Source: an uncultured Actinomycetes bacterium (lineage in GTDB: Bacteria > Actinomycetota > UBA4738 > HRBIN12). Taken from it: DNA of 64,000 nt. The notes under the pieces are model-generated. The model was not told where the DNA came from and made no database searches. It saw only the letters and a list, made by a program, of their open reading frames with translations. The position numbers and the translations under genes are program-made. How positions within the stretch are numbered: position 1 is the first letter of the stretch; each line of letters opens with the position of its first letter. Location of the stretch: positions 128,001 to 192,000 of the forward strand of contig CAVPIB010000007.1 in the NCBI GenBank assembly GCA_963704885.1. The letters run 5' to 3'. Shown here in pieces: positions 1 through 64,000 of the stretch.

Positions 1-565
1 TCGGTGTGAAGATCCCTCCGTGCAACCGCGGAGTGTCGATCAGCTCGCGAACCCCCTGGCGGTCCATCACTCGGAATAGGTCGGGGAGGCCCAGTCGGTC
101 GGCGATCATCACGTTGTCCGCCCAGTAGCCGATCTGAGCCTCAGAGCTAGCGGCTCCCAGCTCCCCGTCGCGGCGGAACCAGGCGTCGATGGAGTTCGCT
201 GCGCAGAACTCGCCGATCGAGTTCACGCTCTCCTCGCCCGCCCTGCAAAGAGCGAGGGTCGACGCTTCGCCGAACCGGCTGCACAGCCCTGCGAGAGCGC
301 TCCACCAGCTGTTGACGAAGCCACCGTTGCGTCCGCTGGGGCCGCCGCCGCAGATGTCTTGTTCCAGCAGAACGATGTCGAGGTCGGGCTCCGCTTCCTT
401 CAGGAAGAAGGCCGTCCACATCCCTGTGTAGCCGCCGCCCAGGATGACGACGTCGGCGGTCGTGTCACCGGTGAGCGGAGGGGCAGGCTCACCGGGGTCG
501 GCCGCAAGCGCGTCATGGAGCCACCAGCTGCGTCCCGCATCGGGTGGAAGCTCGGTCGTCTTCAA
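1..565 (-). CDS. FAD-dependent oxidoreductase (DAO/PuuB-like), 5' part; runs off the window start
   Basis: Not in the ORF track. Manual translation from TTG at 565 (RBS AGGAGGG): LKTTELPPDAGRSWWL...TADVVILGGGYTGMWTA...LLEQDICGGGPSGRNGGF; GxGxxG and SGRNGG motifs; frame open to position 1. Confidence 0.85.
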   Translation of the reverse strand, partial: MKTTELPPDAGRSWWLHDALAADPGEPAPPLTGDTTADVVILGGGYTGMWTAFFLKEAEPDLDIVLLEQDICGGGPSGRNGGFVNSWWSALAGLCSRFGEASTLALCRAGEESVNSIGEFCAANSIDAWFRRDGELGAASSEAQIGYWADNVMIADRLGLPDLFRVMDRQGVRELIDTPRLHGGIFTP

Positions 566-666
566 GGTTCCCCTCCTGGGCTGCGCTGAGGATAGCAACG
601 CCTGATCGGCCAACCGCCCCGGTTGGTACGGTGTGAGCCCCCCAAACACTCAGGAGGCCGTGGCAT

Positions 667-2343
667 ATGGCAGACGATCGTCCCCGGAGCTGGGAAGTCA
701 CGGAGGGGCCACAACGCGCACCGGCACGCGCGATGCTCCGCGCCGTCGGGTTCTCCGAGGAAGACTTCGGCAAGCCGCAGATCGGGGTCGCGTCGTCCTG
801 GAACGAGGTCACGCCCTGCAACTACCACTTGGACAAGTTGGCGGCGCTAGCCAAAGAAGGCGTGCGTCAGGGTGGCGCGGTCCCCGTCGAGTTCACGACG
901 ATCGCCGTCTCCGACGGCATCGCGATGGGTCACGAAGGGATGAAGGCATCGCTCATCAGCCGCGAGGTGATCGCTGATTCGGTGGAGCTCATGATGCACG
1001 CGGAGCGATTCGACGGGCTCGTGGGGATCGCCGGATGCGACAAGTCCGAGCCGGCCATGTTGATGGCGATGGCCCGGTTGAACCTGGCCTCGGTGTACCT
1101 GTACGGAGGCACGATCCTCCCCGGCACGTATCGAGGTCGCGACATCACGATCCAGGACGTGTTCGAGGCGGTCGGCGCGCACAACAGCGGAACGGTGAGC
1201 GACGACGAGCTTCTGCAGATCGAGCGAGCGGCCTGCCCCACCACCGGTTCGTGCGCCGGCATGTATACGGCGAACACCATGGCGGCGGCGGCCGAGGCGC
1301 TCGGCATGTCTCTCCCCGGCGCGGCCTCACCTCCCGCCGTGGACTACCGCCGCGAGGTCCTGGCCCGTGAGTCGGGCATACGTGCCGCAGGGCTCCTCTC
1401 CCAGGACGGTCCGCGCCCTCGTGACATCCTGACCAAGGCAGCATTCGAGAATGCGATCGCGGTCGTGATGGCGCTCGCTGGATCTACCAACGCGGTGCTG
1501 CATCTGTTGGCGATCGCCCATGAGGTGGACGTTCCGCTGGAGCTCGACGATTTCGACCGGATCTCGCGGGCGGTTCCCCATCTCGTCGACGTGCGGCCCG
1601 CGGGGAAGTTCGTCATGTCGGACCTCGATCGCGTCGGGGGTGTTCCGGTGGTGATGAATGAGCTGCTCGACGCCGGTCTGCTCGACGGCGATGCGATCAC
1701 GGTCACCGGCAAGACCATCGCCCAGAACCTGAAGTCGATCGCCCCCCCCGCGCCCGACGGCACCGTCGTCCACGCGATCGCGGAGCCGATCCACCCCACG
1801 GGCGGCACGGCCATCCTCCGAGGTTCGATCGCCCCCGACGGCTCGGTCATGAAGATCGCGGGGGCCGAGGGCGCCGTGTTCCGCGGAACGGCGCGCCCGT
1901 TCGATTCGGAGCAGGACGCTTTCGCAGCGCTCACGGCTGGTCGCATAGGTCCCGGCGACGTGATCGTGATCCGCTACGAGGGACCCAAGGGTTCACCCGG
2001 CATGCCCGAGATGCTCGCCGTCACCGCGGCGGTGGCCGGCGCCGGGCTGGGCAAGGATGTCGCTCTCATCACGGACGGCCGGTTCAGCGGCGCCACCAAG
2101 GGGTTCTCGGTGGGCCATATCGCGCCGGAGGCGTTCGTAGGCGGCCCGATCGCGCTGGTGAACGACGGCGATCAGATAGTGATCGATGCCGATGCGCGCC
2201 GGATCGATGTGATGGTCGATCAGCCCACGCTGGCCGAGCGCCGAGCGGCGTGGACGGCGCCCCCACCTCGCTACACCACCGGTGCCCTTGCGAAGTACGC
2301 GAAGCTGGTCGGATCGGCCGAGCACGGGGCGGTGACGGGATGA
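667..2343 (+). CDS. ilvD: dihydroxy-acid dehydratase
   Basis: [51 protein letters not shown] motifs; RBS AGGAGG. Confidence 0.97.
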
Positions 2344-2350
2344 CGACGGG

Positions 2351-3598
2351 ATGACCTCCAAGATCACCTCCCCCCAGGCGTTGCAGTGCCGTGAGTGCGG
2401 CCAGCAGTACGCCGTCGAAGCCCTGACGATCTGCGAGGAATGCTTCGGGCCACTCGAGCCCGCCTACGACCTGCAATCGATCGACGGCGAGGTCTTCCGC
2501 AAACAGGCTGAGTCCGGTCCGCGAACGCTCTGGCGCTACGAGTCGCTGCTGCCGGGCGGGCCGACCATCGAGCGCGTCGACTTGGGTGCCGGGTTCACAC
2601 CGTTGCGCCGGGCCGACAACCTGGCTGCGCGCATGGGCCTGGAGACGCTCTGGATCAAGGACGACTCCGTCAACCCGTCGAACTCGTTCAAGGACCGCGT
2701 GGTGTCGATCGCCGTGACGATGGCACGCGAGTTCGGCTTCGAGGCGGTCTCGTGCGCGTCCACCGGCAATCTGGCGAACGCCACCGCGGCCCATGCCGCG
2801 AAGGCGGGCATGGACTGCTACGTCTTCGTCCCCGATGACCTGGAGCGCGCGAAGATCCTTTCGACCGAGGCGTACGGCGCGAAGGTCGTGGCCGTCAAGG
2901 GCAACTACGACGAGGTGAACCGACTCTGCAGCGAGGTCGCGGACGCCCTCCCGTGGGCGTTCGTGAACGTGAACATGCGTCCGTACTACGCCGAGGGATC
3001 GAAGAGCCTTGGGTTCGAGACTGCTGAGCAGCTCGGCTGGCGGCTGCCGGATCACGTGGTGGTTCCGATCGCGAGCGGCGCGCTGCTGACCAAGATCCAC
3101 AGGGCGTTCAGCGAGCTGATCGCCGTGGGTGCCGTGGACGAGAAGCCCTACCGGGTGAGCGGTGCTCAGGCCGAGGGGTGCTCACCGGTCGCTCGCGCGT
3201 TCATCGACGGAGCCGACGACGTGCGGCCCATGAAGCCCGATACGATCGCCCGGTCGCTCGCGATCGGCGCTCCCGCCGACGGTTTCTACGCTCTGCAAGT
3301 GAGCCGCAAGACCGGCGGCTCGATCGGCCTGTGTCCCGAGGAGGAGATCGTCGACGGCATCCGGCTGTTGGCCGAAACCGAGGGTGTGTTCACCGAGACC
3401 GCAGGCGGCGTGACCATCGCGGTTCTGAAACGCATGGTCGACGAGGGTGTGATCCGCCCGGAGGAAGAGGTCGTCGCCTACATCACCGGCAACGGCTACA
3501 AGACGATCGACGCGCTGGAGGGGCGGATCGAGCCTAGCTTCCACGTCTCGCCCGACCTGGACGAGTTCCTCGACGCCCTGGAGCATCGGTCGGCCTGA
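2351..3598 (+). CDS. thrC: threonine synthase (fold-type II PLP enzyme) with N-terminal Zn ribbon
   Basis: CRECG..CEECFG; NPSNSFKDR PLP lysine; CASTGN; EGSKS. Confidence 0.88.
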   Translation: MTSKITSPQALQCRECGQQYAVEALTICEECFGPLEPAYDLQSIDGEVFRKQAESGPRTLWRYESLLPGGPTIERVDLGAGFTPLRRADNLAARMGLETLWIKDDSVNPSNSFKDRVVSIAVTMAREFGFEAVSCASTGNLANATAAHAAKAGMDCYVFVPDDLERAKILSTEAYGAKVVAVKGNYDEVNRLCSEVADALPWAFVNVNMRPYYAEGSKSLGFETAEQLGWRLPDHVVVPIASGALLTKIHRAFSELIAVGAVDEKPYRVSGAQAEGCSPVARAFIDGADDVRPMKPDTIARSLAIGAPADGFYALQVSRKTGGSIGLCPEEEIVDGIRLLAETEGVFTETAGGVTIAVLKRMVDEGVIRPEEEVVAYITGNGYKTIDALEGRIEPSFHVSPDLDEFLDALEHRSA

Positions 3599-3708
3599 CG
3601 GGTATCACGGAACCGTCGCGTAGATCCGGCAGTGCGCTGCCTCGACGCCGGACAGGGACACGAACGGGGCGAAGAGTGTGAACCGATCCGCGCCTATCGC
3701 TCCCATCC

Positions 3709-3867
3709 GGCCACCTGTCGGTGGACCTTGCCGGCGAGCATGCGGAGCTGGGACCCGGGATGGCCTTCCACGCATTGCCGAACCAGAAGCACAAGGTGCA
3801 GGCGGTGGAGGACACGCAGGTCATCAGCTGCAAGCACGTCATCGAGGGGGTCGGGCACAAGATCTGA
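3709..3867 (+). pseudogene. C-terminal half of a cupin-domain gene, no start
   Basis: GHLSVDLAGEHAELGPGMAFHALPNQKHKVQAVEDTQVISCKHVIEGVGHKI* fits cupin motif 2; in-frame TGA just upstream. Confidence 0.5.
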
Positions 3868-4030
3868 CGGCGGATCCGCCAGGATCGTGGTCGGGTCCTC
3901 CCGCTCCTACGGGCCCCGTCGCCGGACGTCGTCAGGGGGCGGGCTGGCGGCTTCGCGCAGGAGGTAACGACCCGCCCTGGCCGATCACGGCCCGGACGAG
4001 CCATCCACGCACCTTCGTGATCTCCAGCGC

Positions 4031-4180
4031 CTACGTGGTGTTGAAGATGAAGTCGTACTCCGTCCCGCTTGTCATGCCAGGTGAGCTGATCGCCCGTGGG
4101 CTCCGCGCCTGCGCCACCATCCCGATGACGAGCACGACCACGGCAGCCGGTACGGTTGACCGCGAGCCGTCTCCAGACCC
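4031..4180 (-). pseudogene. internally deleted paralogue of the adjacent AOC-like gene
   Basis: AAVVVLVIGMVAQA...GTEYDFIFNTT* matches both ends of 4254..4718 (AIVAVLVAGYVAQA...GSGYEFIFRVLA*). Confidence 0.55.
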
Positions 4181-4253
4181 TCCCTCGAACGATGCATGGA
4201 GCGGAGCTTGCCACGAAGGGTTGATCGCGCGCCGACGGATCGATCTGAGGCGG

Positions 4254-4718
4254 CTACGCGAGCACCCGGAAGATGAATTCGTACCCGGAGCCGTCCGGGA
4301 GGGCCTTGATCTGCATGCTGCCCCCCGCTCCCTTGTACTTGCCCCGACCACCTGTGATCACCATGACGCTGTCGTGGCTGTCGAAGAACGGTCCCTCGAT
4401 AGTGATGGCGCCGCCCTTGAGGAAGTTGATCCAGCGGCACTCCCAGGAACCGTCGGTCGGGTTGATGCGGATGCAGTCTCCCTGGTCGCGTCCCACCTTT
4501 TCGACGTTCGCCTCGTCGTAGAGCTCGTTGGCGAACGTGAGCAGATCGCCGGTGGAGTCGCCCGTAGCACCCAGATCGATCACGATGTCGGTGGTGGCGC
4601 GCTCGATCACGTGGATAACCGTGGCCTTACGGCGGTGGCCGGTTCCGGCCTGCGCGACATAGCCGGCCACGAGCACGGCGACGATGGCGACGGCCGCGAT
4701 CATGGAGTTCTTCCGCAT
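4254..4718 (-). CDS. secreted allene oxide cyclase / dirigent-like beta-barrel protein
   Basis: Signal peptide (MRKNS..VAQA); GDLLTFANELYD..VGRDQGDC, GAITIEGPF, ITGGRGKYKGAGG match the AOC/dirigent pattern; RBS AAGGAG. Confidence 0.75.
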   Translation of the reverse strand: MRKNSMIAAVAIVAVLVAGYVAQAGTGHRRKATVIHVIERATTDIVIDLGATGDSTGDLLTFANELYDEANVEKVGRDQGDCIRINPTDGSWECRWINFLKGGAITIEGPFFDSHDSVMVITGGRGKYKGAGGSMQIKALPDGSGYEFIFRVLA

Positions 4719-4786
4719 GGCGTGTCTCCTTCCGGATGGGTGGCCCAGCTTGACAGCCGGACCCGGTTCCCGTCTAGCGCCTCATC

Positions 4787-4828
4787 TTGCATTCCTGATC
4801 GGAACAGAACAAACTCGCTCCCGTTCGG
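4787..4828 (+). promoter_or_regulatory. putative promoter TTGCAT-N17-CAAACT with GGAACAGAAC operator-like motif
   Basis: Directly upstream of deoR; similar motif at 18215-18242. Confidence 0.4.
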
Positions 4829-4843
4829 TCACGGGCGTCAGCC

Positions 4844-5677
4844 GTGTCGGAAGGGGGCAGGAAGCCGTTGGAGCAGCCGTTGCCGGCGGAACGGCATCGC
4901 AGGATCCTCGAGGTCGTGCGTGAGCGCCATGCCGTAAGGGTGTCCACGCTGTCCGAGCTCCTGGGCGTCTCGGAGGTGACCGTCCGCCGAGACCTCGAAG
5001 ATCTCGAGCATCGAGGACTGTTGGAGCGGACCCACGGAGGAGCTATCTCCACCCAGCGGCTCGGGGCAGAGCCGGCCTACCTCGAGGCCTCCCACAGGTG
5101 CGCTCCGGAGAAGATCTCGATCGGTCGAACCGCGGCGGAGTTCGTTCACGCCGGGGACACGGTCTTCCTGAACGGCGGAACGACCACGCTGCAGGTATTC
5201 CGGCATCTTGAAGGGGTCGATGTCCGCGTCGTCACGAATCATGTCGGGATCGCCTCCGAGGCGGCCGATCGCGATATCGATCTGATCGTCATCGGTGGGG
5301 AGTATCGAGCTCCGTCCAACTCCTGCGTGGGGAGCTTCGCCACCCAGATGTTGAGGGGCGTCTTCGCCTCTCGCTCGCTCATCGGCGTCGAAGGGCTCAG
5401 CATCCGCTCCGGGCTGACCACGCCCGCGGCACCCGAAGCCGAGGTCGCCCGCGTGATGATCGAACAGACGCAGGGCCCGGTGATCGTGGTCGCCGATTCA
5501 AGCAAGATCGGGACGATCGCAGACTTCTCGATCGCCCCGCTCGATGTCATAACCATGCTAGTGACCGATGCAGGTTTGGACGACGCGTACCGCGACGAGC
5601 TCGACGCCGTCGGTGTCGAAGTCGTGATCGCCGGCCGTGCGCCGATCCGAGCAGGAGCGGGCCGTGGAGAAGGCTGA
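4844..5677 (+). CDS. DeoR/GlpR family transcriptional regulator
   Basis: GVSEVTVRRDL..LERTHGGA HTH; FLNGGTT; VTN; ADSSKIG. Confidence 0.95.
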   Translation: MSEGGRKPLEQPLPAERHRRILEVVRERHAVRVSTLSELLGVSEVTVRRDLEDLEHRGLLERTHGGAISTQRLGAEPAYLEASHRCAPEKISIGRTAAEFVHAGDTVFLNGGTTTLQVFRHLEGVDVRVVTNHVGIASEAADRDIDLIVIGGEYRAPSNSCVGSFATQMLRGVFASRSLIGVEGLSIRSGLTTPAAPEAEVARVMIEQTQGPVIVVADSSKIGTIADFSIAPLDVITMLVTDAGLDDAYRDELDAVGVEVVIAGRAPIRAGAGRGEG

Positions 5678-6428
5678 GTTCGAAGCCGAGGCCGTCCGGC
5701 TCGTGGACGCCGCGAATGCGCAAGGGATCACGCTGCGGCTCCTCGGCGCGCTCGCGTTCGCGACACGGTGTCCCGATCACGCCTATCTGCAGGATCAACT
5801 CGGGCGGGTCTACACCGATATCGACTTCGGCGGATACGGGAAGCAGGTGCGCCAGATCCAGGAACTGCTCGCGAGTCTCGGCTACGTCGAGGACACCGGG
5901 GTCTACGTCGAGTCTCAGGGCACGCGCCTGATCCTGGAGCACCCCGAGACGAAGCTTCACCTGGACGTGTTCCTGGATCGGCTCGACTTCTGTCACACCG
6001 TCTCGTGGAACGGCAGGCTGGAGATCAACGACCGGACCATCCCGCTCGCCGAGATGCTGTTGCAGAAGATGCAGATCGTAGAGATCAACGAGAAGGACCT
6101 GATCGACACGATCATGCTCTTGCTCGAATACCCGCTCGGGGAGGACGACGACGGCCGGGTCAACATGGCGCTCGTGGCCGACATCTGCGCCAAGGATTGG
6201 GGATGGTGGCGCACGCTCACGATGAACCTGGACAAGGTGCGGCAGATGGCAGCGAGCTATCCCCAGCTCACCGACGAGCAGAAGGACCGCGTGGCCGATC
6301 AGGTGACCGCGGCGCTCGACCGGATCGAGGCCACGCCCAAGAGCTTGGGATGGAAGCTGAGGAGCCGCGTGGGCGACCGCAAGAAGTGGTACCAGGACGT
6401 CGGTGAGCTGGCGCCGGAGGTGGGCTGA
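5664..6428 (+). CDS. nucleotidyltransferase-fold (Pol-beta superfamily-like) protein of unknown function
   Basis: GTG start after AGGAG; LRLLGALAF...YTDIDF...LHLDVF three-aspartate arrangement; C-terminal EKDLID. Confidence 0.65.
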   Translation: MEKAEFEAEAVRLVDAANAQGITLRLLGALAFATRCPDHAYLQDQLGRVYTDIDFGGYGKQVRQIQELLASLGYVEDTGVYVESQGTRLILEHPETKLHLDVFLDRLDFCHTVSWNGRLEINDRTIPLAEMLLQKMQIVEINEKDLIDTIMLLLEYPLGEDDDGRVNMALVADICAKDWGWWRTLTMNLDKVRQMAASYPQLTDEQKDRVADQVTAALDRIEATPKSLGWKLRSRVGDRKKWYQDVGELAPEVG

Positions 6429-7429
6429 TGCCGGTCTTCAAGAGGCGCGGGACGTCTAAGGGCACTCCGACCCGCCTGTTCTACGCGTGCGACATCCACG
6501 GCTCCGAGCCCACGTACCGGAAGTTCCTGAACGCAGCGAAGTTCTACGAGGTCGACGCGCTGATCTTCGGCGGAGACCTGATGGGCAAGCTGCTGGTCCC
6601 GATCGTGCGCGACAGCGGCGGGACCTACCGTGCCAGGCTCCAGGGGCAGAACCATCACATCACGTCGGACGAGGAGATGGCGCAGCTCAAGAAGGTGCTC
6701 CAGACGCTCGGGTTCTATTGGCAGGAGATGGATCCCGAGGAGTACGAGAGTTACGCAGGGAACCAGGATCGCATCGATCAGCTGTTCGACGTCCTGGCCA
6801 AGGAGCGACTGGCGGAGTGGGTCGTGCTCGCCGAGGAGCGGCTGAAGGATTCGCACGTGCGCGTGTTGCTATGCGGCGGGAACGACGACACGGACGAGGT
6901 CCTGACGGCCTTGGATGAGACGGCACAGGATCGCGTGATGAACGCGGAGAACCGCGTGGTGCCCGTCGACGACGAACACGTCGTCGTCACGATCGGCTAC
7001 TCCACACCGACGCCGTGGGATACACCGCGCGAGCGGAGCGAGGACGAGATCGCCGAGGTGATCAAGACGATCATGGCCGAGGTGCCGGATCCGTCGCGGG
7101 CGGTCTTCAACTTCCACTGCCCACCGCTCGACTCGGGGCTGGATACCTGTTTGAAGTTGGACGCGTCCGTGTGGCCTCCGACGCCCGCGCTGCAGAACGG
7201 CCAGGCGATCTACTACGGAGCCGGGTCCCAGGCCGTGACCGACGCGCTCACCGAGTACCAACCGACCGTCGGCATGCACGGCCACATCCACGAATCCCGC
7301 GGGGTCACGAACTACGGGCGGACCCTTGCGCTCAATCCGGGGAGCGAGTACGGAGAGGGGGTGTTGAGGGGACTCATCGTCACCATCCGAGGAGGAGACG
7401 TCGTCGGGCATCAATTCACGTCCGGGTAG
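6428..7429 (+). CDS. calcineurin-like metallophosphoesterase
   Basis: CDIHGS, GGDL, GGNDD, FHCPP, HGHIHE, NPGS motifs; TGATG coupling to the previous gene. Confidence 0.9.
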   Translation: MPVFKRRGTSKGTPTRLFYACDIHGSEPTYRKFLNAAKFYEVDALIFGGDLMGKLLVPIVRDSGGTYRARLQGQNHHITSDEEMAQLKKVLQTLGFYWQEMDPEEYESYAGNQDRIDQLFDVLAKERLAEWVVLAEERLKDSHVRVLLCGGNDDTDEVLTALDETAQDRVMNAENRVVPVDDEHVVVTIGYSTPTPWDTPRERSEDEIAEVIKTIMAEVPDPSRAVFNFHCPPLDSGLDTCLKLDASVWPPTPALQNGQAIYYGAGSQAVTDALTEYQPTVGMHGHIHESRGVTNYGRTLALNPGSEYGEGVLRGLIVTIRGGDVVGHQFTSG

Positions 7430-7470
7430 GCCCGGCCCGGAGCAGCGCGCGAGACACGAAGGGAGGGGGA

Positions 7471-9105
7471 ATGGCAGAGGCAGTCGCTCCACAGGTCTTC
7501 ACCAGGCGCGCATCCGGACTCGTCCGGGTGATGTCGCCGTACTCCGCGTTCATCTACAACATCCTGACGATGGGGGTGATCTTCCCCTGGACCTACCTGT
7601 GGGCGCCCACCGCGTTCCAAGGGTCGAACCTCGTCCTCGGGATCGGGTTCGCCTTCCTGTTCGAGTTGCCGATCGCGCTGGCCTATGTGTGGCTCGCGAC
7701 CGCGCTTCCTCGGTCGGGGGGTGACTACGTGTTCCAGAGCCGCGTATTCGGCGGCGGCTTCGGGTTCACCGTGGTGTTCGCTTTCTTCGTCGTGTGGATC
7801 CTGCAATGGGTCGCGCTCTCGGGCTGGTTGCTCGCGACGCTCGGCCTGGCGCCGACGTTCATCGGCCTCGGGGTCACGACCGGCATCGATGCGTTCACCG
7901 ACTTCGGGACCTGGGCCGCGTCGACCAACGGCATCATCATCATCAGCGTCGTGAACGCGCTGGTTGCGATGGTCTTGCTGGTCACGGGGTTCAAGAACTA
8001 CGTCCGGTTCCAGTTCGTGATGTGGTACGCGATCCTGATCTCGTTCGGGATCGTCTTGCTGCTGTTCCTGTTCACGGATCCGGGGGCGGCCCAAGGGAAG
8101 CTGGACGGGTTCGCCGCGAGCGTCGACGGCGTGTCGGGATTCTTCGCCTCGGCGAAAGCGGCCGCCGCGGAAGCCGGGGTGAACTTCAGCCCACCGTTCT
8201 GGCTGTTCGGCACCTTGATGGTGGCGCCGATCGCGTGGACGAGCCTTCAGTGGGCCACGTACTCGGTGGAACAGGGTGGGGAGATCAAGAACGCCCACGT
8301 GTTCCGGAACCAGCTGTTCATCATCGTGGGCTCGCTGGCCACGGTGGCCGGGCTGCTCATCATCCTGGCGCTCGCCATGCGGAGTGGGTTCGGGCAGGAC
8401 GGGATCCTGGTTGCCTCATCCGGCTACTGGTACGGCGTCGGGGGTGCGACGATCGGCGGGAACTACCTCTTCCCGAACTTCATCGCCATGGGCCTGACCG
8501 GGAGCTGGGTGATCGTCTTATTGATCGGGTTCGGGTTCATCTTGAACTCGTTCCAGATCGTCTGTAACTGCTACATCGGGACGACGCGGATCATGGTGGC
8601 GCAGGGCTTGGACGGCCTGCTGCCAGACTGGTTCGCGCGCGTGCACCCGAAGTGGAAGACCCCGATGAACGCGCACATCGCGTACTTCCTCGCGGCACTG
8701 CCGGTGATCTATGGGTTCAACAAGATCGGCAGCTGGACGCGATGGACCCTGGGTGTGACGTTCGCGAACGGGGCGGTGATGGTGCTGTCCGCGTTGGCGG
8801 CGGCCCTCTTGCCGTATCGGGCGAAGCAGTTGTATGAGGCGTCGCCCGGCGCCCGGTACAAGATCGGGAACGTCCCGATGGTCACGGTGTTCGGGATCTT
8901 GGGGTTCCTGCTGGGCGGCTTCATGGTGGTGTCCTTCCTGTTCGTGAAGGACCTGGGACTCGCGTTCTCGAACGATGCGCTGCCGTACTGGATCGTGCTC
9001 GGTACGGCCGCGTTCGGCCTGATCGTGTATCTGGTCATGAAGTCGGTCCAGTCACGCAAGGGCATCAAGGTCGAGTACGCCTTCCAGGAGATCCCGCCCG
9101 AATAG
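7471..9105 (+). CDS. APC family amino acid/amine permease
   Basis: ATG 7471 after GGGAGG; F.R.ASGLVR start, PRSGGDYVF.SR, R...A.GLDGLLP motifs; about 12 hydrophobic segments. Confidence 0.9.
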   Translation: MAEAVAPQVFTRRASGLVRVMSPYSAFIYNILTMGVIFPWTYLWAPTAFQGSNLVLGIGFAFLFELPIALAYVWLATALPRSGGDYVFQSRVFGGGFGFTVVFAFFVVWILQWVALSGWLLATLGLAPTFIGLGVTTGIDAFTDFGTWAASTNGIIIISVVNALVAMVLLVTGFKNYVRFQFVMWYAILISFGIVLLLFLFTDPGAAQGKLDGFAASVDGVSGFFASAKAAAAEAGVNFSPPFWLFGTLMVAPIAWTSLQWATYSVEQGGEIKNAHVFRNQLFIIVGSLATVAGLLIILALAMRSGFGQDGILVASSGYWYGVGGATIGGNYLFPNFIAMGLTGSWVIVLLIGFGFILNSFQIVCNCYIGTTRIMVAQGLDGLLPDWFARVHPKWKTPMNAHIAYFLAALPVIYGFNKIGSWTRWTLGVTFANGAVMVLSALAAALLPYRAKQLYEASPGARYKIGNVPMVTVFGILGFLLGGFMVVSFLFVKDLGLAFSNDALPYWIVLGTAAFGLIVYLVMKSVQSRKGIKVEYAFQEIPPE

Positions 9106-9123
9106 GACGGGAGGCGCAACGCA

Positions 9124-9155
9124 CGATGGGGCGGGGCTTGGGCCCCGCCCCATCG
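9124..9155 (+). terminator. 14-bp perfect GC-rich hairpin between permease and oxidoreductase
   Basis: CGATGGGGCGGGGC-TTGG-GCCCCGCCCCATCG; no U-tract. Confidence 0.55.
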
Positions 9156-9173
9156 CTCATCCGAAAGGTAGAT

Positions 9174-11594
9174 GTGGATCGCGCTCGGGCCGTCGTGATC
9201 GGTGGCGGGGTCACCGGTTGCAGCATCCTTCTGCACCTGGCAGAGGCGGGATGGACGGATGTCCTGCTCCTGGACAAGGGTGAGCTGACGAGCGGCTCCA
9301 CGTGTCACGCGGCCGGGCTCGTCACGATGTTCAACCCGTCGCCCACGATGATGCGGTTCCGGCGCTACTCGATCGAGCGATACCGGGAGCTCGGCGTATT
9401 CGAGACGGTCGGCGGATTGAGGTTCGCTTCGAGCCGCGACCAGTTCATGGAGCTGCAACGCGGGGTGTCTCGGGCGAAGGGCATCGGACTCGATGTCGAG
9501 CTCTTGTCGGCGGATGAGGCGCGCGCGTTGATGCCGGCCGCGTCGCCCGAAGAGCTACACGGCGCCGTCTACGTCCCCGGCGACGGATACCTGGATCCAC
9601 ACGGCGCCACCCATGCCCTGGCGGCGGCGGCGCGCTCGCTCGGAGCCACGATCGAGACGGGTGTCCGCGTGACGGGCATCGAGCTGTCGGAACGACGCGA
9701 GGTGACGGCCGTCCTCACCGACCGCGGTCGGATCGAGACCGAGGTCGTCGTCAACGCGGCGGGGATCTGGGCGCCGCGTGTCGCGGCCATGGTCGGCGCG
9801 TTCGTTCCCTCTACACCGGTCGACCACCAGCACGTCGCGCTGAAGGCGGTCCCCGGATCCGAGTTGCCGAACGACATGCCGTGCTTCCGCGACCCGGACA
9901 ACCTGGTTTACGGCAAGGCCGAGTCGGGCGGGATCCTATTCGGTGGGTACGAGCCCGATCCCGTCGCGCGCTGGGTCGACGGTGTTCCATGGGAGCACGG
10001 AGGCCGCGCGCTTCCCGCCGACATGGGACGGTTCGAGCAACTGATGCAGGGTGCGGCGCGAAGGTTCCCGTTCGTCGCCGATGCTGAGATCGTGAAGCTC
10101 GTCTGCCATCCCGACGCGATGACGCCCGATGCCAACCCTCTGCTGGGACCGATGCCCGGTGTGCGTGGCTTCTTCATGGCGGCGGGGCTCTCACTGAACG
10201 GGTTCGGGGGCGCCGGCGGCATCGGCAAGACCGTGGCCGAATGGGTGACCGCCGACGAAACGGAGCTCGACGTCTTGTCCTACCGGGCGTGGCGCTTCGG
10301 GCATGTCTATCGCGACCCTTCTTGGGCCGCCGAGGTTGCCCGCGAGACCTACCGCTACTACTACGAGTTGCGCTATCCGTTCGATCAGGACGAGTTCGGA
10401 CGACCCAGACGCGAGAGCCCCTTGATGTCCCGGCTCCAGGACGCCGGTGCGGTCTTCGGCGCGAAGAACGGATGGGAGCGGACCGAATACGTGGCGCCGG
10501 GGGAGCCGTGGCGGCGTGCGGGAGCCGACCAGCGAGCCTGGGGATGGACCGAGCCGCCGTTCTACATGCGCGTGGCGCAGGAGCACCGGGCCGTCCGCGA
10601 GCGCGTCGGGTTGTTCGACATGACGTCGTTCGGGAAGATCGACGTCTCTGGCCGGGACGCGCTTGCGGTGCTCGAGCGCGTGTCGGACAACCGGATCGAT
10701 CGTCCGATCGGAAGCGTCGTCTACACGCAGTTCCTTGAGCGACGCGGCGGGATCGTCGCCGATGTGACGGTGACCCGGCTCGGGAAGGATCGGTTCCGAG
10801 TGATCACAGGCTCTGGGACGATCGACGCCGACCTCGGGTGGATCCGGGCGAACTTGCGGGATGGTGAAGACGTTGAGCTCCTCGACGCGACGGAGGGTCT
10901 TGCGGTGATCGGTCTTTGGGGACCTGCGGCTCGCGCCGTGCTGGAGGCCGTCAGTGACGACGATGTCTCCGGCGGCGGGTTCCCATTCATGCAAGCTCGC
11001 AAGATCGTGGTCGGGGGCGCGCGAGCTTTCGCGCAACGCGTGACCTACGTGGGGGAGCTGGGGTGGGAGCTGTACGTGGAGCCTGAGTGGGCGACCCAGG
11101 TATGGGACCGACTGAGGCAGGCAGGAGCGCCGCACGGTATCGCCATCGCCGGGTATCGCGCGCTCGACTCGCTCCGGATCGAGAAGGGCTACCGGTACTT
11201 CGGGACGGACCTAACGATGCTGGACGATCCCTTCCAGGCGGGACTTGCGGCGTGCGTGCGTCTGGAGAAGGAGTCATTCGTGGGTCGCGACGCCCTCGTG
11301 GCGAAGCTCGAAGCCGGAGCGCCGACGCGTCGCCTCCGGACGCTCCTCGTCGGAGCGGAGGCCTACGTCCCGATCTACGGCGGAGAGGCGGTTCTGGTCG
11401 ATAGGGGCGTTGTCGGGCGGCTCCGCAGCTGTGCCTACGGGTTCACGGTCGGGCGGAACATCGCATACGCCTACCTCCCGACGGAGCTCGGGCCGGGTGA
11501 CCGGGTCGATGTGGAAGCCTTCGGAGAGCCGATCCCCGCGGAGGTGGCCGACGATGTGTCCGTCGATCCCGCGGGTGAGCGGATCCGTGCCTAG
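9174..11594 (+). CDS. GcvT-family FAD/THF amine dehydrogenase (dimethylglycine/sarcosine dehydrogenase-like), copy 1
   Basis: IGGGVTG, TSGSTCHAAG, TPDANPLLG, GWER, FDMTSFGK, YVGELGWEL, LRIEKGY; start GTG 9174. Confidence 0.92.
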   Translation: MDRARAVVIGGGVTGCSILLHLAEAGWTDVLLLDKGELTSGSTCHAAGLVTMFNPSPTMMRFRRYSIERYRELGVFETVGGLRFASSRDQFMELQRGVSRAKGIGLDVELLSADEARALMPAASPEELHGAVYVPGDGYLDPHGATHALAAAARSLGATIETGVRVTGIELSERREVTAVLTDRGRIETEVVVNAAGIWAPRVAAMVGAFVPSTPVDHQHVALKAVPGSELPNDMPCFRDPDNLVYGKAESGGILFGGYEPDPVARWVDGVPWEHGGRALPADMGRFEQLMQGAARRFPFVADAEIVKLVCHPDAMTPDANPLLGPMPGVRGFFMAAGLSLNGFGGAGGIGKTVAEWVTADETELDVLSYRAWRFGHVYRDPSWAAEVARETYRYYYELRYPFDQDEFGRPRRESPLMSRLQDAGAVFGAKNGWERTEYVAPGEPWRRAGADQRAWGWTEPPFYMRVAQEHRAVRERVGLFDMTSFGKIDVSGRDALAVLERVSDNRIDRPIGSVVYTQFLERRGGIVADVTVTRLGKDRFRVITGSGTIDADLGWIRANLRDGEDVELLDATEGLAVIGLWGPAARAVLEAVSDDDVSGGGFPFMQARKIVVGGARAFAQRVTYVGELGWELYVEPEWATQVWDRLRQAGAPHGIAIAGYRALDSLRIEKGYRYFGTDLTMLDDPFQAGLAACVRLEKESFVGRDALVAKLEAGAPTRRLRTLLVGAEAYVPIYGGEAVLVDRGVVGRLRSCAYGFTVGRNIAYAYLPTELGPGDRVDVEAFGEPIPAEVADDVSVDPAGERIRA

Positions 11595-11604
11595 GAGCTG
11601 ATGG

Positions 11605-12507
11605 ATGGGTCCGAGCATCGAGCAGGTGGTCGAGCGGGTCTCGCTCTGGAGCCCAGACGAGGTCTCTGTCTCGGAGCTTTCGGGCGGTCTCACCAACCAG
11701 AACTTCCTCGTCACGCGCGGGGACCAACGGTTCGTCGTCCGGATCCCGGGCGCATCCACCGAGCTTCTGGCCGTCGACCGCCGCAACGAGCGCCACAATG
11801 CCGAGGCGGCTGCGACCACCGGCGTGTCGCCACGGGTGCTCGAGTACCTGCAGGAGTGGTCGGTGATGGTGCTCGAGTTCATCGACGGGGAGACCATGTC
11901 GCCCGGGCGCCTGCGGGAGCCCTCGATGCCGGCCCGCATCGCTGCGTCACTCCATCGTCTGCACGCCGGCCCGCCGTTCTTGCATGACTTCGACATGTTC
12001 CGGATCACCGACTACTACCTCGGGATCATCGCGGGGCGCGACGTGCGGATCCCCGGTGGCTTCCGCGATCGGATGGACACCGTCGCCGACATCGAACGCG
12101 TCCTCGCCGTCAACGCCCGACCTCCCGTGCCGTGTCACAACGATCTTCTCGCCGAGAACTACATCGACGACGGGCGGCAGCTCTGGATCATCGACTTCGA
12201 ATACAGCGGGAACGACGATCCGTGCTTCGAGCTGGGCGACACCGCACAGGAGTGCGGCTACGACCGTGACCAGAAGGCGGCCCTCTGCGCCGCTTACTTC
12301 GGCCGTGAGGATCCGGTACAACTCGCGCGGATGGAGCTATACGCGATGATGGCCGACGTCGGCTGGACGCTCTGGGCGGCTATCCAGGCGCAGATCTCCA
12401 CGATCGACTTCGACTTCTGGGGTTGGGCCGTCGAACGGTGGGACAGGGCCACCGCGGTGATGGATGGCGGTGGGTTCGATCAGCTCCGCAACGCCGCGAC
12501 GTCGTGA
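11605..12507 (+). CDS. choline/ethanolamine kinase-like phosphotransferase, copy 1
   Basis: LSGGLTNQNF, VVRIPG, CHNDLLAEN (Brenner motif), IIDFEYSG. Confidence 0.88.
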   Translation: MGPSIEQVVERVSLWSPDEVSVSELSGGLTNQNFLVTRGDQRFVVRIPGASTELLAVDRRNERHNAEAAATTGVSPRVLEYLQEWSVMVLEFIDGETMSPGRLREPSMPARIAASLHRLHAGPPFLHDFDMFRITDYYLGIIAGRDVRIPGGFRDRMDTVADIERVLAVNARPPVPCHNDLLAENYIDDGRQLWIIDFEYSGNDDPCFELGDTAQECGYDRDQKAALCAAYFGREDPVQLARMELYAMMADVGWTLWAAIQAQISTIDFDFWGWAVERWDRATAVMDGGGFDQLRNAATS

Positions 12508-12557
12508 CGACGCCGATGTTGACGGGACGCGTGCCTCGGGGGACCCTGGCTTCGTTC

Positions 12558-12857
12558 ATGAAGGTCGTTGCCACCCCTGAGGTCGTCGAGTTCATCCGCC
12601 AGCGCGGCGGGGAGATCTTCGTGTGGTCCGTGACCATGGAGTACGGCTACGCGCGAGGGAGCGTCTTCGTGCTTGAGGCATCGGTGGAGTCACCCGGCGC
12701 CGAACGGGGATTCGTGCGGTTCGAGGGCGAGGGCATCACGGTCTTCTACGAGCCTGGGGAGCGTGGGACGCCCGACTCGCTACACCTGACGCTTCGCGGG
12801 CGCGCTCGCAAGCGGGTCGCCGCCTACTGGAACGGCCACAGCTACGGGACCGAGTGA
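12558..12857 (+). CDS. small hypothetical protein
   Basis: MKVVATPEVVEFIRQRGG...AYWNGHSYGTE; protein-like composition; fills the gap between convergent operons. Confidence 0.6.
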   Translation: MKVVATPEVVEFIRQRGGEIFVWSVTMEYGYARGSVFVLEASVESPGAERGFVRFEGEGITVFYEPGERGTPDSLHLTLRGRARKRVAAYWNGHSYGTE

Positions 12858-12869
12858 GTCGAGCGTCCG

Positions 12870-14153
12870 TCAGGGCTCGAGCGCCAAGGCGTCGACGAGC
12901 CGGTCGGTCCCGCCGGTTCGCAGGAGCGCCTTCGCCCGGTCGGCCGGCCCCTCCCGGCGCTCGAGCCGGTCGCGGATCGGGTCGAGCATCGGCTCCTCGC
13001 CGAGCCCTCGGCTGCCCAGGCCCGCGGCGGCCAGATCGGCCAGCGTCGACAAGAAGCCCGGCGACGGTTCCTCGGCCTTGATGCCGTGGCCGACCGCCCG
13101 TCGCCGATAGGCGAGGAGCGCACGCCACCCTTCGACGCCCGGGAACGTCTCGTCGAGGTACGAAGCGACCTCGGCGTTCGCTTCGACCAAGCCGACCGAC
13201 AGGGCCGCCGCCGCGAACGAGGCCTCGGGCTGTTGGCAGGCCGGCCGGATCTCGAGCGTGCCGAGGCGGGCACGCGGGCGTGCGCTCGGCCATAGGTAAT
13301 GCTCGTGGTAGAGCCATTCCTCGAGGTCGGGGCCCCGCCGGGCGAGTCGCTTGGCGAAAGGCATCGCCGGCTCCACGAATCCCCCTCGACCGTCGGGCAG
13401 GACGAGTGCCCGGAAGCCCACCGTCCAGCGCACGTAGTCCTCGGCGTCGACGAACCGCCTGGGCACCGCCCCGTTGCGGAAGGGCTCTCCGGACACGCGC
13501 GCGGACAGGGCCTCACGTCCCGACGCCGCGCCGGGCCGGCCGCCGTAGATCGACGAGTTCGCACACAGGGCGATCAGCGCGCCGGAGCAACCGTTCATGG
13601 CGTTCATAGCGCGCACCAGCTCGTCGCGTCCGACGTCCACGTGCACCTGGTCGCTCGCTGTCACCGTCCACCGGAGCCATCCGAGGCCTATCGCGCGCAC
13701 GAGCGCCTCGTAGCGGACCTTCGGCGTCAGTAGGTCGTTGGCCGGTGGCGTCCGGGGCTGGATGCCGTAGCCGAGCAGGCGGTATCCCGCTTCCCGGGCA
13801 ACGCCGCCGACCAAGCGCAGCGCGGGGACGAGGTCCTCCGCGAGCTCTGTCAGCGATCGGCGCGGTCCGACCCCGATCTCAACCGTGCCTTTGCCGACCT
13901 CAGCCAGGCAGAACCACCGGCGCGCCTCGACGCCGATCAACAGACCCGATGGGTCGTGCATGGCGGGCGCGTCCGTCGCATACAGCAGTGGGTTCCACAG
14001 GTCCGACGAGTCGCCGGCGCGGCCGTTCGCGTCGACGAGCGGAAGTTCGGCCTCGCGTCCCACCGATCGTGCGCCACTCCGTCGCGCGGGGAACCGTGAG
14101 ACGAAGCCTTCCGCGAGAGCCGCGATCCCCGCGTCAAGTCGCGATGTCGGCAT
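12870..14153 (-). CDS. glutamate-cysteine ligase family 2 (GCS2/EgtA-like) carboxylate-amine ligase
   Basis: VGREAEL, TASDQVHVD, ALCANSS, WPSARPR, LEIRPAC. Confidence 0.8.
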   Translation of the reverse strand: MPTSRLDAGIAALAEGFVSRFPARRSGARSVGREAELPLVDANGRAGDSSDLWNPLLYATDAPAMHDPSGLLIGVEARRWFCLAEVGKGTVEIGVGPRRSLTELAEDLVPALRLVGGVAREAGYRLLGYGIQPRTPPANDLLTPKVRYEALVRAIGLGWLRWTVTASDQVHVDVGRDELVRAMNAMNGCSGALIALCANSSIYGGRPGAASGREALSARVSGEPFRNGAVPRRFVDAEDYVRWTVGFRALVLPDGRGGFVEPAMPFAKRLARRGPDLEEWLYHEHYLWPSARPRARLGTLEIRPACQQPEASFAAAALSVGLVEANAEVASYLDETFPGVEGWRALLAYRRRAVGHGIKAEEPSPGFLSTLADLAAAGLGSRGLGEEPMLDPIRDRLERREGPADRAKALLRTGGTDRLVDALALEP

Positions 14154-14158
14154 CGTCG

Positions 14159-14824
14159 TCAGAACGAGGCGTGGTCGCCGGCGGAGGTGACCAGCTGCAC
14201 CGTGGCCTCCTCCAGCAGCGCGGCATCCGGCCCCAATCGGAACGCGTTCAGCTCGCAGTTCAGGATGTCGAACTCGAGGGCGTGGTACGGGTCCTGCCCG
14301 CGGACGGCAGCGTGGAGCTGCTGCAGGAAGTTCTGATGCGAGAAGACCGCCACGTGCCTCCCGCCGTGTCGCTCGAGCAGGGCGTCCAGGGACTTATGCG
14401 CACGATCGTGGAGCGCGTCGAAGCTCTCGCCACCCGGTGGGTTCAGCGAGTACCGCATGTGCTCGATCTGGAGGTACTTCACGTGTGGGAAACGCTCGGG
14501 CACCTCGCTCGGATCGATCCCTTCCATCTGCCCGAACGACCGCTCCGTGCACCCTTCGTCGATCTCCAGGCGCTCGTACGGCCATCCGGTCACGAGCTCG
14601 GCCGTCTCGACGGCCCGCACGAGCGGGGAGGTGACGACCACGTCGAGCGGCGTACCGGCGAACCGGGAGCCTGCCTCCCGCGCCTGCGCGCGACCCTCGT
14701 CGATCAAAGGGACGTCGATCCTGCCGCCCACCCGCTTATCGCGGTTCAGCTCGGTTAGACCGTGACGGACCGTCATCACGACCGTCTGGCCTGCCTCGGC
14801 CTCGAAAGGGAGCATGCCGCTCAC
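14159..14824 (-). CDS. histidine phosphatase (phosphoglycerate mutase family)
   Basis: VRHGLT, SPLVRAVETA, ERSFGQMEG, PGGES, FSH. Confidence 0.9.
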   Translation of the reverse strand: MSGMLPFEAEAGQTVVMTVRHGLTELNRDKRVGGRIDVPLIDEGRAQAREAGSRFAGTPLDVVVTSPLVRAVETAELVTGWPYERLEIDEGCTERSFGQMEGIDPSEVPERFPHVKYLQIEHMRYSLNPPGGESFDALHDRAHKSLDALLERHGGRHVAVFSHQNFLQQLHAAVRGQDPYHALEFDILNCELNAFRLGPDAALLEEATVQLVTSAGDHASF

Positions 14825-17259
14825 GCGCGGATCCGCTCGCCCCTCGGGTCCCAGAGCGGATCGTTCGCGACGACCGATGGGACGAGCTCACCGAACACTT
14901 CGATCTCGCACGCGGTTCCGGCGACCGCCATCTCGATCGGGAGGTACGCGTAGGCGATCGACGCGCCGACCGTGTAGCCGAGGCCGCCGCTCGTGACCCT
15001 CGATACGACGCGACCGCCGTGGGACACGGGTTCGTTGCCCAGGGTCATGGCTCTCCCGTCGGCCAATGTTAGGCACGAGAGCTTGCGCGTGAGGCCACCG
15101 GCCATGGCGCGCTCGAGCGCTTCGTTCCCGATGAATCCCGGCACGTCCATGCGGACCGCGAAACCCAATCCCGCCTCGAACGGGTGCTCCTCTGGCGTGA
15201 TGTCCGCGCTCCATGCGCGATAGCCCTTCTCAAGGCGGAGCGTGTCGATCGCCCGGTAGCCAGCAGGGATCACCCCGTGCGGTTCGCCTGCGGCCATCAG
15301 CGTGTCCCAGAGCGCGCCGGCGAACTCGACCTTGGGATATAGCTCCCATCCCAGCTCGCCGACGTATGTGACGCGCAGCGCCAGACAGGGCACGTTACCC
15401 ACCACGATCTCGCGCGCCGTCATATAGGGGAAGCCGTCGTTCGACACGTCGTCGGTCGTCGCGGACGAGAGGATGTCGCGTGCCCTCGGACCCCACAGGC
15501 CGAAGCAACCCATCGTGCCTGTCACGTCGCGGACCTCCACGCCGTTGAACCCACCTTCGCCGATCTGTTTGCGGATCCACCCCAGATCGTGGTTCCCGAA
15601 CGCCGTGCCGGTGACGAGGAGGTAGCGGTCCTCGTCGAGGCGCGTGGCCGTCAGGTCGCACTCGACACCGCCGCGCGAGTTCAGTAGCTGCGTGTAGACC
15701 ACCGAGCCGGGTTCGCGGTCGACGTCGTTCGCGCAGAGCCGCTGCAGGAACGGGGTCGCCCCGTCACCGCTGATCTCGATCTTCGCGAAGCTCGACTCGT
15801 CGAAGAGGCCCGCGCGCTCCCGTGTGGCGATGTGCTCCGCCGGGATCGCGCTCGACCAGTGCTCGCCGGCCCATCCGCGCGGCCGCGATCCTTCGAGCGA
15901 TGGATCCTCGTTCGAGCTGAACCAGTTGGCGCGTTCCCAGCCCGATTTCTCGCCGAACTCCGCTCCGAGCTCCTGCAGTCGACCGTACGTCGGAGCCGTC
16001 TTGAGCGGTCTTCCCGCCTGCCGCTCCTCGCCCGGGTAGTGGATGTCGTAGTAAGTGGCGTACACCTCGTAGGCGCGCTCACGCGCGTAGTTCCGCGATC
16101 GGTACTGCGGGCCGAACCTCCGGATGTCCATCTTCCATAGGTCGAACTCCGGCTCGCCGTGCACGATCCAATCGGCCATGACCTTGCCGATCCCACCGGC
16201 GCCCGCGATCCCGTGGGCGCAGAAGCCGGCTGCCACGAAGAACCCGCGCACGTCGGACTCGCCCAAGATGAACTCGCCGTCGGGCGTGAACGCCTCGGGT
16301 CCGTTGATCATGGTCACGACCTCGGCCGTTTGCAGGACGGGGACGAGGCCGAACGCGTTCTCGGCCAGCTGCTCGAAGCGTTCCCAGTCTTCGGGCAGCA
16401 GCTGGTGGTTGAAGTCCGCGGGCGGGCCTTCCTGCACCGCCCACGTGGCCGGGTTCCGTTCGTACCCACCCATCACCAGGCCGCCGCCCGCCTCGCCGCG
16501 GAAGTACACGAGCCTGTCGGGGTCTCGCATGGTCGGCAGGTCGACGCTTCCACCCTCTACCGGTTTCGTCAGCAGGTACTGATGCGCGAACGGCACCACG
16601 GGCACCTCGACGCCGGCCAGATGCCCGATCTGGTTGGCGTACATCCCTCCGGCGTTCACCACGATGTCGGCGGTGATCGAGCCGTGTTCCCGAGTGATGA
16701 CGCCGCGAACACGACCGTCCCGGACGTCGATGCCGGTCACCCGCGTGCTGGGCCGGACATCGGCGCCTCGTCGCCGGGCGCCCTCCGCTAACGCGAGCGT
16801 GAGGTTGCTGGGGTCGAGATGGCCGTCGGTCGGGATGAAGGCGGCTCCCTGCACCCCCGCCGGATCGAACAGTGGGAACCGCTGGTGCGCGTCCTCGGTG
16901 GAGATGACCTCGAGGGGCAGTCCGAACGTGTGTGCCCAGCCCTCCTGGCGGCGGAGCTCCTGCATGCGTTCGTCGGTCGAGGCGAGCCGGAGCGACCCCA
17001 CCTCGTGCCATCCCGGATCCACGCCTGTCTCATGCGCCAATCGCCGGTAGAGCTCGGCCGAGTACATCATCATCCGCGTCAGTGAGACGCTCGATCGTAG
17101 CTGTCCGACCAGCCCCGCCGAATGGAAGGTGGATCCCGAGGTGAGCTCGTTCCGGTCCACGAGCAGTATGTCTTGCCAGCCGAGCTCGGCGAGGTGATAG
17201 GCGATGCTCGCGCCGGCGACGCCGCCGCCGACCACGATCGCCCGGAACGACTCGGTCAT
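14821..17259 (-). CDS. GcvT-family FAD/THF amine dehydrogenase, copy 2
   Basis: MTESFRAIVVGGGVAG, TSGSTFHSAG, GPEAFTPDG, GWERANWF, YVGELGWEL, LRLEKGY; ATGA coupling with the kinase. Confidence 0.93.
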   Translation of the reverse strand: MTESFRAIVVGGGVAGASIAYHLAELGWQDILLVDRNELTSGSTFHSAGLVGQLRSSVSLTRMMMYSAELYRRLAHETGVDPGWHEVGSLRLASTDERMQELRRQEGWAHTFGLPLEVISTEDAHQRFPLFDPAGVQGAAFIPTDGHLDPSNLTLALAEGARRRGADVRPSTRVTGIDVRDGRVRGVITREHGSITADIVVNAGGMYANQIGHLAGVEVPVVPFAHQYLLTKPVEGGSVDLPTMRDPDRLVYFRGEAGGGLVMGGYERNPATWAVQEGPPADFNHQLLPEDWERFEQLAENAFGLVPVLQTAEVVTMINGPEAFTPDGEFILGESDVRGFFVAAGFCAHGIAGAGGIGKVMADWIVHGEPEFDLWKMDIRRFGPQYRSRNYARERAYEVYATYYDIHYPGEERQAGRPLKTAPTYGRLQELGAEFGEKSGWERANWFSSNEDPSLEGSRPRGWAGEHWSSAIPAEHIATRERAGLFDESSFAKIEISGDGATPFLQRLCANDVDREPGSVVYTQLLNSRGGVECDLTATRLDEDRYLLVTGTAFGNHDLGWIRKQIGEGGFNGVEVRDVTGTMGCFGLWGPRARDILSSATTDDVSNDGFPYMTAREIVVGNVPCLALRVTYVGELGWELYPKVEFAGALWDTLMAAGEPHGVIPAGYRAIDTLRLEKGYRAWSADITPEEHPFEAGLGFAVRMDVPGFIGNEALERAMAGGLTRKLSCLTLADGRAMTLGNEPVSHGGRVVSRVTSGGLGYTVGASIAYAYLPIEMAVAGTACEIEVFGELVPSVVANDPLWDPRGERIRA

Positions 17260-18194
17260 TCGACCGCCTCCTCGGCGGCCGCGCGCAACCACTCGCCGAA
17301 CCGCTCGTCCGATGCGCTCGCCAGACATCGCGCGAAGTGCCGCTCGGCGTAGTCCACGTAGTCGAACTCCAGGGTGGAGATGGCCTGCTGAACCACGCCC
17401 CACATCGCCTCGCGGAAGTCCGACATGATGCGCATCAACTGCAGCCGCGCCCGATGCGCGTCGTTGACTTGGACGAAGTACAGCTTCAACAATAGCTCCT
17501 GGGCGTCCTCACTCAATCCGTTGTTGATCGACAGGTTCCCCAGATCGAAGAAGGGATCGCCCATCCCGCCGTACTCGTAGTCCACGATCCACACGTGATC
17601 GCCATCGAGCAGGAAGTTCGCGTTCAGTAGGTCGTTGTGGCACGGGCGGTCCGCGAGCGGTTGCTTCGTGAGCGCCGCCTCGATGGCATCCGCCTTGGCG
17701 TGAGTCTCATCGAAGGCCGGGGGCGCCGAGATGCCGCGCTCGGCCGCGATCACGCGATAGTCCTCCACGATCCTGAAGACCGGGAACGTGGATGGGAGCG
17801 GGGGTCCCGCGTGTATCGCTCGAACTGACCGAACCACGGCCGCGAGCACGTCCGCTCGTTGCAGGTCCGCCTCTGGTATGTGCGTCCCCCTTACGAACCG
17901 GGTGATCAGAGCTCCGAAGCCGGGGAGGTAGGCGAAGACATCGGGGGCCACGCCCGCCCGGGCCGCCGCGCTCGCGGCCTCGTTCTCGGCGGCACGATCG
18001 ATCCCGAGCAACTCCGTGTCCTTGCCCGATAGTCGGACCACGAACGACTCGCCACCGATGTCGAGCTTGAAGTTGCGGTTCGTGATGCCGATCGTGATCG
18101 GCGTGACTTCCGGTTCCAGACCCTGCCACTCGGGGATGGCCTCCACGACCGAGGCGAGCGCCGGATCGAGCTCCGAATCCTGGCTCGCGTTCAC
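17256..18194 (-). CDS. choline/ethanolamine kinase-like phosphotransferase, copy 2
   Basis: GITNRNF, CHNDLLNANF, IVDYEYGG, DLGNL. Confidence 0.88.
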   Translation of the reverse strand: MNASQDSELDPALASVVEAIPEWQGLEPEVTPITIGITNRNFKLDIGGESFVVRLSGKDTELLGIDRAAENEAASAAARAGVAPDVFAYLPGFGALITRFVRGTHIPEADLQRADVLAAVVRSVRAIHAGPPLPSTFPVFRIVEDYRVIAAERGISAPPAFDETHAKADAIEAALTKQPLADRPCHNDLLNANFLLDGDHVWIVDYEYGGMGDPFFDLGNLSINNGLSEDAQELLLKLYFVQVNDAHRARLQLMRIMSDFREAMWGVVQQAISTLEFDYVDYAERHFARCLASASDERFGEWLRAAAEEAVE

Positions 18195-18200
18195 GCCTGG

Positions 18201-18242
18201 AAGCTACGCCCGATGTTCGTTCCTGGTCAAGACTGAACGAAC
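18201..18242 (-). promoter_or_regulatory. promoter TTGACC-N18-TAGCTT (probably leaderless) overlapped by inverted repeat GTTCGTTC-N12-GAACGAAC
   Basis: -10 box ends 7 nt before GTG 18194; no SD; the inverted repeat straddles the -35 box. Confidence 0.6.
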
Positions 18243-18287
18243 CTGAGCGTTAGCGGTCCGTAATGCCCCGAGGAGTACCTTTGGAGG

Positions 18288-19895
18288 GTGAAGGTGCAGA
18301 AGAAGGAGGTCCCGAGCCCCGGAGCGGCCCAGGGCCGCCCTCATCGGGTCGCGGGCGCCGCTCTGGGAGTGCTGTCGGGCGCCGCCGCCATCGGGGCTTC
18401 GCAGATCGCGGCGGGCATCGTCGGGGGCACCTCTTCGCCGGTGATCGCGGTCGGGAGCACGGCCATCGACGCCACGCCCGAATGGCTGAAGAGCTTCGCG
18501 ATCCGAACGTTCGGGTCGAAGGACAAGGTCGCTCTGCTGATAGGGATCGGCGTGGTGCTGGTGATCGCGGCCGTGCTCTTGGGGATCGCTTCGATCCGAC
18601 GCCCCCGCGTAGGAGCGATCGGCCTGATCGCCTTCGGGGCCATCGGAGTTCTCGCATCGGTGACACGTCCCTCCGCCGGCCTCGCCGACGCTATCCCCGC
18701 GATCGTGGGAACGGCGGCGGGCCTCTTGGCGTTCCGCTACCTCCTTGGCGCAACCGGTCTTCCTGAGCCAACACCCTCACCGGCTTCCGACGCTGAACCC
18801 GGGGATCGTGTACGCGAACCGGCACCCGACCTCGATCGCCGGCGGTTCCTGCGGGCGGGGATCGTGGTCGCCGGTGCAGCCGCCGTGTCCGGGGCGGTCG
18901 GGCAGTACCTGGTGCGGCGCATGAGCGCGACCGCGTCCCGAGCCGCCGTCCGGATGCCGCATCCGTTCAGCAGCGCGGCGCCGGTACCTCCGGGCGCGGA
19001 TCTGAACATCCGGGGCCTCAGCCCTTTCATCACGCCCAACGACCGCTTCTATCGCGTCGATACCGCGCTCATCGTTCCCGCGGTCGACACCGATGGCTGG
19101 CAGTTGCGGATCCACGGGATGGTCGAGCACGAGATGACCGTGAACTACGAGCAGCTCACCGCGCGGCCCACGATCGAGCGCGACGTCACGCTCGCCTGTG
19201 TCTCCAACGAGGTCGGTGGGGAGTACATCGGCAACGCCCGCTGGGTCGGCGTGCCCCTCGGGCCGCTGCTTGAAGAGGCCGGCGTCCTGCCGGGAGCCGA
19301 TCAGTTGGTCTCGCGTTCGTCCGACGGCTGGACCGCCGGAACGCCGACCGCTGTGGTGATGGACGGGCGGGACGCCATGCTCGCCATCTCCATGAACGGC
19401 GAGCCGCTGCCTCTCGAGCACGGCTTCCCCGTCCGGATGGTCGTCCCCGGCCTGTACGGATACGTGTCGGCCACCAAGTGGCTGGTCGAGCTTGAGCTGA
19501 CCACGTTCGATGCGTTCGATCCCTATTGGATCGGACGAGGCTGGGCGAAGCAGGCGCCGATCAAGACCCAGTCACGGATCGATACCCCGCGATCCTCGGC
19601 GAGGATCCAGCCGGGGGAGGTGGTCGTCGCTGGAGTGGCATGGGCGCAGCACCGCGGGATCGAGGGCGTGGAGGTGAGCCTGGACGACGGTCCGTGGATG
19701 CCCGCGGAGCTAGCCGCGGAGGACACCGTCGATACGTGGCGTCAGTGGATGTATCGGTGGAACGCCACCGTCGGCAACCACCGGTTGTCCGTTCGGGCCA
19801 CCGACGGGACGGGCGTCACTCAACCATCGCGCGAAGTGCCGCCGTTCCCGGACGGAGCGACCGGCAACCACACGATCGTGGTCAACGTCGGCTGA
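18288..19895 (+). CDS. membrane-bound sulfite-oxidase-family molybdopterin oxidoreductase
   Basis: N-terminal TM segments, internal DRRRFLR twin-Arg, TPNDRFYRVD, LACVSN, HGFPVRMVVPGLYGYVSATKW, VRATDG. Confidence 0.9.
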   Translation: MKVQKKEVPSPGAAQGRPHRVAGAALGVLSGAAAIGASQIAAGIVGGTSSPVIAVGSTAIDATPEWLKSFAIRTFGSKDKVALLIGIGVVLVIAAVLLGIASIRRPRVGAIGLIAFGAIGVLASVTRPSAGLADAIPAIVGTAAGLLAFRYLLGATGLPEPTPSPASDAEPGDRVREPAPDLDRRRFLRAGIVVAGAAAVSGAVGQYLVRRMSATASRAAVRMPHPFSSAAPVPPGADLNIRGLSPFITPNDRFYRVDTALIVPAVDTDGWQLRIHGMVEHEMTVNYEQLTARPTIERDVTLACVSNEVGGEYIGNARWVGVPLGPLLEEAGVLPGADQLVSRSSDGWTAGTPTAVVMDGRDAMLAISMNGEPLPLEHGFPVRMVVPGLYGYVSATKWLVELELTTFDAFDPYWIGRGWAKQAPIKTQSRIDTPRSSARIQPGEVVVAGVAWAQHRGIEGVEVSLDDGPWMPAELAAEDTVDTWRQWMYRWNATVGNHRLSVRATDGTGVTQPSREVPPFPDGATGNHTIVVNVG

Positions 19896-19929
19896 GCGAT
19901 CGGCGGTCTGACGACCCCTTGAGCTCCAC

Positions 19930-20135
19930 TCAGTGTTCCTCCCACCCATCGCGGTTCCACCAGTGACGATGCTCCCCGTCGACGTAGCGACGTGATCGCC
20001 GTGCGGCACAGCTTCGTGTCCGCGATCGGGGCCGTGCTCGTGGATCTCCTCTTCGGTTAGTTCCTCTTCCCGCTCGGTCTGGAACTCCTCGGAGAAGTCC
20101 TCGGGGTTCGTCCACATCCCTGGTGGGATCGTCAT
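19930..20135 (-). pseudogene. small acidic/His-rich protein with a 1-nt frameshift
   Basis: MTIPPGMWTNPEDF...HEHGPDRGHEAVPHGDHV then, in another frame, YVDGEHRHWWNRDGWEEH*; adding one A near 19988 restores HGDHVDYV; RBS GGAAGG. Confidence 0.65.
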
Positions 20136-20266
20136 CGCAGTTCCTTCCGCTCGAACACTGTCGCTCAGCCTTGAACGTCCCCGCCGCGCACCGCCCGCCC
20201 CGGGGATCGACACTTGGAGCCTGCCTGCCAAGCTCCATCTACATGACGCGGTCCTCGGGAACCAAC

Positions 20267-20432
20267 ATGCGTGGCTACGAATGGGTGATCGATCCTCGCC
20301 GTGGCCCTTGGCGGCCTGGGCTTGTTCACTGTGTGGTGGGTGCTGCTCGGCGTCATGGTGTGGAGGGTCGCGGTGCTGGGTCTACGCCTTGGCGAACGGA
20401 TGCGAGAGGCTCGTCGAGGCCATCCTCAGTAA
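20267..20432 (+). pseudogene. small membrane protein broken by a GATC duplication
   Basis: Removing one GATC at 20287-20294 gives MRGYEWVILAVALGGLGLFTVWWVLLGVMVWRVAVLGLRLGERMREARRGHPQ*. Confidence 0.45.
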
Positions 20433-20522
20433 CCGACAGCATCCGCGGTAACTAGGGAACGCCGGCTCGATCGGGGAGTGCGCGTACGCCGGATGGACTC
20501 GGCGGCTCCCCCGTTCGGTGGG

Positions 20523-20550
20523 TTGACACCCTCCATCTCGCCCGTAGACT
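20523..20550 (+). promoter_or_regulatory. sigma70-type promoter of the ilv operon (TTGACA-N16-TAGACT)
   Basis: Perfect -35 box and TAnnnT -10 box 9 nt before the leader ATG. Confidence 0.7.
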
Positions 20551-20559
20551 GACTGGACC

Positions 20560-20610
20560 ATGTCGACAAGCAGGCTGTTCGAGCGCAGCGTCCTCGTACT
20601 TATTAGGTAG
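20560..20610 (+). CDS. ilv attenuator leader peptide MSTSRLFERSVLVLIR
   Basis: Run of five Val/Leu/Ile codons (GTC CTC GTA CTT ATT) followed by an intrinsic terminator, upstream of ilvB. Confidence 0.88.
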   Translation: MSTSRLFERSVLVLIR

Positions 20611-20648
20611 GCGCGGGTGGGCCCAAGCGGCCCGCGACCGCGCCGATG

Positions 20649-20673
20649 CCCCTCGCCACGCGAGGGGTTTTTT
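20649..20673 (+). terminator. attenuator terminator
   Basis: CCCCTCGC-CAC-GCGAGGGG followed by TTTTTT. Confidence 0.9.
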
Positions 20674-20740
20674 CTACCCCAGATCCATGGAGAAGCACCA
20701 GGTGAACGGATCGGGAACGGTCCGAGGAGAGGAGGCCACC

Positions 20741-21064
20741 ATGAGGTACGAGTTCGAGCGAGACGGCACCGTGGTCGCGAGCGTCCTGTGGGAAGGCCCC
20801 GGCCAGGTTTCGGTAGAGGCCGCTGAGCCGTCCGTTCGCGCGGTGGTCGACCGCTACCTTTCGTCCGAGGTGGTCTACCTGGGGTCTGGGTTCGACTTCG
20901 GCGAGGAGCAGGAGGACGACGTGTTACAGATGCGCAGGCGCGACTGGACGCCCTGGGAGTTCGAGCGTGCTTGCCGCAACCTGTCGCATCGATTGTCGGC
21001 CACCGTCAAGCGGGTCGAGACTGGTCCGGTCGAGGCGCGCACCGAAGAGGTAGGCACTCGATGA
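20741..21064 (+). CDS. hypothetical protein, first cistron of the ilv-leu operon
   Basis: RBS AGGAGG; MRYEFERDG...[10 protein letters not shown]; ATGA overlap with ilvB. Confidence 0.8.
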
Positions 21065-22809
21065 AGGTCACCGGCGCCCAAGCGCTGTTCAAGTCCCTGG
21101 AAGGGGAGGGCGTCGACATCGTGTTCGGCATCCCTGGCGGCGCCATCCTGCCTGCGTATGACCCTCTCCTCGACTCGAGCGTGCGTCACGTGCTCTGCCG
21201 CCATGAACAGGGCGCCGGCCACGCGGCCGAGGGCTACGCCTGGGCCACGGGCAAGGTCGGCGTGGCCATGGCGACCTCGGGCCCGGGAGGCTGCAACCTG
21301 GTGACCGCGCTCGCCGATGCCAAGATGGATTCGGTGCCGATGGTGGCCATCACCGGGCAGGTCCCCACGCCGGTCGTCGGCAACGACGCTTTCCAGGAGG
21401 CCGATATCACCGGCATCACCATGCCGATCACGAAGCACAACATCCTGGTGACCGACCCCGGCGACGTGGCCGAGTCCATCCGCGAGGCGTTCCACATCGC
21501 GCGCACCGGTCGTCCGGGCCCGGTCCTCGTGGACCTGCCCAAAGACGTCCTGGTGAACGAGACGACCTGGGCTTGGCCCGACTCGGTCAACCTGCCCGGC
21601 TACAAGCCCACCACGAAGGGCAGCCTTAGACAGGTAGCCGCGGCTTCCCGGCTGATCATGAAGGCGAAACGCCCGGTGCTGTACGTGGGCGGCGGCGTGA
21701 TCAAAGCCGAGGCGACCGAGGAGCTGATGAAGCTCGCCACCCTCGCGCAGCTGCCGGTGGTCACGACACTTATGGCCCGCGGTGCGTTCCCCGATTCGCA
21801 CGAGCTCTGCCTGGGGATGCCCGGGATGCACGGCAACTACACGGCCGTGACTGCCATGCAGAAGTCGGACCTGCTGATCGCACTCGGCGCTCGCTTCGAC
21901 GATCGGGTCACCGGCAAGCTGGATGGGTTCGCGCCCGACGCCGCCGTGATCCACGTGGACGTCGACCCCGCCGAGATCGGTAAGAACCGTGCGGTCGACG
22001 TGCCGATCGTGGGTGACTGCAGGGACGTGATCGCCAAGCTCTCGGCGGACCTGACCAAGCGACAGGACGAGGCGGGCGGGGTGCCCGACCGTAGGGCGTG
22101 GTTGGCGCAGCTGGATGAGTGGAAGACCGCGTTCCCGTACCGCTACGACCAGCAGCCGGACGGGCCGTTGAAGCCGCAGTTCTGCATCGAGCGTCTGTAC
22201 GAGGCGGCTGGGAGCGACGCGATCGTCGTTTCCGGCGTCGGTCAACACCAGATGTGGGCATCGCAGTTCTGGCGCTTCGAGCAACCTCGACACTGGATCA
22301 ACTCTGGCGGCCTGGGCACCATGGGGTTCGCGGTGCCTGCCGCCCTAGGCGCGGCGGCCGGCCGGCCGGACAAGCGCGTTATCGCGATCGATGGAGACGG
22401 CTGCTTCCAGATGACGGCTCAAGAGCTCGCGACGTCCACGACCGAGAGCATCCCGTTCGTGACGGCGATCATCAACAACGCGTACCTGGGGATGGTGCGG
22501 CAGTGGCAGGAGCTCTTCTACAAGGAGCGCTACAGCCAGGTCTATCTCTCCTACGACACACCCGACTACGTGAAGCTCGCCGAGGCCTACGGCTGTGTTG
22601 GCCTTCGGGCCGAGCATCCCGACGAGGTCGATACGGTGATCGAGAAGGCGCTGTCGATCACTGACCGCAGCGTGGTGATCGATTTCCGGGTGGATTCGGG
22701 CGAGATGTGTTTCCCTATGGTTCCGGCGGGTGCGTCGAACGACGACATCATCGTTGGTCCCGAGGGTTTGAAGCCGGCTCAAGACCCGGCGGAGGCACCG
22801 ATCGCATGA
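21061..22809 (+). CDS. ilvB: acetolactate synthase large subunit
   Basis: [60 protein letters not shown]. Confidence 0.97.
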
Positions 22810-23366
22810 GTCTCCACACGCTCTCGGTGCTGGTGGAGGACAAGCCGGGCGTCCTGACGCGTGTGGCGGGGCTGTTCGCCGCTCGCGGCTTCAACATCGA
22901 CTCCCTGGCGGTCGGTCCCACGGAACGGCTCGGCCTCTCGCGCATGACGATCGTGGTGAACGTCGAGAACAAGACGCTCGAGCAGATCACCAAGCAGCTG
23001 AACAAGCTGATCCACGTGATCAAGATCCTGGAGCACGAACCGTCCGAGACGGTCGAGCGTGAGCTGATGCTGGTGAAGGTCCGCGCCGAGGGAGAAGCGC
23101 GCGCTCGCGTGCTGGAGTTCTGTCAGGTGTTCCGGGTGCGGGTCTCCGACGCCACGCATCAGACGCTCACGATCGAGGCGACCGGATCGCCCGAAAAGTT
23201 GACGGCGCTGCTCGAACTACTCGGGGACTTCGGGATCGTGGAGTTGGCTCGGACGGGTCGGATCGCCCTCACGCGCGGGGATCGCGGGATCCGAGAGCGC
23301 ACGCTGAAGTCCACGCGCGCGGCCGGCGCCGAGGATCAGCCGGACTGGACCGGCGGCGGGGTGTGA
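22806..23366 (+). CDS. ilvN: acetolactate synthase small subunit
   Basis: [31 protein letters not shown] domain; ERELMLVKV; ELARTG. Confidence 0.96.
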
Positions 23367-23371
23367 TTCAT

Positions 23372-23390
23372 CTAGTCTGAGACAGACTAG
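23372..23390. repeat. palindrome CTAGTCTG-N3-CAGACTAG, copy 1
   Basis: CTAGTCTG AGA CAGACTAG; second copy at 40512-40530. Confidence 0.8.
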
Positions 23391-23426
23391 TTCCGGACGG
23401 AGCGGATACGGAAGGACGAATAGACG

Positions 23427-24435
<1,009 letters not shown>

Positions 24436-24443
<8 letters not shown>

Positions 24444-25998
24444 CGGCAACGTAGGTGGCGTAGGCACAGGCAACGACATCCGGATCTTCGACACGACACT
24501 TCGCGATGGGGAACAGGCGCCCGGGATCGCGCTGACGCGCGCCGAGAAGGTCGAGATCGCCGAACAGCTCGCCCGGCTGAACGTGGACATCCTGGAGGCC
24601 GGGTTCCCGGTCTCCTCGGAGGGCGAGTTCGACGCGGTCTCAGAGATCGCGTCCAGCGTGAAGGGACCGGTGATCGCGGCGCTCGCTCGCACGACCACCG
24701 GCGACATCGAGCGGGCGGCGCAGGCGCTCAAAGGAGCAGAACGCTGGCGGATCCACACGTTCATCTCCACCTCGCAGATCCATATGGAGGACATGCTCCG
24801 CATGTCGCACCGGCAGGTGCTGGATGCCATCCGAGACAACGTCAAGCTCGCGGTCAGCTACACGGACGATGTCGAATTCAGCGCGCAGGATGCCACGCGG
24901 ACCGAGCTCGACTTCCTGCTGGAGTGCTTCAAGGTCGCCGTGGAGTGCGGGGCGACCACCATCAACGTTCCGGACACGGTGGGCTACGCCACGCCGACCG
25001 AGTTCGGCGAGCTGGTTCGGGTCGTCCGTGAGGCGACCCCCGACCACGTCGTGATCTCGACGCACTGCCACAACGACCTGGGGTTAGCCGTGGCGAATTC
25101 GCTGGCTGGGATCGAGAACGGCGCCCGCCAGGTGGAGGTCGCCGTGAACGGGATCGGCGAGCGCGCCGGCAACTGCTCGCTCGAGGAGATCGCGATGATC
25201 GTCCGCACGCGGGGGCAAGCGCTCGGCGTGCAGCACGATCTGAACATCAAGGAGATCGTCCGGACCTCTCGGTTGGTCTCGATGACGACCGGCTATAGCG
25301 TTCAGCCGAACAAGGCTGTCGTCGGCGCCAGCGCTTTCGCGCACGAGAGCGGCATCCACCAGCACGGCGTGCTGAGCAACGCGGCGACCTACGAGATCAT
25401 GGATCCGCTCGAGATCGGGTTGGAGGGGAACCGCCTGGTCCTGGGTAAGCACAGCGGGCGGCACGCTTTCGTCGACGCGTTGGGCAAGATCGGTCTCACG
25501 GTCGACGCGGAACTCGTGGATCGAGCGTTCGCGCGCTTCAAGGACCTGGCCGACCGGAAGATCCAGATCACGGATCAGGACCTGGAGGCCATCGTCGGCG
25601 AGGAGCGAGGCGCCGCAGAGGAGGGCGTTCTCGTGCTCGAGTCGCTCCAGGTGGGCGGGGGGACCCATCTCTCGCCCAGCGCGACCGTCCGGCTCCGGCG
25701 CGGCGAGGAGCTGATCGAGGAGTCCGCGTTCGGCGACGGCATGATCGACGCCGCGTGCGGTGCGATCCAGCGTGCCGCGGGTGTGGAGGCGCGCCTCATC
25801 ATGTTCAACGTGTCGTCGGTGACCGGTGGCTCGGACGCGCTGGGCGACGTGGTCGTCCAGCTCGACGTCGACGGGCGCCGGGTGACGGGTCGCGGCGTGT
25901 CGGTCGACGTGGTAGAGGCGAGCGCCCGCGCGTACCTCGCCGCGATCAACCGGGCGCTCCAGGTGTCCAAGGCGCGGGACGACGAGGTCAGGCCGTGA
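24436..25998 (+). CDS. leuA: 2-isopropylmalate synthase
   Basis: [48 protein letters not shown]-terminal regulatory domain. Confidence 0.96.
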
Positions 25999-27050
25999 CC
26001 TACACGATCGGGGTGATCCCCGGCGATGGGACCGGTCCCGAGGTCGTGCGCGAAGGCCTCAAGATCCTGGAGGCCGTCCGGAGCCTGGAGGGATTCGACG
26101 TCGATCTGGTCGAGTTCGACCTGGGCGGCGAGCGGTACCTGCGTACGGGCGACACGCTTCCCGACGACGAGCTCGCCCGGCTACGCCAGATGGACGCCGT
26201 GTTCCTGGGCGCCGTCGGACACCCGGACGTGAAGCCCGGGATCTTGGAGCGCGACCTGTTGCTGCGGGCGCGGTTCGAACTGGACCAGTACGTCAATCTC
26301 CGGCCGGTGATCCGCTACCCCGGTGTGCCGACGCTGGTGCCCTCGCACACAGAGGACGACGTGAACATGGTGGTCGTCCGCGAGAACAGCGAGGGACTGT
26401 ACAGCGGGGCCGGCGGCTTCCATCGCAAGGGCACGCCGCACGAGGTCGCGGTGCAGGAGTCGATCAACACCAGGCACGGAGTGGAGCGGATCGTACGTTA
26501 CGCGTTCGAGCTGGCTATGCGCCCCGACCGACGCCGCGGGCTCACGCTCGTGCACAAGACCAACGTGCTCACCTTCGCCGGCGACCTGTACCAGCGCGTG
26601 GTGGACGAGGTGTCGGTCGAGTACCCGGACGTAACGACCGACTACGCGCACGTCGATGCGGCGTGTATCTACTTCCTGGATCAGCCGAGCCGCTTCGACG
26701 TGATCGTCACCGACAACATGTTCGGCGACATCATCACCGACCTAGGCGCCATGATCCAAGGAGGCATGGGGATCGCGGCCGGCGGGAACATCAACCCTCA
26801 AGGCGTGAGTATGTTCGAGCCGATCGGCGGGACGGCGCCCGACCACGCAGGGATGGCCACGATCAATCCGCTGGCGGCGATCGGGGCGGTGCGGCTGCTC
26901 CTGGCTCAGCTGGGAGAGGCAGGCGCCGCGGAGCGTGTCGATACCGGGATCCGGTTCGCCACGTCGAAGATGTCCTCGATGCGGGCCGGGGAGATGGGTT
27001 ACTCCACGCCGGAGGTCGGCGACCTGGTGGCTGAGGGGGCGACCGCGTGA
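25995..27050 (+). CDS. leuB: 3-isopropylmalate dehydrogenase
   Basis: [49 protein letters not shown]; GTGA coupling. Confidence 0.93.
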
Positions 27051-28622
27051 AGGTCGAGCTCTACGACACCACATTGCGGGACGGCGCCCAAGGGACCGGG
27101 CTCTCGTTCTCGATCGAGGATCGGTTGCGGATCCTCCACAAGATCGATCAACTCGGCGTGCCGTACATCGAGGGCGGCTGGCCAGGTGCCAACCCGAGGG
27201 ACACCGAGTTCTTCAAGCTGGCGACGAAGGAGACGCTGCAACACTGCGGCGTTGACCTCGTTCGGGATGACCCGCAAGGCGGGGGAACGCGCCGAGGACA
27301 GCGCCGTGCTCCGTGAGCTGCTCGACACCGGCACCGAGGTCGTGTGCCTGGTCGGCAAGTCATGGGACCTTCACGTGATCGAGGCGCTCCGCACGAACCT
27401 CGACGAAGGCGTGGCGATGGTGCGCGACTCGGTGGCCTTCCTGCGCGCGCAGGGGAGGCGTGTGTTCTTCGATGCGGAGCATTTCTTCGATGGATACCGC
27501 AGCGATCCGGTGTTCGCGATGCGGGTGATCGACGCCGCGCAGGAGGCAGGTGCCGAACGGTTGGTGCTCTGCGATACGAACGGGGGGATGCTTCCGTTCG
27601 ACGTGGCTCGGATCGTCGAGGACGTCCGTTCGCAGGTGGAGACACCGCTCGGGATCCACGTCCACAACGACGCCGGGTGCGCGGTAGCCAACTCATTGAT
27701 CGCCGTGGAGCACGGCGTCTTCCAGGTGCAGGGCGTGGTCAACGGGTACGGCGAGCGGACCGGCAACGCCGACCTGATCCCGATCGCCGCCAACCTGGTG
27801 CTGAAGATGGGCGCCGATTGCCTCCCCGAGGGTGCTGTCGAACGGCTGACGGAGGTGGCCCACTACGTCGCCGAGGTCGCGAACGTGACGCCCGATTCGC
27901 ACCAGCCCTACGCAGGCCGCTATGCGTTCACGCACAAGGCCGGGCTGCACGCGAGCGGACTCGCCCGTCTGGAGGAGGCGTACGAGCACGTCCCGCCCGG
28001 GGCGGTCGGTAACCATCGTGGCGTGGTGGCGAGCGACCTCGGCGGCGCAGCCACGCTCCACATGAAGGCCCAGGAGTTCGGTATCGATGTCGCGGACGCC
28101 ACGATCCCTTCCATCCTGAGCGAGCTGAAAGAGCGCGAAGCTCGGGGATATACGTTCGAGGTGGCCGACGCCTCGCTCGAGCTCCTGATGCGCCACGCGA
28201 GCGGCTGGGAGCAGCCGTTCTTCCGGGTCGAGAGCTTCCGGGTGCACGTTGAGCAGCGCATGGATGACGAAGAGCCGGCGCTCGCCGAGGCGACCGTGAA
28301 GGTTGTGACGAACGGGACCCGTCACGTGGAGAGCGCGGAGGGCCAGGGGCCCGTGGGCGCGTTGGACAATGCTTTGCGCAAGGCCCTGTCGAACGAGTAT
28401 CCGCCGCTCGACGACATGACGCTCGAGGACTTCCGGGTCCGTGTGCTGGACGAGACCGTCGGGACGGGCGCCACTGTCCGCGTTCTGATCGACACGTCGA
28501 ACGGCGAGCGCGAATGGACGACTGTTGGAGTCTCCGAGAACATCATCGAGGCCTCCTGGGAGGCTCTCGTGGAGGCCTACCTGTACGGGCTGCTCCATCC
28601 GCGGGAGGATCGCGAGGCGTGA
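27047..28622 (+). CDS. cimA: citramalate synthase, frameshifted (+1 nt at about 27245; possible sequencing error)
   Basis: YDTTLRDGAQG/IEGGWPGANP in one frame, then GKSWDLHV, FDAEHFFDG, HVHND, HKAGLH, WTTVGVSENIIEASW in the next. Confidence 0.9.
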
Positions 28623-29134
28623 GCGTCACGATCCGCGCAGCTGCCCCGAATGATGCGCGCGCGATCGCCGAGGTTCACGTGGCGTCTTGGCAGTGGGCCT
28701 ACAAGGACGACCTCCCTGCCTCTGCTCTCCAAGGTCGAACCGTCGATGACCGTGAGCGTCTGTGGATCGAGTGGTTCTCCTCGTGCGAGACGGCCGCGGA
28801 CGTGCTGGTGGCTGAGGAGGAGGGCCGCATCCTCGGCTTCAGCGGGTTCGGCGTCAGCCGCGACTACGGCGCGACCGAGGCGACCGGCGAGATCCGCACC
28901 ATCTACCTCCTAGAGGAGGCGGCGGGAAGGGGTATCGGCCGCGATCTGTTCGCCCGCGCCAACGAGCGACTGCGCGAACTGGGTTATGAGCGCGCGACCC
29001 TTTGGGTGCTTGAGACGAACGAACGAAGTCGTCGCTTCTACGAGAAGGCCGGCTGGATCTGGGACGGGACCACGAGCGCGCATCAGTTCGATTGCGCCAA
29101 CATGCCGATCGTTCGGTACGCGACCGATCTCTAG
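28619..29134 (+). CDS. GNAT N-acetyltransferase
   Basis: IRAAAPND, GRGIGRDL acetyl-CoA motif, N..SRRFYEKAG; GTGA coupling. Confidence 0.9.
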   Translation: MSVTIRAAAPNDARAIAEVHVASWQWAYKDDLPASALQGRTVDDRERLWIEWFSSCETAADVLVAEEEGRILGFSGFGVSRDYGATEATGEIRTIYLLEEAAGRGIGRDLFARANERLRELGYERATLWVLETNERSRRFYEKAGWIWDGTTSAHQFDCANMPIVRYATDL

Positions 29135-29136
29135 GA

Positions 29137-30372
29137 TCAGCCGGGGGGCCGGGCGCGCTGGCTCACGAGCGTCACGATGGCGTCCTCGATCTGGACGGCC
29201 TCGTCCTTGCTCAGGCCGGAGGACACGATCGAGAACGACACCCAGTCATCCATCCTGGTGGACCAGACCCATCCCGAGAGGGCGGAGATCTCGGAGAGCG
29301 TGCCCGTCTTCGCGCGAAGGCGGAGGTGTCCGAGCCGTCCCTCGAGCGTTCCCTGTCCGCCCGTGGGCAGCGCGAACCGGAGCTTCGGGGCCCAAGGCCG
29401 CTCCTCGACGGCCCACAGGAGCCGGACCATCCCCTTCGTGGTTATCCGGTTGGCGTAGGAGAGACCCGAGCTGTCATGGTGCTCGAAGCCGGGGGCGCCG
29501 TTCGCCGAGGTGAAGGCATCGATCGCCTCGGCGGCCGCGGCTATGGACCCGGTCCCGGACGCCTCGAATCCCAGGAGCTTGCCCAACACTTCGGCGTCGA
29601 AGTTGATCGAGTCGACGTTCATGCGTCTCGTGATCTGGATGAGTTCGGCCGACGACACGGTCGCGATCTTCAGTAGAGGCGCCTTGGGAGTGCCCATCGA
29701 CGGATCGGCGGTCACTTCGATCCCGCGCCGGCGGAGGGCCTTCGTCAGGTACGAGGCAGCGCGCAGCTCGGGGTCGTCGACGTGTCCACCCAGCGGACCG
29801 ACGTTCCCCCGGTATGTGAGCGCGGTGGGGAACGGGACCTCATCGGCCGTGAAGTAGTTCTTCCAGCCCTTGGCCCACCAATCGCGGGCGAAGGGCCCCG
29901 TGTCGCCGACGACCGAGCCGCCTACCTTCGAGATCCCGGCGTTCTCGACCTCCTCCGCCAAGAGGTCGAGCGTCGTGCGGGTCACCTCTGGATCGCCATG
30001 GCCGACCAACCACAGGTCCGCATCCAAGACGCCGTCCACAGGCTCGATGACCGCCATCGCTCGCGTTGCGATCCGTCGATCTGGATCGAGGGCCGCCAGG
30101 AGGGCCATGGAGAGCAGGAGCTTCTCGTTCGAAGCGGGGATCCGAGGCGCCGTTGCTAGATGCCGGTACCAGAACACTCCGTCGTCGCCGATCGAGACGG
30201 AGACCCGCGCGCTACCTACCAGCGCGTCGATCCGGCGCTGCCACCAGGGCTGCACGGTTCGAGCGGCATCCTGGTCGACGCCATGGACCGCGACCTGGGC
30301 ATCAGCGGGCACTCCGGTCAGGGCCAGCGCGAGGAGGATCGAGCAGGCGGTAACCAGGCGTCGGGCACGCAT
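29137..30372 (-). CDS. dacB: D-alanyl-D-alanine carboxypeptidase/endopeptidase (PBP4, S13)
   Basis: Signal peptide; PASNEKL (SxxK), GHGDP, DSINF (SxN), DSSGLS, AKTGTL. Confidence 0.9.
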   Translation of the reverse strand: MRARRLVTACSILLALALTGVPADAQVAVHGVDQDAARTVQPWWQRRIDALVGSARVSVSIGDDGVFWYRHLATAPRIPASNEKLLLSMALLAALDPDRRIATRAMAVIEPVDGVLDADLWLVGHGDPEVTRTTLDLLAEEVENAGISKVGGSVVGDTGPFARDWWAKGWKNYFTADEVPFPTALTYRGNVGPLGGHVDDPELRAASYLTKALRRRGIEVTADPSMGTPKAPLLKIATVSSAELIQITRRMNVDSINFDAEVLGKLLGFEASGTGSIAAAAEAIDAFTSANGAPGFEHHDSSGLSYANRITTKGMVRLLWAVEERPWAPKLRFALPTGGQGTLEGRLGHLRLRAKTGTLSEISALSGWVWSTRMDDWVSFSIVSSGLSKDEAVQIEDAIVTLVSQRARPPG

Positions 30373-30410
30373 GACCGGACGATGGTACGTGGTCGGGAGG
30401 GGCGACACTC

Positions 30411-33400
30411 CTACTGGCCGTGAGCCAGCGCTTCGACTTCGCTCTGCATCTCGAGGCGCTCGGTCAAGAGCGACCTCAGCGCCTCCGCTGTGAGGGGCCG
30501 GGCGAACAGGAACCCTTGTCCCAGGTCGCACTTAAGCTCGATCAATCGCTCGAGCTGGTCCGGACGCTCGATACCTTCGGCTATCGGCTTCAGGTTGAGG
30601 ATGGCCGCGAGCTCGATCATCGCAGCGGTGAGGGCCGAAGATTCTCCGCCGTCACCCACCTCGTCGATGAACGACTTGTCTACCTTCAGGATGTCCACCG
30701 GGAACCGACGCACGTAGTTGAGCGATGAGTAGCCTGTCCCGAAGTCGTCGATCGCGAGCAGAACGCCCAGTTCCTTCAACTGCCGCAGCCGTTCTATCGA
30801 GAGCTCCATATCCTGCATGACCATGCTCTCGGTGATCTCGAGTACGAGCCCTTGCGGCGCTAGACCCGTTTCCTCGAGGCTGGCTCGGACCTCATCGATT
30901 ATCTCCGGCCGCGCCAGCTGGCGGGCCGACAGGTTCACCGCCATGTGGAACGGCGGATCTGCTGGGAACGACCCCTGCAACTCGACCGCGAACCGTGTCG
31001 CCTCCTTCAGCACCCAATGGCCGATGGGCACGATCAGGCCGGTCTCCTCGGCGAGCGGGATGAAATCGAGGGGCTGGACGAGCCCACGTTGGGGATGGTT
31101 CCACCTGATGAGCGCCTCCACTCCGGTGATCCGCCCCGTCTCCAGCTCGATCACGGGTTGGTAGTGAAGGATGAACTCTCGACGCTCCAAGGCGCGCTGC
31201 AGGTCGGCCTTCAGCTCGAGGCGACGCAACGCCGTGTCGTGCATCTCCGGCTCGAAGACCTGATATCGAGCTTTGCCCTTCTCCTTGGCCATGTACATCG
31301 CTACGTCGGCGTTGCGGAGCAGAGTCTCCGCTGCATGTTCGCCGTCGCCGTCGCTCGCGCCCGCCACGGCGATGCCGACGCTCGCGCGCACGAATACCTC
31401 CTTGCCGTCGAGCAGGAACGGTTCGTCGAGCATCTGCATGATCCTGTCCGCCACGTCTGCCGCCTGCACCCCTTCACCGCCGTCCTCCAGCAGGATCGCG
31501 AACTCGTCCCCGCCCAAGCGCGCGGCGGTGTCAGCCGCCCTCAGCGTGTTCCGCAGTCTGTCGCCTACCTGGGCCAGCAGGCCGTCACCGGCGGCATGCC
31601 CCAGCGAATCGTTGATCGTCTTGAAGTCGTCCAGGTCCATGAAGAGCACCGAGAGGGTGTTCTGGCCGCGACCCTGACGCTCGATCGCGTGCAGAACCCG
31701 ATCGTGGAACAGGGCGCGGTTCGCCAGGTTGGTGACCGAGTCGTGGAACGCTTGGCGTTCCAGTTCCGCCTCGAACTGCTTGCGCTCGCTGATGTCTCGG
31801 GTGTTGAGCACGATCCCGTTCACGTTCGGATCGTGTAGGAGATTGGTCCGCAAGGTCTCGGCGAACAAGAAGTTGCCCGCCCGATGCTGGATGCGGAACT
31901 CCATCAGGCCGGTCTTTCCTTCGCCCTCGTCGATCGATGTCAGGAAGGACAGCACGCGAGTCTTGTCGTCCGGGTGGACGAGATCGATGAAACGCGAGCC
32001 TTCCAGATGCTTCGGATCGAACCCCAGCACCCGGTCGGCCGACGGGCTCGCGTAACCCACCGTCGTGTCTAGCTCGATCACCGTCACGACGTCGGACGAG
32101 TTCTTCACGAGCGACGCGAACCGCGCCTCGCTCTGCTTGGTCAGCAGGTCCTGGGTGAGCGCAGCGCTTTCGAGCGCCAGAGCGACCTGTGAGGACAGCG
32201 CCCGGAGGCTGTCGATCACCGAGGCCGGCATCTGCGTAGGCGTTGCCACCACGATCATGCCTTGGAACTGGTCGCGCATGAACAGAGGTCCAGTGAGCAC
32301 AGCACCCTCGGCTTCGGTGGACAGTGCCAGAGGTTCCCTCAGCATGCTCTCGGAGGAATGGACGATGTAGGCGTCGCGCTCGAGCAGCCGCTGTCGCTTC
32401 CACTCCTGCAGGATCGACAGCGAGAACCGCATGCCCAACACGTCGCCGGCCCCGCCGGCGGCGGCCACGACGACGAGCTCGTCGGCATCATCATCGGCTT
32501 CCTCGCAGAGGCGCACCGCGGCGTCTTGTCCCGCGAGCGTCCGTGCGGCCTGGATCGCCGCCTCGTGGATCGCGGCTCGGTTCGTGGCGGTCACGAGCGC
32601 AAGACCAGCCTCGCGCAACGCCCGTTCGCGCGCGGCCGACTGCTCCTGGGTCCTCACGAGTCCCGCCATCCGTGCGATCACCAGCAGGAACAAGACGATG
32701 GAGGCGGCGACGACCACGAGCTCGTCCGTCCGTGCCAAGCTCGCCTGGGGCGAATCGCCGAACCGCGAGAGCAGCACAGCCCCCGTGATCGGCGCGATCA
32801 GCGACACGATCGCCAGAACCGCGAGCCTCACGCCGGAAAGTGGACGCCGTACCTCGGTCTGTCGCTGCGAGAACAACCGTGCCTCCGGATGAAGGGCAGC
32901 CGCGCCGATCAAGAGATAGAACGCCGCCCACCCACCCTCTAGGTAGCCCGTCTGGTTGTCGTATCCGCCGTGTAGGCCTGCCCAGCCGTACGCGGCGTCC
33001 GTTACGAAGAGCGTGATCACAGCGGTGAGCAGCAGGTAGAAGGCGGCGTTCTTCCGCCCACCGCCCACGACCAATCTGATGGCGCCGGTGATCAGCATCA
33101 GGTCGACGACCGGGTAGCCGATCGCCACCAGTTTCTGCAGCGATGTCAGCGAGGAGTCATGGGTGTACGGCGCGATCAGGAATACCCAGGACAGGACACC
33201 AACCCCGACCGCGACGATCATGGAGTCGATCGCGCTATCGCGGTCTCGTCCTGGGGTTCGCCTTCGGATCAGTAGGAACAGTCCACCTAGGACGCAGGGG
33301 TAGACCGCTAGATACAGCACGTCGCCGATCGACGGGAAGGGCAACTCCTTCATGAAGAGCCGGTCGTAGTTGTACGTGATCACGTCGCCGGCCACGAAGA

Positions 33401-33599
33401 ACACCTGTCCGAGCGCGATCAGCATCCACGGCAACCTGTACTCCAACCGGTTGGTCCGAAGCGCCACCAGGATCACGACCGGCGACGACAGCGCGATGAG
33501 GTTCAGCACGACGCCGATCCGGAGTCCGGGAACGAACAGGAACATCAGCGTCGCGGCGACCCCCGCGGCGACGTACACGAGCCACGCCCGGCCTCTCAT
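30411..33599 (-). CDS. membrane sensor-GAF-PAS-GGDEF-EAL c-di-GMP enzyme
   Basis: Multi-TM N-terminus; PAS (VHPDD); DLDDFKTIND, RLGGDEF; YQP, EALIRW, EITES, DDFGTGYSS, KVDKSF; both catalytic sites look intact. Confidence 0.95.
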   Translation of the reverse strand: MRGRAWLVYVAAGVAATLMFLFVPGLRIGVVLNLIALSSPVVILVALRTNRLEYRLPWMLIALGQVFFVAGDVITYNYDRLFMKELPFPSIGDVLYLAVYPCVLGGLFLLIRRRTPGRDRDSAIDSMIVAVGVGVLSWVFLIAPYTHDSSLTSLQKLVAIGYPVVDLMLITGAIRLVVGGGRKNAAFYLLLTAVITLFVTDAAYGWAGLHGGYDNQTGYLEGGWAAFYLLIGAAALHPEARLFSQRQTEVRRPLSGVRLAVLAIVSLIAPITGAVLLSRFGDSPQASLARTDELVVVAASIVLFLLVIARMAGLVRTQEQSAARERALREAGLALVTATNRAAIHEAAIQAARTLAGQDAAVRLCEEADDDADELVVVAAAGGAGDVLGMRFSLSILQEWKRQRLLERDAYIVHSSESMLREPLALSTEAEGAVLTGPLFMRDQFQGMIVVATPTQMPASVIDSLRALSSQVALALESAALTQDLLTKQSEARFASLVKNSSDVVTVIELDTTVGYASPSADRVLGFDPKHLEGSRFIDLVHPDDKTRVLSFLTSIDEGEGKTGLMEFRIQHRAGNFLFAETLRTNLLHDPNVNGIVLNTRDISERKQFEAELERQAFHDSVTNLANRALFHDRVLHAIERQGRGQNTLSVLFMDLDDFKTINDSLGHAAGDGLLAQVGDRLRNTLRAADTAARLGGDEFAILLEDGGEGVQAADVADRIMQMLDEPFLLDGKEVFVRASVGIAVAGASDGDGEHAAETLLRNADVAMYMAKEKGKARYQVFEPEMHDTALRRLELKADLQRALERREFILHYQPVIELETGRITGVEALIRWNHPQRGLVQPLDFIPLAEETGLIVPIGHWVLKEATRFAVELQGSFPADPPFHMAVNLSARQLARPEIIDEVRASLEETGLAPQGLVLEITESMVMQDMELSIERLRQLKELGVLLAIDDFGTGYSSLNYVRRFPVDILKVDKSFIDEVGDGGESSALTAAMIELAAILNLKPIAEGIERPDQLERLIELKCDLGQGFLFARPLTAEALRSLLTERLEMQSEVEALAHGQ

Positions 33600-33645
33600 G
33601 GACCTTGTATCGACATGGAGCGGGAGGAGCCTTAGACCGTACGGC

Positions 33646-34998
33646 TCATCTGGTGATGTCGGCCGGATGGGGGATGGCGAATGCCTCGGTTCCGGCGGAT
33701 CCCTCTTCGTCCCCGGCTTCTTCGCCGGTCCGCTCGACATCGCGCATCCCGGGGAGGAACAGGAAGGAGAACGTGACGACGGCTCCCAGAACTCCTGCGC
33801 CGATCAGGGTGGCACGGGTGCCGATCAGCGCGGCCACTGGGGCCGTGAGCGCGAACGACAGTGGAAGCAACCCGATGGAGACGAACCAGTCGAGGCTGGA
33901 GACCCTGCCGAGCAGGTGACGGGGAACCAGCCGCTGCTTCGTGGTCGCCCACACGATCGTTCCGGCCGTCTCCAGTGCGTTGAACACGAAGCAGGCGAGC
34001 ATCGCCTCCCACGGCAGGTGGGCCAAGCCGTATCCGGCCACGGCGAGCGTCGAACCTGTCCAGGCCAGGTACATGAACGTCATGAACCGGCGAGGTGTGC
34101 CCTTCTGCCCCAGGAAGAGCGCCGCTCCGACCGCACCGACGCCGCCCATGGCCAGGATCGCCCCGAGGTAGAGGGGGCTGCCGCCCAGTTCGTTCTTCAC
34201 CAGGAGCGGCAAGAGCACCTCCTGAGGTCCGATGAAGAGCAGATATGAGAAAGCCGCGGCGACCAGCGTTCCCCACAACCACACACGCTGACGGACGAAC
34301 CGGAACCCCTCTCGTACGTCGGCGAACGCGGACATGCTGGTCGGGCTCTGCGGGCGTTCCAGCGGATGCGGGTGCATCGCCAGGATCGCGCCGATCGACA
34401 CGGCGAACGTGGCGGCGTCGACCAGGAAGGCACCACCCACGCTCCATGACGCCAGCCAGCCGCCGATGAGCGGACCCACCATGCGCCACGCCGCTGGCCG
34501 AACGAACTGCTCCACGGAGTTCGCCTGCGTGAGCAGGTCCGTAGCCACCAGATCGGGAACGATCGCGTCGAACGCAGGACCGAAGAAGGCCGTTCCGCCT
34601 CCGTAGAAGGCCGCCAGGACCATGATGTGCCAGACCTCGATCTGCTGGGTCAGGGATAGTAGGCCCATCGCCGCTACGGCGAGACCTCTGACGACGTCCG
34701 CCCCTATCAGCACGCGTCTTCGATCGAACCGGTCGCTAACCACTCCGCCTATCAGCAGGAACAAGACGTTGGGAACCGTCATGGACAACCCGACGAGTGA
34801 GAACGCCGTGGCGGCGTCCGACAGCTCGTAGACCTGCCAGGCCAGGGTGATCAGGAAGATCCCGTCTCCGATGAGGGACACGGTCATGCCGGACCAGAGC
34901 AGCCGGAAATCCCGCTGCCGGAGCGGTTCGAGGATGATGGGGATCCGCCGGCGTGACGGGTCCCCGCTCCCCCTTGGCTCGGGTGTCGTTGACCCCAT
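33646..34998 (-). CDS. MFS transporter (DHA3/macrolide-efflux-like exporter)
   Basis: RDFRLLW, GGVVSDRFDRRR motif A, F.VDAATF, LLGRVSS; about 12 TMs. Confidence 0.9.
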   Translation of the reverse strand: MGSTTPEPRGSGDPSRRRIPIILEPLRQRDFRLLWSGMTVSLIGDGIFLITLAWQVYELSDAATAFSLVGLSMTVPNVLFLLIGGVVSDRFDRRRVLIGADVVRGLAVAAMGLLSLTQQIEVWHIMVLAAFYGGGTAFFGPAFDAIVPDLVATDLLTQANSVEQFVRPAAWRMVGPLIGGWLASWSVGGAFLVDAATFAVSIGAILAMHPHPLERPQSPTSMSAFADVREGFRFVRQRVWLWGTLVAAAFSYLLFIGPQEVLLPLLVKNELGGSPLYLGAILAMGGVGAVGAALFLGQKGTPRRFMTFMYLAWTGSTLAVAGYGLAHLPWEAMLACFVFNALETAGTIVWATTKQRLVPRHLLGRVSSLDWFVSIGLLPLSFALTAPVAALIGTRATLIGAGVLGAVVTFSFLFLPGMRDVERTGEEAGDEEGSAGTEAFAIPHPADITR

Positions 34999-35110
34999 CG
35001 CTTCTTCCGTATCGGCCGTTCGGCGAGGCTCTTGACCCGGAGCGGTGTCGGCGTCTAAAGGCGGCGTGCCGCAGGAGTCGGTTCGTAGCCGTGCGTCGGA
35101 TCCGTGTGCT

Positions 35111-37258
35111 TCAGGCCGATAGGGAGGCTTCGCCCGACTGAGCGACCAGCGACCCGGTCCCTTCGTCGTCGAGCTTTTCGGGCGTTCCGAATGGCAGGTA
35201 GACGCGGAAGGAGGCTCCGCCTCCGTCGCGATCCTCCACCCAAGCTCGCCCGCCGTGCAGCTCCGCGAACCGGGTCACGAGCGAGAGGCCGATCCCCACA
35301 CCCGGGTTGTGAGAGATGATCTCGTCGCCCTGACGGAACGGCTCGAAGATGGAGTCGCGCAGCTCCATCGGGACCCCGTGACCCGCATCCTCTACGACGA
35401 GGAGGACGCTCTCGCCGTCGGTGGTTGCCTTGACCCATATCGGGGTGCCGTTCGGCGTGTAGCGGATGGCGTTCGCTACCAGGTTCTCCACTATGCGCTC
35501 CACCTGTGCGGCATCGACGCGTCCGGGGACGGGCTCGGTGGTCGTGAGCTCGATCGGGTGCGTATCCGTTGTGCTCTCCTGTACGACCCGAGTGAGGATG
35601 TCCAGCACGTCCACGTCATCCCTGTTAGGGGCGACGATGCCGCGCGACATGCGGTCCAGGTCGAGCAGGTTGGTCAGCAGGCGGTGGAGCTTGCGGGAGT
35701 TGGCGGCGATCCGTCCGATGAGGTCATGCTCGTCCTCCCGGGACAGGGATTCCTGCGTCAGGCTCCCCTCCAGCGTGAGCGCGCAGCCGAGGATGCTCGT
35801 CAGAGGCGTCCGAAGGTCGTGGGAGACCGCCTGGAGGAAGGAGTTCTGCATCTCCTGCAAGATCCGCAGTCCCGCGGCGGCTTCCTTCTCCGCGTCGAGG
35901 GCTTTGATCAGCTGTGTTTCGGCGAGCTTCTGCTCGGTCACGTCGTACATCACGCCCTGCAGGTTCACCGGGTGTCCGTCATCGCCCTCCAGAGCCTCTG
36001 CTTCCTCGTGGATCCAGACGACGCTGCCATCCTTGCCGACGATCCGGTACTCGCACTGCATGCGACTCTCGCCGCTCAGCAGTCGGAGCTCGGCGTCAAG
36101 CGCCCGTTCACGATCCTCCGGGAGGATGCGCTCGCGCCATAGTTCGGCCTGCCCCATCCACTCCTCGGGGGTGAACCCCAGGATCGATTCGATCTTCGGG
36201 CTTAGGTAGCGCCAAGCGCCGTCCTTACCGAACTCCGCGATGTAGACGACCGCCGGGAGCCCCTCGACCAAGGAGCGGTACTTGGCCTCGGCCTCTCGTA
36301 ACTGTCTCTCCGCCCTTCGGTACGCGCCGATATCCACCATCAGACCGTTCAAGCGAACCAGAACCAGGATGAATAAGAGCGCCGAGCACGTAGCCAGAAC
36401 AGGCCTGTCGACCGGTTCCCCGCGGGCCGCCTGAAGGATCTGGACGGCAGGGGCCATCAGTGAGGCTCCGGCCAGGATCACCAACCTGCGGCGCGGGTGC
36501 CGCAGGTCGGCCTCCGCCGTCGGCTCGTCCAGGTAGACCATGGAGCCGTGCAGGGCGGCGGCACCCCACAGCAGGTAGAAGAACCCCCAACCCAGCTCGA
36601 GCAGGCCGGTGGTGTTGTCGTAGGTCCCGTGCAGGAGGATGTACGTGTAGATCGAGTCCGTCGTGAACAAGACGGCGATCGAGCCGATCAGCAGGTAGAA
36701 GGCCGGAGTACGCCGACCGCGGTCGACCGCCAGTCGAACGGCCACGCCGAACAGGATCAGATCCATGATCGGATACGCCATCGCCGTGAGCTTCTCGACG
36801 AGGGTTAGCGACGGGTCGTGTGCGTAAGGCGCGAGCAGGAATACCCATGAGAGCGTGCCGACGCCAACCGCGATGATCAGCGAGTCGATCAGACTTGCGC
36901 GGTCGCGTCCCGGGCTGCGCTGGCGGACCAGCATCAGCACGCCCGCGATGAGGAACGGGTAGACGCTCAGGTACAGCACGTCGCCGATCGACGGGAACGG
37001 AGGCTCGGTCCCGAAGAACCGCTCGTAGTTGTAGGTGATCACGTCGCCGGCGACGAACAGGGCCTGACCGATGGCGACCAGGTACCAAGGGAGCCGCTGG
37101 CGAGGGGTGTGCATCCGAACTGCGATGAGGATCGCGATCGGCGCCGAGAGCCCGATGACGTTGAAGATCGGACCCACGCGGATGGGATGGACGAACACGA
37201 ACGCGGTCAACACCGCGCCGCCGATCGAGAGGTAGAGAGCCCACGCTCGAGCTTTCAT
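35111..37258 (-). CDS. membrane sensor-PAS histidine kinase
   Basis: Multi-TM N-terminus paralogous to that of the GGDEF-EAL protein; PAS; SHDLRTPL H-box, ENLVANAIRY, EDAGHG, IFEPF, GVGIGL. Confidence 0.95.
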   Translation of the reverse strand: MKARAWALYLSIGGAVLTAFVFVHPIRVGPIFNVIGLSAPIAILIAVRMHTPRQRLPWYLVAIGQALFVAGDVITYNYERFFGTEPPFPSIGDVLYLSVYPFLIAGVLMLVRQRSPGRDRASLIDSLIIAVGVGTLSWVFLLAPYAHDPSLTLVEKLTAMAYPIMDLILFGVAVRLAVDRGRRTPAFYLLIGSIAVLFTTDSIYTYILLHGTYDNTTGLLELGWGFFYLLWGAAALHGSMVYLDEPTAEADLRHPRRRLVILAGASLMAPAVQILQAARGEPVDRPVLATCSALLFILVLVRLNGLMVDIGAYRRAERQLREAEAKYRSLVEGLPAVVYIAEFGKDGAWRYLSPKIESILGFTPEEWMGQAELWRERILPEDRERALDAELRLLSGESRMQCEYRIVGKDGSVVWIHEEAEALEGDDGHPVNLQGVMYDVTEQKLAETQLIKALDAEKEAAAGLRILQEMQNSFLQAVSHDLRTPLTSILGCALTLEGSLTQESLSREDEHDLIGRIAANSRKLHRLLTNLLDLDRMSRGIVAPNRDDVDVLDILTRVVQESTTDTHPIELTTTEPVPGRVDAAQVERIVENLVANAIRYTPNGTPIWVKATTDGESVLLVVEDAGHGVPMELRDSIFEPFRQGDEIISHNPGVGIGLSLVTRFAELHGGRAWVEDRDGGGASFRVYLPFGTPEKLDDEGTGSLVAQSGEASLSA

Positions 37259-37293
37259 CGCATCCTTCGTATCGGGAGGCTTCGAGGGAGACC

Positions 37294-38667
37294 TTAGGCA
37301 GTGGAGACTGATGTGCCGGCTGTCTGCTTGAGTTGGAATCGATCCCGGAGCGACCCGAGGACCGCGATGAGCTGATCGATCTCCTCATCCGTGTTGGCGG
37401 CGGTGATCTGTATCCGGAAGCCAACCTCGTCCTTGGGCACCAACGGGTACGCGGCCATCGTGGCGTAGACCCCTTCGTCGAACAGGTATCGGCCGACGTC
37501 GTCTATCTCGTGGTGGTCTGTGAGCGACACCTCGATGATGGGGAACCCGCTCACGTTCGGGGTGCGGATACCCAGCCGGTCGAGAGCATCCAGCGTGCGG
37601 TGCGTCCGCTGCCACATGGCGAACCGGGCCTGGTCTCCGCGTGCGCGGTTGATCTCCAGTCCGGCGATCGTCGTGGCGAGGGATGCTACCGGCGAGGGAC
37701 CGGAGTACAGGTAGGGCGGAGCGAGCACCTTGAGGGCGTCCTTCAGCCTGGTCGGCAGCGCCAGGAACGCCAGCAGGGACGAGTAGGATTTCGAGAACCC
37801 GGCGACCAGGATCACGTTCTCGTAGCCCACGCCCTGGTGGCGGAAGAGGCTGTTCCCCTTCGTACCGTAATCACAGAGCTCGTCCGGCGAGCGTTCGCCG
37901 ATGACACCGAACCCGTGCGCGTCGTCCAGGTAGAGAAGAGCATCGTGCTCGATCGCGATGCGGGACAAGGCGGCGACGTCGGGCGCGTTGCCCGTCATGG
38001 AGTTCACGCCGTCCATCGCTATCACGCGTGGCAGCCCCGGATCGCTGGCTACGAGCAGTTCCTCCAGATGCGCGGCGTCGTTGTGCCGGAATCGCACGAC
38101 CCGCGCGCCGTGGCCGGCCGCCACCATGGCTCCGTCGTAGATCGTCTTGTGCGCCCTCCCATCGAGGAACAAGGTGCCGTCTCCAACCAAGACGGGGATC
38201 ACGGACATGTGGATGTGCGTGATCGTGGGGAGAAGCAGCACGTCCTCGCAGGCGAGGAGCTCGGTCATCTCCTCCTCGATCTCCTGATACAGGCGAGGAC
38301 TGCCGAGAAGTCGCGACCAACTGGGGTGGGTGCCCCACGCCGCCAGGTACTCGGGCACGGCGCTCATGATCTCAGGATCCAGGTCGAAGCCCAGGTAGTT
38401 GCAGGAGGCGAAGTCGGTGAGCCAGTGATCGCCGATCCGGATCCGCCGGCCGATCTGCTCGTCGATCACGGCGTCCACCATCGGGTGCTCGTGCTTCAGC
38501 CGAGTGAGGTCGGCGGTGGTCGCGACCCAGCGGTCCAGCCAGCCGTCGCTCTTCCTGCGTCGAGGCTTGCCGTTCGGAGAGGGCTCCACGGCGAGGTCGG
38601 TCGCCCTGCGCCGCGTCGCGGGAACGGCCCGCGGCTGGGCCCCGTGGTCGGTCGATGGGAGTTCCAT
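37294..38667 (-). CDS. alpha-oxoamine synthase family PLP enzyme (AONS/BioF, CqsA/LqsA-like); start uncertain
   Basis: DFASCNYLG, HKTIYDG, FRHND, DGVNSMTG, LDDAHGFG, GFSKS (PLP Lys), YSGP, RIQITA. Confidence 0.88.
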   Translation of the reverse strand: MELPSTDHGAQPRAVPATRRRATDLAVEPSPNGKPRRRKSDGWLDRWVATTADLTRLKHEHPMVDAVIDEQIGRRIRIGDHWLTDFASCNYLGFDLDPEIMSAVPEYLAAWGTHPSWSRLLGSPRLYQEIEEEMTELLACEDVLLLPTITHIHMSVIPVLVGDGTLFLDGRAHKTIYDGAMVAAGHGARVVRFRHNDAAHLEELLVASDPGLPRVIAMDGVNSMTGNAPDVAALSRIAIEHDALLYLDDAHGFGVIGERSPDELCDYGTKGNSLFRHQGVGYENVILVAGFSKSYSSLLAFLALPTRLKDALKVLAPPYLYSGPSPVASLATTIAGLEINRARGDQARFAMWQRTHRTLDALDRLGIRTPNVSGFPIIEVSLTDHHEIDDVGRYLFDEGVYATMAAYPLVPKDEVGFRIQITAANTDEEIDQLIAVLGSLRDRFQLKQTAGTSVSTA

Positions 38668-38779
38668 GGAGTACCCACATCGGCTCGTCTCGACCTCGAC
38701 TTTACGGGTTGCGCGGGGTGATGCCGGAACCACCCGTTCGAGGGGCCCGATAGAGTGAAGCCTCTGCCGTCCAGGAGGT

Positions 38780-40150
38780 TTGCGCGTGCGAACTATCGAC
38801 CGATCCAGGCTCCACGACCTGATGCAGCGTGAACGTCAGACGTTCCGCGAGCGACACCCCAGGAGTGGTGAGCTCTCGGATGAAGCCAAGGGTTCCTTAC
38901 TCTTCGGCGTTCCGATGACCTGGATGACCCGGTGGCCTGGAGACTGGCCGGTGTTCGTCGATCGAGCCGAGGGGGCTGGCTTCACCGACGTAGACGGCAA
39001 CCGATTCGTGGACTTCTGTCTGGGGGATACTGGTGGCATGGCCGGCCACGCCCCGAAGGTGGCGGTCGATGCCATCGCCGAGCAGGTGGCGAAGGGCATC
39101 ACCCTGATGCTTCCGACCCAAGACGCTGCTTGGGTCGGTCGAGAGATGGGGCGACGCTTCGGCGTTCCCTATTGGCAGTTCACGCTCACGGCAACCGACG
39201 CCAACCGATTCGTGCTCCGGTGGGCGCGCGAGCTCACAGGGCGCTCGAAGATCGTGGTCCATAACTGGAACTACCATGGCTCGGTCGACGAGACGTTCGC
39301 GACGCTGGACCCCGACGGGCGGGTGCGGGCTCGTGCGGGACTGGTAGGGGCGCCGGTTCCCCTGGACCTGACCACGCGCGTCGTGGAGTTCAACGACCTG
39401 GAGGGGCTCGAGGCGGTGCTCGCGCAAGGCGACGTGGCGTGTGCGCTGTTCGAGCCGGCGCTCACCAACATCGGCATCGTGCTCCCCGAACCCGGGTACC
39501 ACGACGGTGTCAGGGAGCTCTGCTCCCGGTACGGCACGCTCCTGGTGATCGATGAGACCCATACGATCTGCGCCGGTCCGGGGGGATGTACGCGCGCCTG
39601 GGGCCTTCACCCGGACATAGTCACGATCGGCAAGACGTTGGGGGCGGGGATCCCGAGCGCGGCCTACGGCGTGAGTGAGGAGGTCTCGCGGCGGATCGTG
39701 GGATGCACCGATCTGCCGCATATCGACGTGAACGGCACCGGGGGGACGCTCGCCGGCAACGCCCTCTCGCTCGCGGCTATGCGCGCGACGCTCGGTGGCG
39801 TGCTCACCGACCAGGCGTTCGACCGCATGATCTCGCTCGGCGAGCGGTTCGAGCTGGGCGTCGCCCAGGTGATCTCCTCACGGGAGCTGCCGTGGCACGT
39901 TACGCGACTGGGCTGCAGGGTCGAATACCTGTTCCGCCCAGACGCCGCCAGCGACGGAGCTGCCGCCGCGGCCGGGCAGGACGAGGAGCTGGACCCTTTC
40001 ATCCACCTGTACATGTTGAACCGCGGCATCCTTATGACGCCGTTCCACAACATGGCGTTGATGTCGCCTGCCACCACGGAAGAGGATGTCGATCGCCACA
40101 CCGAGGTCTACGCAGAGGCCGCCGACGAGCTGATCGGAGGGCATCGATGA
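38780..40150 (+). CDS. class III aminotransferase (glutamate-1-semialdehyde aminomutase-like)
   Basis: DVDGNRFVDF, YHGSVD, FEP, IDETHT, TIGKTLG, GTLAGN; RBS AGGAGG. Confidence 0.9.
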   Translation: MRVRTIDRSRLHDLMQRERQTFRERHPRSGELSDEAKGSLLFGVPMTWMTRWPGDWPVFVDRAEGAGFTDVDGNRFVDFCLGDTGGMAGHAPKVAVDAIAEQVAKGITLMLPTQDAAWVGREMGRRFGVPYWQFTLTATDANRFVLRWARELTGRSKIVVHNWNYHGSVDETFATLDPDGRVRARAGLVGAPVPLDLTTRVVEFNDLEGLEAVLAQGDVACALFEPALTNIGIVLPEPGYHDGVRELCSRYGTLLVIDETHTICAGPGGCTRAWGLHPDIVTIGKTLGAGIPSAAYGVSEEVSRRIVGCTDLPHIDVNGTGGTLAGNALSLAAMRATLGGVLTDQAFDRMISLGERFELGVAQVISSRELPWHVTRLGCRVEYLFRPDAASDGAAAAAGQDEELDPFIHLYMLNRGILMTPFHNMALMSPATTEEDVDRHTEVYAEAADELIGGHR

Positions 40151-40515
40151 GGAACGCGAGGATGGTGTTCGTATTGATGGACACCGTCGACCCGGAGCAG
40201 ATCTCTTCGTTCTGGAGCGACCTGTTGGGCGTGGGGGTCGCCGCGACGGTGAGCGCCGGAGACTTCGTGGTGCTGGAGCCAGGCGGCGAAGGGATACCCG
40301 CGCTCGCGTTCCAGAAGGTCCCGGAGGCCAAGGTCGTCAAGAACCGCATGCACCTCGACCTGATGGTCGACGATCTGGAGGCGGCCACCCAGCAGATCAC
40401 GGAGCTGGGCGGCGTCTGGCTGGACGGCGAGACCCGCGAGGTCGAGGGCTACCGCTGGCGCTGCATGGCAGATCCCCAGGGGAACGAGTTCGATATCGTC
40501 CCGGCCGATAACTAG
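40147..40515 (+). CDS. VOC/glyoxalase-like protein
   Basis: FWSDLLG, LAFQKVPE.K..KNRMHLDL, MADPQGNEF; ATGA coupling. Confidence 0.9.
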   Translation: MRNARMVFVLMDTVDPEQISSFWSDLLGVGVAATVSAGDFVVLEPGGEGIPALAFQKVPEAKVVKNRMHLDLMVDDLEAATQQITELGGVWLDGETREVEGYRWRCMADPQGNEFDIVPADN

Positions 40516-40532
40516 TCTGGGGCAGACTAGTT
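40510..40532. repeat. palindrome AACTAGTCTG-N3-CAGACTAGTT, copy 2
   Basis: Overlaps the VOC stop codon; same core as 23372-23390. Confidence 0.8.
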
Positions 40533-40599
40533 GCGGGTACAGCGAGGGCGCCTATGAAGCGCCCGGGGTATCGTGGCGCCCGCATCCGGAGGGCTAGAC

Positions 40600-41610
40600 A
40601 TGGCGTACAAACGGATCTTGTTCGGTACCGACGGCTCTGCGGCTGCCCGGGCAGCCGGGGCAGTGGCCGCTGCGCTCGCGAAGGCGGGTGCCGCGCAGCT
40701 GATCGTCGCGTGCGCGTTCGACCGGCCGACGGATGCTGAGCGAACGGTCGGCGCGGCCGTCGAGCACGCCAAGGTGGCCGGCGTTCGTCGGGTCACCAGC
40801 GAGATCCGTGCGGGAGTGCCGGCCGATGTGCTGATCGCGCTGGCGGAGGAACATGACGTGGGTTTGGTCGTCGTCTCCGGGGGCAGCGGTCAGAAGTTCG
40901 GCCTTGGGCAGGTGGCGCACAGATTGGCGGTCAGGTCTACGCGCGACGTACTGCTCGTGGCGGGATCGGCGTCGCCGGACGGTTCCGAAGAGCCGGTCTA
41001 CCGCAGGGTCGCGATCGCCACCGACGGATCATCCACGGCCGATCGCGCGGCGCGGAAGGGGTTCGAGCTGGCCGAGACGCTCGGCGCGCCCGTCACGATC
41101 GTCTTCGTGGGTCATCCGAAGACCGGTGAGCTGATCTCTCAGGACACGATCGCCACATACGCAGGCGAGATCCCAACGGAAGTGATGCTCCGTGAAGGGG
41201 ACCCGTCGGCGCAGATCCTGGCCGCGGCCGACGAGGTGAACGCAGGCGTGATCATCGTCGGCAACAAAGGGATGACCGGCGCCAAGGGTTTCCTCCTAGG
41301 CTCGGTCCCGCACGAGGTCAGCGAGCGCTCCACGCGCGACGTGCTGATCGCGCGCACGGTGACCCAGGTGGTGTCCGAGCTCGGCCGCGGCGAAGGCGGC
41401 ATCATCGAACGAGCGAGCGAGAAGCTCGCGGTGAGCGTCGACGAGCGGGGCGAGCTCCACGTGATGAGCGCGCGCTGCACTCACATGGGGTGTACCGTCG
41501 CCTGGAACCCCGGGGAGCACACCTTCGACTGTCCGTGTCACGGTTCGCGGTTCGCTCCGACCGGCGAGGTCGTCAATGGTCCCGCCGCGCGCCCGCTGCC
41601 TCCGGCCTGA
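40600..41610 (+). CDS. tandem universal stress protein domains fused to a Rieske [2Fe-2S] domain
   Basis: YKRILFGTDGS and YRRVAIATDGS..VGNKG...LGSV USP repeats; CTHMGC and CPCHGS Rieske boxes. Confidence 0.88.
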   Translation: MAYKRILFGTDGSAAARAAGAVAAALAKAGAAQLIVACAFDRPTDAERTVGAAVEHAKVAGVRRVTSEIRAGVPADVLIALAEEHDVGLVVVSGGSGQKFGLGQVAHRLAVRSTRDVLLVAGSASPDGSEEPVYRRVAIATDGSSTADRAARKGFELAETLGAPVTIVFVGHPKTGELISQDTIATYAGEIPTEVMLREGDPSAQILAAADEVNAGVIIVGNKGMTGAKGFLLGSVPHEVSERSTRDVLIARTVTQVVSELGRGEGGIIERASEKLAVSVDERGELHVMSARCTHMGCTVAWNPGEHTFDCPCHGSRFAPTGEVVNGPAARPLPPA

Positions 41611-41663
41611 CGCGCGCCGCCGGGAGAAGATACTCGTCCCGCAGTGCCCGCAGGTCGCGGACC

Positions 41664-42134
41664 TCAGAACGGCTTGAACATCATGAGGTAGAGGATCACG
41701 AGCAGGCCGATACCGCCGATCGCGGTGATCATGTGAGCGTCACCCGAACGCAGCAGTTGTTCCAGCTCTTCGTCTGATACGCGCGGGACCCCGCTCGGAC
41801 GGACCTCGCACGCCGCCGTGATCTTGCGGAAGTAAGGGGAGGCCAACCCGGACATCAGTCCGATCGTGGTGAGCAGGATCACGATCGAGGTCCAGAGCCA
41901 CCAGGCGGTGAACAGGTTCAGCGTGACCCCCGCCCCGATCCCGCCGATCGTGAGGACGCCGAGCGCGATGTACATGGGGCGGGTTGTCGTTCCACTGAAC
42001 GCGATCAGCCCGGCGATCCGCTGCCGGTCGTGCTCGCCGCGCACCTTGTACAGCACGAACAGCGAGATGCCGTGGGCGCCGACGAACGCCAGCACCCCCA
42101 CGATGTGTAAGAACAGCCACCACTGCCATGCCAC
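41664..42134 (-). CDS. four-TM membrane protein (DUF2269-like)
   Basis: FLHIVG..HG start, WLW, YLMMFKPF end. Confidence 0.7.
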   Translation of the reverse strand: MAWQWWLFLHIVGVLAFVGAHGISLFVLYKVRGEHDRQRIAGLIAFSGTTTRPMYIALGVLTIGGIGAGVTLNLFTAWWLWTSIVILLTTIGLMSGLASPYFRKITAACEVRPSGVPRVSDEELEQLLRSGDAHMITAIGGIGLLVILYLMMFKPF

Positions 42135-42166
42135 GGCGTGGAAGATACCTGAGACGACGGGCCGCC

Positions 42167-42340
42167 TCAGCGAGTCTGCTGCCCGCGGTGGTGGTGGATC
42201 CGCAGGATGTGACCCTTGCGCCGGTCCCCCCGTCGTAGGTGCGAGCGGTTGGGGAGGACGCCCCACCGTTGCCCACGCGGGCGATCCGGGTCGTGGTACC
42301 CGAACCGGCGGATGAGCTCCGTAAGCGAGCGGGTCCTCAT
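42167..42340 (-). CDS. small basic hypothetical protein (57 aa)
   Basis: SD GGAGGTGA 5 nt before ATG; fills the gap between same-strand genes. Confidence 0.45.
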   Translation of the reverse strand: MRTRSLTELIRRFGYHDPDRPRGQRWGVLPNRSHLRRGDRRKGHILRIHHHRGQQTR

Positions 42341-42419
42341 GAGCTTCACCTCCATCTTTGACGGTAGCCGACCCCGCGCGGCGCAGCCGGTGCCGGAGGT
42401 CCCTGCCATCTGGGGTCGC

Positions 42420-43268
42420 TCAGCCGCGTTCGAGCGGCCGCGTGAGACAGGTCGGTCCCCCGTCGCCCTTGCGGGAGATCTCATCACCTCGGTAGGACCG
42501 CACATCCACCCCGGCCGCCTCCATGCGTCGCCGGGTCTGCGGGTTGCCCTCCAACGCCAACGCGATCCGCGGCCCGAGCGCCAGGACGTTCGGGCCCATG
42601 GAATCGAATTCCTGATCTGGCACCTCGATCAGCCGGACGCCGCGATCTCTGAGTAGATCCAGCAGTCGAACCGGCATCATAGGCGGGTAGGCGACGGCCA
42701 GATCCACATCGAGCGGTGAGATGAACGACATCAGATGCAGGCACTCGTTGGGACCGTGGAAGTGCGGCAGGTCGAAGTCTACGACCGCCACATCGGGACC
42801 GAGCATCTCGCGGAGCTGGGTGATGCCGGCATCGTTCGTGCGATAGCCGCGACCCACCAGCAGCGTCGAGGCGTCGAGCCAGAACATGTCGCCCCCTTCG
42901 GCGATCCCGGGAGGGGTGAGGCGAGCCCTGATCGGGATCCCGGCGGCGGTTAGGTCGGCCTCGAAAGCGGCCGGCTCCCCGCGGCGCCCCTCCTTCCCGG
43001 GGCGCAGGGAGATGGCTCCCGCGTCGGTCATCAAGATGGGGTCGTAGGCGTAGATCGCGTCGGGATCGCCCACGGTAGGCGTCCGGCCGACGACCACCGT
43101 GGCGCCCGATCCCTCCAGCTGGGCACGGAACGCTGCGTGCTCGTCGGCGGCCCGGGCCGGGTCCGGGGCATCGTGCCAGCCGTAGGTCTTCCAGGCGAGC
43201 AGATCGTCTCGGTTGGGCTCGCGGACCAGCACGCGGGTGAGGGAGGACGTCTGATCTTGGATCGGCAC
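42420..43268 (-). CDS. dimethylarginine dimethylaminohydrolase / amidinotransferase family
   Basis: DAIYAYDP, GRRGE, EGGD, GYRTN, CLHLMS, GGPTCLT catalytic Cys. Confidence 0.9.
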   Translation of the reverse strand: MPIQDQTSSLTRVLVREPNRDDLLAWKTYGWHDAPDPARAADEHAAFRAQLEGSGATVVVGRTPTVGDPDAIYAYDPILMTDAGAISLRPGKEGRRGEPAAFEADLTAAGIPIRARLTPPGIAEGGDMFWLDASTLLVGRGYRTNDAGITQLREMLGPDVAVVDFDLPHFHGPNECLHLMSFISPLDVDLAVAYPPMMPVRLLDLLRDRGVRLIEVPDQEFDSMGPNVLALGPRIALALEGNPQTRRRMEAAGVDVRSYRGDEISRKGDGGPTCLTRPLERG

Positions 43269-43295
43269 GTCGACAGTATGGTCAACGCGGGGGCG

Positions 43296-43874
43296 TCACG
43301 GCTGCGGTTCGCGCTCTATCACGGGCGTAACCGGCAGTATCAGGATCGGGGCGGGATCCCGATCGACCACGATGGGCTCATCTCCCCGCACGCCCCGCCG
43401 CGCCACGCCGGGCCCCGGGAGGACGTCTCCCATCCCCGCGCTCGGACGCTGGTGCCCGGACGGAGCCGTCCGCACGGGGAGCTTCCTGATGGCGGCGGTC
43501 GTCGGCTCGGGGTCGGGGATCCCGCAGGCGAGCTGCACGGCGGGGCCGAGCTCCCGGAGTACCTCCGTCGGATCCACGGTCGCGTCACCGTTGATCGGGT
43601 GTACGTCCGGCGGCCAGACCAGGACGATCTTGGCTTCGGGCCGCATCTCACGGGCGATCACGATCGCCGTCGTACCGATGGCATCGTCCAACACCACGGC
43701 GTCGGGTCGATGGACCGAGAGCGCCTGAACGAGTTCTACGGTCGTCGCCGCATCGCTCAACACCAGGAAGCCCTCGCCCTCGAGGACGAATCGGAGCAAG
43801 CCTCGGCGCATCGGATGTCCTTCGCCGACGACCACGCCGATGCGCGGACGCTCAGGGATTGCGTCCCGTTCCAC
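43296..43874 (-). CDS. atypical receiver-like domain protein with Pro-rich tail
   Basis: VVVGEG..RRGLLRFVLEGEG..HRPDAVVLDD; paralogue of the next gene. Confidence 0.65.
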   Translation of the reverse strand: MERDAIPERPRIGVVVGEGHPMRRGLLRFVLEGEGFLVLSDAATTVELVQALSVHRPDAVVLDDAIGTTAIVIAREMRPEAKIVLVWPPDVHPINGDATVDPTEVLRELGPAVQLACGIPDPEPTTAAIRKLPVRTAPSGHQRPSAGMGDVLPGPGVARRGVRGDEPIVVDRDPAPILILPVTPVIEREPQP

Positions 43875-43989
43875 GGCTCGGAGCCTACTCCAGCGTCCCG
43901 GAACGGGCGACGGACCAAGGAACGAGTGGGTGGCCGGGGGACCTAGGGCGAACGGCGATCTCGCTGGTCAACGCGTTCACCGACGCGCA

Positions 43990-45138
43990 TCAGATCGGCG
44001 TGTGATGGATCAAGAAGCGTCCGCTGCCAGAGATCTTCACTACACCCTCGCTCCGTCCTACCAGGGACCCCTGGATGCGCAGTTGCACCCGGCCGTCCTC
44101 GACGGTGATGCGGATCGTGCCGTTGCCACGCACCCGAACCGCGCGCGAGGAGATGTCCTTCACCACGCCGTCACCGCGCACCTTCACGTCACCGTATGCG
44201 ATCAGATGGACGAGCCCGTCCAGACGGAGTCGGGTGTTACCTGTCGCCGCCAGGCGCAGCGTGCCGTCGGCCTGCATCCGAACCATACCCACGAAGGTGC
44301 CCGGCTGATCGGTGACGCCGCCAGTGCCGGTGTCCCCCCCATCGTCGGGGAGCTCGAACTCGCCCACCGTTCCGGAGATGCTCCGCAGGACCACGACTCG
44401 GTCGTTCAGCGCGACGGTGCCGAGAGCGATCGCCAACACGGCGACCAACACGGCGAGCACAGCGATGATCCCCCGAAGCCGGTGTCTGTCGGGACTCGTG
44501 TTCTGGCCGGAGGCGGAGTACGTCCAGGAGGGGGCCTCCAGGGGAGTCGGCTCCATCACGACGTCAGAGAGTGCCTCCGGCACAACGATGATGGGCACGT
44601 CCTCGACGCGCGGGGCCTCCACGGCCACGGTCGCCGTGGAGGGTTGCTCCTGGGGTGCGGCGCCCGTGGGGGAGGCGGCAGCCGTCGCGGCGCCCTTTCC
44701 GGCTGCGTCGCCCGCGAGGGATGTCTCCGGCTCCGGCTCCGGCACGACGATCACGTCGGGTACCGGCAACCTCGGCCTGAGGGGCGGGATCGATACCCCG
44801 CCGCGCCGAACCCGCTCCACCGTGGAGCCGAGCGAGGTCATGACCTCGGATGGCTCCAGCCTCGCGTCGGCCCCTATCGCTGCGACACCGCGTGGCCAGA
44901 CCAGGACCACCTTCGCCGAGGGCAGGACCTCGCGCATCATGCCCACGGCGCTCGCATCGATCCCGTCGTCCAGCACCACGACGTCGGGCCGGTGGACCGC
45001 CAGCTGCTGCGCGAGCTCGAGCGTGGACCGTGCCTCGGCTACCACGTCGTAGCCCTCGTTCTCGAGGACGAAACGAAGCAAGCCCTTCCTGGCCGATCGG
45101 CCTTCGCCGACCAACACGCGTACGCGGCGCTCGCTCAT
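43990..45138 (-). CDS. atypical receiver domain + Pro-rich linker + TM + C-terminal beta-rich domain
   Basis: MSERRVRVLVGEG..GLLRFVLENEG..HRPDVVVLDD; IIAVLAVLVAVLAIALG TM. Confidence 0.7.
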   Translation of the reverse strand: MSERRVRVLVGEGRSARKGLLRFVLENEGYDVVAEARSTLELAQQLAVHRPDVVVLDDGIDASAVGMMREVLPSAKVVLVWPRGVAAIGADARLEPSEVMTSLGSTVERVRRGGVSIPPLRPRLPVPDVIVVPEPEPETSLAGDAAGKGAATAAASPTGAAPQEQPSTATVAVEAPRVEDVPIIVVPEALSDVVMEPTPLEAPSWTYSASGQNTSPDRHRLRGIIAVLAVLVAVLAIALGTVALNDRVVVLRSISGTVGEFELPDDGGDTGTGGVTDQPGTFVGMVRMQADGTLRLAATGNTRLRLDGLVHLIAYGDVKVRGDGVVKDISSRAVRVRGNGTIRITVEDGRVQLRIQGSLVGRSEGVVKISGSGRFLIHHTPI

Positions 45139-45234
45139 GTCCGTCGGCCAGCCTACTTCCGCGCCCCAGGCGGAACGACGGACGAAAGTCGCGAGGCACT
45201 GCCGAACGTCGGGGGTCGATAGACTGCCCCTGAC

Positions 45235-45642
45235 GTGGGAGAACAGCGATTGATCTGGAGCGGAACGGGGCTCCAGTTCGAAGGCGTCACCAGCTACGGT
45301 GAGCCCGTCCTCGTCGGCGGTGATGACGAAGGACCGGGAGCCAAGCCCTCGGACCTCATGCCGGTATCGCTGGCTGCCTGCACCGCCTACGACGTCGTCG
45401 TGATCCTCCGCAAGCAACGTCAGGACCTGCGTGGGCTGGAGGTCCAGATCACCACCGTTCAGGACCCCGATCCCCCGTGGACCTTCCGGTCCATCCATTG
45501 CCACTTCGTCCTGACGGGAGCGGTCGACCACGCCAAAGCGGGGCGGGCCATCGAGCTGGCCGAATCTAAGTACTGCGCCGTGGCGGCCACGCTTCGTTCG
45601 AGCGTCGAGATCTCGCACTCGCACGAAGTGGTTCTCGCCTGA
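45235..45642 (+). CDS. OsmC family protein
   Basis: P.DL...LAACTAYD, AESKYCAV. Confidence 0.9.
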   Translation: MGEQRLIWSGTGLQFEGVTSYGEPVLVGGDDEGPGAKPSDLMPVSLAACTAYDVVVILRKQRQDLRGLEVQITTVQDPDPPWTFRSIHCHFVLTGAVDHAKAGRAIELAESKYCAVAATLRSSVEISHSHEVVLA

Positions 45643-45727
45643 AGTGCCAGACCCACGACGGTAACGCAGTCGGTAGCCCCAGACGTCTGGCAGAATGGCG
45701 GCCTTAGGCCATCGACGCAGAGGCTAC

Positions 45728-48700
45728 GTGTCGAACGCGGCAGAACACGCAGAGGCGACAGACTCCACCACGCGCGCGGGCGACCGACGCGCCGCCCAAG
45801 CGACCTCCGAGGGCCGGCCCTCCCTGGCGCCGGTACTCGCGCTGATCGAGGAGCGAACCCCGGTCGAGCGGAGGGACGTCGTCACGGCGTTCGCCAAGGC
45901 ATACCTGCGAAGGCTGGGTGACGACGAGATAGACGCCGCTCCACCCGAGCAGTTCTTCGGCCTTATCCGATCAACGTTCGACTTCGTGGACTCCCGCGGG
46001 TCGCAGTCATCGGTGGTTCGCGTCTTCAACCCCGACCCCGCGACCGATGGGTTCGAATGCCCAACCACGGTGCTCGAATCGAACGTGGACGACTCGCCGT
46101 TCCTGGTGGACTCCGTGAGGGAGGAGCTGACGGCGCGCTCCATAGCCGTGCGCCGGGTACTTCACCCGGTGATCGGAACGTCTCGCGACGAGGACGGGCG
46201 GCTGGAGCGCATCTCGTCGGCGCGCGACGCCTCACGTCGAGAGTCCGTCATGCACTTCGAGCTCGACCGTCGCCTCGCCGGCGACGAGCGAGCCGACCTG
46301 CAGGATCGCGTCCAGACGATCTTGCGCGACGTGCATCTGGTCGTGCGCGACTTCGAGCCCATGCAGGATCGCGCGCACCACATGCTGGACATGGCGAGGC
46401 AGGCCGCCGTCCGTTACTCCCCTCAGGAGGTCGGCGAGACGGTGGACTTCCTGAACTGGCTGCTAGAGCTGAACTTCGTATTCCTGGGGTATCGCGACTA
46501 CGAGCTTGTGGACACACCGGATGGGCGTGCCATCCATGTGGTGCCCGGCAGCGGGCTGGGGATCCTGTCCGACGTGGGGCGGTCCACCTTCGCCGAGATG
46601 ACACCGCTCGATTCGTTGGAGCTCAGCCTGCGTCGTCGCATCGAGGATGGCGACCTGCTCGTCTTCTCCAAGACCAACGCCTACTCCACCGTGCACCGAC
46701 GGGCGCGGATGGACTACATCGGGGTTCGCCGTGTGAACGCGGAGGGCGAGATCGTGGGCGAGGCTCGGATGATCGGCCTGTTCACCTCGAAGGCCTACAT
46801 GGAGCCGGCTGCCAAGACCCCACTCCTGCACCACAAGCTGGAGCAGGTCCTCACCGCGGAAGACATGATCCCCGGATCGCACGACTACAAGGCCGCCACG
46901 GCCCTCTTCGAGTCCTTCCCGAAGGACGAACTGTTCCAGGCGTCGGCGAGTGAGCTCCGGAGGCTCATCACCGGGCTGCTGCAGCTCGAACGCCATGGTG
47001 GCATCCGCGTGTTGGTCCGTCGAGACCTGTACGGCAGGAGCGTCTCCATAGTGGTGGCGCTACCTCGCGACCGCTTCAACGCCGATCTGCGCAAGAGCCT
47101 CCAGAAGCTCTTCGTGGAGCGCTTCCATGGTTCGACGGTCGACTACCACTTGTCGCTGGGTGAAACCGAGAGCGCGAAGATCTTCTTCACCGTCCACGTC
47201 GATCCCGGCGTGCAGATCCCCGAAGTGCCTTACGAGACGCTCGAGGAGGAGGTCGAACGTCTCGCCCGCACATGGGACGACGATCTCCATGACGCTCTGG
47301 TCGATCGGGTCGGTGCCCAACGAGGCGCCGCTCTCGCCGAGGCGTACGCACCCCGCTTCCCCGACTACTTCAAGTCGAACCGGGACTGGACGCTGATCGT
47401 CGACGATGTGTTGTGCCTCGATGAGCTGGAGCGAGGTACGGAGGGGTTCCTGGTCGGGCTCGGCAACGAGTCCGCAGGCGAGCGCCTCACCCGCGTCAAG
47501 CTCTACAAGACGGGTGGCAAGGTCGACCTCTCGGCGTTCATGCCCATCCTGGAGGCGCTCGGCCTGCGCGTGGTCGAGGAGGTCCCTACCGGACTCCTGG
47601 GCGAAGGCAAGGCCTACATCCACGACTTCGGCGTGTTGGACTCCCGTGGCGCCGTGCTCGACCTGGAGCACAGCTCGGATCGGGTCGAAGAGTGCATCAG
47701 CGCGGTGTGGCGGGGCCGTGCCGAATCGGATCCCCTCAACCGGCTGGTGGTTTCCGGTGGCCTCACATGGAAGCAGGTGGGCGTCCTGCGGGCCTATCGC
47801 AAGTACCGCCAGCGCATCTCGCCGCAGTTCACCGAGGAGTATCGCAACGACGCGCTAGCCGAGAACGCGACGATAGCCGCCAAGCTCGTGTCCTACTTCG
47901 AGGCCCGATTCGACCCCGATCGCGGGTCGACCGAGGAGGAGCTCGAGGCGATCCGGCGTGACATCGTGAACGATCTCCGTCAGGTAACGTCGCTCGACCA
48001 GGACCAGATCCTGCGTCATATGCTCGGGACCATCCGGGCCACCGTTCGAACGAACGCCTACCTACCCGGTCGTTCGACCCTCTCGTTCAAGCTCCGGTCG
48101 GCCGAGGTGCCGGACATGGTCAAGCCGTTCCCGCTCTTCGAGATCTTCGTGTACTCCGCCGAGATGGAAGCGATCCACCTCCGTGGCGGCTCGGTCGCGC
48201 GAGGGGGCATCCGCTGGTCCGACCGTAGGGAGGACTATCGGACCGAGGTACTGGGTCTGATGAAGGCTCAGAAGGTGAAGAACGCGGTGATCGTGCCCGA
48301 CGGTTCTAAGGGCGGTTTCATCCTGAAGCGCAGCCCTGCCACGCCCGACCTGTTGAGGGCGGAAGTGACGAAGCAGTACATCGCCTTCATCCGGGGCCTG
48401 CTCGATATCACGGACAACCTCGAGCAGGGGAAGATCGTGCATCCCGATCGGGTCCGGGTCCTGGACGACGACGACCCCTACCTGGTGGTGGCTGCGGACA
48501 AAGGAACGGCGACGTTCTCCGACACAGCCAACAGCGTGTCGGCCGAGTACGGGTTCTGGTTGGGCGATGCCTTCGCGTCCGGCGGCAGCGCGGGGTTCGA
48601 CCACAAGGGATTGGGCATCACGGCCCGCGGCGCATGGGAGTCCGTGAAGCGGCACTTCCGCGAGCTGGGTATCGACGTCATGTCGACGCCGTTCGCCGTG

Positions 48701-50593
48701 ATCGGCATCGGTGACATGTCGGGCGACGTCTTCGGCAACGGGATGTTGCTCTCGCCGTTCATCAAGCTGGTCGCCGCGTTCGATCATCGGCACGTGTTCG
48801 TGGATCCAGATCCCGACGTGACGGTCAGTTTCGAGGAACGCCGCCGCCTGTTCGCCATGTCCGGCTCATCTTGGGACGACTACGACCGCACCAAGATCTC
48901 GCCCACGGGGGCGGTGTTCGACCGCAAGGCCAAGAGCGTCACCCCGTCGCCTCAGGTCCGCGCGGTCCTGGGCATCTCCGACGAGGCGCCGGAGGAGATG
49001 ACGCCGAACGAGCTCATCAAGGCGATCCTGAAGGCACCCGTCGACCTGCTCTGGAACGGCGGGATCGGTACGTATATGAAGTCCTCCGGGGAGTCGAACT
49101 CCGACGCCGGCGACCGCACCAACGACCGCGTCCGTGTCAACGGGAACGAGGTCCGGGCCCGGGTGGTGGGGGAGGGCGGCAACCTGGGGTGTACTCAGCT
49201 CGGCCGGATCGAATACGCCCTCTCGGGCGGCCGGATCAACACAGACTTCATCGACAACTCCGCCGGCGTCGACACATCCGACCACGAGGTGAACTGGAAG
49301 ATCCTCCTCGGTCTCGCCGTGAGCCGTGGCGAACTTACCTGGGAGGGACGCAACGAGCTGTTGGAAGCGTGCGCCGGCGACGTGGTCGCGCACGTCCTTT
49401 ACGACAACTACCTTCAGGCGCAGATCCTGTCGCAGGAGATGGAGTTCTCGGCTTCGCGGATCGACGCGTACGAGGGACTGATGCAGCAGCTGGTCGTCGA
49501 CGGCGAGCTGGAGCGAGACGTGGAGTTCCTGCCCACGTCCGAAGAGATGCTCGAGCGTCGAGCGAACAAGCAAGGGATGGTGCGGCCGGAGCTGGCGGTC
49601 CTGCTCGCGTACGCGAAGCGCTCGATAGTCAAGGCGCTGCTCGCGTCGGACCTGCCTGACTCCGAGTACCTGCAGCAGGATGATCTTCAACGCTATTTCC
49701 CCCCGGCGATCGTGGATCGGTTCGGCCACCTGATCGCCGAGCATCCGCTCAAGCGCGAGCTGGTTGCCACCATCGTCGCGAACGACGTCGTCAACTCGTC
49801 GGGCATCACCTTCGTGTCGCGCATGGTGCGGGAGACGGGCTCACGCCCGGCCGATGTCGTCCGCGCCTATCGGATCGCGCGGGACGTGACGGGGGCTGTT
49901 CAAAGGTGGGAAGCGATCGAGGCGCTTGACGTCTCGATCGCCCCGAACGTCCAGAGTGAGCTCATGAACGGGGTGGACTACCTGGTCGAGACGGCCTCGC
50001 GCTGGTACCTGGCCCAGTCCCACGGCCAGCGTCTTTGGGATGCGATCGCCGGCCAACGGACGTCGTTCGCTGAGCTCTCGTCCTTGATCGGACGTATCGG
50101 ACCCGACGCGTGGCGTGAAGAACACGAAGAGCGGGTCCAGGGGATGACGTCTGAGGGCGTTCCGGAGGAGATCGCGCGACGCCATGCGTTCCAAGGCGAG
50201 CTGGTACACGGCCCCGACATCATCGCGGTGGCCCACGCGACCGGCTGGGAGGTGCTCGAGGTCGCACGCGCGTTCTTCGTGGTGGGCGAACGGGTGGGTC
50301 TGGATTGGCTCGAGCATCAGCTGGAGGCCCTGCCGGTTGGCACGCACTGGCAGCGATGGGCCGCGCAGTCCATGGAGGACGATCTGTTCTTGGTCCGACG
50401 TCAGTTGGTCGAACGCGTGATCGCCGAGGGTCCGAAGGTCACGGTCGACGAAGCGACCACAGCGTTCTTCGCGCAGCGGGTCGAGGCGGAGGATCGACTC
50501 CAAGGGTTCATGCAGAACCTGTCGGTGGAAGGCGTGACCGACCTGACGCAGTTCACGGTTGCCCTGAGACAGATCCGCGCGCTCGCCGGCTAG
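45728..50593 (+). CDS. gdhB: large NAD-specific glutamate dehydrogenase (start uncertain)
   Basis: ARGGIRWSDRREDYRTEVLGL.KAQ.VKN, YLVVAADKGTATFSD, GIGDMSGDVFGNG, NTDFIDNSAGVD; about 1620 aa. Confidence 0.96.
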   Translation: MSNAAEHAEATDSTTRAGDRRAAQATSEGRPSLAPVLALIEERTPVERRDVVTAFAKAYLRRLGDDEIDAAPPEQFFGLIRSTFDFVDSRGSQSSVVRVFNPDPATDGFECPTTVLESNVDDSPFLVDSVREELTARSIAVRRVLHPVIGTSRDEDGRLERISSARDASRRESVMHFELDRRLAGDERADLQDRVQTILRDVHLVVRDFEPMQDRAHHMLDMARQAAVRYSPQEVGETVDFLNWLLELNFVFLGYRDYELVDTPDGRAIHVVPGSGLGILSDVGRSTFAEMTPLDSLELSLRRRIEDGDLLVFSKTNAYSTVHRRARMDYIGVRRVNAEGEIVGEARMIGLFTSKAYMEPAAKTPLLHHKLEQVLTAEDMIPGSHDYKAATALFESFPKDELFQASASELRRLITGLLQLERHGGIRVLVRRDLYGRSVSIVVALPRDRFNADLRKSLQKLFVERFHGSTVDYHLSLGETESAKIFFTVHVDPGVQIPEVPYETLEEEVERLARTWDDDLHDALVDRVGAQRGAALAEAYAPRFPDYFKSNRDWTLIVDDVLCLDELERGTEGFLVGLGNESAGERLTRVKLYKTGGKVDLSAFMPILEALGLRVVEEVPTGLLGEGKAYIHDFGVLDSRGAVLDLEHSSDRVEECISAVWRGRAESDPLNRLVVSGGLTWKQVGVLRAYRKYRQRISPQFTEEYRNDALAENATIAAKLVSYFEARFDPDRGSTEEELEAIRRDIVNDLRQVTSLDQDQILRHMLGTIRATVRTNAYLPGRSTLSFKLRSAEVPDMVKPFPLFEIFVYSAEMEAIHLRGGSVARGGIRWSDRREDYRTEVLGLMKAQKVKNAVIVPDGSKGGFILKRSPATPDLLRAEVTKQYIAFIRGLLDITDNLEQGKIVHPDRVRVLDDDDPYLVVAADKGTATFSDTANSVSAEYGFWLGDAFASGGSAGFDHKGLGITARGAWESVKRHFRELGIDVMSTPFAVIGIGDMSGDVFGNGMLLSPFIKLVAAFDHRHVFVDPDPDVTVSFEERRRLFAMSGSSWDDYDRTKISPTGAVFDRKAKSVTPSPQVRAVLGISDEAPEEMTPNELIKAILKAPVDLLWNGGIGTYMKSSGESNSDAGDRTNDRVRVNGNEVRARVVGEGGNLGCTQLGRIEYALSGGRINTDFIDNSAGVDTSDHEVNWKILLGLAVSRGELTWEGRNELLEACAGDVVAHVLYDNYLQAQILSQEMEFSASRIDAYEGLMQQLVVDGELERDVEFLPTSEEMLERRANKQGMVRPELAVLLAYAKRSIVKALLASDLPDSEYLQQDDLQRYFPPAIVDRFGHLIAEHPLKRELVATIVANDVVNSSGITFVSRMVRETGSRPADVVRAYRIARDVTGAVQRWEAIEALDVSIAPNVQSELMNGVDYLVETASRWYLAQSHGQRLWDAIAGQRTSFAELSSLIGRIGPDAWREEHEERVQGMTSEGVPEEIARRHAFQGELVHGPDIIAVAHATGWEVLEVARAFFVVGERVGLDWLEHQLEALPVGTHWQRWAAQSMEDDLFLVRRQLVERVIAEGPKVTVDEATTAFFAQRVEAEDRLQGFMQNLSVEGVTDLTQFTVALRQIRALAG

Positions 50594-50621
50594 CGGCTAG
50601 GGAGCGACCGGCGACCGAGTC

Positions 50622-51104
50622 TCAGTTGAAGACCTGCAGCGTGACCCAGTAGAGGCCGTCCACGTGGACGACGCCCAAGCCCACGTGACGGAACCTGGGA
50701 TCGAGCAGGATGCGGCGGGTGCTCCGACCTCGGAGCCAGGCGTTGCGGATCCCACGGAGGCCACGCCCCTTGCCTATGTTCTCCCCGAAGGCGGTGCCGC
50801 CCACGGCGCTGATCAGCTCGGCGAGGTTCGGCGTGTGCGTCAGCTCGTTCCTACTTGCCATCCGTCGAGCGTGAGCGTGGGCCGCTCGGCTCAACCGGAC
50901 GCTGACCTCCAGGCGCGGTAGTCCCCTGATACCACGGGAGCGGTTGACCAACCTGAGCACCTTGTCGGCCAGCTCGGCATCGGACGGGCGTCTTTGAGAG
51001 ACGTTCGGTCGCGCCTCGACCGAGGGCGCTGCGAACGTAGCGGTCAGGGTCGCGCCGAGGGCAAGAAGCACGACTAAACGCGAACGCGTTCGGGGGGTGG
51101 TCAT
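50622..51104 (-). CDS. secreted CAP/SCP domain protein
   Basis: Signal peptide; LVNRSR, HARRM, GENIG, LLDPRF..VGLG, WVTLQVF. Confidence 0.85.
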   Translation of the reverse strand: MTTPRTRSRLVVLLALGATLTATFAAPSVEARPNVSQRRPSDAELADKVLRLVNRSRGIRGLPRLEVSVRLSRAAHAHARRMASRNELTHTPNLAELISAVGGTAFGENIGKGRGLRGIRNAWLRGRSTRRILLDPRFRHVGLGVVHVDGLYWVTLQVFN

Positions 51105-51150
51105 GTCAGCGGGAGCCTATCGCTTCGCCCGGCTCCGTGGCCAGGCGGGG

Positions 51151-51609
51151 TCAGCCGTACAGCTGGAGCGTGACCCAGAGCCATCCCGCCGACTTCACGA
51201 CGCCGATCGCGGCCCACCGGAACGAGGGGTTCAACAGGTTCACGCGGTGGTCGTGGCTGTTCATCCAGAGCCGCTCCACCCGGCGCAGGGTGTCGGCGTA
51301 CGCCACGTTCTCGCCCCACACCCTGGCGTCATACGGCTGCACCAGCGATCCGATGTTCGACGTGTGGAACAGCGCGTAACGCCGGCCCATCTCAACGCTG
51401 TGACGCCAGGCCTCGCGCGATAATTGGCCGTTCAACCGCAGGGTTTGAAGCCCATGTGAGCTGCGGGTCCCGTTGACCAACAGCAGCATCTCGGTGCGGA
51501 ATCGCTCCGATCGGCTGTCGGCCACGGCGGGTTGCGCCGTGAACGCCAGGAGGGTGATGAGTAGGAGGGAGGCGGCCAGGAACCGCAGGAGCCGCCGACC
51601 GTCGATCAT
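51151..51609 (-). CDS. secreted CAP/SCP domain protein
   Basis: Signal peptide; LVNGTR, HSVEM, GENVA, WMNSHDHRVNLL. Confidence 0.88.
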   Translation of the reverse strand: MIDGRRLLRFLAASLLLITLLAFTAQPAVADSRSERFRTEMLLLVNGTRSSHGLQTLRLNGQLSREAWRHSVEMGRRYALFHTSNIGSLVQPYDARVWGENVAYADTLRRVERLWMNSHDHRVNLLNPSFRWAAIGVVKSAGWLWVTLQLYG

Positions 51610-51655
51610 GCCGAAGGAGCCTATCGACGGAGCTCCGAGGTCGCAAACGCCCCGG

Positions 51656-51967
51656 TCAGGCTGGTGTTCGGGACTTCGAACGCCTCTTGCGAGGCGTGAG
51701 CGAGCGCCCAACCAGGTGGACGGTGACGGCTATCAGGACCACGAACATCGAGGTCAGGAGCACGAACCCGACCACGATCGTGACCGGGTTCTGGCCCGCG
51801 CCGGGTCCGATCGCGCGAACGATCGCGTAGATGGTCATGAACAGGTAGAGCACCACGATGACGACGAAGGACAACGTCGTGAAGAACGTGACCAGCACGC
51901 CGGCAACCGCCAGGCCGACGCCCTTGGATCCCTCGGAAGCGGTAGATGCGGATCGTCGTTTCGGCAC
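51656..51967 (-). CDS. small two-TM hypothetical protein
   Basis: Two long hydrophobic segments and a basic tail. Confidence 0.6.
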   Translation of the reverse strand: MPKRRSASTASEGSKGVGLAVAGVLVTFFTTLSFVVIVVLYLFMTIYAIVRAIGPGAGQNPVTIVVGFVLLTSMFVVLIAVTVHLVGRSLTPRKRRSKSRTPA

Positions 51968-52066
51968 GACGGCAGTCTAGCCTCGGATGCTCGTTGCAGC
52001 TGGTTCAAGTGGGGCCCGTACCAACCGATGTTCTATGGGTACGGATCTACCTCTAGGAGCGTTGCG

Positions 52067-52786
52067 ATGCAGGTCGAAGAGCGCAAGGCGTGTCCGTCGT
52101 GCGGCACAGAGAACCCCGGGACCGTCGACTTCTGCTGGAAGTGCTACACGGCGTTCGCTGCGCCGGCACCGGTGCGTCAAGGGATGACGGTGCGTCCGGG
52201 AACAGACATGCCTCTTCCTCCATCCGTGCCGCCTCCGTCGCGGATCCCAGGTCCCACGAAGACGACCGGGGCTCCGCTGATCGCGCGCGTCGTGGTTGGC
52301 CTGTTCGCGGCCCTCCTGGGCATGTACGGGGTGCGCCTCCTGTTCGACAGGGGACCTTCGCTCCCGGATCGGATGGCTGGCCAACCGCGTTTGTCCACGC
52401 AGGAGATCCGGGACTTCGAGGAGCAGATGGCGGAGGAAGCCGAGGGCTACGACCTTAAGGTGGCCGCGGCCGCCTACGGGACCGGCGCTACGCCTGCGTT
52501 CCTGGTGATGCTGGTGGAGGGTCGCGCGATAGAGACTACGGACCAGCTGTTCGACTCGCTCGTCCAGGGGATGGCGCAGGGCGGAGCCACCGTGAACGAG
52601 AGCGCGACCGACAGCGGCGAGCGCGACGGGACCGAGTACCGGTGCGTTCCGTTCTCCGGCCAGGGCGTCACCGCCGCAGCGTGTATGTGGCGTGACGATG
52701 GCACGGTTGGGATCGTTGTCGACCTGAGCGCCGGTCTCGATGAGACGCGAGAGCTCCTGTTCACCGTGCACGCCACCGTCACCTGA
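52067..52786 (+). CDS. zinc-ribbon, single-TM hypothetical protein
   Basis: RBS AGGAG; CPSCGTEN...FCWKC; Pro-rich linker; TM. Confidence 0.75.
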   Translation: MQVEERKACPSCGTENPGTVDFCWKCYTAFAAPAPVRQGMTVRPGTDMPLPPSVPPPSRIPGPTKTTGAPLIARVVVGLFAALLGMYGVRLLFDRGPSLPDRMAGQPRLSTQEIRDFEEQMAEEAEGYDLKVAAAAYGTGATPAFLVMLVEGRAIETTDQLFDSLVQGMAQGGATVNESATDSGERDGTEYRCVPFSGQGVTAAACMWRDDGTVGIVVDLSAGLDETRELLFTVHATVT

Positions 52787-52862
52787 GACGCACTCGCTCA
52801 GGGCGACCGGATCAGCCTGCTCTTCGGCGTTCGAGGATCCAGCCGCGCGATACATTCACCGG

Positions 52863-53228
52863 ATGCCTGTCGTGCATGTCCGTGCGCTACGGCCCCCCGG
52901 CGGGGGCAAGCAGATCGATCGCACCCTCCGCGGGATATCGGTCGACGTGTCCCACGCCCTGGACGCCGATACGAGCGGCACCTGGTGCACGTTCGCCGCG
53001 CTCGACCGGCAGTCGATCGGTGAAGAGGTCGTAGGGCTCGATCGACAGATCGTCTACCTCGACCTGTGGATCCGGTCGCGGGGTCCGGAGCTCGACGGCC
53101 GAGTGTTGGCGGCCGCCTGTGCCGCCGCGGCGCGGGAGCTCGCGGCTCCGCTGGAGGATGTGTGGGGAACCCTTCGTCACGCGGAACCCGGCCGGGTGTT
53201 CGCCGGTGGTGGGTCGCTCGAGGATTGA
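52863..53228 (+). CDS. tautomerase-superfamily-like protein
   Basis: N-terminal MPVVHV (Pro1); two beta-alpha-beta-like halves. Confidence 0.5.
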   Translation: MPVVHVRALRPPGGGKQIDRTLRGISVDVSHALDADTSGTWCTFAALDRQSIGEEVVGLDRQIVYLDLWIRSRGPELDGRVLAAACAAAARELAAPLEDVWGTLRHAEPGRVFAGGGSLED

Positions 53229-53261
53229 CGGCGGAGGCGGCTGGCGTCAGGAGGCTGTCCA

Positions 53262-54434
53262 TTGAGTGGAGGTGGTTCGTCGGTGCAACGTCCGTCGCTC
53301 GCCGAGTGGCAGTTGGCGCCTTTCAATAGGTGGAGCTTCTGGCACGTCCGCGAGCTGATCCCGACCGAGCGGATCGCCCGAGGCGACGGGCCCGTGGTCG
53401 AACTACCGCCTGAGGACCGCGATGTGGTCTCCACGCCGTTCGAACACGCGGACCGCGCCCACACCATCGCGTCGATGTTGGAGGACACGTTCACAGATGC
53501 CTTCTTGGTGGTGCATCGGGGGGCGTTGGTGCACGAGTGGTACGCGCCCGGGGGCGGCCCCGACCAGCCACATCTGCTGATGAGCGTGTCGAAGTCGCTC
53601 ACGTCTGCGCTGGTGGGTGCGCTCGCCGACCAGGGTCGGTTGGATCCTGAGGCGGCGATCACTGATGTCGTCTCAGACCTGCAGGCAACATCGTTCGAAG
53701 GGGCAACCGTTCAGCAACTGCTCGATATGCGGACCGGAACCCGGTTCGCCGAGGACTACGACGACCCCACCTCGGACGCACCGGTGCTGGACCGGGTAGC
53801 GGGCTGGGCTCCGGCTAACGGGGAGGAGCCAGCCGAGCTCCACGGCTACATCGCGTCGCTGGAGAACGACCAGGAGCACGGGGGAGCGTTCCGGTACCGC
53901 TCGGTGCTGACGGACCTGCTGGGATGGGTGGTGGAGGAGGCCGGCCAGGCGCGGTTCGCCGAGCTCTTCTCGCGTGAGATCTGGTCCAAGCTCGGATGCG
54001 AGCAGGATGCTGACATCACCCTGGATCCGGGCGGCAACGCGTTCACCGATGGAGGGATCTGCACGACCGCCCGCGACCTGGCCCGATTCGGGTTGCTCTT
54101 CCTAGGGCGAGGTGAACTCGCCGACCGGCGCGTCCTGAGCGACGGTTGGGTGCAGAGGATCCTCACGCCCAACCCGGAGCTGGTGGATGCGTTCCGAGGG
54201 GCGCCCGACCTCGCCTACATGCCAGGCGGCTTCTACCACGACTGCTGGTGGATCCGCGATGACAAGGGCATCTACGCGGGGGAGGGGATCCACGGCCAGC
54301 TCGTGTACGTACACGCGCCGTCGGAGACGGTCGTGGTGAAGTTCTCCACCTGGCCCAGGGCCTGGATGGACGACATGGCGTCTCTCACGGAGGCTGGGGT
54401 CGCCGCCATGTGTCAGGCGCTCTCCGGCCGATAG
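53262..54434 (+). CDS. serine hydrolase, class C beta-lactamase fold (6-aminohexanoate-dimer hydrolase-like)
   Basis: MSVSKS (SxxK), LLDMRTG, FRYRS..TD, ARDLARFG, GIHGQ. Confidence 0.9.
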   Translation: MSGGGSSVQRPSLAEWQLAPFNRWSFWHVRELIPTERIARGDGPVVELPPEDRDVVSTPFEHADRAHTIASMLEDTFTDAFLVVHRGALVHEWYAPGGGPDQPHLLMSVSKSLTSALVGALADQGRLDPEAAITDVVSDLQATSFEGATVQQLLDMRTGTRFAEDYDDPTSDAPVLDRVAGWAPANGEEPAELHGYIASLENDQEHGGAFRYRSVLTDLLGWVVEEAGQARFAELFSREIWSKLGCEQDADITLDPGGNAFTDGGICTTARDLARFGLLFLGRGELADRRVLSDGWVQRILTPNPELVDAFRGAPDLAYMPGGFYHDCWWIRDDKGIYAGEGIHGQLVYVHAPSETVVVKFSTWPRAWMDDMASLTEAGVAAMCQALSGR

Positions 54435-54445
54435 GCTCGGGCACG

Positions 54446-54652
54446 ATGGAAGAGGTCGAGGCGGAGGTCGTAGAGGTCAAGCCGTTCGACCTGCACGGCG
54501 TGCGCTACCACGACGTGACCATCGCCTACCCGGACCGAACCGTCGACAACGCACGCCTGGGTCCAGAGGGCGTACCCGCGGAGCTCAGTGTCGGCGAGAC
54601 GGTGATCGCGACCAAAGTCATGAACATGGTTGTGTCCCTCCGACGCCCTTAG
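54446..54652 (+). CDS. small hypothetical protein
   Basis: MEEVEAEVVEVKPFDLHGVRYHDVT...; beta-rich, protein-like codon use. Confidence 0.65.
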   Translation: MEEVEAEVVEVKPFDLHGVRYHDVTIAYPDRTVDNARLGPEGVPAELSVGETVIATKVMNMVVSLRRP

Positions 54653-54820
54653 TCGGCAGCGGCGATCCCGCGCGCAACCCGATCGCAGGTCGGCGGCACG
54701 CCGTGCGATAGGCTTCCGTGTTCTCGTGATCGGCATCGCACTCCTCCACACGTTCCCGAAGACGTTCTGATCGGGCGCCCAGGCGTCCGAGTGACCGGCA
54801 CTCGTCAGCTCCTCGACCCG

Positions 54821-55474
54821 CTAGTCGAGCCCCATGAGCCGACGGGCGATGGCGACCGCGTTCACCGCGTCCTCGCCGTAGGCGTCCGCTCCCACCTGCT
54901 CAGCCCAGGTCGGCGTCACGGGCGCGCCCCCAACCAGGATCTTCACCTGGGAGCGCAGGCCCGCGGCTTCCAGGGCCCGGATCGTTTCGCCCTGGGCGGG
55001 CATCGTCGTCGTGAGGAGTGCGGATAGTCCCACCAGGTCGGCGTGCACGTCGCGGACCGCCTCGACGATGGCTGCCGGGGCCACGTTGACGCCCAGGTCG
55101 ACCACGCGGAACCCGTGCGCGGACAGGATCGTCCCGACCAGGCTCTTGCCTATGTCGTGGACGTCGCCCCGGACGGTTGCGAGCACCACCGTGCCGTGTT
55201 GCTCTCGTGAGGTCCCGCTCTTCACCATCTCGGGCTCGAGCACCGCGATGGCGGTCTTCATGGCGCCGCCGGCCATGACCAGCTCCGGCAGGAACGCCAG
55301 TCCGGCCCCGAACGAGTCACCGACCTCGGTCATGCCCGGTAGGTAGCCCTCGTTGATCGCCTCGAGCGGGTCGATCCCCGCCTCCAGGGAACGCACCGCG
55401 AGCTCGGCTGCGACCTCCGCGTCTCCGTCCAGGATGCTCCGTGTCATGGACTCGAACAGCTCGTCAGCCTGCAT
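54821..55474 (-). CDS. corrinoid (B12-binding) methyl-acceptor protein, MttC-like
   Basis: FLPELVMAG cap domain; GDVHDIGK (DxHxxG); DLG; SALLTTTM; VGGA. Confidence 0.93.
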   Translation of the reverse strand: MQADELFESMTRSILDGDAEVAAELAVRSLEAGIDPLEAINEGYLPGMTEVGDSFGAGLAFLPELVMAGGAMKTAIAVLEPEMVKSGTSREQHGTVVLATVRGDVHDIGKSLVGTILSAHGFRVVDLGVNVAPAAIVEAVRDVHADLVGLSALLTTTMPAQGETIRALEAAGLRSQVKILVGGAPVTPTWAEQVGADAYGEDAVNAVAIARRLMGLD

Positions 55475-55578
55475 CCAACGACTCTGTGAGTGAGTGTCTG
55501 CCACTGATAGGACCCTTCGACCCTGCACGACAGGGCCCTCGGTCCCTGCTCATGCCAGCCTGCCGCGGTCAGCATCCG

Positions 55579-57024
55579 GTGGACGTGACGACGCTACGTC
55601 TGCTCGCCGACGGCGATCTCGACCGGGTTCACGACGCCGCCCTCCGCGTGCTATCCGAGGTCGGGGCCCGGATCATGACCGAGGAGGGGCGGGCGCTCCT
55701 CGTCGATCACGGCGGCACCCTTGAGAGTGATGTCGTCCGGATCCCGTCCGAGCTCGTCGAGCGGGCGCTGGAGACGGCGCCCTCCCGGTTCGCGATCTTC
55801 GACCGCGGCGGCGAGCCTGCGTTGCACCTGGGGGAGGGCAACGTCTACGTCGGAGCCGGCGTCACGAACCTGAACTACCTGGATCCGCGCACCGGCGAGG
55901 TCGAGGACTTCAGCCTCCGCGCGACGGCCGAGTCGACCCGCCTGGCCGACGCGCTCGCCCACATCGACTTCGTCGCGACGCCCGGCGTGACCCGGCCCTC
56001 GGACGAGCTGCCGCTCCACATCGTGAACCAATGCGAGTTCGTGGAGATGGTGACGAACACGACGAAGCCGCTCATGGTGCTGATCGCGGGTGGCCCCGAG
56101 CTCAGCGACATCTACGACATGGCCGAGCTGGTTGCCGGCGGCCCCGACGCCTTGCGGGAGCGGCCGTTCGTCGTGCCCTACCTGAACTCCGTCTCCCCGT
56201 TGACCTTCAACCCGGAGACCGTGGACAAGCTGTTCGTGGCGGCCGACCGGGGGCTGCCCGTGTGCTGCCAGGCGGCTCCACAGGTGGGCGCCACCGGCCC
56301 GGCGACGATCGCCGGCACGCTGGTGATCTCCGCGGCCGAGACGCTGTTAGGACTGGTGCTCGCCCAGCTCCGCGCGCCCGGCGTCCCGTTCATCAGCGGA
56401 ACGGTTCCGTTCCTGATGGACATGCGCAGCGGCAGCGTCACGACGGGGGGTCCCGACGGCTTCCGGTTCATGGTCGCGATGGGACAGCTCTGCCGCCGTT
56501 GGGGGCTCCCGTCGGTCGGCATGAGTTTCGGTGGCGACTCGAAGCAGATGGACGAGCAGGCAGCGCTCGAGGCAGCCTTCTACGGGCTCGGGGCTACGCT
56601 CGGCGGTGTCGACCTCGTCTTCGACGCGGGGTGCATCGAGGGGGGATTGCTCTTCTCGCCCGAGCTGCTCGTGATCGCCGACGAGCTCGTCGACATGTCC
56701 CGGAAGGCGACGACGCCCTTCGAGGTGAGCGGGGAGGCGATCGCCCTCGACACGATCGCCGCGGTCGGGCCGGGAGGGCAGTTCCTGGGCGAACGCCACA
56801 CGCGCGAGCGCTTCCGAGATCTCTGGCTACCCTCCGTGCTGTCGTGGGAGTCACGAGTGACTTGGACGGCCGCCGGCTCGACGACGCTGCGCGAGCGAGC
56901 CAGGGCGAAGGTCTTCGAGGTCTGGGAAGGGCACTTCGTTGAGCCGCTGCCCGAAGACGTGCTTCAGGGGATGCAGGCCATAGTCGAAGCTCGCCGCGCA
57001 GCGCCACCCGAGGTCGAGCTTTAG
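55579..57024 (+). CDS. trimethylamine methyltransferase (MttB) superfamily, pyrrolysine-free
   Basis: VHDAALRVLSEVG, NTTKP, SVSPL, GATGPATIAG, DMRSG, DSKQMDEQA, ELLVIADE, GPGGQFL; no in-frame TAG. Confidence 0.88.
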   Translation: MDVTTLRLLADGDLDRVHDAALRVLSEVGARIMTEEGRALLVDHGGTLESDVVRIPSELVERALETAPSRFAIFDRGGEPALHLGEGNVYVGAGVTNLNYLDPRTGEVEDFSLRATAESTRLADALAHIDFVATPGVTRPSDELPLHIVNQCEFVEMVTNTTKPLMVLIAGGPELSDIYDMAELVAGGPDALRERPFVVPYLNSVSPLTFNPETVDKLFVAADRGLPVCCQAAPQVGATGPATIAGTLVISAAETLLGLVLAQLRAPGVPFISGTVPFLMDMRSGSVTTGGPDGFRFMVAMGQLCRRWGLPSVGMSFGGDSKQMDEQAALEAAFYGLGATLGGVDLVFDAGCIEGGLLFSPELLVIADELVDMSRKATTPFEVSGEAIALDTIAAVGPGGQFLGERHTRERFRDLWLPSVLSWESRVTWTAAGSTTLRERARAKVFEVWEGHFVEPLPEDVLQGMQAIVEARRAAPPEVEL

Positions 57025-57153
57025 GCGGACCCCGGACCTCGACCATCACCGGTCTACGGAGGTGTGCAGTCGGTCGGGTGAGGGTGGCCGCTTCCGGCTC
57101 CGGGACCTCGTCCGGCCCTTGTCGTTGGCGCTGGCGCCCCGCAAGATGCCCCG

Positions 57154-58368
57154 ATGGCAGCCTCCAGTGACCGTCAGCGCTTAGCGACCTCTCGGTTCCT
57201 GCATGCGCCAGAGGGGCAGTCCGTCGCATTCGTCGAGCTGTTCTTCGACCTCGTGTTCGTGTTCGCCGTCACTCGGGTGACGACCGTCACGGCGGAACAC
57301 CTCGACCTGCCACAGGTCGGTAGGGCGGTGTTGATCTTCTGGCTGATCTGGTGGGCGTGGACGCAGTTCACTTGGACGCTGAACCCCGCTGACACGACGC
57401 ATGTCGTGGTGCAGGTGGTCACCTTGCTGGCGACGGCCGCCGCGTTCGTGATGGCCTCCTCGGTATCGCTGGCCTTCGGTGACGAAGCGTTGTGGTTCGC
57501 GATCCCCTACGTCGTGGTCCGCGCACTGGGACTGGGGCTCCAGGTGCGCATCGCCGCCGAAGACGAACAGGGCACGGTCGGCGGGGCTCCGCGGTCGTCT
57601 CGACAGGTCATGCGGTGGGTGGGCCTGTCTTTCCTCGGTCTGGTCGCGGTCCTCGCGGGCGCGTTCGTCCAACCGCCCGGGCGAACATGGATCTGGGTGC
57701 TTGCGATCGCACTCGACCTGCTGGCCGCCACGATCGGTGCCAGGTCCGAAGACCCGTGGGACATCGGCGCCGCGCACCTTTCGGAGCGCCATGGATTGTT
57801 CGTCATCATCGCGCTCGGCGAGTCGTTGATCATCGCTGGCACGGCCGCCGCGAACGAATCGCGATCGCTCGACCTCGTGGGCTTGGCCGGGGCAGGGCTG
57901 GCCGTCGTGGGGCTGCTCTGGTGGAGCTATTTCGCCTGGTTCAAGGACGACCTCGAGGCCGCCTTCGAAGCTGTCGCGCCCGCCGACCGTGGGGCCGCTG
58001 CTCGCGACGCATACAGCCTGGCGCACTTCCCGCTGGTGGGGGGCATCGTGGGCTTCGCGATCGCCGCCGATCTGATGGTGTTGCACCCCGCCGACCCCGT
58101 GGAAGCCTCGGTGATGGCCGCGCTCGGGATCGGCACCACCCTGTTCATGAGCGCCACGGTCCTGTCCTACTGGCGCCTGCACCGACGGGTGCTGGTGCCG
58201 CGGCTGGTCATCACCCTGGTGGCCGCTGGCGCGCTCGCGTTGGTCGTCGGCGCTTCACCGGTCTGGCCACTCACGATCGTGGCCGTGGGCCTCGCCGCGG
58301 TTGCATTCGCCGAACGGGGTCGGTTGCCAGGGCGTCGCTCTGCCTCGGATCCGCCCCACGCCGCGTAG
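57154..58368 (+). CDS. ltrA: low temperature requirement protein A family membrane protein
   Basis: ELFFDLVFVFAV, WWAW, HLSERHGLFVIIALGES, WWSYF. Confidence 0.9.
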   Translation: MAASSDRQRLATSRFLHAPEGQSVAFVELFFDLVFVFAVTRVTTVTAEHLDLPQVGRAVLIFWLIWWAWTQFTWTLNPADTTHVVVQVVTLLATAAAFVMASSVSLAFGDEALWFAIPYVVVRALGLGLQVRIAAEDEQGTVGGAPRSSRQVMRWVGLSFLGLVAVLAGAFVQPPGRTWIWVLAIALDLLAATIGARSEDPWDIGAAHLSERHGLFVIIALGESLIIAGTAAANESRSLDLVGLAGAGLAVVGLLWWSYFAWFKDDLEAAFEAVAPADRGAAARDAYSLAHFPLVGGIVGFAIAADLMVLHPADPVEASVMAALGIGTTLFMSATVLSYWRLHRRVLVPRLVITLVAAGALALVVGASPVWPLTIVAVGLAAVAFAERGRLPGRRSASDPPHAA

Positions 58369-58431
58369 GCCGTCGACGGGTCACCGCCGATGGAGCCACG
58401 TCTCCGACCTTGGATCAGGCTGTGGTCCGGA

Positions 58432-58704
58432 TCACTTCTGGTGCCAGATGAACGTGTCCCACTGGACGCCTTCTGTGCCAGCAGCAGCGTTCATCTCGTC
58501 ACCGTACTTCTCCGAGGCCGCATGCATCGCGTCGTGCGAATCCCACTCGCTGATCAGCGACATCTGGGATGGATCGGCCTCGCTTTGGAGCGTGCGCCGG
58601 TTCCGCGCCCCCATCTCATCCATCAAAGGCCCGAACTTCTCCGCCGCTGCGATGAAGCGATCCACGTCGGGAACCTTCACCGACATCTGAACTAGAACTG
58701 CCAT
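58432..58704 (-). CDS. small ferredoxin-like (dimeric alpha-beta barrel/ABM-like) protein
   Basis: RBS AGGAGG; MAVLVQMSVKVPDVDRF...ISEWDS. Confidence 0.65.
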   Translation of the reverse strand: MAVLVQMSVKVPDVDRFIAAAEKFGPLMDEMGARNRRTLQSEADPSQMSLISEWDSHDAMHAASEKYGDEMNAAAGTEGVQWDTFIWHQK

Positions 58705-58835
58705 TTCTCCACCTCCTGTTCCACCCATGATGAACCTATACCGCGATCTGCGACAGCCTCCTTCGGAGCGGAAACGCCGGAAAAGGGGCGACTCGGTCAG
58801 CCGCACCCTTCCGGGTCGTACGCGAACCTCGCCGC

Positions 58836-61148
58836 TCAGCTGCTCGGCTCGCTCGCCTCCACCAGCTCGGGTACCATCACCGCATCGCCGTGTCCTTCCA
58901 CGTCGATCTTCGGCAACCACTGCAGCCACTTCGGCAGGTACCAGTTGCGATCCCCGAGCAGCTTCATCGCCGACGGCACGAGGATCGACCGAACGATGGT
59001 CGCATCCAAGAACACCGCCACAGCCAGGCCGAAGCCCATCTGCTCGAGCCCGGCGATCCGTCCCGCGGAGAAGGCGGCGAACACGGCCACCATGATGATG
59101 GCGGCGCCGGTGATGATCCCACCGGTGGTTCGCAGCCCATACGCCACGGCCTCGGCGTTGTCGCCCGTCTTGTCGTACTCCTCACGGATCCGAGTTAGCA
59201 AGAAGACCTGGTAGTCCATCGAGAGCCCGAACAATATCGAGAACAGGAACAGGGGCAGCCACGACTCGATCGCATCTACCTGGATGAACCCGAATCCGTC
59301 CGCGATCGACTTCGCGAAGGCCGGACCGCCCTTCTGGAAGATCATCACGATCAGTCCGTACGCCGCCCCCACCGAAAGCAGGTTCATCACGATCGCTTTC
59401 GCCGGCACCACGATCGATCGGAACACGACCGTGAGCAGCAGGAACGAGAGCAGGAGTACGAGCACGATGATGATGGGCGTGTACTCCTCCGAGATGTCGA
59501 AGAAGTCTTTGACGATCGCGGTGTCGCCGCCGACGAGAACGCCCGCGTCTTGCCCGAACGCCTCCGGCACGTACACGTCGCGCAGCTCCGTGAGCGCCGC
59601 GACCGCGACCTCGCTTGACGCGTCGGCCGCCGCGCCGGCCATCGGGATCCGGACCAGGATCACCGCGCCGTCCTCGCTGGTGAGCGGAGGGTGCGGCTCG
59701 CCGAAGGCTGGGTTCTCGGCGACCGAATCGGTCAGCGCCTGGATGCCCTGCTCCACCGATCCGTCGGGTGCGGGGATGACCACCTCTGCCGTAGCCTGCT
59801 GACCGGCCTCGGGGAACTTCGCGATAAGGATGTTGAAGGCATCCTTCGTCTGGATCCCGTCGGGGATGGTGCTGATGCCGGAGAACCCGGTCTTGATGCC
59901 CCGCCCGTCGTCCTCGGGGTGACCCTGCGCCCAGTACGGTATGGACAGCGCGATCATGAAGGCCGAGGTCAGCACGAGCCACATGACCGGTCGCGCCATA
60001 ACGGCGCGACTCATCTTGTCCCAGAACCCGCCCACACGCCCGTGTTCCAGCGTGCGGCCGCGACCGAACACCCGACCCGGCTTGACTATCTTGTCTCCGA
60101 ACAAGGCCATGATCGCCGGGAGCATCGTCATCGACAGCGCGATCGAAACCAGAACCACGAGGATCGCGCCTCCACCGAGTGCCTTGAAGATCGTGGTCGG
60201 GACGATGAGCATCCCCGCGAGGGCAAGCACGACCGTCACACCGCTGAAGAACACCGCGCGGTTCGCGGTGGCCCCCGATCGACCGATCGCCTCGAGCGTG
60301 TCACGACCTCGCGCTCGCTCCTCTCGGAACCGAGACACGATGAACAACGAGTAGTCGATCCCGACCGCCAAGCCCATCATCGAGATCAGGTTCGTGACGA
60401 AGAAGCTGAAGTTCCAGATCTGGCCGATCAACGCTACGAGTCCCAGGGCAGTCGTGATCGCCAGGATGCCGATAGCGATAGGGGTCATACCCGCGAGCAG
60501 CGAGCCGAACACGACGAGCAGCACGATGATCGCTGCGAAGATGCCGATGGCGTCGCCCTTCTTGAAGTCCTCCTCGGAGATCTTCTTGAAGTCCTCGGTG
60601 GACGTGGGCTCCCCGAGCGCGTACATCTGCGTCGTGTCGCTGGAGTAGTGTTCGCGGATCGTCTCCAGATCCGCGACGTGCGATGCGGTTTGATCCGTGT
60701 CCCCGGAGAGTACGACGGTGAACAAGACGGCGGTGCCGTCCTCGGATGCGATCGGGCCGAGCGCGGCCACCTCAGGGTCGGCTTGCTGATCGTCGGGAAG
60801 CGGGTACATCGAGGGCACGGTCGTGACCACCTCGGAGCCCAGGGCGCGAAGATCGTCCAGAGCCGCGTTGACCGTCGTGGAGAACTCCGGATCCTGTACG
60901 GCGCCGTCGGCGCCCACCAGCACGAAGGTCTCCAGGATCAGGTCCTGTTTGAGGTCGCTCGCTGAAAGGACCTGTGCAGCCCGCTTGGCCTCAGGGTTGT
61001 TCGTGAAATCGAAGTCCGTGGTCAGGACCGGTCCAAGAAGCGTGGCTGCCGCGACGATGCCCGCCACGAGGACCGCGCCCCAGATACCCACGGTGCGCCA
61101 TGGATGCCGGCTGCTCGCTCGTGCCAATGACTCAGGATTGATCTTCAT
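58836..61148 (-). CDS. MMPL family RND transporter
   Basis: RHPW, GLAVGIDYSLFIVSRFREE, FGLSMDYQVFLLTRIREE, DATIVR, LGDRNWYLP. Confidence 0.95.
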   Translation of the reverse strand: MKINPESLARASSRHPWRTVGIWGAVLVAGIVAAATLLGPVLTTDFDFTNNPEAKRAAQVLSASDLKQDLILETFVLVGADGAVQDPEFSTTVNAALDDLRALGSEVVTTVPSMYPLPDDQQADPEVAALGPIASEDGTAVLFTVVLSGDTDQTASHVADLETIREHYSSDTTQMYALGEPTSTEDFKKISEEDFKKGDAIGIFAAIIVLLVVFGSLLAGMTPIAIGILAITTALGLVALIGQIWNFSFFVTNLISMMGLAVGIDYSLFIVSRFREERARGRDTLEAIGRSGATANRAVFFSGVTVVLALAGMLIVPTTIFKALGGGAILVVLVSIALSMTMLPAIMALFGDKIVKPGRVFGRGRTLEHGRVGGFWDKMSRAVMARPVMWLVLTSAFMIALSIPYWAQGHPEDDGRGIKTGFSGISTIPDGIQTKDAFNILIAKFPEAGQQATAEVVIPAPDGSVEQGIQALTDSVAENPAFGEPHPPLTSEDGAVILVRIPMAGAAADASSEVAVAALTELRDVYVPEAFGQDAGVLVGGDTAIVKDFFDISEEYTPIIIVLVLLLSFLLLTVVFRSIVVPAKAIVMNLLSVGAAYGLIVMIFQKGGPAFAKSIADGFGFIQVDAIESWLPLFLFSILFGLSMDYQVFLLTRIREEYDKTGDNAEAVAYGLRTTGGIITGAAIIMVAVFAAFSAGRIAGLEQMGFGLAVAVFLDATIVRSILVPSAMKLLGDRNWYLPKWLQWLPKIDVEGHGDAVMVPELVEASEPSS

Positions 61149-61181
61149 GTGTGCCCCCCTCGGCCCGCCAGTCCGCCTTGG

Positions 61182-61237
61182 CTGACGGTGTATGCTTACA
61201 GTGTACGGAGGGTATGCATACGGCGTAAGTGTGTCAA
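61182..61237. promoter_or_regulatory. divergent mmpL/tetR control region: TAC-N3-GTA operator-like sites and minus-strand TTGACA-N17-TACCCT promoter
   Basis: GTATGCTTACAGTGTACG and GTATGCATACGGCGTAAG, 22 bp apart, overlapping the promoter. Confidence 0.6.
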
Positions 61238-61265
61238 CCCTTCCGGAGAGGAAGCCTCCAACAAC

Positions 61266-61928
61266 ATGCCTCGAACGCCAGCACCAGCCAAGCAACGTGT
61301 TCCGCTCACCCGCGAGCGGATCGCTGGCGCAGCCCTCCACATCATGGACACCGAAGGCCTGGACGCCGTCTCCATGAGGCACGTCGCCCGCGAGGTCGGA
61401 GTCGAAGCGATGTCGCTTTACAACCACGTACAGGACAAGGACGACCTGCTTGGGTGTGTCCTCGAACAAGTGATGAAGGAGTTCTCGTACCCGCCCGCGA
61501 TCGATGGCGAGGACTGGCTACATCAAGCCCGGGCGCTCGCCCATGCCTGGCGGCATTTGTTGCACGATCACCCGGGCGCGCTCCAACTGTTCGCGGAACA
61601 CAAGACACCCATGGACTCCGTCGGCGGCCTGCGCCCGATGGACGCGGCCCTGACGACGCTTCGCAGCGCCGGCCTGTCTGACTCCGACGCCGTGCAGGCC
61701 TTCCACGCGATGGGTGGGTACATCTTCGGCTTCGTGATGATGGAGTCCGGTCGGCTCTTCGGCGCCGGCGAGGCCGACCCGAGGGTTTTCCCGCAGATCC
61801 CGGCCGGACAATTGCAGAGCGTCTCTGCGTGCCTGCCTTACCTCGCGGAGTGCGACATCGACGAGCAGTTCGAGTTCGGACTCGAGCTGATGCTGGAGGG
61901 ACTTCGCGCCAAGGTCAGCAGCGGCTGA
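61266..61928 (+). CDS. TetR family regulator (TetR_C type)
   Basis: LTRERIAGAAL..EGLDAVSMRHVAREVGVEAMSLYNHV.DKDDLL; FEFGLELML. Confidence 0.95.
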   Translation: MPRTPAPAKQRVPLTRERIAGAALHIMDTEGLDAVSMRHVAREVGVEAMSLYNHVQDKDDLLGCVLEQVMKEFSYPPAIDGEDWLHQARALAHAWRHLLHDHPGALQLFAEHKTPMDSVGGLRPMDAALTTLRSAGLSDSDAVQAFHAMGGYIFGFVMMESGRLFGAGEADPRVFPQIPAGQLQSVSACLPYLAECDIDEQFEFGLELMLEGLRAKVSSG

Positions 61929-62014
61929 TCGCGGTCGAGGCGTCGCTGGCGGACTCCGTGCAGGCGTCGAAACGGCATGCTCGTAGCCAGGTCAGGAGCT
62001 TGAGATGGGTGCCC

Positions 62015-62383
62015 AACGGGGGGGGCGAGCGCTTCCAGCGGTCGAGTGACGCTTGTAGCGCTGGGAGGAAGGCAGGCGGTTCATGTCCAGGCGAGGATCC
62101 GCACACGCTGAGGTGCTCACTGGATGCGCCGGCCGGTCGGCGCGATGCCCGTGGAGAACCATCGACGAGGGTAGAGCTGGCGCGAGATCCCGTAATAGCG
62201 GCACGTCCGGGGACGTGCCGGTCACCTCCTCGGCATGGCGAAGGATCGCCAGCCGCCTGAGCAGCTGCCGTGAGAGCTCTCAACTACAACCGGCCGCACG
62301 GCGGCCTCGGGGGTCAGACCCCGTATGAGAGGCTGAGGCAGAAGACGACGAGCCCGGTGTGAACGAACACCGTCAGTCGCACA
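62015..62383. mobile_element. degenerate, rearranged IS481-family transposase relic
   Basis: Minus strand: RRLAILRHAEEVTG / RYYGISRQ / LDMNRLPSSQRYKRH fragments. Plus strand: NYNRPHGGLGGQTPYERLRQKT* followed by an end reading ...CAGTCGCACA. Confidence 0.75.
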
Positions 62384-62391
62384 GAGATGGG

Positions 62392-62464
62392 TGCCCTCGG
62401 CAGGAATCGGACCTGCGACACCCGGTTTAGGAAACCGGTGCTCTATCCACTGAGCTACGAGGGC
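62392..62464 (-). tRNA. tRNA-Arg(CCT)
   Basis: GCCCTCG/CGAGGGC acceptor stem, TAGCTCAGTGGATAGAGC D arm, CCGGT-TTCCTAA-ACCGG anticodon arm, GCAGG-TCCGATT-CCTGC T arm; 73 nt. Confidence 0.93.
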
Positions 62465-62540
62465 GCTGACCTGCGAGCTTACCGTCCGAATCATCCGAGT
62501 TCCTGTTCCGGAACGGACGGCGATCGGACGACGTTCGGCC

Positions 62541-64000
62541 TCACTCGCTCAGCGACCACTCGACGGTCGTGCCCGGCGCGAGTTCGGCGACCTCGTCGCG
62601 GAATCCCACCTCGATCGTCGCTACATCGTTCGGCGGCGTGCTCAGTTTCAGGACGTCGGGAGCGACGTAAACGTGGAGAAGGTGACCCCGGTAGTGGACG
62701 TCGAACTCTAGCGCTCGGATCTCCTCGGGGATCGCTGGGTTGAACCACAAGACGTCTCCCCGTGCCTCCATACCCGTGTACCCGCGTTGGAGCAGGTCGA
62801 CGGTGCCCGCCATCGCGCCCAGGTGGATCCCTTCGGACGTCGTGCCGCCCTGCACGTCAGCGACGTCGCTCTCGAGGGCCTCGGAGAACAGCCCCCAGGA
62901 GAGCTCGCGGTCCGAACGAGCCACGACCCACGCATGGACGACACGGGACAGGGTGGAGCCGTGCGATGTGCGCGAGAGGTAGTAGTCGATGGTCCTCGGG
63001 ATCGCCTCGGGCGGCAGCTCGTAGCCGAGTCGCTCGAGGAGCTCCCGCAGCTCGTCGGCGGACAGCAGGTAGAAGAGCATGAGCACATCGGCCTGCTTCG
63101 AGACCTTGTACCGGTTCGGAGTGTCGCCCTCGGCTTCGAGGATCCGGTCCAGACGCGTGATGTCCCCGTATCGCTCCCGGTACCCGCCCAGTCGAATTCC
63201 TCCAGGAGCTCCTCGTACCCGTCGAACTGACTGATGACGCCGTCGTGGAAGGGGACGAACATCTTCCGGCTGATGTCCTCCCATCGTTCGAGCTCCTCAA
63301 GGGTGAGGCGGAGCGTCGCGGAGAGCGCCTCGCGATCGTGGACCGCCAGTCCGTCGATCAGCTCCAGCGTGCGGCAGAACAGCCAAACGGCCATGACGTT
63401 GGTGTACGCGTTGTTGTTCAAGCCGGGCTCGTCGCGGTCGGGGTACGCATCGTGATACTCGTCAGGCCCCATCACACCGCAGATCTCGTATCGATCGGAC
63501 GCAGGATCGAAGGTGGCGGCGCTCGCGAAGAACCGGGCGATCTCGATCAGCAGCGGAGCCCCACGGTAGCGCAGGAACTCGGCGTCCCCGCTGATCTGGT
63601 GGTACTGCCAGACGTTGTAAGCCACGGCGAGACCGATATGCCGCTGGAGGTAGGAGTGGTCGGGGAGCCACCGTCCCGAATGGGGGTTCAGATGCAGGGA
63701 TTGGCTCTCCTCCCTCCCGCTGCTCCCCGATTGCCAGGGGAAGAGCGCGCCCTCGAAGCCGGCCCTGCGTGCGGCCGACCTCGCCTCCGGGAGCCGTCGG
63801 AACCGGTAGTTCAGCAGGCTCCTCGTGAGGACCGGGAGCCGGAAGCTCAACAGGGGGAAGATGAACAGCTCGTCCCAGAAGATATGCCCGCGGTACGCCT
63901 CGCCATGCAGTCCGCGCGCCGGGACGCTCACGTCCAGCCCGATGATGTTCGGCGAGACGGTCTGCAGCAAGTGGAAGACGTGCAGGCGCAGGATCATCTG
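62541..64000 (-). CDS. glycoside hydrolase family 65 (trehalose/maltose phosphorylase-like), 3' part, frameshifted at about 63184
   Basis: ARGLHGEAYRGHIFWDE, GVMGPDEYH, NNAYTN in one frame; KQADVLML, HGSTLS, EGIHLGAMAG in the next. Confidence 0.9.

Follow-up and report, generated by a model that had tools for sequence, protein, structure and literature searches.

Removal of methyl groups from phosphorylated choline has been described in Eubacterium limosum: the Mth system combines a choline kinase, MthK, with a phosphocholine methyltransferase, MthB, and its authors argue that the phosphate replaces a carboxylate; the end product of this anaerobic choline demethylation is an N-methylated ethanolamine (PMC12155760). 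No assignment of genes to the aerobic breakdown of N-methylated ethanolamines was found among the open-access papers listed. Common lipids of bacteria, plants and algae contain these compounds as head groups.

We analyzed a gene cluster of a soil-type bacterium, located at positions 4844-18194 of a 64-kb stretch of DNA, the window, to which all coordinates refer. With moderate confidence we read it as serving the catabolism of N-methylated amino alcohols, of which N,N-dimethylethanolamine and N-methylethanolamine are the most likely, the substrate being suggested by gene neighbours and pocket residues. The gene set falls into two modules that can occur apart, accompanied by two local additions: module A comprises a nucleotidyltransferase (NT), a metallophosphoesterase (MPE) and an APC permease; module B comprises a DeoR regulator, a choline-type kinase and a flavoenzyme resembling dimethylglycine dehydrogenase (DMGDH), kinase and flavoenzyme each being present here in two copies.

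Organisation of the locus

The following features were identified:

4844-5677, plus strand: deoR (Pfam DeoRC and HTH_DeoR)
5664-6428, plus strand: nucleotidyltransferase NT, Pol-beta fold, NTP_transf_5-related
6428-7429, plus strand: metallophosphoesterase MPE, calcineurin-like, with GDxxK and GNDD motif variants
7471-9105, plus strand: APC permease (PF13520)
9126-11594, plus strand: flavoenzyme G1 (DAO, FAO_M and GCV_T)
11605-12507, plus strand: kinase K1, W-type (PF01633)
12504-12857, plus strand: small ORF of 117 aa, with homologues in loci L006, L008 and L010
12870-14153, minus strand: GCS2-family carboxylate-amine ligase (PF04107)
14159-14824, minus strand: histidine phosphatase with RHG motif (PF00300)
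14821-17259, minus strand: flavoenzyme G2, DMGDH/DMGO-like (E 2e-172 to DMGDH)
17256-18194, minus strand: kinase K2, E-type (PF01636/PF01633)
18215-18242, minus strand: 8-bp perfect inverted repeat around a TTGACC box, upstream of K2
62390-62464: tRNA-Arg, the sole match in the window (Rfam, ARAGORN)

An earlier, sequence-only reading had described two convergent operons with several translationally coupled genes, and all ten genes that it named were found where, and in the orientation in which, it had placed them. The coupling was borne out as well: deoR and NT overlap by 14 nt, and the junctions NT/MPE, K2/G2 and G2/phosphatase read TGATG, ATGA and GTGA, respectively; G1 and K1 are separated by 10 nt and the phosphatase and GCS2 genes by 5 nt. 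The 117-aa ORF, which overlaps the K1 stop codon and had been overlooked, is conserved in 3/80 related loci (L006, L008 and L010; 40-52% identity; Actinomycetota copies only) and gave a weak match, under the cut-off, to NF041239. Gene order in these loci is identical to that of the cluster, minus GCS2 and the phosphatase, indicating that its arrangement is not due to chance. GC and GC3 of the cluster match the flank values and thus give no sign of recent transfer. A lone MttB gene lies 37 kb from the cluster.

The gene at 4844-5677 codes for a DeoR/GlpR-family repressor, which scored below every named NCBIfam cut-off and whose effector is probably a phospho-amino-alcohol. A DeoR gene was found in 9/25 close loci and in 15/21 plasmid kinase loci (tblastn), two sets that are defined below. 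The inverted repeat at 18215-18242 is a possible, weak candidate for the repressor site; TTGAC-like and TAGCxT boxes are visible 5' of K2 in L006, L008 and L010, the 8-bp repeat not being conserved there. Comparison of 33 upstream regions revealed no conserved operator for DeoR, and a scan for consensus promoters and terminators yielded matches at chance level only.

Distribution of the gene set among genomes

Gene neighbourhoods were compared for 80 MPE loci from GTDB, divided into 25 close loci, in which the permease is at least 50% identical, and 55 others; 48 loci were classed as distant, and 21 plasmid kinase loci formed a separate set. The loci are related to each other and the counts are not independent events; a Fisher p-value was set aside for this reason. 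Co-occurrence, the check named by the earlier reading, showed that the two operons belong together and that the gene set recurs across phyla. The kinase was found in 18/25 and the flavoenzyme in 17/25 close loci (10/12 where the locus covers at least 15 kb), and the kinase in 0/48 distant loci. Close loci of at least 15 kb with no kinase were L015 and L028, the latter beside a TMAO demethylase. Two kinases together with two flavoenzymes occur in seven loci (L006, L008, L010, L013, L019, L022 and L035), and in three phyla the kinase and flavoenzyme genes either are translationally coupled or lie side by side.

Module B was also found in Alphaproteobacteria with other transporters, among them the ethanolamine permease EutH and betaine/choline ABC systems. 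Cultured strains that carry it are Rhizobium rosettiformans MAE2-X, Nitratireductor sp. OM-1, Ruegeria sp. THAF33 and Shinella sp. HZN7. Thirteen of the 21 plasmid loci carry a DMGDH-like gene, seven carry an amidohydrolase with two kinases and one is cut by the record start; NT and MPE are absent from module B in all 21. A kinase-flavoenzyme-flavoenzyme-kinase operon containing both kinase types is present in L090 and L100, and the amidohydrolase variant adjoins eutBC on pAoF64/95. EutH and eutBC were each found at 1/21 plasmid loci and at 0/80 GTDB loci.

Folate genes lie nearby in L013 (FTHFS) and in L015 and L027 (MTHFR). The mismatch with the betAB route, also stated by the earlier reading, was upheld: choline and betaine aldehyde dehydrogenases are absent from the window, and BetA and aldehyde dehydrogenase were each found in 0/25 close loci. 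MttB occurs near 1/25 close loci; no MttB, corrinoid protein or MthA is encoded within 4844-18194. A LicC-like cytidylyltransferase lies near a single close locus, L030. An ending through ethanolamine-phosphate phospholyase was considered and found unsupported, as a class III aminotransferase lies near just 2/25 close loci; the L022 copy, when scanned, was below all cut-offs shown. No conserved aldolase, dehydratase or phospholyase neighbour was found among 203 annotated proteins (of 1140 called).

The histidine phosphatase and the GCS2 ligase, which the earlier reading had listed in the right operon, are not core genes, each being found in 0/80 related loci. Other phosphatases fill the same slot, a HisN-like gene following the flavoenzyme in L018, L022 and L002, and the histidine phosphatase is a local addition in the position of that gene. 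The GCS2 gene is a local addition too, and its product could conceivably gamma-glutamylate the released amine; a plasmid GCS2 homologue sits in an unrelated context.

Kinases, flavoenzymes and the permease triad

K1 matched 3DXQ with an E value of 3e-48 and LicA with 3e-24. Its residues D180, Y200, E216, W254 and W257 correspond to D176, Y197, E213, W251 and W254 of the LicA pocket (PMC4364537), and the aromatic cage is intact, W254 and E216 being the equivalents of Trp251 and Glu213. K2, 35% identical to K1, has Glu262 in place of cage Trp251, Arg261 before it, and Asn224 in place of rim Glu213. Equivalents of the Brenner Asp176 and of the cage residues Tyr197 and Trp254 are present in 39/39 W- and E-type kinases, while the other positions covary: Glu213 is found in 20/20 W-type kinases, and 19/19 E-type kinases have Glu at position 251 and Asn or His at 213, with Arg preceding the Glu in 18/19. 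The EutH-linked kinase is E-type. By these residues the amine pockets of K1 and K2 differ from each other, and each is conserved. A carboxylate could be bound by the Arg of E-type kinases. Eukaryotic kinases specific for ethanolamine retain both Trp, and the split between W- and E-type kinases therefore need not track methylation. For both kinases the best NCBIfam profile was GntI, with 210 and 267 bits, below the cut-off of 357.

G1 and G2, which are 45% identical, are single chains of ~800 aa with DAO, FAO_M and GcvT folate domains, as in the DMGDH/DMGO family, and both contain the flavin-linking His and the folate-site Asp. G1 matched DMGO with an E value of 7.6e-133 and DMGDH with 1e-130, and, like rat DMGDH, has a T-x-F stretch that follows the flavin His; its start may lie further downstream. 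The flavin-linking His is missing in 6 of the 13 members of the G1 clade (100% local support) and is present in 22/22 kinase-linked flavoenzymes outside it. The BetA-linked flavoenzymes group apart, in a DMGO-like clade whose active-site loops are different. G1 also differs from both flavoenzymes of the Alphaproteobacteria. Kinase type and flavoenzyme type are not fixed to each other, W-type kinases adjoining G2-type enzymes in L003, L018 and L022. We propose G1 as a candidate demethylase of the dimethyl intermediate and G2 as a candidate demethylase of the monomethyl intermediate.

Sequence searches of the PDB with the NT profile and with MPE alone returned nothing meaningful, and fold comparison was needed. 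The identity of NT as a nucleotidyltransferase, claimed for a window protein with no Pfam or NCBIfam match, was confirmed in this way: its predicted structure (AlphaFold, pLDDT 92.5) resembled ANT(2'')-Ia (VIA Z 13.6, rmsd 3.4, 154 aligned), LnuA (13.2) and MenT1 (11.9). NT shows the fold, the hG[GS] motif and the three acidic residues that define the Pol-beta nucleotidyltransferase superfamily (PMC2794190), the second motif position being G or S in 36/56 homologues and A in the window protein. G28, D52 and D54 are kept in 56/56 homologues and D101 in 55/56; PF14907 was matched by 23/56. A comparison with type IV toxin-antitoxin and defence nucleotidyltransferases (MenT, AbiEii) gave the MenT1 fold match, no antitoxin-like neighbour recurring in the gene maps, and PADLOC returned no match for NT.

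The predicted structure of MPE (pLDDT 96.7) resembled aq_1956 (Z 24.7, rmsd 3.3, 233 aligned), TT1561 (23.6) and MPPED2 (20.3). Of the metallophosphoesterase signature (PMC3407115), the DxH, GD, GN, H and GHxH metal ligands are all present (D22, H24, D50 and H230 in 121/121), and two residues are replaced: the Asp of GDxxD by Lys (K54, 120/121) and the His of GNH by Asp (D153, 119/121). Metallophosphoesterases that have no such His, such as YfcE, remain active diesterases (PMC3407115).

The nearest solved relatives of the permease are CAT1 and GkApcT-type carriers, and its clade groups with the BetA-linked clade (98% support, FastTree). A C-terminal tail of the [FY]x[EQ][ILV]PP[ED] type is present in 52/55 full-length homologues, down to 20% identity. 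A conserved tail Tyr as modification site was rejected, the position being F in 32, Y in 21 and T in 2 of 55 sequences; an N-terminal Ser/Thr was seen in 55/55, in rows that had been chosen by that motif.

Among the 80 MPE loci, the permease was found in 73 and NT in 64. The triad is widespread, at least 584 MPE relatives being found among at least 603 GTDB candidates, and no description of it was found among the open-access papers listed; passages of 10.64898/2026.06.26.734754 and PMC9742990 contain nothing on this gene system. Halobellus limi and Sphaerisporangium album are cultured organisms that carry the triad. A search for fusions yielded three long MPE matches and one long NT match, all single-member, frameshift-like or chimeric, and the absence of fusions is weak evidence. 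None of the candidates was counted: P0271 has a partial NT and an out-of-frame-looking linker before MPE, P0272 is an MPE-permease fusion with a single member, P0273 contains transposase domains and P0274, from a contig of 2 kb, is chimeric.

Since the triad also adjoins unrelated amine pathways (BetA, putrescine transaminase, PfkB-SIS), it probably lies outside the substrate chemistry, and NT and MPE are probably a permease-associated accessory pair rather than enzymes acting on the carbon skeleton. Our lead for the role of the triad is that the permease might be nucleotidylated reversibly. Reversible protein nucleotidylation of the GlnD/GlnE type pairs a Pol-beta nucleotidyltransferase with a metal-dependent hydrolase; the triad differs in having separate genes, a calcineurin-like instead of an HD hydrolase, and a tie to an APC permease. 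As a tentative and still doubtful model, the triad would be an undescribed transporter-control device of bacteria and archaea, in which NT modifies the permease by nucleotidylation, or else produces a nucleotide signal for it, and MPE, a phosphoesterase without the His, undoes this while docked on the conserved C-terminal tail. Different clades would gate different amines, and the device would here feed a phosphorylation-primed flavin demethylation that consumes dimethylethanolamine released by other microbes and lipids.

Proposed pathway, alternatives and known systems

The best reading of the locus is the one put forward before, in which an amino alcohol is taken up, phosphorylated and N-dealkylated in successive steps. 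The APC permease would import the amines, and K1 and K2, whose family and catalytic residues are evident, would O-phosphorylate them, K1 perhaps taking the more methylated and K2 the less methylated amine. The phosphate would mimic the carboxylate of dimethylglycine or sarcosine, enabling attack by the flavoenzymes. G1 and G2, whose family, flavin site and folate site are evident, would oxidise the N-methyl groups one by one, in the order and on the substrates proposed above, the C1 unit passing to tetrahydrofolate. Phosphoethanolamine would remain, to be used directly or dephosphorylated by a lineage-recruited phosphatase, here the histidine phosphatase; GCS2 might conceivably glutamylate ethanolamine in this genome. 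DeoR would sense a phosphorylated intermediate.

The same logic might serve another N-methylated hydroxy-amine (an N-methyl hydroxy-amino acid, N-methyl-serinol, amino-propanol or a compound of the diethanolamine type), the Arg of K2 binding an extra anion or hydroxyl. The conservation of this Arg in 18/19 E-type kinases, the sub-cut-off match of both kinases to GntI, an enzyme with another substrate, and the use of the kinase family in an amidohydrolase pathway are consistent with this; the intact choline cage of K1, the EutH, choline/betaine ABC and eutBC neighbours, and the lack of conserved aldolases, dehydratases or phospholyases among the 203 annotated neighbours make it a rather unlikely choice. 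In the single linear pathway of the earlier reading, NT and MPE would be metabolic steps: NT might nucleotidylate the (phospho-)amino-alcohol and MPE might hydrolyse the resulting NDP- or NMP-adduct, in a two-step phosphorylation or in the salvage of a CDP-alcohol. The closest folds of NT are small-molecule O-adenylyltransferases, the MPE profile finds LpxH and Rv0805, and the MPE superfamily includes CDP-alcohol diphosphatases (PMC3407115). However, the pair stays with the permease in 41/48 distant, kinase-free loci, next to putrescine transaminase-like, BetA, type III glutamate-ammonia ligase, MttB and PfkB-SIS genes, whose substrates have no common acceptor group, and module B does without it on plasmids; NT and MPE probably do not act on this substrate, and we judge the linear pathway unlikely.

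That G1 and G2, as full-length DMGDH/DMGO homologues with, in G1, the T-x-F of rat DMGDH, are ordinary dimethylglycine and sarcosine dehydrogenases, clustered solely by shared regulation with kinases that feed phosphatidylcholine or phosphatidylethanolamine salvage, is improbable: BetA and aldehyde dehydrogenase are missing from the close loci, BetA-linked enzymes belong to the other clade with other loops, kinase and flavoenzyme stay together across three phyla, and among close loci a LicC-like gene is seen near L030 only. Sugar phosphates are frequent effectors of DeoR regulators, and in a sister clade the triad is accompanied by PfkB-SIS genes and a GntR/UTRA regulator, features that would fit catabolism of an Amadori compound (fructosamine) or amino sugar. 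This substrate, suggested earlier, is now highly improbable, as the PfkB kinase and SIS deglycase (Frl-type) occur in 0/25 close loci against 11/55 others, the choline-type kinase cage is small and the presence of a folate domain implies that a C1 unit leaves.

If the preferred model, demethylation of phosphorylated N-methylethanolamines, holds, a function could be named for many genes annotated as choline kinase plus GcvT family, including those of cultured Rhizobiaceae and roseobacters, in which it is directly testable. Phosphate-for-carboxylate mimicry would then have been recruited by three enzyme families: MttB, DMGDH-like enzymes and M20-type amidohydrolases. A pair of nucleotidylation enzymes dedicated to one transporter would amount to a new principle of regulation.

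With LicA and the M. loti kinase 3DXQ the kinases share the Asp of the Brenner motif and the aromatic cage, complete in K1, and an NTase-fold gene lies nearby, as licD does in lic operons (PMC2794190). The cluster differs from these operons in having no LicB or LicC, in its catabolic neighbours and in the remodelled K2 pocket, and the predicted NT fold gave a Z of only 7.6 with FKRP/LicD, against 13.6 for ANT(2''). G1 and G2 agree with rat DMGDH (4P9S) and Arthrobacter DMGO (1PJ5) in the order of their domains, in the His that links the flavin and in the Asp of the folate site, the residue mutated in 3GSI; the enzymes described here are distinguished by kinase coupling, two paralogous clades, distinct active-site loops and the His missing in part of the G1 clade. 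The choline-betaine route (BetA/BetB, Gbc, DMGDH, Sox; 10.1101/2023.12.12.567942) also proceeds by stepwise oxidative N-demethylation with folate capture, and a sister clade of the permease triad sits with BetA, but the alcohol is there oxidised to a carboxylate, whereas here it would be phosphorylated, BetA being absent from 25/25 close loci.

The claim of an undescribed pathway stands in part: the logic of a kinase followed by a demethylase has a published precedent in Mth (PMC12155760), while the demethylase family differs. In both cases a LicA-like kinase adjoins a demethylase, in the present locus a putative one, from a family that normally requires a carboxylate, and the methyl carbon goes, or here would go, to tetrahydrofolate. 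Mth employs a cobalamin-dependent MttB on a quaternary amine and ends at dimethylaminoethanol; the flavin-dependent DMGDH-like enzymes of the present locus, whose substrates must be tertiary or secondary amines, would begin at the point where Mth ends.

Gene content and conservation of the cluster

The ten genes listed by the sequence-only reading, and their translational coupling, were recovered in the ORF list and in Pfam and NCBIfam scans; three starts were corrected.

5664: corrected start, nucleotidyltransferase (NT)
7471: corrected start, APC permease
17259: corrected start, second DMGDH-like flavoenzyme (G2)
12504-12857: 117-aa ORF, last gene of the left operon
4254-4718 (-): allene oxide cyclase/dirigent-like protein, secreted-looking, transcribed away from deoR; L007 and L008 have it too
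18288-19895 (+): molybdoenzyme of the sulfite oxidase family with a membrane anchor, transcribed away from the second kinase (K2)
40573-41610 (+): Rieske domain fused to universal stress protein domains
62390-62464 (-): tRNA-Arg(CCT)

The two flavoenzymes, G1 and G2, are 45% identical and the kinases, K1 and K2, 35%. The cluster sits between ilvD-thrC and ilvB, and is placed identically in the closest relatives among the matches listed, which are uncultured Actinomycetota. Its composition is that of its flanks. L006 and L008 lack deoR and retain the other cluster genes; in L010 only a 44-codon deoR remnant (9062-9187) accompanies an otherwise intact cluster. The molybdoenzyme was not found at the corresponding place in these three loci. 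An 8-mer from the repeat upstream of K2 occurs at 10 window sites versus 1.9 expected (e.g. 18215, 18235, 29017, 62361); the motif was picked post hoc, hence the excess may mean little.

An alignment of 121 metallophosphoesterase (MPE) sequences was used to scan GTDB genomes. At least 603 candidates were obtained, at least 584 of them MPE relatives, and neighbours were detected by tblastn in the best 80 of these at least 584 loci: permease in 73 (not detected in seven), NT in 64, and two kinases with two flavoenzymes together in seven. The 25 loci with a permease at least 50% identical came from Actinomycetota, Chloroflexota, Alphaproteobacteria and one record labelled Patescibacteria, and contained a kinase (18), a DMGDH-like gene (17), NT (19) and DeoR (9), many misses reflecting short contigs; among the 12 of at least 15 kb, only L015 and L028 were without a kinase (10/12). 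The 48 loci with a distant permease included NT in 41 and a kinase in none. In a reciprocal search of 72,556 plasmids, permease and MPE each matched the same two records, in one shared cluster per record, and NT matched one of the two. On these counts the gene sets do co-occur in other genomes, and the proposal that they belong together survived, but the cluster divides into separable modules.

The GCS2 ligase was detected in 0/80 of the best of at least 584 MPE loci, so context gives no support to its proposed membership of the pathway. The histidine phosphatase occupies the slot after G2, which holds a HisN-like phosphatase in L018 and L022; a HisN-like phosphatase also follows the flavoenzyme of L002, and a HAD hydrolase lies nearby in L019. 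Since differing phosphatases occur at or near the flavoenzyme in these loci, a terminal dephosphorylation by different enzymes in different lineages is plausible. The histidine phosphatase itself was likewise detected in 0/80.

Kinase and flavoenzyme module

Relatives of the kinases occur in 132-134 of the 72,556 plasmid records. Among 21 loci fetched non-randomly, from top and spread rows (one is cut), DeoR was present in 15 and a DMGDH-like gene in 13; NT or MPE was found in 0/21. L090 and L100 carry a kinase-flavoenzyme-flavoenzyme-kinase operon, equal to the window in its two-plus-two content. The transporter is interchangeable: Nitratireductor has EutH, and Ruegeria, Shinella and Rhizobium have betaine/choline ABC systems. 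The neighbours point to an ethanolamine skeleton, with EutH and eutBC (the latter adjoining the amidohydrolase variant on pAoF64/95) each seen once.

That variant, a Zn-dependent amidohydrolase with two kinases of the same family, was found in 7/21 plasmid loci, five of the seven with a HisN-like phosphatase. It is common on rhizobial plasmids (L001 12028-16707; also L089, L092, L098, L101, L103, L104), comprises DeoR, the amidohydrolase, two kinases and often a HisN-like phosphatase or amidase, with eutBC adjoining in L001, and probably performs phosphorylation-primed hydrolysis of N-acyl- or N-carbamoyl-ethanolamine.

The choline pocket of LicA is formed by Tyr197, Trp251, Trp254, Tyr268 and Val178, with Glu213 at the rim and catalytic Asp176 (PMC4364537). 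The 44 aligned kinases comprised 20 W-type, 19 E-type and five amidohydrolase-linked sequences counted separately. In LicA numbering, Trp251 and Glu213 were kept in 20/20 W-type kinases, including K1; all 19 E-type kinases, including K2, had Glu at 251 and Asn/His at 213, Arg preceding Glu251 in 18. The alignment suggests that the acidic residue shifted from rim to cage in the E-type, which would fit an ammonium with N-H donors. The kinase found with EutH belongs to the E-type, and K1 orthologues (13 rows, 92/94) separated from K2 orthologues (11 rows, 98/94) in the kinase tree. To our knowledge, eukaryotic ethanolamine kinases retain both Trp residues, a caveat to reading this pocket split.

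G1 and G2 align over their full length with DMGDH and DMGO, and both carry the flavin-linking His as well as the folate-site Asp of these enzymes. The G1 clade (n = 13) has residues of its own, with the flavin-linking His in only 7/13 versus 22/22 other kinase-linked flavoenzymes. A T-x-F stretch common to G1 and rat DMGDH is replaced in G2 by Gln-Leu-Arg, which we take to be present also in mammalian sarcosine dehydrogenase. Three full-length BetA-linked enzymes form a separate group with DMGO-like loops. The pairing of kinase and flavoenzyme types varies (L003, L018, L022), so the case for assigning K1 strictly to G1 and K2 to G2 is weakened.

The NT-MPE-permease triad

The predicted NT fold (pLDDT 92.5) resembles ANT(2'')-Ia, LnuA and MenT1, and the catalytic residues named in PMC2794190 are retained. 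For MPE, the predicted structure (pLDDT 96.7) has its nearest matches in aq_1956 and TT1561, both from structural genomics; the metal ligands of MPE are complete, with Lys for the GDxxD Asp and Asp for the GNH His. His-less metallophosphoesterases can be diesterases, although the residue does not fix specificity (PMC3407115). A C-terminal tail motif was present in 52/55 full-length permeases. Pairwise identities of the three proteins were correlated across 31 loci (Spearman 0.46-0.63), for which shared descent alone could suffice.

The sequence-only reading had placed NT and MPE within one amine catabolic pathway. In the permease tree (FastTree, long-branch warnings; 33/55 rows with pathway labels assigned by us), kinase/flavoenzyme, BetA, PfkB-SIS and polyamine-type genes each fell on one branch; TMAO demethylase, type III glutamate-ammonia ligase and MttB adjoin the triad elsewhere. 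Substrate steps are disfavoured by this persistence of the pair with the permease beside unrelated pathways, and because the pathway substrates share no common acceptor group, the pair is more likely to act for the permease than on the substrate. As a putative role, reversible nucleotidylation of the carrier is our leading candidate, though at low probability. CBS-domain genes adjoining NT in 4/25 close loci hint at adenine-nucleotide control. No convincing fusion was found in a search among triad proteins. The triad is a stranger element of the system than the catabolic part.

A four-CBS-domain gene occurs in L016 (3426-4235), L019, L027, L035 and L045, directly after NT and in the same orientation in the first four (Chloroflexota). 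The PfkB-SIS clade (L047, L049, L055-L057, L061-L063, L069, L070, L074) contains GntR/UTRA, a PfkB-SIS fusion and a SLOG cluster-4 protein, frequently accompanied by genes for an amidohydrolase, a racemase and an allantoicase-like protein, and looks like fructosamine-type catabolism of Streptosporangiaceae and relatives. In L023, L032, L037 and L039 two MPE copies flank one permease, with choline dehydrogenase and DMGO-like genes adjoining. The Thermomicrobium roseum plasmid locus L094 (10402-14804) has permease and MPE followed by a nitrilase-like hydrolase, with the NT family not nearby, which shows that the pair also occurs without NT.

Pathway and known systems

The whole system is real, conserved and previously uncharacterised. 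Its catabolic part probably acts on some N-methylated hydroxy-amine; we lean slightly towards a hitherto undescribed form of phosphorylation-primed demethylation of N-methylethanolamines. Because flavin amine oxidation requires a non-quaternary amine, flavin-dependent demethylation would start at dimethylethanolamine. An isolated gene for an MttB-family methyltransferase lies 37 kb away from the cluster (55441-57024, +) and could be a putative source of demethylated amines. In a full-text literature search, with subscription journals mostly outside its scope, neither a kinase plus DMGDH-like pathway nor the triad was described.

In Eubacterium limosum, MthK phosphorylates choline and MthB, of the MttB family, demethylates phosphocholine only, yielding dimethylaminoethanol phosphate; its authors propose that the phosphate stands for the carboxylate of other MttB substrates (PMC12155760). 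The cluster is consistent with this order of phosphorylation and then demethylation, with a flavin family where the Mth route has the MttB family. The system is distinct from Mth and also, as the sequence-only reading maintained, from the choline-betaine BetA/BetB route as outlined in 10.1101/2023.12.12.567942.

Follow-up and report, generated by a model that had tools for sequence, protein, structure and literature searches.

An alpha-oxoamine synthase paired with a ten-helix membrane sensor domain: a candidate small-molecule signalling module of actinobacteria

Alpha-hydroxyketone signalling is represented by CqsA/CqsS of Vibrio and LqsA/LqsS/LqsT of Legionella. In these Proteobacteria, CqsA and LqsA are BioF-like PLP enzymes that produce amino- or hydroxyketone autoinducers, which are sensed by linked membrane kinases. 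RpfF/RpfR carries out BDSF signalling in Burkholderia, and in Actinomycetota gamma-butyrolactone-type systems are the main known form of small-molecule signalling. Here we describe a locus encoding an alpha-oxoamine synthase (AOS) and two putative receptors, found in an actinobacterial window (the whole stretch of 64,000 nucleotides that was analysed) from a 3.0-Mb genome that is 97% complete.

As in CqsA/CqsS and LqsA/LqsS, a stand-alone PLP enzyme of the AOS superfamily adjoins a multi-pass membrane sensor kinase. Like LqsS and LqsT, the two receptors have one sensor domain in common and, as in the CqsA/LqsA systems, no dedicated acyl-activating genes are present: neither a dedicated ligase nor an ACP is encoded at the locus. 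The locus also resembles RpfF/RpfR, since the synthase gene adjoins a PAS-GGDEF-EAL receptor through which a small lipid signal would directly affect c-di-GMP turnover. However, RpfF belongs to the crotonase family and RpfR is cytoplasmic, whereas the window encodes an AOS and a receptor with a 10TM input domain. In contrast to both alpha-hydroxyketone systems, the synthase falls outside the CqsA/LqsA family, the conserved receptor of the AOS module is a GGDEF-EAL enzyme and not a kinase, a fused form of the module exists and the host phylum is Actinomycetota. The sensor, with ten predicted helices and no Pfam family, also differs from the 6TM design that PMC4821796 gives for the Vibrio receptor CqsS.

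Gene content of the locus

The genes for AOS, histidine kinase, MFS transporter and c-di-GMP enzyme were all confirmed (Table 1). They are closely spaced and co-directional, with gaps of 35, 112 and 46 nt, exactly as the initial annotation had placed them. The AOS gene starts with ATG; an alternative GTG at 38733 is likewise open. In the 33740 ORF of the c-di-GMP enzyme, M48 aligns with the N-terminus of the kinase and was taken as the start.

Table 1. Features of the AOS locus in the window
Feature	Position	Strand	Remarks
Alpha-oxoamine synthase (AOS)	37294-38667	-	Pfam Aminotran_1_2; 457 aa
Sensor histidine kinase	35111-37258	-	PAS_3, HisKA, HATPase_c behind ~310-aa membrane region
Kinase 10TM sensor domain, copy 1	36310-37258	-	matches no Pfam family
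MFS transporter	33646-34998	-	Pfam MFS_3/MFS_1
10TM-GAF-PAS-GGDEF-EAL c-di-GMP enzyme	30411-33599	-	Pfam PAS, GGDEF, EAL; translation
GGDEF-EAL protein, 10TM sensor domain	32670-33599	-	
GGDEF-EAL protein, weak GAF and PAS	31760-32669	-	
GGDEF-EAL region	30411-31759	-	

The c-di-GMP enzyme matches the Pfam models for GGDEF (148.2 bits) and EAL (255.6 bits), and the motifs GGDEF, RxxD, EAL and DDFGTG can be read in its translation. It is a GGDEF-EAL protein with intact signature motifs and putative c-di-GMP enzyme activity. Of the sensor-GAF-PAS-GGDEF-EAL architecture claimed for it, the PAS, GGDEF and EAL domains stand, but the GAF call is weak: the GAF_3 model has a cut-off of 27 and reached 26.1 bits. 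A parallel readout through phosphorelay and c-di-GMP had also been proposed. HisKA/HATPase_c and GGDEF/EAL are indeed present, but no response regulator is: the window contains no REC domain, and the 49 REC matches of the genome all lie outside it. The membrane domain of the kinase nests among those of the GGDEF-EAL type in a tree. The kinase is best described as a candidate lineage-specific second receptor, apparently an orphan. The transporter (MFS_3, 132.5 bits; NCBIfam Tet(V), 255.7 bits and below the cut-off of 640) is EntS/Tet(V)-like and may, as an accessory part, export what AOS makes. As had been noted, genes for biotin, heme or sphingolipid synthesis are absent from the window.

The synthase and the sensor domain

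By its fold, PLP lysine, DDAH Asp/His and substrate histidine, AOS belongs to the alpha-oxoamine synthase superfamily of fold-type I PLP enzymes (Aminotran_1_2, 87.2 bits). It stayed below every NCBIfam equivalog cut-off. On the CqsA/LqsA model (NF005526/PRK07179; cut-off 428) AOS reached 82.7 bits, less than the Kbl of the same genome (191.8 bits), and there was no CqsA chain among the PDB matches of AOS at E<=1e-10; AOS is therefore not a member of the CqsA/LqsA family. For BioF (TIGR00858) AOS reached 180 bits against 426.45, and the biotin-pathway context is missing as well: in all but 16 kb of the 97%-complete genome, neither bioB nor bioA was found over the cut-off and bioD had no match. 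Scores were similarly low for Kbl (NF005394; 141.5 bits, cut-off 460), of which a separate paralogue with 483 bits adjoins tdh in the same genome, for serine palmitoyltransferase (NF047599, NF047600 and NF047603; 163.6, 155.6 and 121.3 bits, cut-offs 500-670) and for 5-aminolevulinate synthase (TIGR01821; 118.8 bits, cut-off 338.55). In a FastTree phylogeny a branch of 1.26 separates the AOS clade from Kbl-like paralogues. Neither scores nor tree group AOS with BioF or Kbl.

The motif WGTHPSWSR is invariant in all 101 members of the AOS clade, and the PLP lysine K293 together with H173, S223, D249 and H251 (457-aa numbering) is kept in 101/101. The closest solved structure is the broad-specificity AOS of Thermus thermophilus (PDB 7poa, 8s1y), to which residues 42-436 were aligned with an E value of 3.5e-41. 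Both enzymes are fold-type I, and the alignment pairs all five conserved residues, among them the PLP lysine, those of the DDAH motif and the substrate histidine. The window AOS differs in having WGTHPSWSR where the Thermus enzyme has a glycine-rich loop, NSMTGN instead of FSMDGD and AHGFG instead of AHGSG; moreover, the Thermus enzyme is of the metabolic BioF/Kbl type and has no linked sensor. AOS thus looks catalytically intact and specialised, and defines a distinct, new subfamily with a diagnostic motif.

The membrane domains of the kinase and the GGDEF-EAL protein share 165/333 identities (50%; BLASTP, E 3e-96), which confirms that both receptors begin with one sensor domain; only these two copies were found in the genome. 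Like MASE-type domains (MASE1-9), it is an N-terminal, polytopic membrane domain ahead of kinase and GGDEF/EAL outputs. However, the kinase copy matched no Pfam family at E<=10, MASE models included. The only hint came from the ESM Atlas, as a weak lead to MASE4/MASE3 (score 0.83, 139 shared features), and 28 of the 30 nearest clusters there had no common Pfam family. An AF2 model (pLDDT 90.9, pTM 0.88) has ten membrane-length helices. Foldseek returned no structural match to it at E<=1e-3, and the best VIA-align matches were GPCR/rhodopsin chains (Z 11.6, below the helical-bundle caution level of ~13; rmsd 4.1 over 188 residues, model residues 22-240). The domain matches 9,425 representative clusters at E<=1e-3, and this 10-helix sensor is a large, undescribed and unannotated family. 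Its invariant polar residues D72, D93, D125, D166, R175, D201 and H237 are no mark of specificity for the AOS product, because they are equally conserved in members not linked to AOS.

Linkage across genomes

The earlier expectation that synthases with the WGTHPSWSR signature co-occur with this domain was borne out. Among 66 AOS orthologue loci whose downstream flank extends for 4.5 kb or more, 62 carry the TM domain within 5 kb downstream on the same strand. The four misses are three betaproteobacterial contigs and one locus (L077) in which an EAL fragment lies directly upstream of AOS at the contig start. Of 401 Actinomycetota genomes sampled, 33 contained a total of 36 full-length AOS places; a clear TM-domain gene lies within 6 kb of 33 of these places and a weak match near one more. 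The arrangement recurs far beyond chance. Such counts overstate independence, because the compared genomes are kin. The AOS and TM-domain trees (both FastTree only) are roughly congruent, and AOS linkage requires 10 changes on the TM tree compared to a mean of 23 after shuffling, with none of 500 shuffles as low.

Within 80 AOS loci, the TM domain was found downstream in 72, GAF-PAS in 67 and GGDEF-EAL in 45. The conserved core is AOS plus a 10TM-GAF-PAS-GGDEF-EAL protein. The linkage persists through changed outputs, which may be a PAS-HisKA kinase, a HisKA_3 kinase (L119-121, L123, L128), a hybrid kinase or GGDEF-EAL, the last placed before or after the MFS gene (L124, L125). Kinase (8/80), MFS (31/80, in three gene orders downstream of AOS), SDR (19 loci, directly downstream) and TPR genes (20 loci) are lineage-specific add-ons; a methyltransferase or acyl-CoA ligase is located near AOS in L121, L126 and L127. 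Of the four-gene system originally proposed, the synthase and the GGDEF-EAL receptor thus form the core, whereas the full layout is limited to a few genera. Likewise, dacB, suggested earlier as an output, is only a syntenic neighbour that moves or disappears in other lineages.

In Streptomyces, synthase and sensor are joined in one ORF of ~1,500 aa, 10TM-PAS-GGDEF-EAL-AOS, and a fusion of this kind had been anticipated. It was found in 4/4 Streptomyces-type genomes having AOS, and at least 120 database clusters, all of those among the matches listed, have the fused form. These proteins with C-terminal AOS are also the closest Streptomyces relatives of the window TM domain (E 1e-46 to 1e-61). 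The core receptor of the window matches the domain architecture of CdgF and CdgC, which PMC6205966 describes as 10TM-PAS-PAC-GGDEF-(deg)EAL proteins of Streptomyces. CdgF is presented there as membrane-bound, with intact GGDEF and EAL residues and no known signal, and the description of the two proteins makes no mention of a PLP or AOS domain.

After transfer into Betaproteobacteria, AOS is found in a different setting. A TonB-dependent receptor adjoins it in 3/4 loci, with or without TPR and MFS genes; an ABC substrate-binding protein, a hybrid kinase and a REC-(PAS)-GGDEF-EAL protein do so in 2/4, and the MFS gene travels with AOS on these contigs. Such neighbours are consistent with secretion of a molecule and its later readout into c-di-GMP signalling.

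Functional coupling of AOS and the 10TM signalling proteins is strongly supported by these data. AOS is distributed patchily and has been lost repeatedly even between close relatives, and four genomes without AOS keep receptors that are 48-54% identical in the same leuA-GNAT-dacB synteny. Such receptors evidently work without a home-made ligand.

Proposed mechanism and alternatives

We give roughly even chances to the reading, drawn from sequence comparison, that the locus is a genus-level version of a conserved actinobacterial signalling module in which the AOS product is sensed by the 10TM domain and alters c-di-GMP. In the condensation by AOS, a common acyl-CoA and an amino acid would yield a lipophilic alpha-aminoketone. 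Sister lineages may tailor it to an amino alcohol with the SDR encoded next to AOS, or modify it with a methyltransferase. The product would partition into the membrane or leave by the MFS_3 pump and then bind to the 10TM domain; judging from sequence and model helices, the conserved Asp residues of this domain probably lie in or near the membrane. Binding would shift the GGDEF/EAL balance and, in the window genus, also the autophosphorylation of the orphan PAS kinase with its duplicated sensor. The module would then work like CqsA/CqsS, LqsA/LqsS-LqsT or RpfF/RpfR, with a non-orthologous synthase, a new sensor and c-di-GMP as primary output.

That the AOS product is the ligand is a step we infer, and the odds on it are about level, since the sensor family extends far beyond AOS and orphan receptors are retained where AOS is missing. 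The TM domain is present in 107 and AOS in 33 of the 401 genomes, and twenty TM loci not linked to AOS have diverse neighbours. Furthermore, AOS identity among genera (65-86%) is more like that of a metabolic enzyme than of a fast-evolving signal synthase, and this counts against a ligand synthase.

In the opposite direction of control, the 10TM domain would sense a family-wide cue, such as membrane or cationic-metabolite state, and control AOS as an output or co-regulated partner (by allostery in the fusion, by expression or c-di-GMP elsewhere), with the product being an exported effector. The breadth of the sensor family, its family-wide polar core and the receptors kept after AOS loss would all fit. 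In the fused ORFs AOS follows EAL on the C-terminal side, where an output domain is more usual than a source of ligand; another family member (L147) has a different C-terminal enzyme domain, Acetyltransf_6, and in L123 AOS is flanked by a REC-GerE regulator and kinases. However, HisKA, HisKA_3, hybrid kinase and GGDEF-EAL outputs would all need to converge on one enzyme, the TM domain itself is the only constant partner of AOS, the window kinase has no nearby regulator, and on betaproteobacterial contigs AOS still has sensory and uptake genes beside it but no 10TM domain. We therefore regard this explanation as unlikely.

It is quite improbable that the pair serves membrane-lipid homeostasis, with AOS producing a long-chain base or aminolipid precursor that the 10TM domain monitors as intracellular feedback and not as cell-cell signalling. 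That the gene is patchy and repeatedly lost makes a core membrane lipid less likely. Genes for N-acyltransferases or other steps of lipid assembly were not recurrent in the loci examined, and the AOS transferred to Betaproteobacteria came with an MFS exporter and adjoins a TonB receptor there. This is weighed against the serine palmitoyltransferases among the best curated and structural matches of AOS, the downstream SDR that recalls a 3-keto-reductase step, the 10TM hybrid kinase adjoining a FAAL-ACP-AOS relative (L118), the acyl-CoA ligase and KAS close to AOS in L127, the high conservation of AOS and the fusion, which holds product and sensor at one membrane.

A secreted metabolite made by AOS and exported by MFS, such as a metallophore or antibiotic-like amine to whose consequences alone the sensors respond, is suggested by an EntS-type exporter model among the MFS_3 matches and by the TonB-dependent receptor and substrate-binding protein next to betaproteobacterial AOS. 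However, 49/80 loci have no MFS gene while the sensor is nearly always there, importer genes were not seen in the actinobacterial loci examined, and the product of one enzyme is an unlikely metallophore, which leaves this explanation with very little probability. Inherited synteny without a functional link, to which the leuA-like, GNAT, dacB, aminotransferase and Usp-Rieske genes syntenic in many relatives could point, is already disfavoured and hardly credible, since these flanks change or vanish while AOS and the TM domain stay paired across families with different output domains and, finally, in a gene fusion.

Extending the signalling reading, the 10TM domain could be the receptor for AOS-derived lipophilic amines in a phylum-wide actinobacterial c-di-GMP system, with SDR and methyltransferase dialects, eavesdropping orphan receptors, an autocrine fusion in Streptomyces that is possibly of the CdgF type, and a producer-exporter cassette captured by Betaproteobacteria and read by TonB receptor, hybrid kinase and REC-GGDEF-EAL protein. 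We put this forward tentatively, as a possible but doubtful generalisation.

Little is known of what c-di-GMP enzymes of actinobacteria respond to. According to PMC6205966, c-di-GMP governs the transition from vegetative growth to sporulation in Streptomyces, and the signals perceived by the c-di-GMP enzymes of this genus are still unknown. A membrane sensor family that is large and unannotated, and a new AOS subfamily, emerge from the analysis, and the module is a concrete candidate input for the 10TM-GGDEF-EAL class that reaches into Streptomyces, where the fused form offers a direct test of the hypothesis in a non-pathogenic host amenable to genetics. The module points to unstudied small-molecule signalling in actinobacteria.

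The window cluster and its membrane sensor domain

The four genes listed by the initial annotation, which encode an alpha-oxoamine synthase (AOS), a histidine kinase, an MFS transporter and a GGDEF-EAL protein, were found on the minus strand where it had placed them, and the gaps of 35, 112 and 46 nt between them agreed as well. GGDEF, RxxD, EAL and DDFGTG motifs and the kinase H-box are legible in the translations. The sensor domain said to be common to both receptors was recovered, their N-terminal membrane regions being 50% identical over 333 aa (E 3e-96), while the GAF domain is marginal (GAF_3, 26.1 bits against a cut-off of 27). Within the organism's own 3.0-Mb genome (G000; 20 contigs, 97% complete), only these two receptors were found to carry the domain, termed 10TM or TM domain below. 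Three divergent pairs of REC genes with near-identical scores in the same genome suggest either a duplication in the assembly or an element of at least about 1 kb that recurs in the genome.

No response regulator for the kinase was found within the window, and a regulatory-site scan of 29000-39200 returned no promoter-like and three terminator-like sites, not above shuffled sequence. The module is surrounded by housekeeping genes (ilv/leu genes, GNAT, dacB, a class-III transaminase and a Usp-Rieske protein). The initial annotation had proposed dacB, directly downstream, as an output; this was unsupported, since the position of the gene differs between lineages, either downstream or about 5 kb upstream, and some lineages lack it. 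The divergent class-III aminotransferase was likewise rejected as a core part, as it is missing from many linked loci. The Usp-Rieske fusion protein, which is kept near the module in many relatives, and an NAD-glutamate dehydrogenase appear to lie outside the module.

Pfam returned no family for the TM domain of the kinase, even at E 10, and only two chance-level matches (E 1.3 and 1.4) for that of the GGDEF-EAL protein. An AlphaFold2 model built from a 59-sequence alignment (pLDDT 90.9, pTM 0.88) has ten membrane-length helices. No PDB match was found with Foldseek at E<=1e-3; VIA-align placed helices 2-8 on GPCR/rhodopsin 7TM bundles with Z up to 11.6, which is below the informative level for helical bundles. 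The ESM Atlas neighbours of the domain are unnamed clusters from actinobacteria, MASE4/MASE3 being a weak lead. The family is large: at E<=1e-3 it comprises 9,425 representative clusters, of which 1,020 also pass E<=1e-30. It occurs in 107 of 401 sampled Actinomycetota genomes (72 of 252 genera).

Coordinates of the features discussed (positions in the window unless a locus or contig is named)
Feature	Position	Strand	Remarks
AOS	37294-38667	minus
Histidine kinase	35111-37258	minus	about 310 aa of membrane helices, then PAS, HisKA, HATPase_c
MFS_3/MFS_1 transporter	33646-34998	minus
GGDEF-EAL protein	30411-33599	minus	start at M48 of a longer ORF, aligning with the kinase N-terminus
Class-III aminotransferase	38780-40150		PRK07046, 649.5 bits
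Usp-Rieske fusion protein	40573-41610	plus
NAD-glutamate dehydrogenase	45695-50593	plus	1,632 aa
REC-gene pairs, G000	C1:29154-29839; C12:9009-9694; C13:7579-8264
Fragmented AOS and 10TM kinase domain, G004	C6:270348-272710
Betaproteobacterial AOS locus	L079:7581-14617
Betaproteobacterial AOS locus	L083:3672-15139
Betaproteobacterial AOS locus	L092:8407-19150
Betaproteobacterial AOS locus	L110:2161-5654
Fused 10TM-PAS-GGDEF-EAL-AOS ORF	L114:4062-8660	minus
Fused 10TM-PAS-GGDEF-EAL-AOS ORF	L115:3465-8372	plus
Fused 10TM-PAS-GGDEF-EAL-AOS ORFs	L116; L117
FAAL-ACP-AOS protein locus	L118:3987-10806
Tandem 10TM-GAF-PAS-GGDEF-EAL receptors	L130:7061-12738
10TM-PAS-GGDEF-EAL and Pyridoxal_deC	L137:15-5624	minus
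10TM-GGDEF-EAL-Acetyltransf_6	L147:4575-8282	minus

Identity of the alpha-oxoamine synthase

The window AOS scored below every curated NCBIfam cut-off: 180 bits for bioF (cut-off 426), 121-164 for the SPT models (500-670), 141.5 for Kbl (460), 118.8 for ALAS (338) and 82.7 for the CqsA/LqsA-type model PRK07179 (428). By these cut-offs the enzyme falls outside BioF, Kbl, SPT and ALAS, and also outside the CqsA/LqsA family to which it had been likened. The nearest solved structure was the Thermus broad-specificity AOS (PDB phmmer, E 3.5e-41), and no CqsA chain was present among the 41 PDB sequences matching at E<=1e-10. In a tree of 112 sequences, the clade of the window enzyme (102 rows) is set apart by a branch of 1.26 from 10 Kbl-like paralogues; the placement rests on the NCBIfam cut-offs, the phmmer ranks and this tree, which is rooted on the unnamed Kbl-like paralogues and, like that of the TM domain, was built with FastTree.

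A second AOS paralogue in the same genome (27% identical) passes the Kbl cut-off (483 bits against 460) and adjoins threonine dehydrogenase. Across the whole genome (97% complete), neither bioB nor bioA was found over cut-off and bioD gave no match, which makes a BioF role for the window AOS unlikely; the organism may be auxotrophic for biotin. WGTHPSWSR is unchanged in all 101 clade members of at least 50% identity, and H173, S223, D249, H251 and K293 are likewise invariant, whereas NSMTGN stands where Kbl-like proteins have the acidic FSMDGD. With catalytic residues kept and this motif altered, the AOS looks like an active enzyme with a remodelled pocket, as judged from sequence.

Linkage and fusion of the AOS and the TM domain

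Both co-occurrence and fusion of WGTHPSWSR synthases with the TM domain, put forward by the initial annotation as a check, were seen. Gene presence was scored by tblastn and by Pfam on ORFs picked by the analyst. The orthologous loci were the best 80 of 113 relatives from species-representative genomes, 65-86% identical to the window AOS and nearly all from uncultured Actinomycetota MAGs. Among these best 80, 72 have the TM domain on the same strand downstream of the AOS, as do 62 of the 66 that have at least 4.5 kb of downstream sequence. The four without a match are L077, where the end of an EAL-domain gene lies immediately upstream of the AOS at the contig start, and the betaproteobacterial contigs L079, L083 and L092. 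Twenty of 41 close relatives have an AOS orthologue and all 20 carry the TM domain too; four of the 41 have the domain without AOS. In the 401-genome sample, full-length AOS (at least 52% identity) was found at 36 places in 33 genomes, with a clear TM-domain gene within 6 kb at 33 of the 36; at one further place (L126) a GGDEF-EAL protein bears a TM-like region that matches weakly (28% identity), and at two (G294/L122 and G206/L127) no TM domain was found near AOS. All these counts come from related genomes, mostly MAGs, and are not independent. They include six genomes flagged as unpublished (G008, one of the 20 AOS-bearing relatives; G154, one of the 33 clearly linked places; G029, G180, G265 and G057), and the analysis also includes L133, an AOS-unlinked row of the TM-domain tree, and L156, one of 20 unlinked loci; our conclusions stand independent of all of them. 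By comparative genomics, we judge functional coupling of the AOS to the 10TM domain to be close to established.

In G004, a genome of the same genus and one of the 20 AOS-bearing relatives, the AOS is split into four pieces and the neighbouring 10TM kinase domain into several, one with two TGA codons, which reflects either pseudogenisation or an indel-rich assembly.

The constant partner of the AOS is the TM domain rather than the output domain. The window layout (10TM-PAS-HisKA kinase, MFS and 10TM-GAF-PAS-GGDEF-EAL) is uncommon among the 80 loci, with a kinase in eight and two TM copies in seven. In 33 of the 80, a 10TM-GAF-PAS-GGDEF-EAL receptor follows the AOS directly (gap <300 nt). Other orders are AOS-SDR-receptor (SDR in 19 loci), AOS-TPR-MFS-receptor (TPR protein in 20), AOS-receptor-MFS (L124, L125) and, in another family, a 10TM-HisKA_3-HATPase kinase followed by AOS (L119-L121, L123, L128). 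No SDR orthologue was found in the genome of the window itself, the best match being 36% identical. At L118, a FAAL (AMP-binding)-ACP-AOS protein, its AOS part 40% identical to the window AOS, is divergent from a 10TM-HisKA-HATPase-REC-REC-Hpt hybrid kinase, with a PALP-family enzyme downstream.

The four Streptomyces-type genomes that have AOS (L114-L117) carry both parts in a single ORF of 1,507-1,720 aa; two of these ORFs (1,532 and 1,635 aa) show PAS, GGDEF, EAL and Aminotran_1_2 in one frame by Pfam. In a database search covering long proteins only, EAL and Aminotran_1_2 were present in all of the at least 120 clusters among the matches listed, nearly all from named Streptomyces species and one labelled S. 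venezuelae (1,547 aa); the database name is merely 'aminotransferase class I/II-fold PLP-dependent enzyme'. Read from its predicted domains, the ORF joins the two core parts as a Rosetta-stone fusion. S. venezuelae CdgF (vnz02140) is described as a membrane-bound 10TM-PAS-PAC-GGDEF-EAL protein that is weakly expressed, shows no developmental phenotype and has an unknown signal, and the passages on it mention no PLP domain (PMC6205966). The Streptomyces fused ORF may correspond to this CdgF class of c-di-GMP enzymes. Full-text literature searches brought up no account of linkage or fusion between an AOS and either CdgF or other GGDEF/EAL proteins.

Alternative readings and the proposed mechanism

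The TM domain also occurs without AOS. Twenty such loci have GGDEF-EAL, GGDEF alone, GGDEF-HD, hybrid kinase or HisKA_3 kinase outputs, and no recurring neighbour was found among them. Four AOS-less sister genomes (L129-L132) retain receptors 48-54% identical in the same leuA-GNAT-dacB synteny; these nest inside linked clades of the TM-domain tree, which points to at least four losses of AOS with the receptor retained. On this tree the label 'linked' requires 10 changes (7 forced by starred branches) against a shuffle mean of 23, and none of 500 shuffles was as low; linkage is strongly clustered, not absolute. The invariant polar residues of the domain, among them D72, D93, D125, D166, R175, D201 and H237, are kept equally in AOS-unlinked members and thus mark the family rather than the AOS link. 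A sensor that reads a general cue and has the AOS as its regulated output is possible but doubtful.

Three loci carry further variants. L130, from an AOS-less sister genome, has two tandem receptors at the syntenic position, beside an IclR regulator and leuCD-like genes of the aconitase family. The C-terminal, FemAB-like Acetyltransf_6 domain at L147 is a second instance of an enzyme fused behind EAL in the 10TM family, and the PLP-dependent decarboxylase directly following the receptor at L137 is another amine-forming enzyme adjoining the domain.

Assuming N-in topology, the helix limits in the model would turn D72, D93, D166 and D201 towards the outer half of the membrane; such a placement would suit a cationic head group. 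A membrane-lipid feedback loop is clearly unlikely.

An AOS 65-72% identical to that of the window is also present on four contigs, each from a different Burkholderiales-type assembly, and these four group together inside the actinobacterial sequences (support 99 and 97). The 10TM domain is absent from all four. The AOS is accompanied by MFS_3 in L079 and by TPR and MFS_3 in L092; it is adjoined by a TonB-dependent receptor in L079, L083 and L110, by an ABC substrate-binding protein, a HAMP hybrid kinase and REC-(PAS)-GGDEF-EAL in L079 and L083, and by an MCP and a CHASE8 hybrid kinase in L092. The arrangement resembles a producer cassette passed between phyla, and its surroundings hint at a secreted molecule, imported or sensed and once more tied to c-di-GMP. 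We consider it very unlikely that the product is a secreted metabolite with incidental sensors. Mere synteny of the AOS and the TM domain is hardly credible, since the leuA-like, GNAT, dacB and transaminase flanks are kept, shifted or missing between loci while the pair stays, which indicates more than frozen gene order.

The most likely mechanism, in which we place roughly even confidence, is perception of the AOS product by the 10TM domain and its conversion into c-di-GMP turnover. The window system would work in like manner to the synthase/receptor pairs CqsA/CqsS, LqsA/LqsS-LqsT and RpfF/RpfR; the likeness to CqsA/CqsS would be one of function, without CqsA family membership of the AOS. 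The TM domain of the window kinase nests among GGDEF-EAL-type domains, and the kinase is thus a secondary duplication. Some lineages would tailor the AOS product, and some would export it, before it reaches the 10TM domain; a second, kinase branch would have been added in the window's genus.
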